Assembly (NCBI GenBank): GCA_025210155.1 | Contig: JAOASE010000006.1 | Span: 79,678-111,677, forward strand | From: Alphaproteobacteria bacterium | GTDB lineage: Bacteria > Pseudomonadota > Alphaproteobacteria > Rs-D84 > CASDRH01 | DNA: 32,000 nt | Direction: 5' to 3' | In this document: positions 1-32,000 of the stretch, one piece after another | How the letters are laid out: every line of letters starts with the position of its first letter | How positions within the stretch are numbered: position 1 is the stretch's first letter | Program-made: the position numbers and the translations under genes | Notes under the pieces: generated by a model | What the model saw: the letters and a program-made list of their open reading frames with translations, nothing else | Told to the model about the DNA's origin: nothing | Database searches by the model: none

Positions 1-273
1 TTTTAAATCCGTAAATTTAAGAGGATCTTCTTTAACTTCTGGATGAGGTAAAGCTTTATACTTTGAATCATCAAACAGTATATCAAATCTCTCTACTGGA
101 GTTAACATCATGTGATAGCCACATTTAGGGCAACTATTTTGAAATTTTTTAAAGTCTTTATGGTGAACCATTTCCCCACATTTAGGGCATGATATCCAAA
201 GGTTTTCAGGCACATCTTTTATTTCAGTTGAAGATGTTTTAATTTTTGGCCTATCTTTTTTTATCCAACTCAT
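1..273 (-). CDS. accD: Acetyl-CoA carboxylase carboxyltransferase beta subunit, N-terminal part (gene continues beyond window start)
   Basis: Not in the ORF track because it runs off the window. Minus-strand translation from the ATG at 273-271 gives MSWIKKDRPKIKTSSTEIKDVPENLWISCPKCGEMVHHKDFKKFQNSCPKCGYHMMLTPVERFDILFDDSKYKALPHPEVKEDPLKFTDLK. The CxxC-15 residues-CxxC zinc ribbon near the N-terminus followed by 'ltp.eRfd.LfD' is the classic AccD N-terminus. Confidence 0.8.
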   Translation of the reverse strand, partial: MSWIKKDRPKIKTSSTEIKDVPENLWISCPKCGEMVHHKDFKKFQNSCPKCGYHMMLTPVERFDILFDDSKYKALPHPEVKEDPLKFTDLK

Positions 274-285
274 TTCTTTTCCTTA

Positions 286-570
286 TTAATTATCAGTATT
301 TAAGCTATCGAACAATACTTTACCTGGCTTAAATCTAACTGATTTTTTAGTCTCAACTCTGATTTTTTTACCAGTTTTAGGATTAAGTCCTTCTCTAGCT
401 TTTTTTAATGAAGGTGTGAACACACCGAAACTTCTTAATTCTACTCTTTTATCTTCTTTTATAGAATCTTTTATTATTGATAAAAAAGACTCCAATAAAT
501 ATTTAATATCCTTCTCTTTAAGATGAGGATTTTTTTCAGCTAATTCCTTTATTAAATCTGATTTTAACAT
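286..570 (-). CDS. ihfB: Integration host factor beta / HU-family DNA-bending protein
   Basis: 94 aa. N-terminus 'MLKSDLIKELAEK' resembles IHF-beta 'MTKSELIERLA'. DNA-binding arm 'ELRSFGVF...REGLNPKTGKKIRVETKKSVRFKPGKVL' is present. The length matches IHF-beta. The HU versus IHF distinction is made by eye only. Confidence 0.7.
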   Translation of the reverse strand: MLKSDLIKELAEKNPHLKEKDIKYLLESFLSIIKDSIKEDKRVELRSFGVFTPSLKKAREGLNPKTGKKIRVETKKSVRFKPGKVLFDSLNTDN

Positions 571-645
571 CTAAAACTCCTTGTTATTTCTCGTAAAATA
601 GCAATTTCTTTTTTATAATGCAACACTTTATTTGATTTAAATATA

Positions 646-672
646 AAAAGGAAGGCAAAATACCTTCCTTTT
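646..672 (-). terminator. Rho-independent terminator-like hairpin downstream of the pilR-like gene (symmetric A/T flanks, so possibly bidirectional)
   Basis: Stem GGAAGG (650-655) pairs with CCTTCC (663-668) around a 7-nt loop, extendable by A:T pairs. On the minus strand the stem is followed by a T-run (complement of the A-run at 645-649). It lies 19 nt after the pilR-like stop. Confidence 0.6.
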
Positions 673-690
673 GAGCTCCGATTCGCTTTT

Positions 691-1788
691 TTAGAATGTA
701 TTTTGGATTTGATTTGAAATATCGAATATACCAAATAGAACCCATGCAACAACAGCAAATATGAACATTAAAGCTATACCATTAAGTATGGCTGCTTGAG
801 CTTTTATAAGCTTAATACTATCTTCTAAGAATTCACTTGCTATCTTTTCCAAAGCTTCTTGGAAATTATCAAGCTCAGAATAAATCGTAAGGTCACCAAT
901 AATTTCTCTTGTTGGGAATTCGAATCCCGTTCTATTTAAAGCTTGTCCTAAATTGGCACCATTTCTCATGTAGGCCAATGTTAAATCCAATCTTTCTGTT
1001 AGATAGATTGTAGAATCTTTTCTAATCATTTGAACACCTTTTACAATAGGTACTCCGGCTTTAACTAGAGCTGAAAGCGAAAGAAGTAGTGACACACCAC
1101 TAAACATTCTATACAGAGACCAAGGTGGGACTTTATCTAAGAATTTTCTCAAAGGACCTGTAAGGTATTTTAATGACATACCAATTACAACAAATACAGC
1201 TATTACTGCAGGTGGAATATAAAACCAGTAATGAAGCATGAATTCAGACAAATCAATCAAGGATCCTGCCATACCACCAACTTCTTTTCCTTCAAAGAAT
1301 TCTGCCATAGGCGGAACCATCTTAAGACCAATCATAATAAGTAATAAAAATGTTAATAATATTAGGAATGCAGGATATGCAAGGGCAGATTTAAGAGGTT
1401 CTAAAATTCTTTTATAACCTTCTGAAACTCGTATAAGATTAACTAGGGAAACTTCTAATCTAGACATGTCTCCGGCCATTAACATCATTCGTTCTCTTTC
1501 AGGAACCCAACCTGATATTGCGTCGGCGAAACTTCTACCTTTCTGAAGTTCATAAATCCAAGCTGAGAGGGCTATTGCAGGTGCTTCTTCCACCTTTTTA
1601 CCATCATAGGATTCAATCATCCAAATTCTTTCAAGAGCATCTGACAAAGAGAAATTGTTTCGTAGTAAAGAAGCTAGTTTATGGTATATTCTTAGTCTAG
1701 CTTCACTGCTACCGTTAAATGAAAATCTTGCGAATTTTACACTTAAAGGCATAATACTATTTATATTTTTTACTCTTACGTTAGGCAT
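691..1788 (-). CDS. pilR: Type IV pilus / T2SS inner-membrane platform protein (GspF/PilC family; PilR of R64-type T4b pili by context)
   Basis: 365 aa polytopic membrane protein with two repeats of a cytoplasmic helical domain followed by hydrophobic segments. Examples are 'YPAFLILLTFLLLIMIGLKMVPP' and a C-terminal 'ILNGIALMFIFAVVAWVLFGIF'. It lies immediately downstream of the GspE-family ATPase in one operon. Confidence 0.8.
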   Translation of the reverse strand: MPNVRVKNINSIMPLSVKFARFSFNGSSEARLRIYHKLASLLRNNFSLSDALERIWMIESYDGKKVEEAPAIALSAWIYELQKGRSFADAISGWVPERERMMLMAGDMSRLEVSLVNLIRVSEGYKRILEPLKSALAYPAFLILLTFLLLIMIGLKMVPPMAEFFEGKEVGGMAGSLIDLSEFMLHYWFYIPPAVIAVFVVIGMSLKYLTGPLRKFLDKVPPWSLYRMFSGVSLLLSLSALVKAGVPIVKGVQMIRKDSTIYLTERLDLTLAYMRNGANLGQALNRTGFEFPTREIIGDLTIYSELDNFQEALEKIASEFLEDSIKLIKAQAAILNGIALMFIFAVVAWVLFGIFDISNQIQNTF

Positions 1789-1818
1789 TTATACTCTTTC
1801 CATAAATTTAAAAGATAA

Positions 1819-3417
1819 TTAACTATATCTATCGATGAATCCACACCATCTTTCAACTTCTTCAATACTAATAAGACCTCTAAACATCTTTTCAACCGCT
1901 GCTTCTTTCAGGGTTCTTCCGGATAATTCATTGATCCAGTACTTCATAGCTTCTTCATTTTTATTCACTGTCATAAGTTCTAAGAAATATGCATCTGGAA
2001 TAATGATTTCTGAACAAACTGTTCTACCTGTAACACCTTTATAGTCACATTGTTCACAACCATCTCCTTTTAATGAAGTTTGTTGTAAACCTATATCACC
2101 ATAAGCTTTTAATATTCTTTGATAGGCTTTCATTTCTGGATGATCTGCTAGCCTTTTTTTACAATTAGGACACAGTGTCTTGAATAGACGTTGAGCAGTT
2201 AATCCTCTCATAATCTCAGGATCTTTAAGCTTAAATGGCTCTACCCCCATATCCATAAGTCTCAAAATAATCGCTGAACCTGAATTGGCATGGAGTGTAG
2301 TCCAAACGTTGTGACCAGATAAGGCACCCTTAAAGGCTAATTCTGCTGCGGAAAGTGTTCTGACCTCACCAATCATTAATGAATCGGGATCGGATCTAAG
2401 AGAGGCAGCCAAGGCTTTAATGAAAGCCTCTTCTTTTTCTTCTTCGTTTTCTGCATTTGTAACGGGCATCTGTCTCGCACCTGGAATTGGATACTCAGGA
2501 GGATCTTCCACCGTAATTAGATTGATTTCATAATTATTTTCTTTTAAGTACTTAATCATATTTCTTTGAAGAGTTGTAGATTTACCCGAGCCGGTTGGAC
2601 CAGATACAACAACAATACCTGTAGGTGCAGCTCTTAATTCTTGGAACTGTTTATCTTCTAGTTCTGTGAAACCACCAGCTTTTAAATCGTCATTTTTACT
2701 ACTTGTATTGGCATAAAGTAGTCGCATAACTAAATATTGTGAACCAAAGGCTATGGGATTGAACTGTAAACGAATCGCAAGCACGTTACTTGGAAGATAT
2801 AAATCTGTATCACCTTGTATAGGTGTATCCCCTAGTTTCTGACCCGCCTGGAATTCATTTTGAGAATAGTTAGAATCTGATATATCTGCAGATGCAAATA
2901 CTGAACGGACGAATGCCTCTCCCCAGTCTCCACTATACTCTAGAACTGTTTGCATAGTACCATCAACTCTGAAAATAACTGATGTTTCTTTTCCTACTAC
3001 GACGTGGACGTCGGACACGCCTAGCTTTGCTGCTTTAGCGATGATATCAACATAGGCCTTTTGCATTTCATTTTTGAAATTACCTCTTTGTTGATTTTTA
3101 TTATCTATAGTTAGGAAACGAGATTCGTTTTGATATAAAGAAGATAGCAATCTCATACCAAGATAAATAGGATCATGTATCTCATAACCACTTCTTTCCA
3201 TTAAGGATTTGAATGCAAATACTCTACCGTCAAACTTATGTGTTTCTGAAACTACAAATGTACCATCAGAAAATAGGGCCAAAATGTCTTGATGACCTTT
3301 TGCCATTTCTAAATCGGAGAAGTCACTTGTTAATAAGCGATTTTCATCAGCAAATAGTTTCTCTGCTAGATCTTCTTCATTTAGATTTAATAGATCTTCT
3401 TCTTTTATTATAGCCAT
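1819..3417 (-). CDS. pilQ: Type IV pilus assembly ATPase, GspE/PilB family (PilQ of R64-type T4b pili by context)
   Basis: 532 aa. Walker A 'SGPTGSGKSTT', Asp box 'ITVEDPPEYPI', Walker B 'LMIGEVR' and His box 'GHNVWTTLHAN' are all present. A C-terminal tetracysteine motif 'CPNCKK...CEQCDYKG' is also present. Confidence 0.9.
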   Translation of the reverse strand: MAIIKEEDLLNLNEEDLAEKLFADENRLLTSDFSDLEMAKGHQDILALFSDGTFVVSETHKFDGRVFAFKSLMERSGYEIHDPIYLGMRLLSSLYQNESRFLTIDNKNQQRGNFKNEMQKAYVDIIAKAAKLGVSDVHVVVGKETSVIFRVDGTMQTVLEYSGDWGEAFVRSVFASADISDSNYSQNEFQAGQKLGDTPIQGDTDLYLPSNVLAIRLQFNPIAFGSQYLVMRLLYANTSSKNDDLKAGGFTELEDKQFQELRAAPTGIVVVSGPTGSGKSTTLQRNMIKYLKENNYEINLITVEDPPEYPIPGARQMPVTNAENEEEKEEAFIKALAASLRSDPDSLMIGEVRTLSAAELAFKGALSGHNVWTTLHANSGSAIILRLMDMGVEPFKLKDPEIMRGLTAQRLFKTLCPNCKKRLADHPEMKAYQRILKAYGDIGLQQTSLKGDGCEQCDYKGVTGRTVCSEIIIPDAYFLELMTVNKNEEAMKYWINELSGRTLKEAAVEKMFRGLISIEEVERWCGFIDRYS

Positions 3418-3421
3418 TCAT

Positions 3422-4261
3422 TTAACCCATATATAAAGTGTATACTTTTCCAGCTTTTTTGAAAACAACTGATTCATTAGTTATTTTGATAACTTCAAAC
3501 TTATCTACAATGTTTCCTTTTGCAATTTTAGATGTTTTTCCTGATTTAATATTTTTAATTACAGCTATTAATTCACCTTTAATACCCATTATAGAATCTA
3601 TAGCTATTAAATCAGAAATATCCTGCTCTTGCTCCATTTTAACAAAACCTTTTTGATTTAAAGCAAGTTGTTTTTCAGCTTCTTTTTTAGCTTCTTCATT
3701 TTGTCTTCTATCTAAGAAATCTGCCATAAAAGCTATTTCCTCTGGTAAAACACCATTATTTTCTTTTTTAACTAAAAGAGCCAAATCATAATGATCTCCC
3801 TCAGGATCTTCTAAAATAGCATTAATTAAACTATCAATTATCTCCTGCTTTTTAGCCTCGACCCTAGCCTCTTCTTCTTCCTTCAACCTTTGAGCATCCA
3901 TTTCTTTTTGAAGTGCCTCAGCCCTTCTTTTTTCAGTTTCTGCTTCCATTCTTTTCTTTAAAGTTTTTGCTTCTAGCTCTAATCTAGCAGCTTCTTTTTT
4001 AGCCTTTAATTCATCTAAAGAAAGTTGAAGTTTTTCTTGTTCTGATTTTAATTTAATAAGAGCATTTTTTCTTTCAATTTCTGTCATGATAGAGAAAAGA
4101 TCATCTGTTTCTTGGAATTCTCCTCCATCGAAGATGTCTTCTATTAGCATTTCTTCTGCAACAACCTCTGTATCACCATAGTCATCAAAAGTATCTTGTG
4201 AATAAGATATTTTTGCCATAGACAATACCAATAATAATGAAAACAAACTAGTCTTTACCAT
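3422..4261 (-). CDS. Exported coiled-coil protein with small C-terminal beta domain; PilP-like pilus biogenesis protein by position
   Basis: 279 aa. Sec signal 'LFSLLLVLSMAKISYS/QD'. About 75 aa of E/K/R-rich helix ('KEAARLELEAKTLKKRMEAETEKRRAEALQKEMDAQRLKEEEEARVEAKKQE'). The C-terminal 'IKGELIAVIKNIKSGKTSKIAKGNIVDKFEVIKITNESVVFKKAGKVYTLYMG' resembles PilP/GspC-HR type small beta domains. Its start overlaps the upstream gene's stop by 14 nt. Confidence 0.45.
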   Translation of the reverse strand: MVKTSLFSLLLVLSMAKISYSQDTFDDYGDTEVVAEEMLIEDIFDGGEFQETDDLFSIMTEIERKNALIKLKSEQEKLQLSLDELKAKKEAARLELEAKTLKKRMEAETEKRRAEALQKEMDAQRLKEEEEARVEAKKQEIIDSLINAILEDPEGDHYDLALLVKKENNGVLPEEIAFMADFLDRRQNEEAKKEAEKQLALNQKGFVKMEQEQDISDLIAIDSIMGIKGELIAVIKNIKSGKTSKIAKGNIVDKFEVIKITNESVVFKKAGKVYTLYMG

Positions 4262-5720
4262 AGATCTCTCCTTTATATTTCCACTTCTTTCCGTTCATAC
4301 TCCATTCAATTGAAGTAACTACCATTCCTCCAAAACTATCTAGGAACGGAGAAAACGTTGAAAATTTTTCTTTTGATGTAATTTCAAAACTTACAAACTT
4401 ATATGTTTTTTCTTGAATACTTTTACCTTCTCCAAAAGAGAATGTTTTGCTTCCTTGCTTAACAATACTTGATATTTTGTTTTCTTGGAAGAAATCTTTT
4501 AATGACTTTTCAATATATTTAACATTTTCTCTTGGCTCTGAAACTAGTTTTTTAACTTTATCAAATTTTAAAACACCACTAGCTGAACCATTCTTACTAA
4601 CTGTTAAACTCACATCTGAAGGAATATATCCCTCTTCCTGTGCTCTAAATACATACTCTTCTTTGCTAAGACCTCTTTTTCTCCAATCTATTCTAGCTCC
4701 ATCTTTACTACAGCTAATACCGGAGAAACCCCAGCCAGCAAAAGGCAAATAAACGGATTTTAGCGTTGAGAAACAAACCTTATAAATTTCTTCTGGATCA
4801 TAAGCATTTTTCCAAGGCTTTGCTTCGTCTATTTTCTTTTGTATCTTTCTTTTTTCTTCTTCTTCTCTAATCTTTTTTTGCTTTGCTAATCTTTGTCTTT
4901 GCTTAACAACTAATTCTTGAGCTGCCTGTCTTTTGTTCTCCATATATTGATTTTTAAATTTAAACATAGAAAAAACAACCACCATGGATATGAATAAAAA
5001 TATTATAAAGCTATAAGTTTTTTGATCTGATAATGACTTGATTTTTGCTAAAGAAAAATCGTCTATCATTGTTTTTAATTCAGCACCTATATCAGCATCT
5101 GAAACATTCCAAGAAGGAGGCGCAACCTTATATCCCCAATCAGGAACTGATAACATTGTTTCAAAAGCTAACCTAGCTTCTGACTCACTTTTATAAAGAA
5201 TATCCTCTTCTGGTAGAATCATGTCATTTCGAATAACAAGCATCCACCAACCTTCAGGAACTTCAAATACACAAAGAGCGCTACCTTTGTCAGAATATCT
5301 ACTTGCTACAAATGGTGCCGCAGCTGACATTCCTTCTTTATACCCATCCTGAGATGACATAAGACCATATTGAGCGACCCCAACTTCTTTAACGCAATAA
5401 AGATCATATTTGTTATCTTGTAAAACTTTTGAAACAGCTTTTATTTCTTTAAGCTTATTTTCTTCATCGTTAAATGGTTGCCAGAAGATACCAACCGCAT
5501 ATTTTTTTCTATCTACAGTTATGTAACTTTTTGTACTAGCACCAGATCTTTTTGCTTTTTTCACGGGAGCTGTTGGCTTAGCAATTGAAACGTCTTTACT
5601 TTCGCCTTTAGAAGTTTTCTTTTCATCCTTTTCTGCGTTAGACGAGCTTGAAGAGCCACCCTTGTTCTCAGATGGCTTTTGATTTATAAATTCTTTTATT
5701 TTATCTATAAAATTTATCAC
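4248..5720 (-). CDS. Bitopic pilus assembly protein, PilO (R64/PAPI-1 type) -like
   Basis: 490 aa. It has a Ser/Lys-rich N-terminus and a cytoplasmic domain starting 'KKYAVGIFWQPF'. A single TM segment 'YSFIIFLFISMVVVFSMF' is followed by the basic helix 'RQRLAKQKKIREEEEKRKIQKKIDEAK' and then a periplasmic domain. Its position between secretin and PilP-like gene matches pilO in the pilL-N-O-P-Q-R order. Confidence 0.5.
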   Translation of the reverse strand: MINFIDKIKEFINQKPSENKGGSSSSSNAEKDEKKTSKGESKDVSIAKPTAPVKKAKRSGASTKSYITVDRKKYAVGIFWQPFNDEENKLKEIKAVSKVLQDNKYDLYCVKEVGVAQYGLMSSQDGYKEGMSAAAPFVASRYSDKGSALCVFEVPEGWWMLVIRNDMILPEEDILYKSESEARLAFETMLSVPDWGYKVAPPSWNVSDADIGAELKTMIDDFSLAKIKSLSDQKTYSFIIFLFISMVVVFSMFKFKNQYMENKRQAAQELVVKQRQRLAKQKKIREEEEKRKIQKKIDEAKPWKNAYDPEEIYKVCFSTLKSVYLPFAGWGFSGISCSKDGARIDWRKRGLSKEEYVFRAQEEGYIPSDVSLTVSKNGSASGVLKFDKVKKLVSEPRENVKYIEKSLKDFFQENKISSIVKQGSKTFSFGEGKSIQEKTYKFVSFEITSKEKFSTFSPFLDSFGGMVVTSIEWSMNGKKWKYKGEIYGKD

Positions 5721-5743
5721 TCTCTCTCCAATTTTAAATTTTA

Positions 5744-7378
5744 TTATCTTAAGAAACTACCCTCTAGAGCTCTGTTATTAGGATGCAATGGTGAATTTAT
5801 CACTTGTGGAGTAATTAATACAACCAACACATCTCTTTCCACGTTGCTAACCCTTGAACCTCCGGCAGCTATGAAATTAGGATCTCCAAGACCTGTGTTT
5901 GTGTTCTCATTCTTAACTTTTTCAAAGCCCGTAAGAACTACTGTTTGACCAGATCTAAGGACTAATTCTTGAAGGAAACTTCTTTCTTCAATTGTTGGAA
6001 GTTGGATATTTGTGATAGATTGATCATCTTCACAGTCAACCTCTGTAGTACCGTCAGCTGCATAGCAGGTATCGTCGTTTTCTTCACTACCAGTTGATGA
6101 AACAGTATCAAGAGATATTAACTCTGTATAAGAAAGGTTAAACATCATTAACAATCTACCATTATCCAAAATATTTGGAAGCAATTGAATTGAGAAACCC
6201 TCTTCTATTTCATCAGTTTGAACTTCTGTTTCAGAACCACTTTCAGTACTTACAACTTTAATTTCACTAACATACTTATATTTTTTTAAGTTATTAAATG
6301 GAACTACTTTATTATTAATAGTTGTTAAAACAGCACTTGTTAATAGAGATGTTCTTCCCTGCTTTGATATTGCAGCTACTACAGCATCTATATTAGGACT
6401 ATTAACTTTATGACCGTCTCCTGCTTTATCTGTATTTCCTATCATATATTGTATACCAGAACCATTTGAAACTGCACCAGTACCACTAATACCTTTGAAA
6501 TTAAGATCCTTATGAAGCAATTGGAAATTAATCCCCATAGAGTCTCCATCATTTAAAGACACTTGCATAATTTTAACAGCGACAACAACTTGTCTAGAAA
6601 ATCTTTCATTTTGAATTCTAATGAACTGACCTATTTTTTTGATAACATCTGGAGATGAAGTAACAGATATTGTACCTGTTGATTTCGAAATTGTTATAGA
6701 ACTCTTATCATCTTCTTCTGTTTTAATAATATCGTTAAGACCTTGCTCAACCTCAGTCCAAGCATCAAAAGTTGAAGAAGAAGAAACTGAGCCTCCCCCA
6801 CTAGATGCAGATACTGACGTGCTGAAATCTGATGATGTTGATAAAGCATATAACGCAAATATTTTTGTCTTTCTTTTATAAAGTACTATTTCGTTACCTG
6901 TATATTCCCAATAGACACCTATTTCGTTTGAAATAAGATTTAATAGACCACTTAAAGAACCTGTATAAGAAAGTTGAAAATTTTCACCTTTTAAACTCTC
7001 GTCAACAGAGTCCAACCTAACTTTTAAACCTGTAAGATAATATAACTTATTAGCAAATGAAAATATATCTAATTCCTCTTTAGAAGAGAATGTTATTCCA
7101 TAATCCCCCTCTAACTCTTTAGGAAGAGGTTTTCCAGAAGACAAGATAACACTTTCATCACCTAAGAAAAGCTCATCAGTTTCAGAAACTGTATCAACCT
7201 CTATTGCCTCACTAGGAAGCTTAGACTCTTCAATCCTTTCTTTTATCTCTTCAAAAGAATGATCCACGTTTTCCATGATATGCTCTTTAACTTTTTCACC
7301 ATAACAACCTGTCAAAGAAACAGAAGCCAATAAAAGTATTGCTAATAACTTTACCCTACTAATTTTAACCATTATCAT
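5744..7378 (-). CDS. pilN: Lipoprotein secretin of type IVb pilus class (PilN/BfpB-like)
   Basis: 544 aa. Lipoprotein signal 'LLLASVSLTGC' (lipobox LTGC). Secretin-type C-terminus 'GQTVVLTGFEKVKNENTNTGLGDPNFIAAGGSRVSNVERDVLVVLITPQVI'. Upstream beta-rich N-domains are present. Its start overlaps the pilL-like stop by 14 nt. Confidence 0.8.
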   Translation of the reverse strand: MIMVKISRVKLLAILLLASVSLTGCYGEKVKEHIMENVDHSFEEIKERIEESKLPSEAIEVDTVSETDELFLGDESVILSSGKPLPKELEGDYGITFSSKEELDIFSFANKLYYLTGLKVRLDSVDESLKGENFQLSYTGSLSGLLNLISNEIGVYWEYTGNEIVLYKRKTKIFALYALSTSSDFSTSVSASSGGGSVSSSSTFDAWTEVEQGLNDIIKTEEDDKSSITISKSTGTISVTSSPDVIKKIGQFIRIQNERFSRQVVVAVKIMQVSLNDGDSMGINFQLLHKDLNFKGISGTGAVSNGSGIQYMIGNTDKAGDGHKVNSPNIDAVVAAISKQGRTSLLTSAVLTTINNKVVPFNNLKKYKYVSEIKVVSTESGSETEVQTDEIEEGFSIQLLPNILDNGRLLMMFNLSYTELISLDTVSSTGSEENDDTCYAADGTTEVDCEDDQSITNIQLPTIEERSFLQELVLRSGQTVVLTGFEKVKNENTNTGLGDPNFIAAGGSRVSNVERDVLVVLITPQVINSPLHPNNRALEGSFLR

Positions 7379-8102
7379 CTCCCAATGTTTTTATAACTAA
7401 AACCTTATTCCCCAAATAGAATTTTGCATATGGAGGTGGAAAAGCTTTTGAAAAGCTTTTTATTAAAGCAGATGTAACATCCTTATACCTACCTCTAAAT
7501 ATAGCTGACGCCCTTAAAGGATATTCTCTATCCGTTTGCCACAAAATCTCCCAACCAGTTTCCTCTGACCACTCTTCAAGAACCTCCCTTAAAGTAAGAC
7601 CTTCTTTTGCAACCCAATTTTGAATTTGAGTTTCATAATTAACCATTTCTTGAGTTTCATCACCTTCAGCCTCTACAACCTCAACCTCAGGATTTATATA
7701 ACCTTTTATATGATCGAATTTATTGCCTTGATCCCCACCAAAAGGAGATGAAACAGATAAAACTCTCATACCATCATCTTCAGCCATTTCATTATTTCCT
7801 AATGGCATAGCAGCTCCCTTAGAAGTTGCTTTATCAGAGAATACCGACGCTGGAAGCTCTGAAACTAAATCTGCCCCACCTGAAAAAGAGCCCAAATCTA
7901 TACCAGCTGGGATTACCGATTTTTCTGCTGTACCGAAATTTTCATTAAAAGAACTCATTTGAACGTCTGCAGTATTAATTTCTGCCCAACTGGGAGCATT
8001 AACTACACTACCAGATTCTGCAAACGAATAATCCGCCCTTGACGGCGTGGCCATTAAAACTACTAATAAGCTTAAGGCTTTTTTAATATTTGATAAACTC
8101 AT
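7365..8102 (-). CDS. pilL: Exported TcpQ/PilL-domain pilus biogenesis protein
   Basis: 245 aa. Sec signal 'LSLLVVLMATPSRA/DY' with no lipobox Cys. The C-terminal 'WVAKEGLTLREVLEEWSEETGWEILWQTDREYPLRASAIFRGRYKDVTSALIKSF...NKVLVIKT' fits the TcpQ/PilL domain pattern. It is the first gene of the operon, directly upstream of the secretin. Confidence 0.65.
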   Translation of the reverse strand: MSLSNIKKALSLLVVLMATPSRADYSFAESGSVVNAPSWAEINTADVQMSSFNENFGTAEKSVIPAGIDLGSFSGGADLVSELPASVFSDKATSKGAAMPLGNNEMAEDDGMRVLSVSSPFGGDQGNKFDHIKGYINPEVEVVEAEGDETQEMVNYETQIQNWVAKEGLTLREVLEEWSEETGWEILWQTDREYPLRASAIFRGRYKDVTSALIKSFSKAFPPPYAKFYLGNKVLVIKTLGDDNG

Positions 8103-8125
8103 GGTTTCCCCTCTCTTTAGCTTTT

Positions 8126-8154
8126 AGTATAACTAATTTTCAAAAACTTTTCAA
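8126..8154 (-). promoter_or_regulatory. Sigma70-like promoter candidate for the pil operon
   Basis: The minus strand reads TTGAAA (8154-8149), a 17-nt spacer, then TATACT (8131-8126). An RBS 'GAGAGGGGA' precedes the pilL-like ATG at 8102. The AT-rich background makes chance matches common. Confidence 0.4.
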
Positions 8155-8219
8155 GAAACTTTTTTATTATTGTATCAAAAAAATGGAAACATTGCAAACG
8201 AAATAAAAATACATTTTTC

Positions 8220-8248
8220 TTGTTTTCTTTTTTTGTTTTACTTATAAT
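8220..8248 (+). promoter_or_regulatory. Sigma70-like promoter candidate for folD
   Basis: TTGTTT (8220-8225), a 17-nt spacer, then TATAAT (8243-8248). RBS AAGGA lies at 8262-8266 and the ATG at 8274. A perfect 10-bp palindrome TGCAATTGCA (8248-8257) overlaps the end of the -10. Confidence 0.35.
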
Positions 8249-8273
8249 GCAATTGCAAGAAAAGGATTGATAA

Positions 8274-9134
8274 ATGAGCAAGATTATAAATGGAAAAGAG
8301 ATAGCTGAAAACATATTAAAAGAACTTAAAGAAGAAGTTAAGGCTGCAGAGACTCAAATAAGCAAATCACCCCAACTTTCTATAATATTAGTTGGAGATA
8401 ATTCTGAAAGCAAAATTTATGTAAAAAACAAAATTGCCAGAGCCAAAGACGTTGGCATAGAAGCAAGTTTTTATGAACTACCTGAAGATTGTTCAGAAGG
8501 CGATTTAGAATTTTTAATAGATAGTTTAAATACCGACGAAGATGTTAATGGAATTATAGTTCAACTACCATTGCCAAAACATCTAAACGAAGATAAAATT
8601 TTAAATAAAATCACCCCTGAAAAAGATGTGGATGGATTCACCGATACTAATCAAGATGCTTTATTTAAAGGAAGTTCTGACTTCATATTCCCTGCAACTC
8701 CATTAGCTGTTATAGAACTTATTAACAGATTTGATAACGATATAAATGGAAAGAAAAGTTGCGTTATTGGAAAGTCAAAAATTGTCGGGAAACCTCTGGC
8801 AAAAATGTTGGAAAACCTTGGTGCGGATGTAACTACTATAGATAGAGACACTAAAAACCCTGAAGACATTTCATCAAGTGCTGACTTATTAATAGTTGCT
8901 GCTGGAAGCAAACATTTAGTTAAAGAGAACTGGGTAAAAGAAGACGCATTAATAATTGACATTGGTATTACAAAAGATAACGATGGAAAGATTTATGGAG
9001 ATGTAGATTTCGATAATGTTGTTGATAAAGCTAGAGCTATCACACCCGTTCCTGGAGGCGTAGGACCTATGACAATTGCAATGCTTCTTACAAATACTGT
9101 CAAAGCATTTGAAAAACAAAATAAACTTATTTAA
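8274..9134 (+). CDS. folD: Bifunctional methylenetetrahydrofolate dehydrogenase/cyclohydrolase
   Basis: 286 aa. Motifs 'ILVGDNSESKIYVKNK', 'GIIVQLPLPKHL' and 'ITPVPGGVGPMTIAMLL' are present. Confidence 0.95.
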   Translation: MSKIINGKEIAENILKELKEEVKAAETQISKSPQLSIILVGDNSESKIYVKNKIARAKDVGIEASFYELPEDCSEGDLEFLIDSLNTDEDVNGIIVQLPLPKHLNEDKILNKITPEKDVDGFTDTNQDALFKGSSDFIFPATPLAVIELINRFDNDINGKKSCVIGKSKIVGKPLAKMLENLGADVTTIDRDTKNPEDISSSADLLIVAAGSKHLVKENWVKEDALIIDIGITKDNDGKIYGDVDFDNVVDKARAITPVPGGVGPMTIAMLLTNTVKAFEKQNKLI

Positions 9135-9148
9135 TTTTGGAGAATATT

Positions 9149-9808
9149 ATGAATATTTATATACTGATCTTTATATCTTTGATTACTGCTTATGTAATTG
9201 GATCAATACCTTTTGGTATAGTAATAAACAAATTATTTAATGGACCAGATTTAAAGACTATTGGATCTGGAAGTACTGGAACAACAAATGTATATAGGGC
9301 TTCCGGCGCCGTTGCTGCCTTATTAACACTTCTGCTGGATTCATTTAAAGCTGTAATCGCAATATTAGTTGTTAGATTTTTAATTTCTGGAGATGCTGTT
9401 GCAAATTTAGGACTAGAAACCAATCTTGCAGACTTCATGATTTCATTTGTAGCCGGCTTTACAGCATTAATAGGGCATTGCTTTTCACCGTTTCTTAGAT
9501 TTAAAGGGGGAAAGGCAGTAGCCACTTCTGCGGGATTAATATTTTATTTAAATCCTAAAACTGCATTAATAGCCTTACTTGCTTGGATAATCTTATTTTC
9601 ATGGAAAAGATATGTATCTTTAGCCAGCATATCAGCTGCATTTGCATATCCTTTGATATTATCTTTCATGGACACTTCAATGATAACTTGTGAAAAAATA
9701 TATTCTTTTATTTTACTAGCAATATTTATATTAGTAAGACACAAAGATAATGTTAAAAGATTGATAAATGGGAATGAAAATAAAATATCATTTTCTAAAA
9801 AGAAATAA
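9149..9808 (+). CDS. plsY: Glycerol-3-phosphate acyltransferase PlsY
   Basis: Polytopic membrane protein with 'GSGSTGTTNVYRA' and 'FKGGKAVATSAG' motifs. I moved the start to the ATG at 9149 (MNIYIL...), preceded by GGAG at 9139-9142. The track ORF begins at a TTG at 9137. Confidence 0.9.
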   Translation: MNIYILIFISLITAYVIGSIPFGIVINKLFNGPDLKTIGSGSTGTTNVYRASGAVAALLTLLLDSFKAVIAILVVRFLISGDAVANLGLETNLADFMISFVAGFTALIGHCFSPFLRFKGGKAVATSAGLIFYLNPKTALIALLAWIILFSWKRYVSLASISAAFAYPLILSFMDTSMITCEKIYSFILLAIFILVRHKDNVKRLINGNENKISFSKKK

Positions 9809-9820
9809 TTAATAATTAAA

Positions 9821-10930
9821 ATGGATAAAATTGAAAAAATAAATTCCTTAAGACTAATTAATACCCCTCAAATTGGAGGAGTAAATTTCAGACGCCTTAT
9901 TAATAAATATGGAAATGCAAATGAAGCGATTAAAGCTGTTAAGGTACTCTGGGAACGAAAGGGGCTTGAAGTTTGTAGTGTAGATTTTGCCGAAGCTGAA
10001 ATTAAAAAAGCTGATGAAAAAGGGATTAGAATTTTATTCTGGAAAGAAAGTGATTTCCCTAAAAAATTTTTAGAAATAGCTGATTTACCTCCCATTATAT
10101 ATGTTCTTGGAAATGTCAGGGCTCTATCAAACAAATCTATTGCAATGGTTGGATCTAGAAATGCATCTGTTAATAGTAGAAATCTAACTTTTAACATATC
10201 AAAAGAACTATCTGAAAAAAATATTACCGTAGTTTCTGGACTAGCCTTAGGAATTGATACAGCTGCGCATGAAGGTGCATTAGCTGGAGGTGGAAGCTTT
10301 CCAACTGTAGCTGTTTTAGCCGGAGGAGTAGATGTTATATACCCACTTAGAAATAAAGATATATATAAATCAATTATTGAAAATGGTGGTGCTATAGTTT
10401 CTGAAAACCTAATTAATGCAAAACCTATTGCTGCGAATTTTCCAAGAAGGAATAAATTAATTTCTGGATTAGCCTGTTCTGTTTGCGTAATGGAAGCTAA
10501 TGAAAAATCTGGGTCTTTAATAACTGCTAAATATGCTCAGAAACAAAAGAAAAGTATTTTTGCTGTACCTGCAAACCCATTAAACCCTCAAGCTAATGGA
10601 ACTAATATGCTGTTGAAGAGTGGAGCTAACATGCTTATGTCTGCAAGCGATATTTTAGAAAATATAAATAATGAAATGTCTAGCGATCTATTTGATAGCA
10701 TAAATGAAGACTCCTTGTCTTTTGAAGATGAACTAGAGGTGGATAAATTGGAAGATAAAAATATTGAGAATGAAATTCTTTCTATGCTTTCTGAAAATCC
10801 AATATCACTTCATGAAATTATTGAAAAATCATCTTTAAATAAAAAAGATATAATTTCACACCTACTTTTGCTGGAATTAGATGGCAAAATTATATCTGAA
10901 AATTCTAATATGTATTCTAGAGTTTTTTAA
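9821..10930 (+). CDS. dprA: DNA processing protein DprA (Smf)
   Basis: 369 aa. 'IAMVGSRNAS', 'VVSGLALGIDTAAHEGAL' and 'FPRRNKLISGL' mark the DprA Rossmann-like core. A C-terminal winged-helix-like tail is present. Confidence 0.9.
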   Translation: MDKIEKINSLRLINTPQIGGVNFRRLINKYGNANEAIKAVKVLWERKGLEVCSVDFAEAEIKKADEKGIRILFWKESDFPKKFLEIADLPPIIYVLGNVRALSNKSIAMVGSRNASVNSRNLTFNISKELSEKNITVVSGLALGIDTAAHEGALAGGGSFPTVAVLAGGVDVIYPLRNKDIYKSIIENGGAIVSENLINAKPIAANFPRRNKLISGLACSVCVMEANEKSGSLITAKYAQKQKKSIFAVPANPLNPQANGTNMLLKSGANMLMSASDILENINNEMSSDLFDSINEDSLSFEDELEVDKLEDKNIENEILSMLSENPISLHEIIEKSSLNKKDIISHLLLLELDGKIISENSNMYSRVF

Positions 10931-10931
10931 A

Positions 10932-11657
10932 CTATTTAAACAGAATTTGATTATATATAGATGCTATTGAAATGCAGGCCGTCTCTGCTCTAAGAATTAG
11001 AGAACCCAGATCTATGGACTTAACATTATATTTTTCAAAAAGTTCAAATTCCTGTTTTGAAAAACCTCCCTCTGGACCAACTATAAATATATTTTCACTT
11101 TTGAAGTTTATTTCTGTATTTAATAAATTAGATCCTTTACCAGCCCTCTCATCTAGCGCATATATTTCAACATTATCTTTTTTAGATTGGCCTCTTAGAA
11201 ATTCCTCCAACTTTATAACGTCTGAAATTTCTGGAACTGAAATTCTTTCACACTGTTCACAAGCCTCTTTTGAAATAGCTTGCATCTTATCTTTTCTTAT
11301 ATGCTTGCTATAAGTATGTTCCGTTATGATTGGAGTTAATTTAGAAGCACCTAATTCTGTAAGCTTTTCAATTAGTATAGAAAGCCTATGTGGTTTTATT
11401 AAAGAAAAAGCAATGTGTAAATTTGTTTGCAATTCTTCTGATAAGTCTTTTACTTTTTTAACTGGAAGTAATGAGCAACTCTTTTTGGTTAACTGAGAAA
11501 TCTCTGCAACAAACTCTCCTGATATAGAATTGAAAATATTTATTTTATCACCTATAGATTTTCTCATAACATTCTTTAGATAATGAGTTGTTTTGCTATC
11601 TAACTCTATAATTTTATCTTTAGAAATTAACTCTTCTACACATATTCTTATTTGCAT
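10932..11657 (-). CDS. rsmE: 16S rRNA (uracil1498-N3)-methyltransferase RsmE
   Basis: 241 aa. 'THYLKNVMR' (PUA-like N-terminus), 'IFIVGPEGGFSKQE' and 'LGSLILRAETA' are present. Its stop lies 1 nt from the dprA stop (convergent). Confidence 0.85.
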   Translation of the reverse strand: MQIRICVEELISKDKIIELDSKTTHYLKNVMRKSIGDKINIFNSISGEFVAEISQLTKKSCSLLPVKKVKDLSEELQTNLHIAFSLIKPHRLSILIEKLTELGASKLTPIITEHTYSKHIRKDKMQAISKEACEQCERISVPEISDVIKLEEFLRGQSKKDNVEIYALDERAGKGSNLLNTEINFKSENIFIVGPEGGFSKQEFELFEKYNVKSIDLGSLILRAETACISIASIYNQILFK

Positions 11658-11700
11658 TTTTATGATTCCATTTCTTCAACTTTTGTGATATAATATATTC

Positions 11701-12399
11701 ATGATATATAAAAATTTTAATATTAAAACATTTTTTTTAAGTATAGTTGCTCTATCATCCTTTGTGATAGGTATTATTTCTTTTGAGGAAGCTAAGGAAA
11801 AAGAGATCTATAGATTTGAAAAAGTCGATATCAACAATGTTAAGGACTTCCCAATAGAAGATGTTGAGAAAAAGATTTCTAAATTCATTGGTATGAATAT
11901 GGAAGATATAGATATTGAATATCTTAAAGAAGATTTATTAAACCTTGGTTGGGTTAAGAATGTATCTGTTAGAAAAAAGTTTCCAGATCAAATTATAATG
12001 ACGTTTATAGAAAAAGTTCCTTTCGCAGTTTGGAAAAGAAATGGTAAATTCTTGTTTATTGAGGAAGATGGGTCTGTAATAAATTATCCTATAAAATTTT
12101 CTCACACCGATTTTATACTTGTTGAAAATAGAATCCCTCCTTCTAACTTAAAAGAATTCTTTTCAATTCTTGATCAAAGCAAATATATAAAAGAAAAAGT
12201 TCTTTCAATTAAAAAAATATCTAATAGAAGATATGATATAAAACTTAAAAGCTTTGATAACACAATACTTATAAAACTTCCTGAAGAAGAGGTTTTAAGC
12301 ACCTTAAAAAGGCTTGAAAAAATGGATGTTGAAAGAGATTTTTTAAAAAGAAATGTTAATGAAATAGATGCAAGAAATTCTGATTGGATAATTAGGTAA
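11701..12399 (+). CDS. ftsQ: Cell division protein FtsQ
   Basis: 232 aa. It has an N-terminal TM segment and a POTRA-like 'VKNVSVRKKFPDQIIMTFIEKVPFAVW'. It lies directly upstream of ftsA. Confidence 0.8.
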   Translation: MIYKNFNIKTFFLSIVALSSFVIGIISFEEAKEKEIYRFEKVDINNVKDFPIEDVEKKISKFIGMNMEDIDIEYLKEDLLNLGWVKNVSVRKKFPDQIIMTFIEKVPFAVWKRNGKFLFIEEDGSVINYPIKFSHTDFILVENRIPPSNLKEFFSILDQSKYIKEKVLSIKKISNRRYDIKLKSFDNTILIKLPEEEVLSTLKRLEKMDVERDFLKRNVNEIDARNSDWIIR

Positions 12400-12403
12400 T
12401 AGA

Positions 12404-13666
12404 ATGATTTATTATGGGAAGAAAAAAAACGAAACATCTTCTAATCTTATTTCTGGAATAGAAATAGGAACTTCTACCATATCATGTTTTGTTGGAGATT
12501 TTGACGAAGAAAAAAAGACTAGTGCAATATTAGGATTTGGTCAAAATAAAAATCTTGGAATGGATAGAAATAGAATTACAGATATAAAGAAATTTAAGAA
12601 TTCTATCCAATCAGCTATTAAAAAGGCAGAAGATGAATCAGGAACTAAAATAGAAGAAGCTTTTATCACCTCTAGTTTATTAAAACCTAAAACAAAATTA
12701 GTTAATGTTTTAAGCGAAATAACCTTTGGAAAAAAAGTTTCTAACTATGATTTAAATCATGCTTTTAGAAAAATTGATCTATCTAGTTTTGAGAATGATG
12801 AAAATAAAATACTTCATATAATACCTGTTGAATATAGGCTTGACGGGAATGAAATTAAAGGTTCTCCAATTGGTTTGTATGGTAGTCAACTTCAGATAAA
12901 ATATAACATTGTTTACACAAATAGATTTGCATTACAAAATATCAACAACCTTATTAAGGGATGCATGATTGATGTTAAGGCAATTACAACATCTGCATAT
13001 TCATCGGGCCTAGCTTGTATGGAAAGTATAAATCATTCTGTTGGAAACTATATTGTTCTAGACATAGGAGCTTCAAATGTATCTATTGCAATGTTTTCTA
13101 AAGATTTATTACTCCACTTAGTTCAATTACCTCTTGGTAGTGAATATATAACTATTGATATTGCCAAGGTTTTGAACACTGATAAAAAAGAGGCTGAGAG
13201 AATTAAAAATCTATATGGTTCTGTCGAAATATCTGAGAATGACTTTACAAATAATGTAAACATTACATCTTTAACAGATACAAATCAAAAAGAGATTTCA
13301 ACAGTATCTAAAGGTGATATTTGTAATATCATAAGACCTAGAGTTGAAGAAATCTTTAACTATGTTAGAACTTATTTAGAAAGCAGGCATGCTCTTGCCC
13401 CTATAAGTAAAATACTTATGACTGGCGGCGGTGCAAATTTAAATGGCATGAAGGATTTAGCTGAAGAAATATTAGGCAAACCTGTTTCTAAAATTGCTTA
13501 TAATAAGTTTTCAACTCCTATAGAAGAATTGTCGGATCCTATGTTTGCTTCTTTATTCGGATTGATAGAATATAAAAGCATTCATGAATATGAATTAGAA
13601 AAGAAAGAAAGTCTTAAATCTAAGATTTTAGCAAAAGTTAAAAAGTGGATTGACGATAACTTTTAA
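12404..13666 (+). CDS. ftsA: Cell division protein FtsA
   Basis: 420 aa actin-like ATPase. Motifs 'GIEIGTSTISCFVG', 'VLDIGASNVSIAMF' and 'LMTGGGANLNGM' are present. Confidence 0.9.
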   Translation: MIYYGKKKNETSSNLISGIEIGTSTISCFVGDFDEEKKTSAILGFGQNKNLGMDRNRITDIKKFKNSIQSAIKKAEDESGTKIEEAFITSSLLKPKTKLVNVLSEITFGKKVSNYDLNHAFRKIDLSSFENDENKILHIIPVEYRLDGNEIKGSPIGLYGSQLQIKYNIVYTNRFALQNINNLIKGCMIDVKAITTSAYSSGLACMESINHSVGNYIVLDIGASNVSIAMFSKDLLLHLVQLPLGSEYITIDIAKVLNTDKKEAERIKNLYGSVEISENDFTNNVNITSLTDTNQKEISTVSKGDICNIIRPRVEEIFNYVRTYLESRHALAPISKILMTGGGANLNGMKDLAEEILGKPVSKIAYNKFSTPIEELSDPMFASLFGLIEYKSIHEYELEKKESLKSKILAKVKKWIDDNF

Positions 13667-13682
13667 CTTTGGAGGTTTTAAT

Positions 13683-14357
13683 ATGTTCAAAAAAAGAAAA
13701 CAAAAAATTCAAATATCTCCTTCTATATTTGCGGCAGATACTTTAAATCTTGAAAAAGAAATAAAACTAATAAACAAAACCTCTTGTGAAATGATTCATG
13801 TTGATATAATGGATGGAATATTTGTCCCAAACGTATCTTTACCATTGAGCATAATAGATGTACTAAACAAGAAATCAAATAAAATTTTAGATGTTCATCT
13901 TATGGTTAAAAAGCCAATTGATTTTATCAACAATATATCTAAAAAATTTAAAAAAGGAATTATAACAATTCATCTTGAAGCTGAAAAACCATTAGAAGCT
14001 TTGGAACTAATAAAGAAGTTAAAATTCAAAGCTGGAGTAGTTATTAAACCCGAAACTTCTTTTAAAAAAATGGATAAATTCTTAAAGGAAAACCATGAGC
14101 TAATTGATAATGTTTTGGTTATGGGTGTTACCCCTGGTTTTTCTGGTCAAAAATTTAAAAAAGAAACGATAAATACCGTTAAAAATATTAGGAATATATT
14201 AGATGAATTAAAATCTAAAATAACTATAGAAGTTGATGGTGGAGTGAATGATAAAAACATGAAATCTTTAAAAGATGCCGGAGCTAATATACTTGTTGCT
14301 GGCAGCTATATCTTTTCATCAAAAGACTATGAAAAATCAATAAAAGAATTGAGATAA
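13683..14357 (+). CDS. rpe: Ribulose-phosphate 3-epimerase
   Basis: 'ISPSIFAAD', 'HVDIMDGIFVPN', 'HLMV', 'TPGFSGQKF' and 'EVDGGV' are present. I placed the start at the ATG at 13683, preceded by GGAGG at 13671-13675. The track ORF start at 13650 would overlap ftsA. Confidence 0.9.
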   Translation: MFKKRKQKIQISPSIFAADTLNLEKEIKLINKTSCEMIHVDIMDGIFVPNVSLPLSIIDVLNKKSNKILDVHLMVKKPIDFINNISKKFKKGIITIHLEAEKPLEALELIKKLKFKAGVVIKPETSFKKMDKFLKENHELIDNVLVMGVTPGFSGQKFKKETINTVKNIRNILDELKSKITIEVDGGVNDKNMKSLKDAGANILVAGSYIFSSKDYEKSIKELR

Positions 14358-14360
14358 ATT

Positions 14361-15233
14361 TTATTTAGAAAATATTAATATTCTGATTATATCAGAAAAA
14401 TCTTTAATTGTTTCTTCTAATTTAAAACCGTTATTTGAGAAAATCTCTTCGATATCAGATTCTTGCCCCCCTCCGATCTCAAGATATATTTTTCCAGTCG
14501 AATCCGATAACAAATCCAGATCCTTTATAACTTTAGCTATATCTCTATAGCAGTTCAACCCATCATTACCACCATCCAATGCAAACATAGGATCATACTT
14601 TTTAACTTCCAATTGAAGATCTTTTACATCTCCAGATTTTATATAAGGAGGGTTTGAAATTATCAAATCAAACTTTTGATCTTTATCAAAATCCTTATCT
14701 GAAAGATAATTCCAAGATTTATTTTTCAACAAAAATCTATCAGAAACTTTTAATAAATTTGAATTTTTGTTAGCAATCTTAACAGCCTTTTTAGAGATAT
14801 CAAAACCCAAGCCTTTTGCATTTTTGAAGTGTTTTAATAGTGATAACATTATACATCCACTACCAACTCCAAACTCTAATATTGAAAGAGGTTTTTTCTT
14901 ATCATTTTTTGAGACTATATCATCTACTAAAATTTCAGTTTCAGATCTTGGATCTAGAACATTTTTTGTAGTTATAAATTCAGAATTATAAAATTCCTTT
15001 CTGCCTATAATTTTATATAGAGGAATTCCTCTCAATCTCTTTTTAAGAAATATATTTAATTTTATTTTTTGAAGAATAGAAAGCTTCTTTTTTCCAAATA
15101 AAAATAATTCATTTTCTTTTATACCCAAAATATAAGATAGAATAATTTTACTTTCTAAAGAAGCCTCTTCTTTTGATATAGGCGATAACTTTTCTGCTAT
15201 TTTTTTTTGCAAGCTTTTAATTGTCTTTGTCAT
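14361..15233 (-). CDS. prmC: Release factor glutamine N5-methyltransferase PrmC (HemK)
   Basis: 290 aa. SAM-binding 'LEFGVGSGCI' and catalytic 'NPPY' ('IISNPPYIKSGD') are present. Its stop lies 3 nt from the rpe stop. Confidence 0.9.
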   Translation of the reverse strand: MTKTIKSLQKKIAEKLSPISKEEASLESKIILSYILGIKENELFLFGKKKLSILQKIKLNIFLKKRLRGIPLYKIIGRKEFYNSEFITTKNVLDPRSETEILVDDIVSKNDKKKPLSILEFGVGSGCIMLSLLKHFKNAKGLGFDISKKAVKIANKNSNLLKVSDRFLLKNKSWNYLSDKDFDKDQKFDLIISNPPYIKSGDVKDLQLEVKKYDPMFALDGGNDGLNCYRDIAKVIKDLDLLSDSTGKIYLEIGGGQESDIEEIFSNNGFKLEETIKDFSDIIRILIFSK

Positions 15234-15287
15234 ATTTTTGTGCTATACTTTTCTTATATTAATTGAATATATAATATAGGTTTTATT

Positions 15288-16037
15288 ATGAAAAACAAGA
15301 TAAATTCACACTTTAAGATTGTTGTTACTATATGTACAGCCTGCGCTACTATGGTGTTTTTAAAGTTTGCCTTAGCTCAAAGCGAAACTCAAAAATCTAT
15401 CTACAGAGAAGAAACTAAAATATCTGAGGAGATAGATAATTATGAAGCTATGGAAGAAAAATATAAGCTGGAAATAGAAAAAAAGCAGAAAATAATTAAT
15501 ACTGCTCAAAGCAAAATGAAAAAGCTTAGAACTGATATATTTGAAACAGTTCAAGAAATTCACATAATCAAACAAAATGTTAGAGAGCTTTTCAATAGTA
15601 AGAAAAATACATACGAAGGACTAACTACTTTATCAGCTATAAATAGTAAAATTATACCTGAAGTACTTATATCTCCTGTAGGATATCAAAAGGAAGGCAC
15701 TATAGTTACTGAAAATGGAATTAAAAAGAATGTTGTTAGACCTTGGGGACAAGTCGCTATAAATAGATTTGGCGGACTTATTAGCGTTGACTCTGTAGGA
15801 GACAATTTCAAACATAAATATTTTAGAATAACGTATTCTGGATTACCTAACTATATATGTGAGGCCTTAATTTTATCTCGTTGGGAAGACAGCTATATTG
15901 GTAGCGCATGGGTTGGTGTTAATGGACATTACTTTTCTTGGGAAGAAGAATTTCAAGAAAACAGCTTGCCTATAAATCAACAAAAAGCCAAGGAAATTTG
16001 CAGAGGTGGTGGATACTTCCAAATAGGATTTGAATAG
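15288..16037 (+). CDS. Hypothetical exported or membrane-anchored protein: N-terminal hydrophobic segment, long charged helix, C-terminal type IVb-pilin-like two-Cys domain
   Basis: 249 aa. The N-terminal hydrophobic segment is 'FKIVVTICTACATMVFLKFALA'. A coiled-coil-like region covers roughly aa 35-105. The C-terminal 'KYFRITYSGLPNYICEALILS...KEICRGGGYFQIGFE' has Cys191 and Cys238. An in-frame upstream TGA at 15264 fixes the N-terminus. Confidence 0.6.
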   Translation: MKNKINSHFKIVVTICTACATMVFLKFALAQSETQKSIYREETKISEEIDNYEAMEEKYKLEIEKKQKIINTAQSKMKKLRTDIFETVQEIHIIKQNVRELFNSKKNTYEGLTTLSAINSKIIPEVLISPVGYQKEGTIVTENGIKKNVVRPWGQVAINRFGGLISVDSVGDNFKHKYFRITYSGLPNYICEALILSRWEDSYIGSAWVGVNGHYFSWEEEFQENSLPINQQKAKEICRGGGYFQIGFE

Positions 16038-16050
16038 ATTGAGATAATTA

Positions 16051-16082
16051 AATACCCTCATTAAAAGTGAGGGTATTTTTTA
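16051..16082 (+). terminator. Rho-independent terminator for the 249-aa gene; the hairpin overlaps the last codons of glyA on the opposite strand
   Basis: AATACCCTCA (16051-16060) pairs with TGAGGGTATT (16068-16077) around a 7-nt loop, followed by a T-run. The right arm and loop encode the glyA C-terminus ...KKYPHF* on the minus strand. Confidence 0.6.
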
Positions 16083-17353
16083 CATAACTCAGAAACTAAA
16101 TCTTTACTTTCTTTTATTAATTTATCATCTAAGCTTTCTTTGCTTTTAGCTTTTATTAACCTAGATATTATATTTGCTATTAAAACCATATCTTCCTCTT
16201 TAAATCCCCTTGTTGTACAAGCTGGAGTTCCCAATCTAATACCATTAGGGTTCATAGGAGATTTGTCACCAAATACTGAATTTTTATTACAGATAATACC
16301 AACCTCTGTTAGCAAATCTTCCATTTCAGATCCTGAAACCCCATAGCTTTTTAGATCGACCAAACAGATATGATTATCAGATCTATCTGATACAAGATTT
16401 ACATCTTCTTCTTTTAACTTATCACAAAATGCTTTGTTATTTAAAATAACTTGCTTTGAATATTCTTTAAATTCTGGTTGTAGCGCCTCATAGAATGAAA
16501 CCGCTTTTCCAGCTATTATGTGTTCCAGCGGACCCCCTTGGCAACCTGGGAAAATAGCCTTATCTATGAACTTGGCAATAGACTCATCATTAGATAATAT
16601 CATTCCACCTCTAGGACCTCTTAGCGTCTTATGAGTAGTTGTTGAAACTATATCAGCGTATTTACATGGATTTTCTAATTGCTTTCCTGCAACTAGCCCA
16701 GCAAAATGAGCCATATCCACAAACAACAATATTTCCTTATCTAATTTTTGTAATGAATTAATTTTATTTCTAATTCTTTTATAATCTATATCCCTTGTGT
16801 AGGCAGATCCACCCAGAATAACAACAAAACCTTTTTTAACATCTTTTGGAAGAGATGAATAATCTTCTATTTCTTTTTCTATAAAATCATAATCTATTAA
16901 GAAGCTTTCATCCAAACCATAATTATATGATTTGAACCATTTTCCTGATATAGTTGGTCTTGCACCATGAGTTAAATGCCCTCCTGCATCTAGAGACATT
17001 CCCAATACTTTTAAATCTTGAGGTTTGCATTTAAAATATTCACAACATGCAAATAATACTGCTAGATTTGCAGAGGCTCCAGAATGAGGTTGTACATTTG
17101 CGAATTTACATTCAAATAATTCCTTAGCTCTTTCTATAGCAAGAGCTTCAATTTTATCTATTTCACCACAACCTGCATAATATCTTTTTGAAGGATAACC
17201 TTCTGCATATTTATTTGTTAATATAGAACCACAAGCTTCCTGAACTTGCTTAGAAACAATGTTTTCCGAAGCTATCATCTCTATAACATTTTCCTGTCGA
17301 ATCTGCTCTTTTTCTATTAAATCGAATATAATTTGGTCTTTTTTATAACTCAT
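16061..17353 (-). CDS. glyA: Serine hydroxymethyltransferase
   Basis: 'ASENIVS', 'YAEGYPSKRYYAGC', 'HSGASANL' and the PLP-lysine motif 'TTTHKTLRGPRGG' are present. I set the start at the ATG at 17353 (MSYKKDQIIFDLIEKE...), preceded by GAGGTG. The track ORF extends 14 codons further upstream. Confidence 0.95.
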   Translation of the reverse strand: MSYKKDQIIFDLIEKEQIRQENVIEMIASENIVSKQVQEACGSILTNKYAEGYPSKRYYAGCGEIDKIEALAIERAKELFECKFANVQPHSGASANLAVLFACCEYFKCKPQDLKVLGMSLDAGGHLTHGARPTISGKWFKSYNYGLDESFLIDYDFIEKEIEDYSSLPKDVKKGFVVILGGSAYTRDIDYKRIRNKINSLQKLDKEILLFVDMAHFAGLVAGKQLENPCKYADIVSTTTHKTLRGPRGGMILSNDESIAKFIDKAIFPGCQGGPLEHIIAGKAVSFYEALQPEFKEYSKQVILNNKAFCDKLKEEDVNLVSDRSDNHICLVDLKSYGVSGSEMEDLLTEVGIICNKNSVFGDKSPMNPNGIRLGTPACTTRGFKEEDMVLIANIISRLIKAKSKESLDDKLIKESKDLVSELCKKYPHF

Positions 17354-17372
17354 ACTTAGCACCTCACTTAAA

Positions 17373-19625
17373 CTACATAAAATTATGCGGGTCAATGTCT
17401 ATCTTTAATTTTATTGAATTAGGTATCTTTAAACTAGAAGTCCAGTTTATTATTAATTGCTGAATATTCAACCTTTTTTCTGTTTTTATTAAAAATCTTT
17501 TTCTATGATTTCCTTTTATAAAAGCAATAGGAGCATCAACTGGGCCTAATATCATATATTTACTATCTGAAGATCTTGGTATTTCCCTTGCAAGTTGATT
17601 TGCGAAAACATCTAAGGCACCCTGATCTTTTGAAGTAAGGATAACTGCTGCTAGCCTACCAAATGGAGGCATAGATAGAAGCTTCCTTTCTGATACTTCT
17701 AAATTAAGGAACTCTTCTCTATCATTTTTAAGCAGGGCTTGCATGACTTTATTTTCCGGCTGAAAAGTCTGTATTACGACTTCCCCTGATTTTTCACCTC
17801 TTCCGGCTCTTCCGGAAACCTGGCTAAGTAATGCAAATGTTTTTTCACCAGCTCTTATATCAGCACCTGTTAACCCCATGTCTCCATCCACAACTATAAC
17901 TAAAGTTAAATTAGGAAAGTGATGACCTTTTGCAAAAATTTGCGTACCTATTATTATGTCGATATTTCCCTTTTCTATTTCCTCTATAGTTTCGTAAAGT
18001 TTTTTAGTTGTATTTAGAGTGTCTGAAGATAATATAGCAACCTTTTTAGTTGGGTATCTATTAGCAACTTCTTCTGCTAACCTTTCTATGCCAATACCAT
18101 ATAATGTGAAACTATCTTTTGCCTCACATTCTGAGCAAACATTTCTTATTCTTGAAAAATATCCACAATGATGACATTTCAACATTGGATTTTCTTTTCC
18201 GTGAGCCGTTAAATGCACATCGCAATTAGGGCATTTTTCTTTATGACCACAATCCTTACATATAGCTAAAGGAGCATAACCTCTTCTATTAAGAAATAAC
18301 ATAATCTGTTCATTTCTTCTTAACTTATCTTCTATCTTTTTTATTGAACTAGGAGATAAATAGCTATTGCCCCACTCTTCCTTAATGGGCTTATCAGATC
18401 TTAAATCACAAAGACTTATATCCGGCATTATAGCCTTACCAAATCTTGAATGAAGTTTTACCTCCTTAAATTTACCTGTTTGAACGTTAGCTATTGTCTC
18501 TAGAGATGGCGTTGCTGAAGCTAAGACTATTGGAATACTTTCGAATTTAGCTCTTACTACAGCCATATCCCTTCCGTGATAAACAACATTTTCTTCTTGT
18601 TTAAATGATCCATCATGCTCTTCATCGACTATAATTAGAGATAATTTGTGAAAAGGTAAAAACAATGCGGACCTTGTGCCAACTACAACTTTAGCTTCTC
18701 CACCTGCTATTGCTAGCCAATTCTTTTTTCTTTGGGATGGTGTTAATGAAGAATGCCAAAGAACTGGCTTGCAACCAAATCTTTTATTAAATTTCTTTAA
18801 AAACTGTCCCGTTAGAGAGATTTCTGGCAACATTATTAATGTTTGGTTTTCACTATTTTTTGATAGAATTTCATCTATAACCTTAAAATAAACTTCCGTC
18901 TTTCCTGAACCTGTAACACCATCTAAAAGGATGGGAGAAAAACCATTCTTTGCTTCTTCACATATAAATTTAACCGCTGAATCCTGACTTTCATTAAGAG
19001 TGAATTCCTTATCATAACTTATATTTTGGATCTCGGGTTTTATATCTTCAAACTTGATATCAAAACAGCCTGCCTTCTCCATTTCTTTTACAACTTGAGT
19101 TGAGGCTCCTGTTTTTTGAGATAGTTCCGATATAGTATAATAAAGACCTTCACCTTCAGTTTCAAATAAATCTATCACGGACCTTCTTGAATTAGTCATT
19201 CTAAATCCCTGCGGAATCCCAGATTTTGCAAATCCATAAAACCTTTCTTGCTTAGCTTCTTCAAATACCTCCTTAACGGGTATAGACATTTTAAACACAT
19301 TTCCTATTTTTGAAACAGTGTAATTAGAAACCCAAGATATAAAGTCTAAAAATTGTTTGGAAAAAGTTGGTAACTTATCAAACACCCTTTCAACTTCTTT
19401 CATTTTCTTTTCGGGTAAATTATCAACTGCAGCTGATAGGACTATGCCAAACTCTTTTTTGTTTCTAAGTGGTACTTGAACCAAACTACCTTCTTGCAAA
19501 TCTGAAATATGAATAGGCAAAAGATAATCATAACCTTTTTCCAGATTCAAAGGTAGTAGTATATTTTTTGATTTTCTATTGAATATTTCCATTTTAAAGA
19601 AGAACCTTTTTATCTTTTTAATCAC
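17373..19625 (-). CDS. priA: Primosomal replication restart helicase PriA
   Basis: 750 aa. Walker A 'DGVTGSGKTEVY' and DEEH box 'IIVDEEHD' are present. The Cys-rich zinc region reads 'CKDCGHKEKCPNCDVHLTAH...CHHCGY...CSEC'. An alternative start at M12 (19592) is possible. Confidence 0.95.
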   Translation of the reverse strand: MIKKIKRFFFKMEIFNRKSKNILLPLNLEKGYDYLLPIHISDLQEGSLVQVPLRNKKEFGIVLSAAVDNLPEKKMKEVERVFDKLPTFSKQFLDFISWVSNYTVSKIGNVFKMSIPVKEVFEEAKQERFYGFAKSGIPQGFRMTNSRRSVIDLFETEGEGLYYTISELSQKTGASTQVVKEMEKAGCFDIKFEDIKPEIQNISYDKEFTLNESQDSAVKFICEEAKNGFSPILLDGVTGSGKTEVYFKVIDEILSKNSENQTLIMLPEISLTGQFLKKFNKRFGCKPVLWHSSLTPSQRKKNWLAIAGGEAKVVVGTRSALFLPFHKLSLIIVDEEHDGSFKQEENVVYHGRDMAVVRAKFESIPIVLASATPSLETIANVQTGKFKEVKLHSRFGKAIMPDISLCDLRSDKPIKEEWGNSYLSPSSIKKIEDKLRRNEQIMLFLNRRGYAPLAICKDCGHKEKCPNCDVHLTAHGKENPMLKCHHCGYFSRIRNVCSECEAKDSFTLYGIGIERLAEEVANRYPTKKVAILSSDTLNTTKKLYETIEEIEKGNIDIIIGTQIFAKGHHFPNLTLVIVVDGDMGLTGADIRAGEKTFALLSQVSGRAGRGEKSGEVVIQTFQPENKVMQALLKNDREEFLNLEVSERKLLSMPPFGRLAAVILTSKDQGALDVFANQLAREIPRSSDSKYMILGPVDAPIAFIKGNHRKRFLIKTEKRLNIQQLIINWTSSLKIPNSIKLKIDIDPHNFM

Positions 19626-19677
19626 GGTGATTTATGATATAATATAACATCTTTTATTAAAATAAAAGGAGGAAATT

Positions 19678-19989
19678 ATGAAATTCAAAAAATTGATTTT
19701 ATCAATGTTTGTTGCAATAATATTTTTGAATATTAGCAATAGACCTGCTCGTTCAGATTATGAAGAAGAAAAAGAAATAGCGAATGGAATTGCTTCTATA
19801 TTTTTACAAACTGAAGATCCAGATGAAATTGAATTCGGCAGAGAAAAAATATCTCCTAGAGGTGGAAAATTTCAACTTAATGTTAATAAATCATTATGGG
19901 ATGAACCAGACTCTGAACTTAAATTAGAATATATTCAAAATGAAGATAGGGAAAATGAAAAGCCTCATGTTGATTTAAACTGGGAATAA
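19678..19989 (+). CDS. Hypothetical small exported acidic protein
   Basis: 103 aa. Signal-like 'LILSMFVAIIFLNISNRPARS/DY'. A strong RBS AAGGAGG lies 6 nt upstream, and a TGaTATAAT extended -10-like element lies about 40 nt upstream. No recognisable family. Confidence 0.55.
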   Translation: MKFKKLILSMFVAIIFLNISNRPARSDYEEEKEIANGIASIFLQTEDPDEIEFGREKISPRGGKFQLNVNKSLWDEPDSELKLEYIQNEDRENEKPHVDLNWE

Positions 19990-19994
19990 ATTAT

Positions 19995-20462
19995 TTATTC
20001 ACAACCATTCTGTTTTGCTAATTTAAATTTCGTTAATCTATTTCTTAATTCTTGAGTATTCGACTTTGAAATTATCAGTTTATATGAATTACAAAACTCA
20101 GAATTGTTATAGCTATATTTTATTGATGCTTGATTTGAATTTTCTGTTATAAAATTATTTAAATGTTTTTTATAATACTTCCCATATAAACTTTTATACA
20201 TATTTATTAGCTTAATATCTTGGGATTTAAAGAAGTTTTCAAAAAAGGTTATATATACCAACTCTTCTTTTGAAAAATCACAATTTCTTATAGCAAATAG
20301 TAAATTATCCTTCAGAACCCTTGTCTTAATCAACTCTTCTTCTGATGAAGTTAGACAATGAATTTCTGAAGCAGATGAAACAGAATAAAAAAATAAATTT
20401 AAAGGAATAATTATTAAAGAAATTTTCTTATAAATTAATTTACTTAAAATCATCTTATACAT
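19995..20462 (-). CDS. Hypothetical exported four-Cys protein
   Basis: 155 aa. Signal-like 'ISLIIIPLNLFFYSVSSASE'. There are 4 Cys in the mature part. RBS GGAGGGG lies upstream of the ATG. No recognisable family. Confidence 0.55.
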   Translation of the reverse strand: MYKMILSKLIYKKISLIIIPLNLFFYSVSSASEIHCLTSSEEELIKTRVLKDNLLFAIRNCDFSKEELVYITFFENFFKSQDIKLINMYKSLYGKYYKKHLNNFITENSNQASIKYSYNNSEFCNSYKLIISKSNTQELRNRLTKFKLAKQNGCE

Positions 20463-20596
20463 TCCCCTCCGTTGTTTTAATATATGCTATATAAAAATTT
20501 ATTAAAAGTAAAGCCGCTTTTGGTTATTGTCTTGATTTTTCCTTTCTTATTTTGTATTGTTTATTGAAATTAAAACTAACTATTAGAGGTGCTATT

Positions 20597-21160
20597 ATGA
20601 AAATGGATGCTGGAAGACTTAACAAAGGCAATATCATAGAATTTGAAGGTGCTCAATACTCTGTGTTGAAAACTTATACTATAAAACCTGGTAAAGGTGG
20701 TGCATTTATTCAAGTGGAAATGAGAAATGTTAAAACTGGAATAAAAAAAGAAACTAGATTTAGAACTAACGAAAGTGTTGAAAAACTTATGAATGAAAGT
20801 AAGCAATGTCAATACCTATTCTCTGAAGGGGATGATCTAGTCTTAATGGACAACAACACTTATGAACAATTTAATCTAGCTAAAGATGTTTTAGGAGGCT
20901 CACTTCCTTTATTAGAAGATGGTATGCAAGTTCATGTTCAATTCATTGAAGGAAATCCAATTGGTATTGAACTACCTAAATCTGTTGTTTGTGAAATTGA
21001 GGAAACAGAAGCTGTTGTTAAAGGTCAAACTGCTGCCAGTTCAAACAAACCTGCTACATTGACTAATGGATTGAGAGTTATGGTCCCTCCATTTATTGAT
21101 GCTGGTGAAAAGATTGTTGTTAATACTGAAGATCTTACTTATATAGAAAGAGCTAAGTAA
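20597..21160 (+). CDS. efp: Translation elongation factor P
   Basis: 187 aa from the ATG at 20597, with RBS AGAGGTG upstream. The loop 'KPGKGGAFIQVEMRN' carries the conserved Lys. Three OB/KOW-like domains are apparent. The track ORF start at 20552 is an over-extension. Confidence 0.95.
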   Translation: MKMDAGRLNKGNIIEFEGAQYSVLKTYTIKPGKGGAFIQVEMRNVKTGIKKETRFRTNESVEKLMNESKQCQYLFSEGDDLVLMDNNTYEQFNLAKDVLGGSLPLLEDGMQVHVQFIEGNPIGIELPKSVVCEIEETEAVVKGQTAASSNKPATLTNGLRVMVPPFIDAGEKIVVNTEDLTYIERAK

Positions 21161-21189
21161 TTCTTTTTATATTAAGATAGAGAAAATAA

Positions 21190-21216
21190 AACCTCCCAAT
21201 TGGGAGGTTATTTTTA
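21190..21216. terminator. Bidirectional rho-independent terminator between convergent efp and the 468-aa gene
   Basis: Perfect palindrome ACCTCCCAATTGGGAGGT (21191-21208). It is flanked by an A-rich run upstream and TATTTTTATTT downstream. Confidence 0.75.
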
Positions 21217-21217
21217 T

Positions 21218-22624
21218 TTAATCCTTCTTTGCTTCTCTCTTTATTTCCACATATCTATTAGATGGATTGTTTTTTTCAGATATATATATTTCTTTATCTA
21301 ATTTTATATCTTTATTTGATGAATTATTATTTACAACATCTATTGCTGCCTGAGCTCTATCGTTTGCTAATTTCTGATTATTAGGAGTTTTTCCACCATC
21401 AGCAGCTCCCGTTATAATATAATAACCCGAAGGAAGATTTTGTAAATTTGTTAAATTCATATCTCCAGCCTTAATTTTTGTAGCTCCTGAAGCGAAATGG
21501 ATTTTTATAAACTGACCAACCTTCATTTCCGACACTGATTTTGGGGAGCCACTTCCCATCTCTTCAACGTTAAATTTATAATTTTCTATTTCTTCAAGAG
21601 AATAGTTAACGATTGTTTTTCCCATAGTTTTATCAACACTGAATTTGCCTAGTTTATTATCATCTTCGATTCCCCATTTTTTAAACTTTTCTTTAACAGC
21701 TTCCGTTGGATTGGATTTTTCTGTCTGGATTGATTTCTCTTTTCCAATAGTTAATCCATTAGATTTTAATTTGTCAGAAATCTCTTTACCTTCTTTTGAT
21801 AGAGTTTGTTCTTTTGAAGTTGAAATTTCAAATTTCCCCTTATATTTTCCATCTTTAGATTCATATAAAACCTTTCCATCTTTTTCTATTAATGGAGTTT
21901 TTGGTTCAGGACATAACTTTCTTAAATATCTGGCTACCCAATAAACATTCCCATCTTTCGATGTTGTCCATTTCTTATCGACAGGACTATGTGGGTCTTT
22001 AGCATTAAGCCTATAAGATAGAACTCCTGAACCTCCAGCTGCTAATAAATCTTCACACGTTTTAGGTTCTTCAGTTTTAGCTTCTAACCCCTCTTGCCCT
22101 ATAGCTAGCTTACAGGCTGTTTTGTGTTGTAACCAATATCTACCTTTTTTCTTACACTTAACTAAATTAACAGACTTCATGCCCCTCATTGCCTTATTAG
22201 ACTCTCCAGTAGTAACTATAACACCTGTACCTACTGCAGTTAGAGCTGTTGCTGCTATAGTGACACCCTTATTATTTTTATATTTCTTTTCTGCTCTACC
22301 TAACTTTCTACTATAATTTTCATATTGAGATTTCAGGAATGCTAAATCCGAAGAAATTTCTTCATTATCATTATTTAACTTTGTTGAAATGTACTCTAAA
22401 TCTTTTTGATCAGATCTCTCGCATTCATCATCGTAAGAATTTACAAACGCAGATAATTCACTTAATCTTGATATATGATCCTCAATTTCGTCTTTACTAC
22501 TAGCAGAGGAAATATCTCCATTCTCACTTAGAATGGAATTAAAATTGCTTCTTGTTACTTCTGCTAATGCAAATGTTTGTAAAGAAAAAATGCAGCTTAT
22601 TGTTGTTAATATTATTTTTTTCAT
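21218..22624 (-). CDS. Exported protein: coiled coil, Ala/Thr/Gly-rich hydrophobic segment, Lys-rich middle, OmpA-like peptidoglycan-binding C-terminal domain
   Basis: 468 aa. Signal 'ILTTISCIFSLQTFALA/EV'. The hydrophobic segment 'GVTIAATALTAVGTGVIVTTG' spans aa 120-140. The C-terminal 'IHFASGATKI...YYIITGAADGGKTPNNQKLANDRAQAAIDVV...NRYVEIK' follows the OmpA_C pattern (F.f.s.a.l ... i.GhtD..G....N..LS..RA.aV ... NRRVEI). RBS AAAGGAAG lies upstream. Confidence 0.7.
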   Translation of the reverse strand: MKKIILTTISCIFSLQTFALAEVTRSNFNSILSENGDISSASSKDEIEDHISRLSELSAFVNSYDDECERSDQKDLEYISTKLNNDNEEISSDLAFLKSQYENYSRKLGRAEKKYKNNKGVTIAATALTAVGTGVIVTTGESNKAMRGMKSVNLVKCKKKGRYWLQHKTACKLAIGQEGLEAKTEEPKTCEDLLAAGGSGVLSYRLNAKDPHSPVDKKWTTSKDGNVYWVARYLRKLCPEPKTPLIEKDGKVLYESKDGKYKGKFEISTSKEQTLSKEGKEISDKLKSNGLTIGKEKSIQTEKSNPTEAVKEKFKKWGIEDDNKLGKFSVDKTMGKTIVNYSLEEIENYKFNVEEMGSGSPKSVSEMKVGQFIKIHFASGATKIKAGDMNLTNLQNLPSGYYIITGAADGGKTPNNQKLANDRAQAAIDVVNNNSSNKDIKLDKEIYISEKNNPSNRYVEIKREAKKD

Positions 22625-22651
22625 TATCTATCTTCCTTTAACGAATATAAA

Positions 22652-23872
22652 TTATATTGGGTAATCCATATTAAGATCTTTCATTAATTCTTCTTCGAAC
22701 TGTTGATTTTGTTCGAATATATCTTTATCTAAATTTTTAGAGTTATCTTTACTTGTTTCTTCCTTAGACTTTCTTTTACCTGAAAATAGTCCTTTTTTCT
22801 CCTTAGGATCTTTTACTTTTGAAGTTTTCTCTTTTTTCTCTTCTGGAGCTTTAGTCTTTTGAGAAGCTTTTGAAGTCTTAGAAGACTTATTAGTATACTT
22901 CTTTTTACACATAGTTTGAAGCATTGAAGATGTTACATCTTTTCCATTCCATTTAGAAAGAATGCCATTTTCATCCCATTCTGCATGAGCTGTGCTTAAT
23001 AATCTATCACATTTAGGTTTCTTCTTATTTCTATAATCTGAGCTACATAAACATTTTTTAATTGCAATATTTTTTGTTACTGAAATTGTTGCCCAAGTAG
23101 TTGCTGCTACAGCAGTAGTTCCAGAAATTATAGCTGTAGCTTGCATAGTTTTTGCTTTTTTATCCATGTCTTTGTAATCTTTTTTCACATCTGCAACTTC
23201 TTTTTTATACCAAAGAATTTCTTGAAGATTTGAAATAGTGTTATTAATAGACATTAAAGCTTCTGACCTTTGATCTGTGCAGTAAAAAACTTCTGCCGCC
23301 TCTTTACATATATGCTCTTCTTCTGAAAATACAAAATTCACGCCACAAGAACATTGTCCGTTAATCCAAGTTCCTGCTCCATTAGCTTCACATAAAGCCT
23401 GTCTTGTTTGACATTTACTTGAAGGGATAACATCGCTCCATACTAAACCAACGTTAACACAAGCTTCTTCTGTTCCACAATATATTGGAGTTTCCGCAGA
23501 ACAAACATGCTCTGTATCTTCTTGTTCTACACCATTAACGTTCTTTGGAAAACACATTCCATAGATAGTTTTACCCTGTGGATTAACCCATTCTGTAATA
23601 GTTTCCGTTGGATTACTTGAGTCGTTTGGATTTGTCTTTGTCCACTTTGTTTGCCAAAGACCACCTTGAGCCTCACAATCTTGCTGAGTATAACAGTAAA
23701 GAAGTGCATCTCCACAACCCATTTGTTTTTTCTCAACCTCATTGGTGAAAACATTTGTTGCAGAAACTCTACTTCTTGCGTAAGAGTTTGTTCTTTTACC
23801 TCTAGAATAAGATGTGCTTGCCATAGATAGCAACATCATTACAGATAATGATACATATAAAACTTTTTTCAT
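22652..23872 (-). CDS. Exported Cys-rich protein, paralogous in its central module to the adjacent 468-aa protein; Lys-rich tail with acidic C-terminus
   Basis: 406 aa from the ATG at 23872 (MKKVLYVSLSVMMLLSMASTSYS...), with RBS GAAGGGA upstream. The track ORF starts 29 codons earlier. The protein has 17 Cys. The motif C-x-T-x3-C-x3-G-x2-W occurs twice exactly, plus a third degenerate variant. The hydrophobic segment is 'QATAIISGTTAVAATTWATISVT'. The C-terminal tail reads 'KTSKASQKTKAPEEKKEKTSKVKDPKEKKGLFSGKRKSKEE...EEELMKDLNMDYPI'. Confidence 0.7.
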   Translation of the reverse strand: MKKVLYVSLSVMMLLSMASTSYSRGKRTNSYARSRVSATNVFTNEVEKKQMGCGDALLYCYTQQDCEAQGGLWQTKWTKTNPNDSSNPTETITEWVNPQGKTIYGMCFPKNVNGVEQEDTEHVCSAETPIYCGTEEACVNVGLVWSDVIPSSKCQTRQALCEANGAGTWINGQCSCGVNFVFSEEEHICKEAAEVFYCTDQRSEALMSINNTISNLQEILWYKKEVADVKKDYKDMDKKAKTMQATAIISGTTAVAATTWATISVTKNIAIKKCLCSSDYRNKKKPKCDRLLSTAHAEWDENGILSKWNGKDVTSSMLQTMCKKKYTNKSSKTSKASQKTKAPEEKKEKTSKVKDPKEKKGLFSGKRKSKEETSKDNSKNLDKDIFEQNQQFEEELMKDLNMDYPI

Positions 23873-23961
23873 TTCTAAATATCCCTTCTTATAAGAATGA
23901 TATATTTTAACATATTTTTCAATACCTTGCAAATAATTTAAACAACTGAGATTTAACAAAT

Positions 23962-23990
23962 AAAAAACCCCTCAAATTAGAGGGGATTTT
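23962..23990 (-). terminator. Rho-independent terminator downstream of rplY
   Basis: CCCCTC (23968-23973) pairs with GAGGGG (23980-23985) around a 6-nt loop. On the minus strand the stem is followed by a T-run (complement of the A-run at 23962-23967). Confidence 0.75.
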
Positions 23991-24009
23991 ATAGAAATAA
24001 CTATTTACA

Positions 24010-24639
24010 TTATTCTGCTGAAGCTTCTTCAGTAGCTTCTGCTGCTGGAGCTTCTTCAGCTGGAGCTTCTTCAGCGATCGGAGCTGAAATTGTAGCAACA
24101 GTGAATTTGTCAGCACTTGAAAGTTTAACACCTGCAGGAAGTTTAATATCTCCACAGTGAAGACTTTCTGCAACGTTAAGGTCTTTAATGTCAACAACGA
24201 TTTCTGAAGGTATTTTAGATGCAGCACATACTACTTCCAATTCTCTTCTAACGATGTTTAATACACCACCAGCTTTAACGCCTGCACAAGTGTCAGCATT
24301 TTCGAATTTAACTGGAACCGCAATCTTAACTTCTTTGTTTAAGTCGATTCTTAAGAAGTCAACGTGCATTGGAGCATCTGTTGTTTTTCCAAATTGGATG
24401 TCGTGACAGAATGCTAATTCTTTTTCCCCGCCTTCTACTTCGATTTCGAATTGCCTAGTTTTAAAACCTGGAACTTTCCATTCTTTTTCTAGATCTCTTG
24501 GGTCCATTTGAATCAATACTGGAGCTTTTTTGTTTCCATAGATTACACCTGGAAGCATTTTGTTAGCTCTAATAGATTTAACGATCCCCTTACCGCCATT
24601 TTCTCTAGCTTGTACTTTTAATGTTGATTTATTTGCCAT
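24010..24639 (-). CDS. rplY: 50S ribosomal protein L25 (Ctc-type, long form) with Ala/Glu-rich C-terminal tail
   Basis: 209 aa from the ATG at 24639 (MANKSTLKVQARENGGKG...), with RBS AAGGAA upstream. 'LPGVIYG' and a two-domain Ctc-type architecture are present. The tail reads 'APIAEEAPAEEAPAAEATEEASAE'. Confidence 0.9.
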   Translation of the reverse strand: MANKSTLKVQARENGGKGIVKSIRANKMLPGVIYGNKKAPVLIQMDPRDLEKEWKVPGFKTRQFEIEVEGGEKELAFCHDIQFGKTTDAPMHVDFLRIDLNKEVKIAVPVKFENADTCAGVKAGGVLNIVRRELEVVCAASKIPSEIVVDIKDLNVAESLHCGDIKLPAGVKLSSADKFTVATISAPIAEEAPAEEAPAAEATEEASAE

Positions 24640-24671
24640 TTTATTATTCCTTATATAATTTTTTATCAAGT

Positions 24672-24726
24672 GTTAGAATTAGAGGGAGGCCTCCAAGGGT
24701 GTCCGCCCTCTAATATAGTTTCTAAC
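24672..24726 (-). other. GC-rich nested inverted-repeat RNA structure in the rpsA-rplY intergenic spacer
   Basis: Outer arms GTTAGAA (24672-24678) and TTCTAAC (24720-24726). Inner arms TTAGAGGG (24679-24686) and CCCTCTAA (24706-24713). A central palindrome GGAGGCCTCC sits at 24685-24694. No T-run follows on the minus strand, so it is not a canonical intrinsic terminator. Confidence 0.5.
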
Positions 24727-24728
24727 AA

Positions 24729-26441
24729 TTATTTTTTAGATTTAGCTTCTTCTAAAGCAACGCCTAAGATATCACCTAATACAGCACCTGTTTCAGATGA
24801 ACCATATTTTTCCATAGCTTTTCTTTCTTCGTCAGCTTCTAAAGCTTTAACAGATAGTTTGATTTTACCTGTTTTCTTTTCTACTGAAACAACCTTAGCA
24901 TCGATTTTTTCACCTTCTGCGAAACGATCAGTTCTTTGTTCGCTTCTTTCTTTTGAAAGGTCGATCTTTTTGATTGTAGCTTCAGTACCTTCAACTTCAA
25001 CAGTTAATTCTTTTTCATCAATTGCTTTGATTACACAAGTAACTGTAGCGCCTTTTCTTAATCCTTCAACTGAAGAACTTGCTTTAGACTCGTCCATTTG
25101 TTTAATACCTAAAGAAATTCTTTGGTTTTCTAAATCTATATCTAGGATTTTAGCTTCTATTTCTTGATCTTTAGAGAAGTCTTTGATTGCTTCTTCGCCA
25201 GATTTTTCCCAAGAAATATCAGATAAGTGAACCATACCAGTTAGGTCATCACCAAGGTCAACGAATATACCGAATTCAGTAACGTTTTTGATTTTACCTT
25301 TGATAACATCGCCAACTTTATTTGAATCGCCATATTTAGCCCATGGGTTTTCACTACATTGTTTTAGACCTAAAGAAATTCTTCTTTTAACTTCGTCAAT
25401 TTCTAGAACTAGAACTTCAACTTCATCACCAATAGAAACTACTTTTGATGGGTGAATATTTTTGTTAGTCCAGCTTAATTCTGATGAGTGGATAAGACCT
25501 TCAACACCAGTTTCAAGTTCGATGAATGCACCGTAATCAGCCAAGTTAGTTACTTTACCTTTTACTTTGTTACCTGCTTTAATATCAGATGACATAGCTT
25601 CCCAAGGATCTTTTTCTAATTGTTTCATACCTAGAGATACTTTTTGAGATTCTTCATCATAGCTAATTACTTTAACTTTGATGTTTTGACCTAGAGAAAG
25701 TACTTCTGATGGGTTGAATATTCTTTTCCATGAAATATCTGTAACGTGAAGAAGACCGTCAACACCACCTAAGTCTACGAATACACCGTAGTCTGTGATA
25801 TTTTTAACAACACCATCTAATACATCACCAACTTTAATAGTTTTGATAATTTCAGCTCTTTGTTTTGTTCTTTCTTCTTCTAAGATAGCTCTGTGTGAAA
25901 CGATGATGTTAGATCTAACTCTATCCATTTTAAGAACTAGAACGTCTAATTCTTTACCAACCATAGCATTTAAATCTTTAACTGGAACGATATCGATTTG
26001 AGAACCTGGCATAAATGCGATTAAGCCGTCAACATCAACTGAGAAACCACCTTTAATTCTATCAAGAAGTCTACCTTTAATAATAGTACCTTCTTCTTGG
26101 ATTTTTTCTAGTTTAACCCAAACTTCTTCTCTTCTAGCTTTTTCTCTAGAAAGAACGATTGAACCATCTCTTGTTTCATATCTATCTACGAATACATCTA
26201 CTAGATCGCCAACTTTAATTTCGTCATTTCCGAATTCTCTTTTAGAGATTTTACCTTCTGATTTAAGACCTGCGTCTACAACAACACAGTCTTCATCTGT
26301 TGAAACTACAACACCTTTTACTACAGCACCTTGTACTTTAGCATTTTTTTGATCGTCAAATAGAGATTCAAAGTTTTCAGCATTGAAGTCATTTTCATTG
26401 ATTTCTGGTAAATTGAAATCAAATACATTTTTTTTAACCAT
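24729..26441 (-). CDS. rpsA: 30S ribosomal protein S1
   Basis: 570 aa with six S1 (OB-fold) repeats. Examples are 'GAVVKGVVVS', 'GDVLDGVVKNITDYGVFVDLGGVDGLLHVTDISW' and 'GNKVKGKVTNLADYGAFIELETGVEGLIHSSELSW'. Confidence 0.97.
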   Translation of the reverse strand: MVKKNVFDFNLPEINENDFNAENFESLFDDQKNAKVQGAVVKGVVVSTDEDCVVVDAGLKSEGKISKREFGNDEIKVGDLVDVFVDRYETRDGSIVLSREKARREEVWVKLEKIQEEGTIIKGRLLDRIKGGFSVDVDGLIAFMPGSQIDIVPVKDLNAMVGKELDVLVLKMDRVRSNIIVSHRAILEEERTKQRAEIIKTIKVGDVLDGVVKNITDYGVFVDLGGVDGLLHVTDISWKRIFNPSEVLSLGQNIKVKVISYDEESQKVSLGMKQLEKDPWEAMSSDIKAGNKVKGKVTNLADYGAFIELETGVEGLIHSSELSWTNKNIHPSKVVSIGDEVEVLVLEIDEVKRRISLGLKQCSENPWAKYGDSNKVGDVIKGKIKNVTEFGIFVDLGDDLTGMVHLSDISWEKSGEEAIKDFSKDQEIEAKILDIDLENQRISLGIKQMDESKASSSVEGLRKGATVTCVIKAIDEKELTVEVEGTEATIKKIDLSKERSEQRTDRFAEGEKIDAKVVSVEKKTGKIKLSVKALEADEERKAMEKYGSSETGAVLGDILGVALEEAKSKK

Positions 26442-26696
26442 TGATTAATTCTTCCGAATTTGGCCAGACCTCCAAGCGCTTTTGGTAAGAAAATTTATTG
26501 ATTACCAGCACTTCTTTCCAAAACATTTTTAATGTTTTTTCAGAGCGGACTTGCATGAATTATTTTTTATATTGAATTAGCCATGCCACAAAATACAATA
26601 TTGTTTGAGTGTCATTATATATATAAGTTTAGAAGAGTCAAGGGGAAAGACCATTTTTTAACTATTTTTTATGGAGCTTATTTAACATAATAAAAT

Positions 26697-26725
26697 TTGA
26701 CTTATTTAGCCTTTTATGATACAAT
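26697..26725 (+). promoter_or_regulatory. Sigma70-like promoter candidate for the T4SS operon
   Basis: TTGACT (26697-26702), a 17-nt spacer, then TACAAT (26720-26725). RBS GGAGGGA lies at 26743-26749 and the lipoprotein ATG at 26758. Confidence 0.45.
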
Positions 26726-26757
26726 TTTTTTAATATAACGATGGAGGGATATTCAAA

Positions 26758-26910
26758 ATGAATAAATTTATGATACTTACAGTTCTTATGCTTACTGCTC
26801 TTTCAGGATGTGGAACTATATATGAGCCAGATCCGGTTGGCACAGGCTATGACATAAACGAACTTAAATTATCTCCTTGTGCTTGCATGCAAGTAATGAA
26901 CCTTGCATAA
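26758..26910 (+). CDS. 50-aa lipoprotein, VirB7-like by size, lipobox and position
   Basis: Absent from the ORF track because it is under 60 aa. ATG at 26758, TAA at 26908-26910. The sequence is MNKFMILTVLMLTALSGCGTIYEPDPVGTGYDINELKLSPCACMQVMNLA. The lipobox is LSGC. A strong RBS lies 8 nt upstream. It sits immediately upstream of the VirB8-like and VirB9-like genes. Confidence 0.5.
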   Translation: MNKFMILTVLMLTALSGCGTIYEPDPVGTGYDINELKLSPCACMQVMNLA

Positions 26911-26930
26911 GTCCTTTTAAAGGAATAAAC

Positions 26931-27836
26931 ATGGGCAATAAAAAGGATAATATCAAAAAAGATAAATATCAAGAAACCCCTATATATCCAACAGAATTTC
27001 ACACGAGAACCTTTCCTCAAAGAGTTTATATTTGGATTATAGAGAGGTTTGTTTCTATTGCCTGCATACTTGTTCTTTTGTCTGCAATTCAAGCTATTTA
27101 TATATTTGCCAAAATCAGCACAGTTGAAAAGTCTAACATATATTTTGTATATTGGGATGAATATGAAAATAGATTTAAAGAAAAAGAATTTATTGATGAA
27201 TTCCATAAAAACGAAGTGAAAATACCTATATATCAAATAACCGCTCAAGAAACTTTAGAAAAGGCTGTTGTTGATAGATATCAAATATCATCCAATGAAA
27301 TAAATAATGAAAAAAAATGGTGCGGGTGTGAAAAAGAAATATTAGATAGAAAAAAAGCAGCTATATTTACTGATGACTGTTTTATATGTAGACATTCATC
27401 AAATAATGAATGGACAATATTCTCGAATGGCATTCTTCAGGAAAACTTAGAAATATTTAACTCTGGAAAAACTAGAAAAGTTGTTTTATTAGAAACAAAT
27501 ATTCTGAATAGTTATGATGCGTATCTTAGACCTAAAGAAACATTTTTTAATAAAATTGCTACGGAGGCTATGAATTTCTTTAATGTTACCAAAAAGAAAG
27601 AAGAATTTCTTGCTCAATATATTATGGAAGTCAAATTTGCATTGATACAATATGATAAAAATGGGAAAAAAGAATGGGCGGAGATATTATCCTCAATAGC
27701 CCAGATAACTTCTAGAAGTAAGGATTATGGAGACAGAGTTTATGGATTCGTAATAGATGAGCTAGATACTAATTTTGTACCTCAAAAAGAGATGTACTTT
27801 AAAAAATATTTAGAGGAGTTAAGAAATTATGAATAA
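26931..27836 (+). CDS. Bitopic inner-membrane protein, VirB8/DotI-fold-like paralog 1 (most divergent)
   Basis: 301 aa from the ATG at 26931, with RBS AAAGGAA upstream; the track start at 26877 overlaps the lipoprotein gene. It has a short basic N-terminus and the TM segment 'VYIWIIERFVSIACILVLLSAIQAIYIFA'. The periplasmic domain has an alpha1-like helix 'QETLEKAVVDRYQISSNE'. A CGC...CFIC four-Cys cluster is present. The C-terminal 'RVYGFVIDEL' parallels the NPLGF motif of paralog 3. Confidence 0.45.
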   Translation: MGNKKDNIKKDKYQETPIYPTEFHTRTFPQRVYIWIIERFVSIACILVLLSAIQAIYIFAKISTVEKSNIYFVYWDEYENRFKEKEFIDEFHKNEVKIPIYQITAQETLEKAVVDRYQISSNEINNEKKWCGCEKEILDRKKAAIFTDDCFICRHSSNNEWTIFSNGILQENLEIFNSGKTRKVVLLETNILNSYDAYLRPKETFFNKIATEAMNFFNVTKKKEEFLAQYIMEVKFALIQYDKNGKKEWAEILSSIAQITSRSKDYGDRVYGFVIDELDTNFVPQKEMYFKKYLEELRNYE

Positions 27837-28656
27837 AGCTCCTGAATTTAAATTGATATCTTTCATTGTTGTTATAGTAGCCCTTATAATGATGCTGTTG
27901 AATTCTGTATTGACTATATTTATTTTTGATATGACAAAAGGGTTTCAAACTGGTGACTTAAAAAGCCTATCAATAACTGGATTAAAAACCAAGGAAGCAA
28001 TAATACCTAAAGAAATTGAAATATATTCATCTTCTGAAAATATGTTCAATGCCATACCTATGTCCAACAACATATCTCAAGAGAAGAAAACTCAATTTAT
28101 CCAAAAGCTTATAAAACAATATCTTATAACTAGATATACAATAAATGGAAATCAATTCTTAATGAATAAGAACATGGGGGAGATGCATCTCAAGCATAAA
28201 AAAGGATGTCCTAGAAAACTTGTCAGTCCTATTTATATGTGGAGCATGACATTTTCTGATGCTGGAGAAAGAAAATATCCTTCCGTTTTAGGTAGCGGAG
28301 CTAAAGATGATGCATCTCAAGCCTGGATAGAATTTCTTGAAAAAGAAGTTCCAGACATAAAATCTAAAATGAATGCTGGAATAACTAGATCTGTTGAAAT
28401 ACTTCAAGTTCCATATAAAGACGGAGATTGGTGGAAAACAAAAATTAGATTGATATATAGAAATGATATAGAATTTACTAGAGAAGTTTACGAAGATTTC
28501 AATATATCTATGGAAGTTATTTTTGCACCAAAAGATAAGAAATTACTAAAAAAAGAACACTATCCATTTAGGCTAGCAAACCTTGCGGAAAGCTTTGGAG
28601 ATCCTTATATTATGTTTGGATTTCATGTAATACAACTAGTTAAAGAAAAAGAATAA
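27829..28656 (+). CDS. Bitopic inner-membrane protein, VirB8/DotI-fold-like paralog 2
   Basis: 275 aa. Its start overlaps the upstream stop by 8 nt (ATGAATAA). The TM segment is 'LISFIVVIVALIMMLLNSVLTIFIF'. The alpha1-like helix is 'TQFIQKLIKQYLITRYTINGN'. The beta region reads 'ITRSVEILQVPYKDGDWWKTKIRLIYRN'. The C-terminal motif is 'GDPYIMFGFHVIQL'. Confidence 0.5.
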   Translation: MNKAPEFKLISFIVVIVALIMMLLNSVLTIFIFDMTKGFQTGDLKSLSITGLKTKEAIIPKEIEIYSSSENMFNAIPMSNNISQEKKTQFIQKLIKQYLITRYTINGNQFLMNKNMGEMHLKHKKGCPRKLVSPIYMWSMTFSDAGERKYPSVLGSGAKDDASQAWIEFLEKEVPDIKSKMNAGITRSVEILQVPYKDGDWWKTKIRLIYRNDIEFTREVYEDFNISMEVIFAPKDKKLLKKEHYPFRLANLAESFGDPYIMFGFHVIQLVKEKE

Positions 28657-28688
28657 GTTTTACAAGGTTTTAAATAGGGGTAAAATTC

Positions 28689-28717
28689 TTGTAAAAAATC
28701 TCATTTTCTGTTATAAT
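28689..28717 (+). promoter_or_regulatory. Possible internal sigma70-like promoter upstream of VirB8-like paralog 3
   Basis: TTGTAA (28689-28694), a 17-nt spacer, then TATAAT (28712-28717), in the 81-nt gap before the ATG at 28738. The AT-rich background makes this weak evidence. Confidence 0.3.
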
Positions 28718-28737
28718 TGTTTTTGGTAGGGAAAAAC

Positions 28738-29472
28738 ATGAGCGAGAATAAAGTTAAAATAAAAAATACAAAGACTATGTCTGAGGAAAAAAAATTCTTT
28801 TGGATTTCAAAAGTTCTTTTTCTATTTACAGCCATAGCTGCCATTTCAAATATAATTTTATTCTTTGTCGCAACAAACTTAGTTCCAAATATTAAAGTTC
28901 AACCATTCTTTATTGAGAGTAAAAATTTAGCTGAAAAAGATATTTTAGTATACAAAGATTATAGAAAAGACCTATCTAGAAGAAATGTTAAGAATGAACA
29001 AGAATTCTATAAAATAAAACCAAATTCAGCGTCATTTAAAATTGCAGAAAACAATATCAAAAAATATATCATAGATAGAGAAACAATTGTAAGAGATACT
29101 GAGTCTATGTTTAATAACTGGGGAAATGAAAGTGATGTATTTTATTTTTCTTCAGAAGAAATATATAAAAAGTTTTCTGAGACTAAAACCTTTAGATCTG
29201 TAATTGAACAACAAAGAGATCTTGGCTGGAATAAGATTGTTGAAATAAAAGAGCTTAAATTTCATTCTAGAGCAAATGAATGGATAGCTGATGTTATATT
29301 TAGATATATTCAACCAAATGGAATGCCTTTCAAAACTCTTGAGAAAAGGATAGTTCTTGAAGTTGGTTTCAACCTTAACGAATTAAAAAGAAATAAAGAC
29401 AACATGTATAAAAATCCTTTAGGATTTACTGTTGAAAAATACTTTTATACTTCAGTTAACAAGGCACCATAG
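28738..29472 (+). CDS. virB8: VirB8-family (TrbF/DotI-fold) T4SS inner-membrane protein, paralog 3
   Basis: 244 aa from the ATG at 28738, with RBS AGGGA upstream; the track start at 28717 is a TTG. It has a cytoplasmic N-terminus and the TM segment 'FFWISKVLFLFTAIAAISNIILFFVA'. The alpha1-like helix is 'KIAENNIKKYIIDRETIVRD'. The beta region reads 'NKIVEIKELKFHSRANEWIADVIFRY'. The C-terminal 'KNPLGFTVEKYFY' matches the VirB8 'NP.G..V..Y' motif as I recall it. It lies directly upstream of the virB9-like gene. Confidence 0.65.
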   Translation: MSENKVKIKNTKTMSEEKKFFWISKVLFLFTAIAAISNIILFFVATNLVPNIKVQPFFIESKNLAEKDILVYKDYRKDLSRRNVKNEQEFYKIKPNSASFKIAENNIKKYIIDRETIVRDTESMFNNWGNESDVFYFSSEEIYKKFSETKTFRSVIEQQRDLGWNKIVEIKELKFHSRANEWIADVIFRYIQPNGMPFKTLEKRIVLEVGFNLNELKRNKDNMYKNPLGFTVEKYFYTSVNKAP

Positions 29473-29489
29473 TTGTTGCTAAAAAAGTC

Positions 29490-29519
29490 TTGTTTAGAAC
29501 ACCTATTTTGTAGTATAAT
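29490..29519 (+). promoter_or_regulatory. Possible internal sigma70-like promoter upstream of the VirB9-like gene
   Basis: TTGTTT (29490-29495), an 18-nt spacer, then TATAAT (29514-29519). RBS AAGGAAGGA precedes the ATG at 29544. Confidence 0.3.
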
Positions 29520-29543
29520 AGTTTTAAAAGGAAGGAAATTAAA

Positions 29544-31064
29544 ATGAAAAAGATCTTTTTATTTTTAGGAGCTTTAAATCTTTGCTTATTTTCTGGAAAT
29601 AGCAAATCTTTTGCTGAGGGAGAATATACAAATTCTGGATTTGGTACTCAAACTGCATGGAGCAACCCAGAACAAAATATTGGTGAAGGACAAATTAAAC
29701 CTGGATATGCCAGAATAGATTGGGAACCAGGAAAAGTTATGCCTGTTAGATTGAGAGATGGTATGATAACTCTTATAAATCTACCTACTTGGGAAAAGAT
29801 TGAAGATGCATATATTGGAGATAAGGACTTCTTCGATGGTAGAGCTGTGGAAAAAAATACCTTCATGATATCTCCTGTTGATGGAAGATCAGTGGCTGAT
29901 ACAAATATGGTTCTATTTGGTAAATCTGGTAATAAATATGTCTTCTATCTTAAATCAGAACCAATTAATACTGGAACTATAACTAATTCTGAAATCGAGA
30001 TTATAGTTCCTAATTCTTACAAAGGTAAAAAATCCGTTATTGGAGGAGCTTCTTCTAGTGCTGGTAAATCAAATTTAACTTCTCTATTTGCTAAATCAGC
30101 ATCTGGATCTGCCGGTGATGAAGCTTGGGAAGGTGAAGATTTTGGTTGGATTAAAAATATACCTGTTGACCCATCTCAATTTAGATTCGATATGGATATA
30201 TTTGTTCCAAATCCTGATGATTATGTAATCGCACCTGAAAGAGTTTGGAGAGATAAAATCTTTACTTACATTGATTTTGGTGAAAAAGCTTTACACATGA
30301 ACCAAAGACCAGCTGTTTCAATACTTGTTGAAGGTGGTGAAGCGCCTGTTGGATTTAGAACTGAAGGACCTCTTTCTAGATTAATAGTTGTTGAAGCTAT
30401 TGGTGACTTTGTTCTTAGATCTGGTCAAAGAATTGTATGTATTAAGAAAAGATCTAAGCCGTTCTTAGCTTCTGCTCCAACAATAAATAGTAACTTTACT
30501 CTACCTCAATCAGTAAAGAACTTAGCTAATGGTAATTATACAAATATTCAAACACAATCTGCTGTTTCGCAAGAAGTTAACAATGGACAAGCTGGCTTTG
30601 GGTTCTTCAATCCAAATTCAATGCCTGCCATAAATAATGTGACCTCTCAACAAAGCAATTTCCAAACATCTTCTAGTTATACTCAAGTAAACTATGATGA
30701 AGAGTACAGAAGAAATGATGCAAGAACAAATGGATCTTATCTGCCAGATCATTACGTTCCTTTAGTTGAGCAAAAGACTGTTTCTTACGCTGTTGAAATT
30801 AAAAAAGGCGATTCAATAAAAGAATTAGAAAAATCTTGGGAAGCAATGTCTGCTGGAAAAGGAAATATGCTTTCTAGATACCAAGATAGAGTTTTCTATT
30901 CTCTTGAAGACGAAGGCGTTGATGAGTTAGGTTCTAATCTATACCATGGAAATGAAGTTTATAGATTAAGAATTGGACCATTTGAAGAAATTGATGAACC
31001 AGATGAACTTTGTAAAAAACTTTCTGGATTTAGAATTAATTGTAAAGTTGTTAGAATTCAATAA
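29544..31064 (+). CDS. virB9: VirB9/TrbG/CagX-family T4SS outer-membrane core protein fused to a Q/N/S-rich linker and a C-terminal SPOR domain
   Basis: 506 aa. Signal 'FLFLGALNLCLFSGNSKSFA/EG'. The VirB9 N-domain pattern is 'GKVMPVRLRDGMITLINLPTWEKIEDAYIGDKDFFDGRAVEKNTFMISPVDGRSVADTNMVLFGKSGNKYVFYLKSE'. The VirB9 C-domain pattern is 'APERVWRDKIFTYIDFGEKALHMNQRPAVSILVEGGEAPVGFRTEGPLSRLIVVEAIGDFVLRSGQRIVCIKKR'. The low-complexity linker spans about aa 304-412. The SPOR-like end is 'YAVEIKKGDSIKELEKSWEAMS...EVYRLRIGPFEEIDEPDELCKKLSGFRINCKVVRIQ'. Confidence 0.8.
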   Translation: MKKIFLFLGALNLCLFSGNSKSFAEGEYTNSGFGTQTAWSNPEQNIGEGQIKPGYARIDWEPGKVMPVRLRDGMITLINLPTWEKIEDAYIGDKDFFDGRAVEKNTFMISPVDGRSVADTNMVLFGKSGNKYVFYLKSEPINTGTITNSEIEIIVPNSYKGKKSVIGGASSSAGKSNLTSLFAKSASGSAGDEAWEGEDFGWIKNIPVDPSQFRFDMDIFVPNPDDYVIAPERVWRDKIFTYIDFGEKALHMNQRPAVSILVEGGEAPVGFRTEGPLSRLIVVEAIGDFVLRSGQRIVCIKKRSKPFLASAPTINSNFTLPQSVKNLANGNYTNIQTQSAVSQEVNNGQAGFGFFNPNSMPAINNVTSQQSNFQTSSSYTQVNYDEEYRRNDARTNGSYLPDHYVPLVEQKTVSYAVEIKKGDSIKELEKSWEAMSAGKGNMLSRYQDRVFYSLEDEGVDELGSNLYHGNEVYRLRIGPFEEIDEPDELCKKLSGFRINCKVVRIQ

Positions 31065-31081
31065 TTTCATAAGGAAATAAA

Positions 31082-32000: not shown

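Follow-up and report, generated by a model that had tools for sequence, protein, structure and literature searches.

The closest described relatives of the locus reported here are the type IVb pili (T4bP) of mobile elements, namely the R64 thin pilus (pilI–pilV), Pil2 of PAPI-1 and the pil cluster of SPI-7, which share its parts and their order (PilL, PilN, PilO/PilO2, PilP, PilQ and PilR). R64-type loci reside on a plasmid or ICE, and in R64 the platform gene pilR is followed by pilS, within a downstream set of pilS, pilT, pilU (peptidase) and pilV (tip adhesin). The bundle-forming pilus (BFP) of EPEC, TCP of V. cholerae and CFA/III/Longus of ETEC also combine a TcpQ-domain protein, a lipoprotein secretin and a BfpC-like bitopic protein, have bundlin/PilS-type pilins, and encode pilin, peptidase and minor pilins in cis (for example, cluster L092). 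The type II secretion system (T2SS, Gsp) is alike in its GspE-family ATPase, GspF-family platform, secretin and GspC/PilP-type connector. The TXSScan model for T4bP (Denise et al. 2019) makes an ATPase, a platform, a secretin, a major pilin and a peptidase mandatory, of which the peptidase may be a loner (PMC6668835).

Here we describe an alphaproteobacterial operon that encodes the assembly machinery of such a pilus amid core chromosomal genes. The window, that is, the whole stretch of DNA that was analysed, is 32,000 nt long, and the R64 type is represented in our comparisons by annotated plasmid clusters, those of Hydrogenophaga pBPS33-1 (L089) and of IncI-type and other E. coli plasmids.

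A six-gene pilus operon on the chromosome

The operon consists of six co-directional genes on the minus strand (691–8102), whose open reading frame coordinates were confirmed and whose reading frames are all intact:

8126–8154, minus strand: promoter-like site (TTGAAA, 17 nt, TATACT; 10 of 12 matches), a consensus match without statistical enrichment
7365–8102, minus strand: pilL-like, exported TcpQ-domain protein of 245 aa
5744–7378, minus strand: pilN-like, lipoprotein secretin of 544 aa (542 aa from an alternative start at 7372)
4248–5720, minus strand: pilO-like, bitopic inner-membrane protein of 490 aa
3422–4261, minus strand: pilP-like, exported protein of 279 aa
1819–3417, minus strand: pilQ-like, assembly ATPase of the GspE/PilB family, 532 aa
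691–1788, minus strand: pilR-like, polytopic inner-membrane platform of the GspF/PilC family, 365 aa
646–672, minus strand: terminator-like hairpin directly 3′ of the pilR stop codon, a consensus match with a 12-bp stem and then a T-rich tract (such sites in the region total no more than the shuffled expectation)

The promoter-like site falls within the 171 nt that separate pilL from folD, which is divergently oriented. A preliminary description of this DNA had claimed two 14-nt gene overlaps, an R64/PAPI-1-type gene order, and a terminator followed by ihfB and accD after pilR. We recovered the overlaps at 7365–7378 (pilL/pilN) and 4248–4261 (pilO/pilP), the hairpin (672–646) with ihfB (286–570) and then accD beyond it, and a gene order that differs from the one in plasmid cluster L089 only in lacking pilM. 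In L089 the platform gene is followed by a pilin gene, pilT, pilM and pilV, none of which occurs in the window operon; the position taken by pilS in R64, and by a pilin gene in four related loci, is occupied here by the hairpin and ihfB. Relative to R64, the cassette thus lacks pilM, pilT, pilU, pilV and a shufflon and has a single TcpQ gene, and the pilin genes of its clade are mostly scattered.

Components belong to type IVb pilus families

The pilL product matches TcpQ (PF10671, E = 2.8e-16, residues 161–238) and has a Sec signal peptide but is not a lipoprotein; it is probably a partner of the secretin, and in 86 of 89 loci a TcpQ gene immediately precedes the one for the secretin. The pilN product matches the Secretin family (PF00263, 6.2e-10), and its best NCBIfam match is TIGR02520, the PilN family of T4bP secretins (1.9e-65), with 221 bits, which is below the trusted (equivalog) cutoff of 288 bits, compared to 30 bits (1.8e-7) for GspD. 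Its identity to annotated plasmid PilN proteins is 31–34% and spans the C-terminal half. The lipidation of this secretin, claimed before, is borne out by an LTGC lipobox whose Cys25 is invariant across 15 homologues.

The pilO product matches PAP_PilO (PF06864, 1.2e-13), and its family aligns with plasmid PilO2 over 392 columns (hhalign, 99.1%). Its layout comprises a cytoplasmic BfpC-like N-domain with a profile match to BfpC (PDB 3vhj, 2.4e-9), one transmembrane helix at about residues 236–258 and a periplasmic C-domain. In the pilP product, a long charged coiled coil is joined to a C-terminal PilP beta domain; the match of the protein to TIGR03021 (pilP_fam) is weak (7e-4, residues 212–267), and a profile–profile comparison of its family with annotated plasmid PilP gives 94.8% probability (E = 5e-8). 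The pilQ product matches T2SSE over its full length (PF00437, 1.7e-68) and, as read from its sequence, has a Walker A motif (GPTGSGKST), LMIGEVR, a His box (TTLHAN) and a CxxC...CxxC arrangement; it scores 232 bits with GspE, 212 bits with PilB and 44 bits with the TadA-family model. The pilR product holds two T2SSF repeats (PF00482, 9e-19), with GspF as its best named match.

As every part is placed in a T4bP-specific or T4P-core family and the order is that of the plasmid cluster, the six genes are assigned by sequence to R64/PAPI-1-like T4bP machinery and to neither a T2SS nor a Tad system. The earlier preference for a type IVb pilus over a T2SS therefore holds in the profile searches that had been proposed for it, through the PilN-type secretin, TcpQ, PAP_PilO/BfpC and PilP. 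Among the TXSScan components, we found the assembly ATPase, the platform and the secretin, together with the T4bP accessories TcpQ/PilL, PilO/BfpC-like and PilP.

An old and constrained chromosomal locus

The operon is surrounded by core genes, as had been noted before (folD, plsY, dprA, rsmE, ftsQ, ftsA, rpe, prmC, glyA, priA, efp and the genes for ribosomal proteins L25 and S1). Neither a tRNA gene nor an Rfam match was found in the window, and the locus shows no integrase and no composition break. Its GC content is 0.340 compared to 0.306 elsewhere in the window; the same offset of about +3 points recurs in 46 related loci, where cassette GC follows flank GC (r = 0.95), in line with the host-like, AT-rich composition described earlier. 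The proposed comparison of synteny with relatives showed that part of the flanking gene order, ihfB–accD–accA, is common to those with only 40% PilN identity. Mobile-element carriage, a trait of R64 and PAPI-1, is thus not seen here: whereas R64-type loci are on a plasmid or ICE, this cassette is vertically inherited amid the core genes of an AT-rich chromosome.

All six genes are under strong purifying selection, with dN/dS of 0.128 (pilL), 0.035 (pilN), 0.070 (pilO), 0.051 (pilP), 0.029 (pilQ) and 0.033 (pilR) at dS of roughly 0.7–1.3, as low as or below those of adjacent housekeeping genes. With values of 0.03–0.13, the operon is functional rather than decaying.

Distribution across uncultured Alphaproteobacteria

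The cassette occurs in at least 197 GTDB species-level genomes of uncultured Alphaproteobacteria, mostly gut, rumen or termite-associated and including Candidatus Enterousia, and is retained in a lineage where genomes of less than 1 Mb are common. Pairwise identities of its components are rank-correlated (rho 0.76–0.94). The breadth of this distribution, the co-evolution of the components, the host-tracking GC and the partly shared flanks together support an old chromosomal locus with vertical inheritance, and the machine has been passed down in a large clade of mostly gut-associated bacteria, some with known reduced genomes. The preliminary description had called the locus old and domesticated; its age stands, but the data give no direction of transfer and do not bear out domestication from a plasmid or ICE.

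Relatives have canonical pilins of the bundlin/PilS type, whose leader reads G|RSM(I/V)EMLGVL, and in four loci (L029, L030, L066 and L072) such a gene is co-directional with pilR and immediately 3′ of it. Taken as a whole, the system is therefore not one without pilins. The bundlin/PilS-type family (PF05307 and PF08805) comprises 4339 clusters in the protein database, and giant pilin–adhesin fusions are found in L007, L027, L028 and L029. One metagenome-assembled genome (MAG) has several paralogues, one member of the family is a lone gene amid housekeeping genes, and pilin genes in the clade are mostly unlinked loners. Divergence from the pilin-bearing group B is no greater for the window machine than for group A, the nearest group (PilN 0.34 versus 0.35; PilQ 0.54 versus 0.55), and thus nothing points to an altered constraint on the window machine.

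A type IV secretion system lies near plasmid cluster L089 and near many related loci, and in related lineages the cassette often adjoins virB2–virB4 genes. Separately, a plsY–dprA pair sits just 3′ of pilL–pilN in Enterousia-type loci.

Canonical pilin and peptidase genes are not found in cis

About 48 kb around the operon, starting some 6.4 kb ahead of the window and ending near window coordinate 41,000, showed no canonical class III pilin, A24 peptidase, PilM or PilV, and there is no retraction ATPase in cis. With the plasmid pilin, PilV, PilM, PilT-like ATPase, lytic transglycosylase and A24 peptidase as phmmer queries, the only match in the window was PilQ itself; the plasmid A24 peptidase matched nothing there, nor in any of about 95 related loci. 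No group A locus has a canonical pilin or A24 peptidase within 10 kb of the cassette. Since even the loci with canonical pilins show no linked peptidase, the lack of one near this operon is uninformative about the genome.

The ~48 kb yielded a single pilin-fold gene as regards the TXSScan major pilin, and it has a Sec-type leader:

15288–16037, plus strand: pilS-like, 249 aa, PF08805 PilS (2.6e-8; 34.4 bits against a gathering cutoff of 22)

An earlier claim that pilin, peptidase, PilM and PilV are all absent in cis accordingly holds as far as the operon itself and canonical class III pilins are concerned, yet it overlooks this PilS-domain gene, 7.2 kb from the operon. Its AF2 model (mean pLDDT 79.5) has S. 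Typhi PilS (3fhu, probability 1.00), TcpA and CofA as best Foldseek matches and superposes on all three, predicting a type IVb pilin fold. At the N-terminus, a basic stretch, a hydrophobic stretch and an AxA site (FALA|QSE) form a Sec-type signal peptide, in contrast to the pilins of BFP, TCP and CFA/III; Gly(−1), Glu(+5) and a class III leader are all lacking, and only 7 in-frame codons precede the start. Among homologues, P0018 and P0020–P0023 have AxA-type SPase I sites and P0019 resembles a signal anchor; none of the more distant P0020–P0023 has G(−1) or E(+5), and the distant P0025–27 are canonical G|RSMxEM pilins. The gene is constrained (dN/dS 0.052) and keeps its place next to prmC in orthologues at 42% and 35% identity. 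We regard its product as a candidate non-canonical substrate or accessory of the operon machine.

Weighing the explanations

We consider it probable that the operon encodes the core of a functional, adhesive T4b pilus, with pilin and peptidase genes at unlinked sites; this genome would then carry canonical pilins and the peptidase elsewhere, and the fibre would be made and serve adhesion. Against this stand the ~48 kb devoid of a canonical pilin or A24 peptidase, the group A cassettes with neither of them within 10 kb, the non-class III leader of the sole pilin-fold gene found in the lineage, the lack of a retraction ATPase, PilM and PilV in cis, and a published account in which Rs-D84 is not among the lineages with type IV pili. 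The missing canonical genes and the non-class III leader also suit a rewired machine, an unlikely reading but one to be taken seriously, according to which class III pilins and the prepilin peptidase were lost in the lineage and the T4bP motor, platform and secretin handle the Sec-exported, SPase I-cut protein of 15288–16037, either in a T2SS-like push through PilN or by building an atypical surface structure from it. The common task with a T2SS would be to move a periplasmic, Sec-exported protein across the outer membrane. The pairing of a T4b pilin fold with an SPase I site, the equally standard sites of P0020–P0023 next to the canonical P0025–27, and a constrained, old orthologue fixed beside prmC down to 35% identity all speak for it, as does the lack of canonical genes near group A cassettes. 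However, the tie between this gene and the operon is co-occurrence in one genome, and no locus seen has them side by side; the ~48 kb amount to about 5% of the genome; the canonical pilins and peptidase of related lineages are likewise unlinked; and the machine shows no rate acceleration relative to lineages with canonical pilins. Moreover, we know of no type IV filament machine that assembles subunits without a hydrophobic alpha1-N segment.

It is rather improbable that the operon encodes a competence pilus, a short T4 pilus capturing DNA for transformation or nucleotides together with DprA. To our knowledge, T4b pili (R64, TCP, BFP and CFA/III) act in adhesion, aggregation or mating and not in DNA uptake, and such a pilus would still require canonical pilins. 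The dprA gene lies about 1.7 kb from pilL, divergent and beyond folD and plsY, and the Enterousia-type plsY–dprA arrangement fits this idea too, but dprA is a widespread core gene that here resembles a remnant of shared gene order, and comEC and comEA were not seen near any cassette. Also in favour of this idea, Rs-D84, a related order, is reported to be without nucleotide biosynthesis (PMC12306168). A T2SS or Tad pilus misread as a T4bP was tested and is very improbable: the ATPase scores slightly higher with GspE than with PilB and the platform is closest to GspF, but the secretin is of PilN type by a wide gap in bits, the accessories are those of T4bP and the pilins of relatives are bundlin/PilS-type. 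For a T2SS, neither a GspD-type secretin nor pseudopilins GspG–K nor GspL/M/C were found, and class III proteins are absent from the window; for Tad (type IVc), there is no second platform gene, the secretin is PilN-type and the TadA-family score is low. Still less credible, and likewise unsupported when tested, is the reading that a plasmid or ICE once integrated here and that its pil locus, now without pilin genes, is a decaying and non-working remnant; although the operon is without pilM and the pilS/T/U/V genes that come after pilR in reference clusters, the intact frames, the low dN/dS, the retention in at least 197 species where small genomes are common, and the lack of an integrase, tRNA gene or composition break all contradict decay.

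In the favoured adhesive pilus, the steps follow from the known roles of homologous parts. ATP hydrolysis by a PilQ hexamer would drive the PilR platform to lift pilins from the inner membrane into the growing fibre, with PilO probably anchoring the motor in the envelope through its BfpC-like cytoplasmic domain, single transmembrane helix and periplasmic domain. PilP may bridge the inner-membrane complex and the lipoprotein secretin PilN, the presumed exit of the fibre from the cell, with the TcpQ-domain PilL supporting the secretin. Pilins and prepilin peptidase would be supplied from unlinked sites, the usual pattern in the clade, and the pilus would most likely serve attachment to the surface of a partner or host cell, the organism probably being dependent on other cells.

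A candidate cell-contact apparatus in gut Alphaproteobacteria

The clade, comprising Rs-D84/Enterousia and many MAGs labelled 'Rickettsiales bacterium' or 'Alphaproteobacteria bacterium', is common in human, ruminant and termite guts, and the genomes of Rs-D84, at least, measure close to 1 Mb and encode next to no biosynthesis. In the sole comparative description that we found, most biosynthetic pathways of Rs-D84 are reported missing and dependence on partner cells is proposed, while type IV pili are given for another lineage only and no pili are reported for Rs-D84 (PMC12306168). If tied to the machine, the pilS-like protein with its Sec signal would be an exception to the rule of a class III leader on type IV filament substrates, and a rewired machine would be fed a substrate without the hydrophobic alpha1-N stem, giving a new secretion route or surface structure. 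T4bP modules are not limited to plasmids, islands and enteric pathogens, and the module, the large pilin family, the giant pilin–adhesin fusions and the nearby virB2–virB4 genes make up a testable candidate for the cell-contact apparatus of this clade.

A type IVb pilus core in the chromosome

The cassette consists of six minus-strand genes in the order pilL-N-O-P-Q-R. Open reading frames and profile searches confirmed all six at 691-8102, together with the two 14-nt overlaps recorded in the preliminary description (7365-7378 and 4248-4261); the remaining gaps between genes measure 4-30 nt.

Features of the pil cassette
7365-8102, minus strand, pilL-like, TcpQ-domain protein (PF10671, 2.8e-16)
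5744-7378, minus strand, pilN-like secretin (PF00263; best named model TIGR02520, the T4bP PilN family, 1.9e-65, 221 bits)
4248-5720, minus strand, pilO-like, PAP_PilO protein (PF06864, 1.2e-13)
3422-4261, minus strand, pilP-like (weak PilP-family match, TIGR03021, 7e-4)
1819-3417, minus strand, pilQ-like ATPase of the GspE/PilB family (PF00437, 1.7e-68)
691-1788, minus strand, pilR-like platform protein of the GspF/PilC family (PF00482, 9e-19)
672-646, directly 3' of the pilR stop, terminator-like 12-bp hairpin followed by a T-rich tract (consensus match only)
171-nt gap between pilL and the divergent folD, promoter-like site (consensus match only)

The core machine is a recognisable type IVb pilus (T4bP). 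Family alignments built from related loci pair PilP with the annotated plasmid PilP at 94.8% hhalign probability and PilO with plasmid PilO2 at 99.1% across 392 columns, and the N-terminal domain of PilO matches the solved BfpC domain (PDB 3vhj, 2.4e-9). The secretin has an LTGC lipobox whose Cys is invariant among 15 homologues, and the PilQ translation shows a Walker A motif, acidic and His boxes and a tetracysteine motif. Profile searches, which could have assigned the set to a type II secretion system (T2SS) or a Tad system, upheld T4bP: the secretin reaches only 30 bits with GspD against 221 with the PilN family. Neither other identity is supported.

The R64/PAPI-1-like gene order previously described for the locus matches the annotated plasmid core exactly. 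A Hydrogenophaga plasmid cluster (L089) runs virB8-virB9-virB10, two TcpQ genes, PilN, PilO2, PilP, ATPase, platform and major pilin, followed by a PilT-like ATPase, PilM, a further ATPase and PilV, and an E. coli plasmid cluster has pilin, A24 peptidase, lytic transglycosylase and minor pilins in cis. Whereas the L-to-R core of the window is identical in order, all other genes of the plasmid clusters are absent beside it, and phmmer searches with the plasmid proteins, run on the window and about 95 related loci, detected neither a peptidase nor PilM, PilV or another ATPase of the plasmid set.

A strain otherwise identical to the window, with zero substitutions in pilO, pilP and pilQ (L002), has a pilP (2222-3019, compared with 3422-4261) that carries a 42-nt in-frame deletion in a charged coiled-coil region (265 versus 279 aa).

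Distribution, inheritance and selection

With each GTDB species represented by a single genome, relatives of the secretin are encoded in 197 genomes. Among the best 80 of these 197, the carriers come from the guts of humans, ruminants, rabbits and termites, with a few from sediments, and are uncultured Alphaproteobacteria whose records bear the names 'Alphaproteobacteria bacterium', 'Rickettsiales bacterium' or 'Candidatus Enterousia'; the few with other labels probably reflect mis-binning. Most loci of sufficient extent contain the full L-N-O-P-Q-R cassette.

Rs-D84/Enterousia genomes have been described as below or near 1 Mb, missing most biosynthetic pathways and probably dependent on partner cells, in a paper that reports type IV pili only for a different lineage (PMC12306168). 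T4bP, described before that only in Gammaproteobacteria, were found mainly in Proteobacteria by Denise et al., who treated the peptidase as a loner (PMC6668835). Our literature search found no published description of a six-gene core-chromosome T4bP module in this clade. What is new here is such a module in the core chromosome of a very large, uncultured clade, the described members of which have reduced genomes, with scattered pilins and, in the lineage of the window, a Sec-signal pilin-fold orthologue.

The cassette is an old, vertically inherited chromosomal module and not a recent island, because the pairwise identities between loci for PilN, PilO, PilQ and PilR are correlated in rank (rho 0.76-0.94), GC in the cassette tracks flank GC (r = 0.95, with a constant offset of +0.029) and the relatives nearest to the window (group A; PilN 40% and PilQ 61% identical) share the downstream ihfB-accD-accA. 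These results support the earlier view of an old chromosomal locus. The core-gene flanks that had been noted are likewise borne out by housekeeping genes on both sides, with ihfB and accD on one and folD, plsY, dprA, rsmE, ftsQ, ftsA, rpe, prmC, glyA, priA, efp and the genes for ribosomal proteins L25 and S1 on the other. Searches of the window for tRNA genes, Rfam matches and an integrase found none, and GC is 0.340 in the cassette versus 0.306 in the rest of the window.

Comparison with a closely related strain at about 85-96% protein identity (L090, L091; dS 0.7-1.3) gave dN/dS values of 0.128 for pilL, 0.035 for pilN, 0.070 for pilO, 0.051 for pilP, 0.029 for pilQ and 0.033 for pilR. These are equal to or below the values for the neighbouring housekeeping genes folD, plsY, dprA and glyA, and the cassette is under strong purifying selection. 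Given the low dN/dS, the lack of a tRNA gene and a GC content that tracks the flanks, we rejected its reading as an ICE or plasmid remnant or as a set of pseudogenes.

Pilins of the clade

A class III motif that required the residue at +1 to be hydrophobic or small had no match in 1.46 Mb, a false negative for the pilins of this clade, which have Arg at +1 (G↓RSMIEM; ↓, cleavage site) and surfaced only when the pilS-like protein described below was used as the query of a full HMMER search. With canonical relatives as probes, class III pilins of the G↓RSM type were found in the more distant relatives (group B), and four loci (L029, L030, L066 and L072) have the pilin directly 3' of pilR on the same strand, which is the position of pilS in R64. 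The earlier description of a machine with no pilin in cis does not extend to the wider clade, which is not pilin-less. In four loci a class III pilin module also forms the N-terminus of very large Cys-rich proteins, which are candidate tip adhesins.

Giant pilin-fusion proteins (350-1160 aa; G↓RSMIEM module, then long Cys-rich repeats)
L007: 2472-3608, 3729-7229 and 19507-21228
L027: 228-2213
L028: 4530-7763
L029: 99-1154

A canonical-pilin profile matched 4339 clusters in the protein database (E up to 0.1). Among the best 120 of these, most combine Bundlin and PilS Pfam domains, and one metagenome-assembled genome holds several paralogues; one database pilin that we inspected is a lone gene amid housekeeping genes. 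Pilin genes in this clade are mostly unlinked to the cassette, and no locus seen has a linked peptidase. Since both are usually unlinked, their absence beside the window operon says little about the whole genome; about 48 kb of it, beginning about 6.4 kb ahead of the window and reaching to about 41,000 in window coordinates, hold neither a canonical pilin nor a peptidase.

The statement that no pilin is encoded in cis is correct for a canonical pilin, but the window does contain a pilin-fold gene.

15288-16037, plus strand, pilS-like gene (249 aa) between prmC and glyA, 7.2 kb from pilL

Its product scores above the Pfam PilS threshold (34.4 bits, cutoff 22). In the N-terminus, MKNKINSHFKIVVTICTACATMVFLKFALA↓QSE, a short basic segment precedes a hydrophobic core and then an AxA site, without Gly(-1) or Glu(+5), and a longer leader is impossible because just 7 in-frame codons lie upstream. 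About 45 charged residues, an alpha1-C helix and a head domain with two conserved Cys follow the cleavage site. Fold comparison was needed as a word-indexed homologue search returned nothing beyond the protein itself and one 88% relative, and a PDB sequence search gave zero pilin matches. The AlphaFold model (mean pLDDT 79.5) finds its best structural matches in type IVb pilins, led by S. Typhi PilS (3fhu; probability 1.00, TM 0.63 relative to target) and followed by TcpA and CofA.

A full HMMER scan against 1.84 billion representative proteins yielded ten matches besides the 88% relative. Five of them (P0019 and P0020-P0023) resemble the pilS-like protein along the pilin head, P0020-P0023 having standard SPase I-type signal peptides and P0019 a signal-anchor-like N-terminus, and three others (P0025-27) are canonical pilins that start G↓RSM(I/V)EMLGVLAIIGVLS. 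Orthologues at 42% and 35% identity adjoin prmC, and so does the 88% relative; the gene context of Sec-type homologues, looked up in four cases, showed this position kept, with the cassette on none of those contigs. A metagenome scan for Sec-type pilin relatives returned one short contig only. Because the position beside prmC is kept and dN/dS is 0.052, the gene is an old, conserved, derived member of the T4b pilin family, in which the class III leader and hydrophobic stem were exchanged for Sec export.

Proposed function and alternatives

We consider it probable, with some reservation, that the cassette is a working T4b pilus core whose pilins and peptidase are encoded elsewhere and which likely serves attachment. 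PilQ would power PilR as it pulls pilins out of the inner membrane, the BfpC-like PilO and PilP would join this motor to the PilN secretin, and the TcpQ-domain PilL would support PilN; the pilins and peptidase would come from other sites in the genome. Attachment to partner or host cells would fit the partner-dependent lifestyle proposed for relatives, the giant pilin-adhesin fusions and the frequent adjacency of virB2-virB3-virB4.

The main alternative, which we regard as unlikely, holds that class III pilins were lost in this lineage and that the machine handles the Sec-exported pilin-fold protein. Canonical pilins lie within 10 kb of the cassette in 0 of 9 group A species loci and 8 of about 40 group B loci, a difference too small to be meaningful. 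By a relative-rate check, the window machine is about as far from pilin-bearing group B (identities of 0.34 for PilN, 0.54 for PilQ, 0.43 for PilR and 0.27 for PilO) as group A is (0.35, 0.55, 0.47 and 0.30, respectively), with no sign of a change of constraint in the lineage. A role in competence (DNA uptake), for which gene order near dprA is the sole basis, seems to us more improbable still.

Neighbouring systems and variant loci

Elsewhere in the window lies a gene cluster similar to a type IV secretion system.

26758-32000, plus strand, extending in L097 to about 33.9 kb: a 50-aa ORF; a tandem array of three bitopic proteins (319, 275 and 251 aa), of which the last matches VirB8 (1.2e-5); VirB9/CagX with a C-terminal SPOR domain (506 aa); VirB10/TrbI (623 aa); lepA

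Neither virB11 nor virD4 follows in this cluster. Divergent virB4 (PF03135, 1.4e-11), virB3 (weak) and virB2/TrbC (1.1e-8) genes lie beside the cassette in L025, L027, L032, L038, L066, L072 and others, and 27 loci have the VirB2-like gene. The T4bP of the Hydrogenophaga plasmid is also next to a type IV secretion system.

Two adjacent exported proteins without a family match, the second Cys-rich, are encoded at 21218-22624 and 22652-23959 on the minus strand (468 and 435 aa). Compared with the Cys-rich tails of the giant pilin fusions they show no similarity, and they appear to be fast-evolving surface proteins, as their counterparts in the closely related strain (L091; 593 and 354 aa) differ greatly in length and sequence.

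In the Enterousia-type loci (L022, L041, L057-L061, L063, L064, L069, L070, L073, L077, L085 and L087), pilL-pilN is followed by unrelated unknown proteins (in L073, for example, of 268 and 1037 aa), after which come plsY and dprA, and pilO, pilP, pilQ and pilR are absent within 10 kb; either the operon was split or the secretin pair was kept without the motor. That plsY and dprA lie close to pilL-pilN both there (L073, 16254-19393) and in the window (9137-10930) is probably a remnant of ancestral gene order with no functional link. In L023, a sediment genome named 'Rickettsiaceae bacterium 4572_127', pilR (7408-8496, minus strand) is upstream of pilL-pilN (9145-11560, plus strand), with pilO, pilP and pilQ undetected and ihfB and accD still downstream.

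Directly 5' of pilL, on the same strand, 42 group B loci encode a conserved exported protein of 250-630 aa (for example, L006 8491-9255, L007 7540-8880 and L025 7839-9035), without a Pfam match but with a conserved C-terminal domain of about 110 aa, which is a possible seventh component, missing from the window. A conserved trio that may regulate the pilus, in which a small protein bearing the Hpt-like motif HDxKGQG accompanies a response regulator of the OmpR type and a histidine kinase resembling EnvZ, is found a few genes 5' of pilL in L029, L031, L037, L042, L046, L050, L051, L055, L071, L076 and L088. In L006, L043, L067, L074 and L081, a conserved opposite-strand block 3' of pilR contains phage-like Hydrolase_2, T7_gp14 (weak) and Phage_nozzle (faint) matches.

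Follow-up and report, generated by a model that had tools for sequence, protein, structure and literature searches.

Two adjacent orphan genes encoding proteins with Sec-type leaders and a common helix and apolar-segment architecture in a low-GC alphaproteobacterium

The SNARE motif is a heptad helix of ~60 residues with 16 layers and a central ionic Q/R layer. SNARE-like proteins are tail-anchored: the transmembrane (TM) segment lies at the extreme C-terminus, there is no cleavable signal peptide and the protein faces the cytosol. Chlamydial Inc proteins are delivered by type III secretion and carry a bilobed hydrophobic domain of ~40-60 aa, in which two TM helices are separated by a short loop. 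Bipartite alpha-pore-forming toxins of the ClyA family (XaxAB/YaxAB type) are encoded by neighbouring genes (~350-470 aa) with weak similarity to each other; each protein has long helices and one apolar segment of small residues. The OmpA-like peptidoglycan-binding fold is beta-alpha-beta-alpha-beta-beta. In OmpA, a conserved Asp and a conserved Arg bind the stem peptide of peptidoglycan (PMC6572160). The TM segment of YopD spans residues 128-149 (PMC4433470).

A sequence-only reading of the window (the whole 32,000-nucleotide stretch that was analysed) likened a pair of adjacent genes to the first two of these systems. The pair consists of two neighbouring intact ORFs on the (-) strand between rplY and efp, as described there: gene B (22652..23872) encodes 406 aa from ATG and gene A (21218..22624) encodes 468 aa. 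Every peptide quoted in that reading is present. B comprises a Sec leader, a 12-Cys N-domain, the shared module and a K/S/T/E tail; A comprises a Sec leader, a helical N-region, the shared module, a K/E/S-rich linker and a degenerate OmpA-like end. The earlier description of differing flanking domains around the same ordered module is supported. The host is a low-GC, uncultured bacterium.

A promoter-like site is located 5' of B (23904..23933, (-)). Its -35 box (TTGCAA) and extended -10 box (TG-T-TAAAAT) are separated by a 17-nt spacer and match at 9 of 12 positions, plus the TG extension; from the -35 box to the B ATG, about 62 of 67 nt are the same in the sister species, as counted from a DNA alignment. 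The ribosome-binding site (RBS) of B, AAGAAGGGA (23882..23890, (-)), lies 9 nt 5' of the ATG and is kept in the sister locus. The position and conservation of this RBS support ATG 23872 as the start of B, rather than TTG 23959. The longer version of B (435 aa, from TTG), which one database calls, was rejected because its extension would take in both the RBS and the promoter-like -10 box. It is also disfavoured by an upstream indel between the rplY terminator and the conserved block of DNA.

The gap between B and A is 27 nt; it contains the RBS of A (AAAGGAAG, 8 nt 5' of the A ATG) and no terminator. In the sister locus, the B' stop overlaps the A' start. Terminator-like hairpins are found at both ends of the pair, in line with the earlier claim of own terminators. 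One is bidirectional and common to A (-) and efp (+) (21190..21209); the other lies 3' of rplY (23968..23985, (-)) and is kept in the sister locus with compensatory-looking changes. B and A constitute a single transcription unit that has a promoter and terminators of its own and that the rplY-side hairpin is predicted to insulate from upstream transcription.

Genes linked to a type IV secretion system (T4SS) begin 3 kb from the pair, the distance already reported, with VirB8 at 4.8 kb; type IVb pilus genes are also near. The pair is separated from the T4SS by rpsA and rplY, with no operon link. The rplY-priA interval contains several further unrelated, fast-evolving exported ORFs.

By inspection, both proteins begin with the Sec signals that had been claimed for them, an MKK start followed by hydrophobic and small residues. 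The B signal peptide (residues 1-23, MKKVLYVSLSVMMLLSMASTSYS; 23804..23872, (-)) has a KD19 peak of 1.47 at residues 4-22; that of A (residues 1-21; 22562..22624, (-)) has a KD19 of 1.60 and a cleavage-type site between ALA and EV. A was also considered as a lipoprotein; this was rejected, the leader Cys at position 11 being absent from the orthologue.

The Cys-rich N-terminal domain recognised in the earlier reading belongs to B (residues 51-197; 23282..23722, (-)). It contains 12 conserved Cys, out of 17 in the protein, in repeated C-x5-6-C-x3-5-G-x-W motifs. A Pfam search with the isolated domain gave no family match, and a PDB sequence search gave nothing meaningful. Residues 140-190 are the sole part of the AlphaFold2 (AF2) model of B with pLDDT 63-75. 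The shared-module copy of B (residues 198-292; 22997..23281, (-)) runs from C198 through the amphipathic helix, KKDYKDMDKKAK and the apolar segment to KKCLC..Y..K..C. The low-complexity tail (residues 327-385; 22718..22894, (-)) is rich in Lys, Ser, Glu and Thr (K 32%, S 15%) and is absent from the orthologue.

The module copy of A (residues 64-175; 22100..22435, (-)) contains C68, an amphipathic helix at 73-115, KKYKNNK, the apolar segment and KCKKKGRYWLQHKTAC. Residues 245-335 form a K/S/E/T-rich low-complexity stretch (K 23%); by composition, this stretch and the B tail are the two that had been noticed before.

The C-terminus of A had been called OmpA-like. PF00691 is the top Pfam match to this region (21230..21532, (-); motif ITGAADGG...NQKLANDRAQAA...NRYVEI), but it is sub-threshold (E=0.012, 16.3 bits with the fragment; gathering score 27.2) and covers only profile positions 33-68 of 98. 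With whole A, the score is 13.7 bits. By inspection, GAAD and NDRA stand at the expected spacing in the aligned core, and an Asp and an Arg corresponding to the peptidoglycan-binding pair of OmpA are present. The AF2 model has elements E372-377, H391-396, E401-405, H414-433 and E457-463 at this end, with pLDDT below 50. Foldseek with the A model lists OmpA-like domains (6ikj_B, 7rjj_A, 2lca and 6top_A) at E=1-3, which is non-significant; the non-significant matches of A include YfiB, the K. pneumoniae OmpA peptidoglycan-binding domain, Rv0899-C and PorE-C. PDB phmmer did not detect an OmpA-like domain in the A C-terminus, and pairwise BLASTP of this end with one OmpA-like domain of locus L036 was not significant, a result that carries no weight, as the L036 sequence used was approximate at its C-terminal end. 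The OmpA-like end is absent from the orthologue A'.

The module has the same order in both proteins: a Cys, an amphipathic helix of ~45 aa, a Lys collar, a 20-aa uncharged segment of Ala, Thr, Gly, Val and Ile, and the motif KC-x5-Y-x4-K-x2-C. Taken as a ~100-aa unit, the module has another basic collar after its apolar segment and then a C-x13-C pair. The helix is ~43-48 aa long (A 69-116, B 199-243), with an amphipathic periodicity of 3.6 residues in A (p=0.005) and 3.5 residues in B (p=0.019). Nineteen columns are invariant over A, A', B and B', including three Cys, KK.YK, T-A, TT, KC, Y, K and C. The KC-x5-Y-x4-K-x2-C motif can be aligned between the proteins; B' bears a 3-residue insertion inside it.

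The two apolar segments differ in hydropathy. The Ala/Thr/Gly/Val segment of A (residues 120-140; 22205..22267, (-)) has a KD19 of 1.69 and a summed Hessa dG of about +2 kcal/mol; with 1.75 in A', the usual TM hydropathy threshold is reached. The Ala/Thr/Gly-rich segment of B (residues 245-265; 23078..23140, (-)) has a KD19 of 1.29 and a summed Hessa dG of +3.5 kcal/mol; its values (given as KD 1.29-1.33 and summed dG +3.1 to +3.5) are below those usual for TM segments. In A the basic flanks are symmetric (+7/+7), while the net charge of B is +1 before the segment and +6 after it. The number of Cys on the N-side of the segment is odd (A 1, B 13) and on the C-side even (A' 2; A, B and B' 4 each); one C-side Cys is kept within an otherwise poorly conserved stretch.

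The sequence-only reading aligned A and B over this module as paralogues. The shared architecture is real, rare and beyond global composition, but residue-level statistics are marginal. BLASTP of A against B gives E=5, and hhalign gives E=0.024 with a probability of 2%. The Smith-Waterman score of 78 is equalled in 1 of 500 global and 25 of 500 local shuffles. In profile-profile comparison (two sequences each), the score is reached by 0 of 400 global column shuffles, 1 of 400 shuffles of 20-column blocks and 11 of 400 shuffles of 10-column blocks. When 4717 ORFs (4713 non-self) were searched, the B-module HMM retrieved A as second non-self match (E=0.2); the A-module HMM did not retrieve B from the 4717. 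The similarity far exceeds global composition and is marginal once local composition is kept. Because of this, paralogy is plausible but unproven; A and B are most likely very old tandem duplicates.

It is rather unlikely that A and B are non-homologous, with a convergent or compositional module and a chance adjacency in a region gathering orphan exported genes. On this view, similar alignments would arise for all exported proteins in which a Lys-flanked apolar stretch comes after an amphipathic helix. The BLASTP and hhalign values, the local and 10-column shuffles and the failure of the A-module HMM to retrieve B would fit such an origin, as would the other unrelated fast-evolving exported ORFs of the rplY-priA interval. 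It is opposed by the global and 20-column shuffles and by the rank of A in the B-module search. It also leaves aside three aligned Cys, the same C-x13-C spacing, Y and K in register, and genes that are adjacent, co-transcribed and co-retained. In addition, a basic-flanked, Thr-rich uncharged 20-mer occurs in only 5 of the 4717 ORFs, four of which are A, A', B and B', by rarity criteria that were set post hoc.

The only other carrier of A and B is one sister species, in which both genes are kept as a pair at the syntenic locus (L001). Identity is 68% over residues 1-331 for the B orthologue (B', P0003) and 64% for the A orthologue (A', P0001), in the latter confined to residues 1-196. Omega is 0.175 for B and 0.18 for A. 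It is 0.08-0.17 per module segment and 0.5-0.9 downstream of the module, after which the sequence is unalignable. The shared module is under purifying selection (omega ~0.18). Tails are replaced between the species: A' has a long K/E/S-rich helical tail in place of the end of A. Relative to housekeeping genes, A and B evolve fast.

An exhaustive hmmsearch of 1.84 billion representatives with a four-sequence module profile retrieved only the pair's own clusters, P0003 and P0001; the sister species alone was found. K-mer-indexed searches with A, B and the A C-terminal domain likewise gave self and one sister species only, although the search with A was saturated by low-complexity words and the representative of the A 90% cluster is a fragment of 42 aa. 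No relatives were found in scans of GTDB genomes, JGI metagenomes and IMG/VR, or by tblastn of A and B against 80 loci fetched with ribosomal protein S1. In a pattern-limited genome scan, the best matches to S1 itself reached only ~50% identity (Ca. Enterousia and other alpha- and gammaproteobacterial MAGs), and no close representative of the host was found in GTDB.

The earlier statement that no family is recognised holds. Pfam, NCBIfam and PHROGs gave sub-threshold matches only, for full proteins and isolated domains; PDB sequence search and Foldseek gave no family above threshold, and Foldseek against PDB gave no E<0.001. The sub-threshold matches include SLATT on the A module, and YopD (Pfam; E=0.0029, 17.2 bits) and SctB (NCBIfam; E=0.0008-0.004, 16.8-18.9 bits) on the B module. 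Structure prediction, which the earlier reading had proposed, did yield AF2 models from the two-sequence alignments, but with pLDDT of 41.8 and 36.7 these are unusable. On the searches made, A and B can be described as a well-delimited orphan family of two species, with a distinctive signature and real genes.

We tentatively favour, with something short of even confidence, a lineage-specific Sec-exported envelope pair in which A and B would form a heterodimeric, disulfide-bonded anchor or stalk displaying variable domains. The module would be a common pairing and anchoring stalk: the amphipathic helix of A would pair with that of B, and the unpaired Cys at the start of each helix (A C68, B C198) would form an interchain disulfide. 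The two small-residue segments, which are weakly hydrophobic, would pack against each other inside the bundle or else within an extracytoplasmic membrane leaflet. The module would carry variable, fast-evolving payloads, namely the 12-Cys N-domain of B and the linker and degenerate OmpA-like peptidoglycan-binding end of A. The odd N-side and even C-side Cys numbers fit disulfides on both sides, in which case the entire chain would be extracytoplasmic and each protein would keep a single free Cys, at the aligned position; the parity argument covers two independent families only.

The anchor reading is also supported by the single transcription unit, co-retention in synteny, purifying selection, the rare architecture and the helix periodicity. 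With KD 1.29 and dG +3.5, the B segment is more polar than a stop-transfer anchor would allow. At the A C-terminus the highest-ranking Pfam match, though sub-threshold, is OmpA, and the Asp and Arg of the peptidoglycan-binding motif occur there. Counting against the reading are the unusable AF2 models, the marginal A-B residue homology, and an OmpA-like match that is below the gathering score, undetected by PDB phmmer and pairwise BLASTP, and absent from the orthologue. The A segment is at the TM hydropathy threshold (KD 1.69-1.75), the SLATT and SctB/YopD matches cover TM-containing regions of those families, and the charge of B rises across its segment. The A helix is ~10-12 residues longer than the B helix, so a parallel dimer stapled N-terminally would not bring the apolar segments into register.

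A rise from +1 to +6 is what the positive-inside rule predicts for a type I inner-membrane protein. A and B would then be bitopic, with the leader cleaved, the apolar segment acting as stop-transfer, the N-terminal parts periplasmic and the basic, fast-evolving low-complexity tails cytoplasmic. This topology is unlikely. It accords with the classical TM threshold reached by A, with a strongly basic C-side next to the segment in both proteins (+7/-1), with sub-threshold HMM matches on helix-plus-TM regions, and with tails that are variable and of low complexity. However, the B segment is weakly hydrophobic, the A flanks are equally basic on either side, and in each of the four proteins an even number of conserved Cys follows the segment; the putative peptidoglycan-binding end would not lie on the side of the membrane where peptidoglycan is.

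That A and B are secreted proteins inserting into host or prey membranes (a translocator, pore-former or fusogen, with a SNARE/IncA-type or YopD-like latent helix) is quite improbable: the weak resemblance of the B module to the TM region of a minor T3SS translocator, a segment compatible with Sec passage without arrest, evolution that is fast against housekeeping genes and the nearby T4SS and type IVb pilus genes are outweighed by profile matches that are all below curated cut-offs, by Sec leaders in place of T3SS or T4SS delivery, by a T4SS that is not operon-linked, with rpsA and rplY intervening, by a single internal 20-aa segment that is neither a bilobed Inc domain nor a tail anchor, by a helix too short for a SNARE motif, and by a putative peptidoglycan-binding end that favours envelope retention.

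A more specific form of the envelope-pair reading is very improbable. Here the module would be a new alpha-helical outer-membrane anchor: the single Ala/Thr/Gly-rich helix, with a lysine collar at either end and too polar for inner-membrane arrest, would span the outer membrane as an A-B pair, the disulfide-stapled heterodimeric coiled-coil stalk would show the Cys-rich head of B at the surface, and from the periplasmic side the OmpA-like end of A would tie the complex to peptidoglycan. If true, this would amount to a tether of the OmpA/Pal type, and an adhesin stalk, that has no beta-barrel or lipid anchor. If the broader pairing and anchoring reading is true, the pair would represent a previously undescribed means by which a small-genome bacterium with a T4SS and a type IVb pilus retains variable exported domains in its envelope, and A and B would naturally be considered as surface antigens or host-contact factors of this lineage. 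At present, A and B are of practical use mainly as a lineage marker and as candidates for structure determination.

The likeness to SNAREs and IncA, read earlier as fusogenic, consists of a heptad-type amphipathic helix beside a basic linker and an apolar segment. Unlike the ~60-aa SNARE motif with its zero layer, the helix measures ~45 aa; the segment lies inside the chain, with 328 residues after it in A and 141 in B, and the proteins have cleavable Sec-type leaders. Unlike Inc proteins, each has, besides the leader, one ~20-aa hydropathy peak and no bilobed domain. Conserved Cys flank the segment on both sides, in contrast to both systems. Pfam searches with isolated module fragments listed no SNARE or IncA profile at E<=10. 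As far as the sequence can tell, the SNARE/IncA reading fails its defining tests and nothing supports such a role; the pair has no bearing on SNARE-like fusion biology.

A and B may resemble the ClyA family as neighbouring, weakly similar genes with helices and one apolar segment each. They differ in that the helical module takes up only ~100 aa per protein, next to a Cys-rich N-domain with beta structure in B and a linker and OmpA-like end in A. Secondary structure predicted in the low-confidence AF2 models is beta-rich in the N- and C-regions, unlike the all-helical ClyA bundle. Pfam, NCBIfam and Foldseek (the last with low-confidence models) gave no match to ClyA-family members.

SctB/YopD proteins (PF05844, NF038055) are similar in having a single central, weakly hydrophobic Ala/Thr/Gly-rich helix between amphipathic or coiled-coil helices, and the part of the profile matched by B residues 227-271 includes the YopD TM segment. 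B scores 17.2 against 25 bits (PF05844) and 16.8-18.9 against 37 bits (NF038055), in the hydrophobic region only; the match is short and compositional. B also differs in having 17 Cys and a Sec leader. Neither T3SS nor chaperone genes are near, and no T3SS genes were found in the window.

Compared with the OmpA-like family (PF00691; OmpA C-domain, Pal, MotB, YfiB, PorE), A scores 16.3 against 27.2 bits and has no PDB sequence match; the domain is missing in A'. The N-terminal part of A is not a beta-barrel, and it is not a lipid anchor either. The likeness lies in the end of the protein, ...YYIITGAADGGKTPNNQKLANDRAQAA...NRYVEIK, and in a layout that recalls OmpA and Pal: a putative N-terminal anchor, a flexible linker and a C-terminal wall-binding domain.

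The genes B (22652-23872, minus strand) and A (21218-22624, minus strand) are intact open reading frames of 406 aa, counted from the ATG, and 468 aa; the sequence-only reading had placed the pair correctly. They are flanked by rplY (24010-24639) and efp (20597-21160) in a window of low GC content (~31%). A terminator-like hairpin follows rplY (23985-23968); between this hairpin and B is a promoter-like site (23933-23904; TTGCAA, 17 nt, extended -10 TG-T-TAAAAT), and the ribosome-binding site of B, AAGAAGGGA, lies 9 nt 5' of the ATG at 23872. The gap between the B stop and the A ATG is 27 nt; it contains a AAAGGAAG site before A and no terminator. A bidirectional hairpin (21190-21209) closes the pair against efp. 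With a promoter-like site, ribosome-binding sites, flanking terminator-like hairpins and no internal terminator, B and A are predicted to form a single two-gene transcription unit.

One database annotates B as a 435-aa protein starting at TTG 23959. Such a start would place the -10 box and ribosome-binding site within the extension, which makes it unlikely; what looks like protein conservation upstream of the ATG is in fact conservation of promoter and 5' UTR DNA. Between the -35 box and the B ATG, ~62 of 67 nt, counted on the alignment, are identical between the window (23870-23936, minus strand) and the sister-species contig L001 (~4770-4835). Coding-region dS between the two is ~1.3, with synonymous sites near saturation; given this value, constraint on the B promoter and 5' UTR is unusually strong, and this stretch may hold other elements besides the promoter and ribosome-binding site.

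Identical copies of the pair are found on independent assemblies, and the pair is present in one other organism, represented by the Logan contig L001 (from SRR13663708). Gene order at the same place is rpsA, rplY, B', A', an extra 152-aa ORF and efp, where B' and A' are the orthologues; the extra ORF is exported, contains Cys and is absent from the window. Housekeeping neighbours share 81-94% identity between the two organisms, B and B' 68% over residues 1-331, and A and A' 64% over residues 1-196 only. By Nei-Gojobori, B has an omega of 0.175 and A of 0.18, against 0.06-0.08 for housekeeping genes; by the same method it is 0.08-0.17 per segment of the ~100-aa module that B and A share, and 0.5-0.9 in the 20-40 residues following the module. 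Past those residues, the tails are unalignable between species: the K/S/T/E tail of B is absent from B', and in A' the linker and C-terminal domain of A give way to ~400 aa of helical sequence rich in K/E/S. B and A are thus genuinely protein-coding, with a core under constraint and tails that can be replaced. In A the tail has been exchanged wholesale (window 21218-22035; L001 6485-7678); in the window species it consists of a K/E/S-rich linker and then the putative OmpA-like end, while the tail of A' gives a weak match to a PHROG 'tail protein' (E=6e-6) that is probably compositional.

A type IVb-pilus-like cluster (691-8102, minus strand) comprises a TcpQ-like protein, a secretin, PAP_PilO, an ORF of no family, a T2SSE ATPase and a T2SSF platform; a PilS_N-type pilin gene is separate (15288-16037, plus strand), 7 kb away. 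Together with VirB8/9/10, this cluster makes two envelope-spanning machines in 32 kb. Directly upstream of VirB8 are two ORFs without family (301 and 275 aa; 26931-27836 and 27829-28656, plus strand), which show 76-85% conservation in the sister species. At the C-terminus of the VirB9/CagX homologue (29544-31064, plus strand) there is a SPOR-like match just below threshold (E=8.9e-4, 20 bits vs 21). Small exported ORFs that evolve fast are concentrated in the rplY-priA interval (window 19678-20462; L001 7694-8152); interspecies identity is 58% for orf155 and 39% for orf103, compared to the 81-94% of housekeeping genes.

In both A and B, a leader (MKK, hydrophobic, small-residue) is followed by the same elements in the same order: a Cys (C68 in A, C198 in B); a ~45-aa helix with a hydrophobic periodicity of 3.5-3.6 residues (p=0.005-0.03 vs shuffles); a Lys-rich collar (KKYKNNK in A, KKDYKDMDKKAK in B); an uncharged 20-aa Ala/Thr/Gly/Val/Ile segment; a second basic stretch; and KC-x5-Y-x4-K-x2-C. 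Aligned with MAFFT, the four sequences (A, A', B and B') agree in 19 columns, three Cys among them. A crude filter for this architecture, with post hoc criteria (uncharged 20-mer, >=12 small residues, >=5 Thr, basic flanks), passes 5 of 4717 ORFs, four of which are A, A', B and B'. We read the shared architecture as real and unusual; at residue level the signal is marginal, so that the claim that the proteins align over a central module is confirmed in part. BLASTP of A against B gives E=5 and hhalign E=0.024 (probability 2%). The B-module HMM retrieves A as its second non-self match among the 4717 background ORFs (E=0.2); the A-module HMM does not retrieve B from the same set. In the shuffling check proposed in the sequence-only reading, the similarity exceeds global composition and is marginal against local composition: the Smith-Waterman score of 78 is matched by 1/500 global and 25/500 local (20-residue) shuffles, and the profile-profile score of the orthologue pairs is reached by 0/400 global column shuffles, 1/400 with 20-column blocks and 11/400 with 10-column blocks. 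Since A and B are adjacent, an ancient tandem duplication explains them most economically, although this is unproven. That they lack homology and converge in composition only is doubtful; this bears on origin, not function.

Conserved Cys residues lie on both sides of the apolar segment. Their number is odd on the N-side (A 1, B 13) and even on the C-side (A' 2; A, B and B' 4 each); one of those on the C-side belongs to a CK.KY motif conserved inside an otherwise 41%-identical stretch. These counts point to one unpaired Cys per protein, at an aligned position at the helix start, which suggests an A-B interchain disulfide. The Cys distribution and the putative peptidoglycan-binding end of A favour export of the whole chain of both proteins; Hessa dG summed over the apolar segment is +2 to +3.5 kcal/mol, and its hydropathy (KD19) is low in B (1.29; B' 1.33). 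Two observations count against whole-chain export. In A the hydropathy is borderline, at the TM threshold (1.69; A' 1.75), and in B the net charge of +6 after the segment vs +1 before it fits a type I inner-membrane topology. A and B could on these grounds be type I inner-membrane anchors; with Cys on both sides, even C-side counts and the putative wall-binding end against it, this is rather unlikely. Our preferred but tentative reading is that the module is the stalk of an envelope complex: it would pair A with B as a disulfide-bonded heterodimer, anchor the complex and display the variable domains. One of these, the N-terminal domain of B (23282-23722, minus strand), contains 12 conserved Cys, and the motif C-x5-6-C-x3-5-G-x-W recurs in it (CYTQQDCEAQGGLW, CGTEEACVNVGLVW, CQTRQALCEANGAGTW); searches with this domain gave no family match.

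The absence of a recognised family is borne out. No Pfam, NCBIfam or PHROG model exceeds its cut-off for A or B, and PDB sequence searches with the A C-terminal domain and the B N-terminal domain give no meaningful match. AlphaFold2 models from two-sequence alignments reach a pLDDT of 41.8 (B) and 36.7 (A), and in the B model only the N-terminal domain exceeds 60; Foldseek with these models finds no match at E<0.001. An exhaustive hmmsearch with the module profile against 1.84 billion cluster representatives retrieves only P0003 and P0001, which stand for the B and A clusters, which indicates that there is no third paralogue anywhere, source genome included. That collection includes the proteins of the source genome; in NCBI and IMG the window's proteins lie on a contig of 1,048,500 bp, so the genome may be small (~1 Mb). 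Scans of GTDB, JGI metagenomes and IMG/VR find no relatives of the pair, and no GTDB representative encodes B. Ribosomal protein S1 has at most ~51% identity to any genome retrieved in a pattern-limited scan; one SRA-derived contig appears to be the only sequence from a close relative of the lineage.

Several further matches are sub-threshold. The top Pfam match of the A C-terminus is PF00691 (OmpA; E=0.012), spanning the GxxD...NxxLxxxRA core; at 16.3 bits vs a gathering score of 27.2, it falls below the cut-off for membership. On inspection the region contains the Asp and Arg by which OmpA is anchored to peptidoglycan (PMC6572160), a low-confidence model has beta-alpha-beta-alpha-beta order, and four OmpA-like domains are among the non-significant Foldseek matches. 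The earlier proposal of an OmpA-like C-terminus is slightly more likely right than wrong. The B module scores 17-19 bits against the TM-containing part of YopD/SctB (YopD TM 128-149; PMC4433470) and the A module 16 bits against the helix-plus-TM start of SLATT; both matches seem to reflect a helix running into a membrane segment rather than membership, and YopD/SctB membership of B falls under the score cut-offs. The suggested SNARE- or IncA-like topology does not hold: the helix falls short of the required length, there is a single apolar segment and it is internal, both proteins carry Sec leaders, and Cys flank the segment on either side; neither a SNARE nor an IncA profile is among the matches listed for A and B. 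That the two are secreted and insert into host membranes is improbable. The A/B family is new; the kind it most resembles, the lineage-specific exported envelope protein, with one member possibly wall-tethered, is familiar. The closest functional analogy is OmpA/Pal: an anchor, then a linker, then a wall-binding domain.

Follow-up and report, generated by a model that had tools for sequence, protein, structure and literature searches.

The VirB8-like genes and their neighbors

The window analysed here, a 32,000-nucleotide stretch of an alphaproteobacterial contig (JAOASE010000006.1), carries near its end a run of six genes, all on one strand. Three of these encode the VirB8-like proteins that we designate P1, P2 and P3.

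26758..26910, + strand: gene for a 50-aa lipoprotein, with lipobox LSG/C and an SPCAC motif at the C-terminus
26931..27836, + strand: P1, VirB8-family paralog, 301 aa
27829..28656, + strand: P2, VirB8-family paralog, 275 aa
28738..29472, + strand: P3, canonical VirB8, 244 aa
29544..31064, + strand: VirB9 with a C-terminal SPOR domain, outer-membrane core subunit (Pfam CagX E 8e-19, SPOR E 9e-4)
31082..32000, + strand: N-terminal part of a VirB10 homolog; the gene continues past the window end

The open reading frames of 301, 275 and 244 aa to which a sequence-only reading of this DNA had drawn attention are all present. The P1 and P2 genes overlap by 8 nt and are translationally coupled, and onward gaps of 81 and 71 nt lead up to VirB9-VirB10. 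The start codons of P1 (26931) and P3 (28738) have plausible ribosome-binding sites. Promoter and terminator scans gave no signal above shuffled expectation. The TrbI domain of VirB10 (E 3e-25) lies just outside the window, within one 626-aa open frame. The lipoprotein gene is the first of a lipoprotein-P1-P2 unit and occupies the VirB7 position, and its product matched no Pfam or NCBIfam family. The reduced host genome encodes exactly one copy each of P1, P2 and P3 together with one VirB4, one VirB9, one VirB10 and one VirD4; TrbL/VirB6 was absent from its Pfam matches.

A single hydrophobic stretch was found in each protein by Kyte-Doolittle analysis (P1 31-65, P2 3-37, P3 19-52), and AlphaFold models place a single long N-terminal helix there, so that the one transmembrane (TM) helix proposed for each protein is supported by both methods. 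The short cytoplasmic N-terminus proposed alongside it does not extend to P2, which has essentially none (about 2-7 residues; family median of 2 before the TM helix). The difference is systematic, with family medians of 33 residues for P1 and 11 for P3, and the long tail of P1 is conserved and carries a YP..FPE(R/K)KY motif.

Homology, fold and the P1 cysteine cluster

Pairwise BLASTP among P1, P2 and P3 was not significant (E 0.18-0.5), and the shared layout is therefore detectable only by profile and structure. Using hhalign, P1 and P2 scored 96.6-98.5% against the P3 family, with reversed controls at or below 0.3%, and the profile-profile homology among all three proteins held with and without the TM segment. 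In a library-wide search the P1 profile retrieved Pfam-positive VirB8 proteins at E 1e-8 to 1e-23. The P2 profile matched P3 orthologs at 1e-7 to 1e-11 and also P1 orthologs. P3 itself exceeds the gathering threshold of Pfam PF04335 (25.7 bits where 23.2 are required, E 1.2e-5). P1 and P2 matched no Pfam or NCBIfam family, and a P1 ortholog from genus g6 reached 20.2 bits against PF04335, which is under the threshold. Single-sequence searches with P1 and P2 in a set of 5.8 billion proteins returned only the proteins themselves and one sister species.

Structural evidence agrees with the profiles. Solved VirB8, TrwG and TraE chains were matched by the P3 family profile at E 1e-10 to 1e-5. The AlphaFold models, which are moderately confident (pLDDT 74 and 82), predict an NTF2-like periplasmic fold that appears to resemble solved VirB8 proteins more closely than it does the rest of the NTF2-like group. 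When the P1 and P2 profiles were searched against PDB sequences, all matches, such as those to complex I B18 and APPL1, were at chance level. The sequence-only reading had described all three as mutually related, VirB8-fold bitopic proteins; a comparison that could have separated P1 and P2 from P3, by fold or by profile, was run and placed them together. P3 is a canonical VirB8, and P1 and P2 are old, strongly diverged VirB8 paralogs missed by standard annotation.

The finer motifs were largely borne out. The three amphipathic-helix motifs align with each other in the profile-profile comparison, and the proposed C-terminal Gly-Phe strand of P1 aligns to the NPLGF of P3; for P2, the TM-less comparison reaches this region. 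Among the three proteins the NPLGF signature is indeed confined to P3, where N226, P227 and G229 do not vary across 24 orthologs. In VirB8 the NPXG motif precedes the last strand and belongs to the major dimer interface; at this position P1 has ..VYG. and P2 ..MFG., and the motif is absent from both families. The VirB8 fold modeled for P2 would also contain a genus-specific, low-confidence insert at about residues 123-160.

In P1 the periplasmic VirB8 fold carries an insert with four Cys residues (C131, C133, C150 and C153). The CGC/CFIC cluster noted from the sequence thus exists, with a spacing of x16 and not the x20 originally given. It had been taken as special to the first copy at this locus and is instead a hallmark of the entire P1 family: the Cys count is even (2, 4 or 6) in 79 of 80 members, and the spacing varies. 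Because the number stays even while the spacing changes, disulfides are favored of the two roles suggested, and a four-Cys metal site is the less likely reading. A gene for a DsbA-like protein is present, but no DsbB could be found.

Distribution and age of the paralogs

Across the order, the genes fall into two units, lipoprotein-P1-P2 and P3-VirB9, which usually occupy separate loci. They are joined only in the family of the host and in one other genus; the two families that show this arrangement are distant ones. All three genera of the host family have P1, P2 and P3 adjacent, and in two of these genera VirB9 lies away from P3. An ORF lies directly 5' of VirB9 in 20/20 sampled genomes of the order; BLASTP matched 16 of these ORFs to P3, and the remaining four, which come from genus g6, were assigned from their position and from alignment. 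At 17 of 21 loci of the order, and also in genome G003, P1 comes directly after a homologous mini-lipoprotein, and on an unrelated metagenome contig a homolog precedes a Pfam-positive VirB8. Compared with the sister species, the lipoprotein has a dN/dS of 0.01.

The local tandem triplication originally proposed does not hold, since the paralogs predate the order and the two units lie apart in most relatives. A recent event is ruled out by the separate loci across the order together with the phylogeny. The best tree joined P2 with P3 (99/96) and placed P1 beside Pfam-positive VirB8 proteins of other genomes. AU tests did not reject P1 with P2 (p 0.20), P1 with P3 (p 0.08) or all three together (p 0.12), and the order of the duplications cannot be fixed by phylogeny.

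Purifying selection acts on both P1 and P2 (dN/dS of 0.16 and about 0.03, respectively, similar to rpsA and rplY). Their extreme divergence and failure to match Pfam would suit redundant duplicates that are degenerating and have no function of their own. That explanation is highly improbable and is effectively refuted by the conservation data: besides the selection just described, there are intact single-copy orthologs of both proteins throughout the six families of the order, family-specific invariant residues and the conserved Cys pattern.

Genomic context bears on whether P1 and P2 act in the type IV secretion system (T4SS) at all, since in most relatives the lipoprotein-P1-P2 unit is far from any T4SS gene. 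In families f2, f4 (g6) and f5 it adjoins BamA, LptF/LptD or peptidase M3 and lies 12-20 kb from VirB9 or on other contigs. In genus g4, the fairly complete genomes G002 and G024 have VirB4 and VirB9, and neither P1 nor P2 was detected in them. Together with the loss of NPXG from P1 and P2, these observations would fit an envelope module derived from VirB8 that has ceased to serve the T4SS, for example one that tethers the inner to the outer membrane or assists envelope biogenesis, with the virB8-virB9 adjacency as a historical leftover. We consider this unlikely. T4SS genes are scattered in the order anyway, and in the host itself VirD4, VirB4 and the B8-B10 cluster are separated by tens of kb. 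The joined arrangement in two distant families also argues against it, as does the presence of tandem VirB8 pairs 5' of VirB9 outside the order, at 5/6 other alphaproteobacterial loci examined. Since the T4SS is universal, no genome has the unit while lacking the system; VirB9 is single-copy in 150/151 genomes of the order, with single VirB4 and VirB9 matches in 149-150/151.

Proposed role in the secretion system

The reading that we favor, with a probability of roughly 0.7, is that three anciently diverged VirB8 paralogs serve one chromosomal P-type T4SS, probably building a hetero-oligomeric VirB8 layer. P3 is the conservative copy, in which the NPXG dimerisation motif and the place next to VirB9 are both retained. 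P1 and P2 are too diverged for Pfam to recognise and form a fixed unit with the tiny, near-invariant lipoprotein, the periplasmic Cys insert of P1 being probably disulfide-stabilised and the cytoplasmic tail of P2 probably lost. A hetero-oligomer of P1, P2 and P3 would then supply both the VirB4-bound tails and the periplasmic 'arches' around the stalk.

The R388 T4SS contains three non-equivalent VirB8 subunits per protomer, whose tail conformations and periplasmic-domain interfaces differ (PMC9259494). These positions, and the differing tails of the three families described here, make the hetero-oligomer suggested by the sequence-only reading more concrete, and we regard it as plausible. In R388 one product, TrwG/VirB8 (PDB 7O41, 7Q1V, 8RTA, 8RTD), fills the three positions as a homotrimer (PMC9259494), whereas here there are three VirB8 genes, with a putative mapping onto the three positions. 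Each paralog may be specialised for one R388-type position, so that each unequal position could have its own gene.

Multiple VirB8 paralogs in one system are not wholly new, as Rickettsiales provide a precedent (PMC4676284). Their rvh T4SS has a canonical RvhB8-I with NPXG and a divergent RvhB8-II without it (PDB 4O3V), and the two were proposed to form their own homo-oligomers, separated in space or in time (PMC4676284). The system described here differs in having three VirB8 paralogs and not two, in its single-copy VirB4 and VirB9, which are duplicated in rvh, in the Cys-rich insert of P1 and its coupling to a mini-lipoprotein, and in the SPOR domain of VirB9. The P1 and P2 profiles found no match to 4O3V at E values up to 10, and their likeness to RvhB8-II is structural and does not extend to orthology.

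The same precedent bears on co-assembly. Each Rickettsia paralog homodimerises and no heterodimer was detected in two-hybrid assays (PMC4676284), so paralogs need not co-assemble. By analogy, all three proteins could be T4SS parts, each as a separate homo-oligomer with its own site or timing, with no mixed heterotrimer. The retention by P3 of the NPXG motif for the canonical interface, its loss from P1 and P2, and the specific coupling of P1 to the lipoprotein are consistent with this. A pure P2 oligomer, which would have no cytoplasmic tail, could however not make the VirB8-VirB4 contacts of the R388 type (PMC9259494). P1 and P2 are also strictly co-present or co-absent in the genomes searched with both profiles, which together with their translational coupling argues against separate assemblies; on balance we regard separate homo-oligomers as possible but doubtful.

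A stricter form of the hetero-oligomer, in which an obligate 1:1:1 P1:P2:P3 heterotrimer replaces the VirB8 homotrimer and the lipoprotein is linked to the P1 Cys insert, is put forward only tentatively and seems to us rather improbable as a whole. Long-tailed P1 and short-tailed P3 would contact VirB4, tail-less P2 would sit where VirB4 is barely touched, and a lipoprotein-P1 link, possibly a disulfide, would tie the inner-membrane arches to the outer-membrane core. If true, it would provide a natural example of how the quasi-equivalent subunits of a secretion machine become subfunctionalised.

With canonical VirB8/TraE/CagV proteins (PF04335; PDB 2BHM, 2CC3, 4KZ1, 5I97, 6IQT) the three paralogs share fold, topology and position before VirB9, and P3 is in addition a Pfam member with NPXG. 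P1 and P2 differ from them in falling under Pfam detection, in having no NPXG and in being unlinked from virB9 in most relatives. The relation to Legionella type IVB DotI/DotJ (IcmL/IcmM; PDB 3WZ4, IcmL-like 5CNL) is by fold only. No type IVB secretion genes are present. DotJ is not known to carry a periplasmic domain, a part that each of the three proteins described here possesses.

VirB8 is a central T4SS assembly factor, and in R388 a single product must fit three environments per protomer. Three long-diverged VirB8 genes with different tails in one machine would amount to a natural dissection of VirB8 roles and would open the contribution of each VirB8 position to direct tests. The analysis also allows two widespread 'hypothetical protein' families of reduced-genome Alphaproteobacteria, probably of the order Rs-D84, including Candidatus Enterousia, to be annotated as VirB8-like T4SS components.

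Homology and fold of three neighbouring VirB8-like proteins

Of the three neighbouring bitopic proteins P1, P2 and P3, only P3 is recognisable from a single sequence. It matches the Pfam VirB8 family with an E-value of 1.2e-5 (25.7 bits, cut-off 23.2), while P1 and P2 have no match in Pfam or NCBIfam. BLASTP found no significant similarity between any two of the three, and single-sequence searches of 5.8 billion proteins returned one close relative each for P1 and P2. The genes form the following run, in a window of approximately 31% G+C.

Gene run containing P1, P2 and P3
26758-26910, + strand, lipoprotein gene of 50 codons, lipobox LSG|C
26931-27836, + strand, P1, 301 aa
27829-28656, + strand, P2, 275 aa, 8-nt overlap with P1
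28738-29472, + strand, P3, 244 aa
from 31082 past the window end, + strand, VirB10 homolog, start only; TrbI domain just outside the window
29544-31064, + strand, VirB9 homolog with a SPOR domain

The common layout described in the sequence-only reading is real, since each protein has exactly one hydrophobic stretch (residues 31-65 in P1, 3-37 in P2 and 19-52 in P3). Diverged orthologs were found by searching 150 genomes of the taxonomic order of the window's genome, and the loci were then aligned by family (A1 for P1, A2 for P2, A3 for P3). Judged by profile-profile comparison, all three families are linked: hhalign gave probabilities of 97.7% for P1-P3 (E 1.6e-12), 98.5% for P2-P3 (E 1.8e-15) and 97.4% for P1-P2 (E 1.4e-11). 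These became 96.6, 97.6 and 96.8%, respectively, without the TM helix, and column-reversed controls reached at most 0.3%. Independent sequence evidence from searches with the P1 and P2 profiles agrees with hhalign. Against 1.84 billion representatives, the P1 profile recovered its own family first (61 matches at E 1e-30 or better), and beyond that family 29 of the 38 sampled proteins were Pfam-positive VirB8. The P2 profile cross-matched the P1 and P3 orthologs of relatives at per-genome E-values of 1e-6 to 1e-11. Solved VirB8, TrwG and TraE chains were matched by the P3 profile (E 1e-10 to 1e-5) and not by those of P1 and P2.

AlphaFold2 models of P1 (80-sequence alignment; pLDDT 82, pTM 0.66) and P2 (42 sequences; pLDDT 74, pTM 0.62) have the same build: after the TM helix, a set of helices packs against an antiparallel sheet of four strands. 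VirB8-family structures rank first for both in Foldseek searches of the PDB. The top 37 matches to the P2 model all belong to this family, and the top matches to P1 include R388 TrwG, RvhB8-II, an IcmL-like protein, TraM, Bartonella VirB8 and DotI. The proposed VirB8 fold of P1 and P2 and their kinship to P3 are thus upheld by profile alignment, models and Foldseek. An insert of approximately 35 residues in P2 (residues ~123-160, window 28195-28310; pLDDT <50) lies between helices of the fold; it is specific to the window's genus and absent from other genera.

Two gene units and their distribution

The run had been read as a local tandem triplication, an interpretation that the gene neighbourhoods contradict: lipoprotein-P1-P2 and P3-VirB9 are two units that lie apart in most families of the order. 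P2 follows P1 in all 21 loci of the order, and a mini-lipoprotein homolog with the motif DPVGxGYDxxELKxSPCAC lies directly 5' of P1 in 17 of them. A P3 ortholog with an invariant NPLG directly precedes VirB9 in 20/20 sampled genomes. In one family (f2) the neighbours of the P1-P2 unit are LptF, LptD and a peptidase, and VirB9 lies 12-20 kb away; in genus g6 the unit comes after BamA. Such housekeeping neighbourhoods, found in most relatives, favour one of the two main rival explanations, namely that the unit is a co-opted envelope module independent of the type IV secretion system (T4SS). Joined units, as in the window, are shared by the three genera of its family and a single genus of family f4 (genome G118). 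Within the window's family the paralogs are adjacent throughout, and P3 and VirB9 are split by opposite-strand genes or by ~7.5 kb in two of the three genera. The window adds a physical link of the lipoprotein-P1-P2 unit to virB8-virB9-virB10, together with the homology of all three paralogs. We consider it likely (probability about 0.7) that P1, P2 and P3 are all parts of the one T4SS.

In the 81 nt that separate P2 from P3 (28657-28737) there are two promoter-like sites, one of them TTGTAA-17-TATAAT with an upstream TG. These would fit a seam of two formerly separate transcription units; the count of such sites in the region is not above shuffled expectation.

VirB4 is single in 149 and VirB9 in 150 of the 151 sampled genomes of the order, and 56 of 61 genomes carry one strong P2-family copy. 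The window's own genome (97% complete) encodes P1, P2 and P3 in exactly one copy each, with VirD4 and VirB4 tens of kb off on the same contig. It has no TrbL/VirB6 match in Pfam, and its VirB6 may be too diverged for that search. In two genomes of genus g4 (G002 and G024, 94-96% complete), VirB4 and VirB9 are present and profile search did not detect P1 or P2, which could reflect an assembly gap or real loss of the unit.

A class-wide search gave weaker matches in nine further alphaproteobacterial genomes. Outside the order, five of six inspected loci have two tandem Pfam-positive VirB8 genes, then a long VirB9 and a giant protein in the VirB10 position, and an unrelated metagenome contig carries, in this order, a member of the same lipoprotein family, a P1-type Pfam-positive VirB8 and another bitopic gene. 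Multiple VirB8 genes are therefore typical of this T4SS subtype and older than the order. In these outside loci (L086-L091) VirB9 measures 480-600 aa and resembles the window's SPOR-bearing VirB9; the giants span 1000-2500 aa, and one bears beta-flower and RHS repeats. In a maximum-likelihood tree P1, P2 and P3 each form one clade, P2 groups with P3 (support 99/96) and P1 adjoins Pfam-positive outsiders. The tree does not fix the duplication order, since AU tests did not reject alternative topologies (p 0.08-0.20).

P1 cysteines, the mini-lipoprotein and constraint

The P1 cysteine cluster is CGC-x16-CFIC, not the CGC-x20-CFIC first reported, and had been suggested to bind metal or form disulfides. 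N126, W130, C133 and C150 are invariant in A1 (22 sequences) and at least 90% conserved in A6, the 80-sequence P1 alignment. Among these 80 members, 68 have four periplasmic cysteines, seven have six, four have two and one has five, with varying spacings (C-x-C...C-xx-C, C-x4-6-C...C-x3-C and others). Disulfide pairs predict such an even count with shifting positions, which fits a fixed tetra-Cys metal site poorly. The own genome encodes a DsbA-like thioredoxin-fold protein and has no DsbB match.

Between the window's genome and its sister species the lipoprotein is almost invariant, at 98% identity against 76% for P1. Across the order it travels with P1-P2, not with VirB9. It has no Pfam or NCBIfam family match and does not carry the P[ILV]NK motif typical of VirB7. 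We speculate that its conserved C-x-C could pair with P1.

Computed against the sister species, with dS near saturation, dN/dS was 0.01 for the lipoprotein, 0.16 for P1 and about 0.03 for P2; rpsA gave 0.08 and rplY 0.21. These values indicate working genes and rule out decaying duplicates.

Possible arrangement and comparison with known systems

The R388 T4SS has six protomers, each with three VirB8, whose periplasmic domains form an asymmetric homotrimer that builds 'arches' and has differing A-B and B-C interfaces (PMC9259494). On the outer VirB4 their N-terminal tails come together as a three-helix bundle, with tail A refolded and tail C hardly in contact (PMC9259494). Our three families differ systematically in their cytoplasmic tails: the median number of residues before the TM helix is 33 in P1, 11 in P3 and 2 in P2, and the tail motifs are a conserved YP..FPE(R/K)KY in P1 and E..RYLW..R in P3. 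The three VirB8 positions of each protomer would be split among the genes P1, P2 and P3, with a lipoprotein-coupled, disulfide-braced P1 possibly bridging towards the outer-membrane core. A specific 1:1:1 heterotrimer is rather doubtful. The other main rival has each paralog assembling only with itself, the arrangement proposed for RvhB8-I and RvhB8-II of Rickettsia, between which no heterodimer formed (PMC4676284).

The closest precedent is the rvh system of Rickettsiales, with one canonical VirB8 and one without NPXG, the divergent copy being described as confined to Rickettsiales (PMC4676284). Unlike rvh, the window system has three VirB8 paralogs, single-copy VirB4 and VirB9, a Cys-rich insert on P1, a mini-lipoprotein coupled to P1 and a SPOR domain on VirB9.

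Database relatives of P2 are labelled 'hypothetical protein', one of them from Candidatus Enterousia scatequi, and secretion systems go unmentioned in a study of Enterousia and Rs-D84 genomes (PMC12306168). The order to which the window's genome belongs is thus probably Rs-D84. The window's family may have a marine or coral-associated habitat, in contrast to its Enterousia relatives from the gut, since the public runs holding window 26700-31000 at full word share were coral metagenomes and one seawater run, with no gut samples.

What the first reader, a model, noticed from the sequence alone, without database searches (positions are those of the whole stretch)
30453..31064. SPOR peptidoglycan-binding domain fused to a VirB9-family outer-membrane core subunit via a Q/N/S-rich linker
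After the VirB9 C-domain ends (...RSGQRIVCIKKR), the protein continues with about 110 aa of low complexity. This stretch is rich in N, Q, S and T ('NSNFTLPQSVKNLANGNYTNIQTQSAVSQEVNNGQAGFGFFNPNSMPAINNVTSQQSNFQTSSSYTQVNY'). A roughly 90-aa terminal module follows, matching the SPOR beta-alpha-beta-beta-alpha-beta signature ('YAVEI', 'YRLRIGPFEEIDEPDELCKKL', 'CKVVRI'). SPOR domains are known to bind denuded glycan strands, which are enriched at division septa. I do not recall such a fusion on VirB9. The fusion suggests two roles. It could tether the T4SS core complex to peptidoglycan, possibly compensating for the absent VirB1. It could also recruit the machine to septal or new-pole sites.
Basis: partly seen in the sequence, partly recalled or inferred. 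Interest (0 to 1): 0.7.

Follow-up and report, generated by a model that had tools for sequence, protein, structure and literature searches.

The report
VirB9 secretion-channel subunit carrying a SPOR domain
The outer-membrane ring protein (VirB9) of a type IV secretion system in a gut alphaproteobacterium really does end in a cell-wall-binding SPOR domain on a long flexible tether, a conserved but apparently undescribed design, and its key sugar-binding residue is changed in a way that questions the usual SPOR function.

Summary
ORF 29544-31064 (+, 506 aa) has four parts. It starts with a VirB9 core (Pfam CagX E 8e-19; its predicted structure matches solved VirB9 structures). An uncharged, disordered linker follows (aa 304-391, 49% N/Q/S/T), then a conserved peptide, then a C-terminal SPOR fold (aa 414-505).

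The SPOR call is borderline for this one sequence (20-23.7 bits against a cutoff of 21). It is solid for the family:
- 26 of 28 relatives hit Pfam SPOR.
- A profile of the module finds bona fide multi-SPOR proteins.
- hhalign gives 99.3% probability over the whole domain.
- The AlphaFold2 model has the beta-alpha-beta-beta-alpha-beta order and superposes best on the RlpA and CwlC SPOR domains.

It is not an assembly artefact. Three independent assemblies give the identical protein, and more than 567 species genomes of gut Alphaproteobacteria encode the same layout. A divergent version sits on VirB9 in complete virB/virD4 clusters on Sphingomonadales megaplasmids.

The functional reading needs a caveat. 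The canonical glycan-binding Gln is an invariant Glu here (120/120) and Asp in the plasmid clade. This is the same change as FtsN Q251E, a mutant defective in denuded-glycan binding. Peptidoglycan tethering of the core complex is the best guess. Septal targeting and compensation for VirB1 remain untested. I rate it a new variant of a known kind.

The parts
26758..26910 (+). 50-aa lipoprotein ORF (lipobox LSGC), the first gene of the operon; candidate VirB7-like partner of VirB9
   Evidence: Called as a gene in three assemblies. Translation is MNKFMILTVLMLTALSGC.... No family hit. The VirB7 assignment is inference from size, lipobox and position.
28717..29472 (+). VirB8 gene immediately upstream
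   Evidence: Pfam VirB8 E 1.2e-5, 25.7 bits, cutoff 23.2. The same order is seen in L007.
29544..29615 (+). N-terminal signal sequence of VirB9 (aa 1-24, ...SKSFA/EGE)
   Evidence: Hydrophobic N-terminus read directly from the sequence. The cleavage site is inferred.
29676..30023 (+). VirB9 N-terminal beta-sandwich domain (aa ~45-160)
   Evidence: AF2 pLDDT 84-95. Foldseek to R388 TrwF/VirB9 NTD: 8rt6_v TM 0.82, rmsd 1.9; 7o3t_B TM 0.79.
30030..30224 (+). Disordered Ser/Gly/Ala-rich inter-domain segment (aa 163-227)
   Evidence: pLDDT below 50. Low conservation at aa 161-190.
30240..30452 (+). VirB9 C-terminal domain (aa ~233-303), the most conserved part of the protein
   Evidence: Column conservation 0.8-0.98. 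Foldseek to pKM101 TraO CTD (2ofq, 3jqo_B), R388 7o3j_B and X. citri 2n01. Pfam CagX ends at aa 302.
30453..30716 (+). Uncharged low-complexity linker (aa 304-391), N/Q/S/T-rich in this protein
   Evidence: 49% NQST against 19% elsewhere. Family linker length is 57-123 aa (median 91) with K+R 0.5%. pLDDT 30-38.
30717..30770 (+). Conserved pre-SPOR peptide TNGSYLPDHYVPLVEQKT (aa 392-409); function unknown
   Evidence: P401 and P406 nearly invariant. Absent from more distant VirB9-SPOR proteins, whose matches begin at profile position ~26. Low pLDDT.
30783..31058 (+). SPOR domain (aa 414-505): b1 414-422, a1 425-444, b2 450-456, inserted loop with GVDELG, b3 471-480, a2 484-494, b4 501-505
   Evidence: Pfam. 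(AF2). (Foldseek to RlpA SPOR 6i05/6i09 and CwlC 1x60: prob 1.00, TM 0.65-0.67). (reciprocal profile search). (hhalign 99.3%).
30795..30797 (+). Codon GAA = E418, at the position of the canonical SPOR glycan-binding Gln (FtsN Q251 / RlpA Q270)
   Evidence: Alignments place E opposite Q of bona fide SPOR domains. Invariant in 120/120 relatives.
30960..30971 (+). Y473-R474-L475-R476 in strand b3. R474 and R476 align with the RlpA R309/R311 basic patch and FtsN R285.
   Evidence: Invariant in 120/120. Residue roles are from PMC6895207. The correspondence comes from the alignments and the FtsN sequence.
31011..31043 (+). C490 (helix a2) and C500 (start of b4), an invariant cysteine pair and probable periplasmic disulfide
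   Evidence: Invariant in 120/120. Shared with nearly all free alphaproteobacterial SPOR domains found. The disulfide is inferred.
31082..32000 (+). Start of VirB10 (623 aa in the full contig), which runs off the window
   Evidence: Pfam TrbI on the full gene. NCBIfam T4SS_VirB10 E 8e-22. The ATG at 31082 is read.

Best explanation
The gene encodes a divergent VirB9, the periplasmic and outer-membrane ring subunit of a P-type type IV secretion system. It is extended by an unstructured, uncharged tether of about 90 residues ending in a true SPOR domain of the alphaproteobacterial 'YRLR...C...C' subtype.

VirB9 C-terminal domains sit in the outer layer of the multimeric core complex, just under the outer membrane; that layer is 14-fold in the solved systems (my recollection, not read from a structure here). 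Each machine would therefore dangle a crown of about 14 SPOR domains able to reach the peptidoglycan layer. The most likely role is multivalent, non-covalent attachment of the core complex to peptidoglycan glycan strands, which anchors and positions the channel in the sacculus.

Shown here: the domain identities, the architecture, its conservation and its genomic context. Inferred: periplasmic location, the copy number per machine, the disulfide and peptidoglycan binding itself.

The groove is not canonical. The conserved Gln is replaced by an invariant acidic residue. Affinity for standard denuded glycans is therefore probably reduced or the specificity shifted. Binding may depend on avidity or on a modified glycan.
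For: VirB9 identity:
- Pfam CagX E 8e-19.
- Fold matches to X. citri VirB9 6gyb_B (E 1e-13), R388 TrwF 8rt6_B (E 4e-12), DotH, CagX and TraO.
- The gene lies between VirB8 and VirB10.

SPOR identity:
- 26/28 family members hit Pfam SPOR.
- The module profile retrieves proteins that Pfam scores as SPOR at E 1e-22 to 1e-29.
- hhalign gives 99.3%.
- The AF2 topology and the best structural superpositions are on RlpA and CwlC SPOR.

Retained ligand-contact features:
- Invariant R474 and R476 align with the RlpA R309/R311 basic patch, which holds the MurNAc lactyl carboxylate.
- The invariant Cys pair fits a periplasmic domain.

Selection on the module:
- It is as conserved as the VirB9 N-domain, while the linker varies freely in length (57-123 aa) and sequence. 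This is the pattern expected of a tether plus a functional head.

Recurrence:
- The same design occurs in more than 567 species genomes.
- It also occurs in other VirB9 clusters.
- Sphingomonadales plasmid VirB9s carry it too (hhalign 98.2% to SPOR).

The organism has a divisome and a wall: ftsQ and ftsA are in the window and a Mur ligase is in L007.
Against: The key Gln is Glu in all 120 relatives. FtsN Q251E lowers denuded-glycan binding and septal localisation.

In more distant VirB9-SPOR proteins the first Arg is often His (F-H-L-R), and the Microvirga module looks degenerate. The groove is therefore not uniformly preserved.

No binding or localisation data exist. The Pfam score for this individual sequence is at threshold and covers only half the model. 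Foldseek E-values for the small domain are weak (0.02-0.06), and generic ferredoxin-like folds are interleaved with the SPOR hits.
Confidence: 0.6

Rival explanations
1. Septal or new-pole targeting. The SPOR domain binds amidase-generated denuded glycans at the division septum in the canonical way. New T4SS core complexes are therefore assembled at mid-cell and inherited at new poles. Insertion may exploit the peptide-free, uncross-linked glycan there instead of a VirB1 lytic transglycosylase.
For: The domain is a true SPOR homologue. The R-x-R patch that reads the free lactyl carboxylate, the chemical mark of a denuded strand, is invariant. Complete related clusters show no SLT/VirB1 hit. 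As background from my own knowledge, polar targeting of the Legionella Dot/Icm system through the division site is a precedent; the link between peptidoglycan deacetylation and Dot/Icm localisation is mentioned in PMC10838918.
Against: [quoted passage not shown] The acidic residue is fixed in two distant VirB9 clades (E in one, D in the other), so it is selected for rather than merely tolerated. Absence of VirB1 from this genome was not tested.
Confidence: 0.2
2. Repurposed SPOR fold. The module no longer binds peptidoglycan. It serves as a protein-protein interaction or assembly domain within the T4SS (for example with the long VirB10 N-region, VirB8 or the two unknown bitopic proteins of the operon), or it binds another envelope polymer.
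For: The canonical Gln is lost. Clade-specific additions are absent from free SPOR domains: the conserved TxGSxLPxHxVPLV peptide and the GVDELG insertion between b2 and b3. The groove residues vary in distant members.
Against: The invariant R474/R476 and the overall sheet surface are shared with free alphaproteobacterial SPOR domains. Some free SPOR domains also carry Glu at this site, so Glu does not by itself mark a T4SS-specific partner. AF2 gives no confident docking of the module onto the VirB9 core.
Confidence: 0.18
3. Artefact. A frameshift, a mis-assembly or a chance ORF read-through joins a VirB9 gene to a separate SPOR gene.
For: None found.
Against: The identical 506-aa product occurs in three independent Logan assemblies and in NCBI and JGI records. 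tblastn matches mostly spanning the query through residue 506 were found in 80 listed loci out of more than 567 species genomes. All 120 closest relatives are 465-551 aa and carry the module.
Confidence: 0.01

Closest known systems
SPOR domains of FtsN, DamX, DedD, RlpA (E. coli, P. aeruginosa) and CwlC (B. subtilis), Pfam PF05036
   Same: Same beta-alpha-beta-beta-alpha-beta fold. The best structural superpositions are on RlpA (6i05, 6i09) and CwlC (1x60). Profile homology is strong. The b3 arginines match RlpA R309/R311 and FtsN R285. The domain is C-terminal, periplasmic and placed after a low-complexity linker, as in FtsN and DamX (the last point is from my own knowledge).
   Different: The invariant Gln of b1 is Glu. 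Helix a1 is longer, and there is a 5-7 residue GVDELG insertion between b2 and b3. The Cys pair links a2 and b4, whereas FtsN pairs C252 with C312 (the FtsN pairing is from my own knowledge). The domain is attached to a secretion-machine subunit, not to a divisome protein or wall hydrolase.
Free alphaproteobacterial multi-SPOR proteins (400-900 aa, 2-3 SPOR domains, 'YRLRxGPF...C...C'), e.g. P0152, P0165, P0173
   Same: These are the closest sequence relatives of the module outside VirB9 (E 1e-14 to 1e-7). They share the YRLR motif, both cysteines and the W-containing long a1 helix. They are the likely source subfamily of the fused domain.
   Different: Most carry Gln at the glycan-binding site; a minority carry Glu. 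They lack the pre-SPOR peptide and the GVDELG insertion. They are not linked to VirB9.
Canonical VirB9 / TraO (pKM101) / TrwF (R388) / X. citri VirB9
   Same: The two-domain beta-sandwich VirB9 core has matching folds. The Pfam CagX family matches. The gene order is virB8-virB9-virB10.
   Different: The weak alignment to X. citri VirB9 reaches chain residue 251 of 255 at this protein's residue ~302, so that protein ends with the C-domain. This protein carries about 200 further residues. It scores far below the NCBIfam VirB9 equivalog cutoff (42 against 218 bits). The inter-domain segment is long and disordered.
VirB9 of Sphingomonadales megaplasmids (Erythrobacter aureus YH-07 NZ_CP031358, WP_115418090.1; Sphingosinicella sp. 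BN140058 p1, WP_129392748.1)
   Same: VirB9 plus linker plus C-terminal SPOR-like module with VRLRVGPF...C...C. hhalign gives 98.2% to bona fide SPOR and 98.0% to this family. An acidic residue occupies the Gln site.
   Different: Asp instead of Glu. The linker is shorter and proline-containing. There is no TxGSxLPxHxVPLV peptide. The module falls below Pfam detection. The genes sit in complete plasmid virB2-B11/virD4 clusters next to relaxase and topoisomerase genes, not in a chromosomal three-to-six-gene operon.
Peptidoglycan-binding accessories of other trans-envelope machines (Dot/Icm DotK with an OmpA-like domain; T6SS TagL/TagN; T2SS GspA/ExeA; PilQ AMIN domains; TsaP/FimV LysM). Recalled from the literature, not tested here.
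   Same: The general logic is the same: a wall-binding domain attached to an envelope-spanning nanomachine to anchor or position it.
   Different: The domain family differs (SPOR). The attachment point also differs, because here the domain is fused directly to the conserved core-ring subunit rather than carried by an accessory protein.

Membership tests
SPOR domain (Pfam PF05036) | Score at or above the Pfam gathering threshold (21 bits) | tested here: inconclusive
   This sequence scores 20.0 bits in the whole protein (below cutoff) and 23.1-23.7 bits as an isolated module (above cutoff). Only profile positions 38-76 align. In the family, 26 of 28 hit at E<=0.01, best 5e-9. Many relatives carry a precomputed PF05036 hit.
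SPOR domain (Pfam PF05036) | Homology to bona fide SPOR domains over the whole domain | tested here: met
   hhalign of the family profile against 14 Pfam-confirmed SPOR domains plus FtsN: probability 99.3%, E 1e-20, 90 columns from b1 to b4. The reciprocal profile search retrieves proteins with Pfam SPOR E 1e-22 to 1e-29.
SPOR domain (Pfam PF05036) | RNP-like beta-alpha-beta-beta-alpha-beta fold | tested here: met
SPOR domain (Pfam PF05036) | Conserved Gln in strand b1 that hydrogen-bonds the glycan (FtsN Q251, RlpA Q270) | tested here: not met
   Glu at the aligned position, invariant in 120/120 relatives. Residue roles are from PMC6895207. The Q251E phenotype is from bioRxiv 10.1101/2024.05.13.594014.
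SPOR domain (Pfam PF05036) | Basic residues in strand b3 that hold the MurNAc lactyl carboxylate (RlpA R309/R311, FtsN R285) | tested here: met
   R474 and R476 in YRLR are invariant in 120/120. The alignment comes, and the roles.
SPOR domain (Pfam PF05036) | Binds denuded peptidoglycan glycan strands and localises to the septum | not testable with these tools
   Needs sacculi pull-down or ITC and microscopy.
VirB9 / TrbG / CagX (Pfam PF03524) | Score above the Pfam gathering threshold | tested here: met
   68.7 bits against 34.2, E 8e-19, aa 57-302, covering profile positions 5-197 of 198.
VirB9 / TrbG / CagX (Pfam PF03524) | Two beta-sandwich domains matching solved VirB9 structures | tested here: met
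   Foldseek of the full model: 6gyb_B E 9.8e-14, 8rt6_B 4.3e-12, NTD to 8rt6_v TM 0.82, CTD to 2ofq, 3jqo_B and 2n01.
VirB9 / TrbG / CagX (Pfam PF03524) | Encoded between virB8 and virB10 | tested here: met
   VirB8 upstream. VirB10/TrbI downstream. The same order is seen in L007 and in the plasmid clusters.
VirB9 equivalog (NCBIfam TIGR02781) | Score above the equivalog cutoff (217.7 bits) | tested here: not met
   42.3 bits, E 6.6e-11. This is a divergent member of the superfamily, not an equivalog of Agrobacterium-type VirB9.
VirB9 / TrbG / CagX (Pfam PF03524) | Assembles with VirB7 and VirB10 into the outer-membrane core complex | not testable with these tools
   The only support is a candidate 50-aa lipoprotein at 26758-26910 and the adjacent VirB10.

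The most novel reading that the evidence does not exclude
VirB9-fused SPOR domains form a distinct 'acidic-groove' SPOR subclass, with Glu or Asp fixed in place of the glycan-binding Gln in two distant clades. This subclass would read a different peptidoglycan mark than classical denuded glycan. One candidate is N-deacetylated sugars or another cationic feature, whose free amine could pair with the carboxylate at the spot where Gln normally contacts the N-acetyl group. The T4SS would use that mark to choose where its core complex is inserted and anchored, without a dedicated VirB1 lytic transglycosylase.
Probability: 0.15. Interest if true: 0.8.

Novelty: new variant of a known kind. Interest (0 to 1): 0.55.

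Why it matters
How large trans-envelope machines get through the peptidoglycan mesh and are held in it is only partly understood for type IV secretion systems. The usual answers are a VirB1-type lytic transglycosylase or accessory wall-binding lipoproteins.

Here the conserved core-ring subunit itself carries a wall-binding domain on a tether. The design is conserved across hundreds of gut alphaproteobacterial species and in conjugative-type clusters of cultured Sphingomonadales. That gives a direct and testable link between T4SS placement and wall chemistry.

The fixed Gln-to-acid change also offers a natural experiment on SPOR ligand specificity. In E. coli FtsN the same change is used as a loss-of-binding mutant.

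Tried and rejected
- **PDB sequence searches for the SPOR module.** The A1 profile and a single family member found no SPOR chain. The module is too divergent at sequence level, so I used fold and profile-profile comparison instead.
- **PDB sequence searches for the VirB9 part.** phmmer gave only weak hits to 6gyb_b and 7o3j_B (E 0.2-0.4), and the A2 profile gave none. The fold search settled it.
- **tblastn of the SPOR module against 72,556 plasmids.** No match. I first read this as absence from plasmids. I then corrected it after seeing that the best plasmid VirB9 genes were 430-550 aa and reading their C-termini.
- **BLASTP of the two unknown upstream ORFs against VirB8.** No similarity, so I dropped the idea of tandem VirB8 paralogues.
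- **Literature.** Searches for SPOR+VirB9 and RF32+T4SS returned nothing. The broad 'spor' search matched words such as 'sporadic'.
- **Taxonomy of distant VirB9-SPOR clusters.** The listing of cluster members gave almost no names.
- **Coordinates.** The first NCBIfam call failed on a wrong VirB10 frame (the true start is 31082).
Full report
**1. The observation**

The window is AT-rich (about 30% GC). A single uninterrupted ORF runs from 29544 to 31064 on the + strand and encodes 506 aa.

Pfam places a CagX/VirB9 domain at aa 57-302 (E 8e-19, 68.7 bits, cutoff 34.2) and a marginal SPOR match at aa 468-504 (20.0 bits, cutoff 21). The isolated C-terminus scores 23.7 bits (E 6e-5), but only against the second half of the SPOR model. 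For this one sequence, then, the SPOR label sits on the threshold.

**2. Family evidence**

The exact protein is in public databases as 'MAG: TrbG/VirB9 family P-type conjugative transfer protein [Alphaproteobacteria bacterium]'. A search returned 1,475 relatives. The best 120 are all 465-551 aa, and many carry precomputed PF03524+PF05036 hits.

I aligned the 120 closest relatives. The pattern is:
- a well conserved VirB9 N-domain;
- a very highly conserved VirB9 C-domain (0.8-0.98 per column);
- a poorly conserved gap-rich stretch at aa ~330-390;
- renewed conservation from aa 392 to the end.

The variable linker is 57-123 aa long in the family (median 91) and almost free of Lys and Arg (0.5%). 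In this protein it is 49% N/Q/S/T against 19% elsewhere.

Only about 86 residues are true low complexity. Residues 392-409 (TxGSxLPxHxVPLV) are a conserved peptide of unknown role.

**3. Is the terminal module a SPOR domain?**

Four independent lines say yes.
- 26 of 28 diverse family C-termini hit Pfam SPOR at E<=0.01, best 5e-9.
- A profile of the module was searched against 1.84 billion representative proteins and found 367 hits. Beyond the family and further VirB9 proteins, these are multi-SPOR proteins that Pfam scores at E 1e-22 to 1e-29.
- hhalign of the module profile against those bona fide domains plus E. coli FtsN gives 99.3% probability, E 1e-20, over 90 columns from strand b1 to strand b4.
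- AlphaFold2 on the family alignment gives pLDDT 84 and the order b1-a1-b2-loop-b3-a2-b4. Foldseek superposes it best on the RlpA SPOR (6i05, 6i09) and CwlC SPOR (1x60) structures, with probability 1.00 and TM 0.65-0.67. The E-values are weak, as expected for a small ferredoxin-like fold.

Sequence-only searches of the PDB missed these structures.

**4. Is the front part a VirB9?**

Yes. The full-length model has these parts:

| Region (aa) | Element | pLDDT |
|---|---|---|
| 45-160 | N-terminal domain | 84-95 |
| 163-227 | disordered segment | below 50 |
| 233-298 | C-terminal domain | 50-67 |
| 300-411 | disordered tether | 30-38 |
| 414-505 | SPOR fold | 80-91 |

Foldseek matches X. citri VirB9 (6gyb_B, E 1e-13), R388 TrwF (8rt6_B, E 4e-12; N-domain TM 0.82), DotH, CagX and pKM101 TraO.

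The gene lies between VirB8 and VirB10. It is divergent, reaching only 42 bits against the 218-bit cutoff of the NCBIfam VirB9 equivalog. In the weak phmmer alignment, X. citri VirB9 residue 251 of 255 corresponds to residue ~302 here. That protein therefore ends where this one begins its 200-residue extension.

**5. Not an artefact, and not rare**

The identical 506-aa product is called in three independent Logan assemblies, always inside the same operon. The operon order is:
1. a 50-aa lipoprotein;
2. a 301-aa ORF;
3. a 275-aa ORF;
4. VirB8;
5. VirB9-SPOR;
6. VirB10 (623 aa).

lepA follows on the other strand.

The 80 listed loci mostly match through residue 506. They come from MAGs of rumen, human, termite and other guts, labelled Candidatus Enterousia, 'Rickettsiales bacterium' or 'Alphaproteobacteria bacterium'.

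In relative L007 the cluster is just virB8, virB9-SPOR and virB10 among housekeeping genes. This indicates a chromosomal, vertically inherited system whose other components lie elsewhere.

**6. Wider distribution**

The module profile also hits other VirB9 proteins of 450-620 aa, with the module at the extreme C-terminus (E 1e-17 to 1e-9).

tblastn against 72,556 plasmids matched VirB9s only over aa 36-330, and the module alone found nothing. However, the best plasmid hits, Erythrobacter aureus YH-07 and Sphingosinicella sp. BN140058, encode VirB9s of 432 and 430 aa. Their tails read ...KYEVDLGSG...VRLRVGPF...C...C.V.

A profile of 35 such tails aligns to bona fide SPOR domains at 98.2% probability and to this family at 98.0%. 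These plasmid genes sit in complete virB2/B3?/B4/B5/B6?/B7?/B8/B9/B10/B11/virD4 clusters next to relaxase or topoisomerase genes. No SLT/VirB1 hit was found in them.

Microvirga VirB9 (550 aa) has a proline-rich linker and a degenerate-looking module. The Thalassospira, Azospirillum and Paracaedimonas VirB9s have no such tail.

**7. The twist: an altered binding groove**

In the RlpA SPOR-glycan structures, three features stand out (PMC6895207):
- the highly conserved Q270 donates hydrogen bonds to the MurNAc lactyl carboxylate and the GlcNAc N-acetyl oxygen;
- R302, R309 and R311 form the basic patch for the carboxylate;
- FtsN Q251 and R285 are the equivalent residues.

Alignments place E418 of this protein opposite that Gln, and R474/R476 opposite R309/R311.

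E418, Y473, R474, L475, R476, P479, C490, C500 and R504 are invariant in all 120 relatives. Across the representative search, VirB9-fused modules almost always have Glu at this site (one Asp, one Gln). Free SPOR domains mostly have Gln, with a minority of Glu. The Sphingomonadales plasmid clade has Asp.

[quoted passage not shown] The acidic residue is therefore selected for, not drift. It argues against assuming canonical denuded-glycan affinity.

**8. Mechanism**

*Shown:* a VirB9 core, a flexible uncharged tether and a conserved SPOR-homologous head with an intact R-x-R patch, an acidic residue in place of Gln, and a Cys pair.

*Inferred:*
- The protein is exported, because it has a signal-like N-terminus.
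- The VirB9 C-domain sits in the outer layer of the core complex, as in pKM101, R388 and X. citri.
- About 14 tethered heads per machine can reach the wall.
- The heads bind glycan strands multivalently and so anchor or position the channel.

I put peptidoglycan tethering at about 0.6. Within or beside it, canonical septal or new-pole targeting is about 0.2, and a repurposed non-wall role is about 0.18.

The idea that the domain compensates for a missing VirB1 is compatible with the SLT-free plasmid clusters. It is untested, and this genome could not be surveyed.

**9. Novelty**

No paper in the searchable library pairs 'SPOR domain' with VirB9. The 16 papers that mention both SPOR domains and type IV secretion are not about a fusion, judging by their titles.

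The architecture is nevertheless already visible in database annotations. Wall-binding accessories are known for other machines, which I recall from the literature. I therefore rate it a new variant of a known kind, with moderate interest. Two things raise that interest: the fixed acidic substitution, and the existence of cultured hosts in which it can be tested.

Noticed in passing
window 691-8102 (- strand) and 15288-16037 (+): A chromosomal gene cluster for a type IVb pilus that resembles (from memory) the thin pilus of IncI plasmid R64. It holds a TcpQ-like protein, a secretin, PAP_PilO, an unknown ORF, a T2SSE ATPase and a T2SSF platform protein. A PilS-type prepilin lies separately. The cluster sits in the same 32 kb as the T4SS operon.
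   Followed up: no
window 26758-26910 (+): A 50-aa ORF with a lipobox (…LTALSGC…) heads the virB8-virB9-virB10 operon and is called in three assemblies. It is a likely VirB7-like lipoprotein partner of VirB9. No family model hits it.
   Followed up: partly
window 26931-27836 and 27829-28656 (+): Two overlapping ORFs (301 and 275 aa) lie between the lipoprotein and VirB8. Each has one N-terminal hydrophobic helix. They have no Pfam or NCBIfam hit and no BLASTP similarity to VirB8. They are absent from the L007 cluster, where a DUF192 gene sits upstream of VirB8 instead.
   Followed up: partly
window 30717-30770 (aa 392-409) and aa 457-463: A conserved peptide, TxGSxLPxHxVPLV, lies just before the SPOR fold. 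A conserved GVDELG insertion lies between strands b2 and b3. Both are specific to this gut clade, absent from free SPOR domains, and predicted with low confidence.
   Followed up: partly
window 21218-22624 and 22652-23959 (- strand): Two adjacent large ORFs (468 and 435 aa) have no Pfam hit. They lie between ribosomal protein L25 and EF-P genes.
   Followed up: no
window 9821-10930 (+): dprA (DNA-processing protein A, associated with natural transformation) is present near the pilus genes. JGI labels relatives of the VirB9 as 'ComB9 competence protein'. A DNA-uptake role for this T4SS was not examined.
   Followed up: no
P0188, P0211, P0231, P0241, P0242, P0247, P0264 (representative-library proteins): A group of 390-450 aa proteins with two SPOR-like domains. 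Their N-terminal domain also carries Glu at the glycan-binding Gln position (e.g. YYVELGK). Acidic-groove SPOR domains therefore exist outside VirB9 as well.
   Followed up: no
L084 (Microvirga sp. VF16 plasmid pMVF16-3) 1234-2886: A VirB9 of 550 aa has a proline-rich repeat-like linker (…VVEKPVIVEREVPVEIQKTVVIEKPVPAP…) and a degenerate C-terminal module with the Cys pair but no Gln, Glu or YRLR motif. It may be a decaying or re-specialised version of the fusion.
   Followed up: partly
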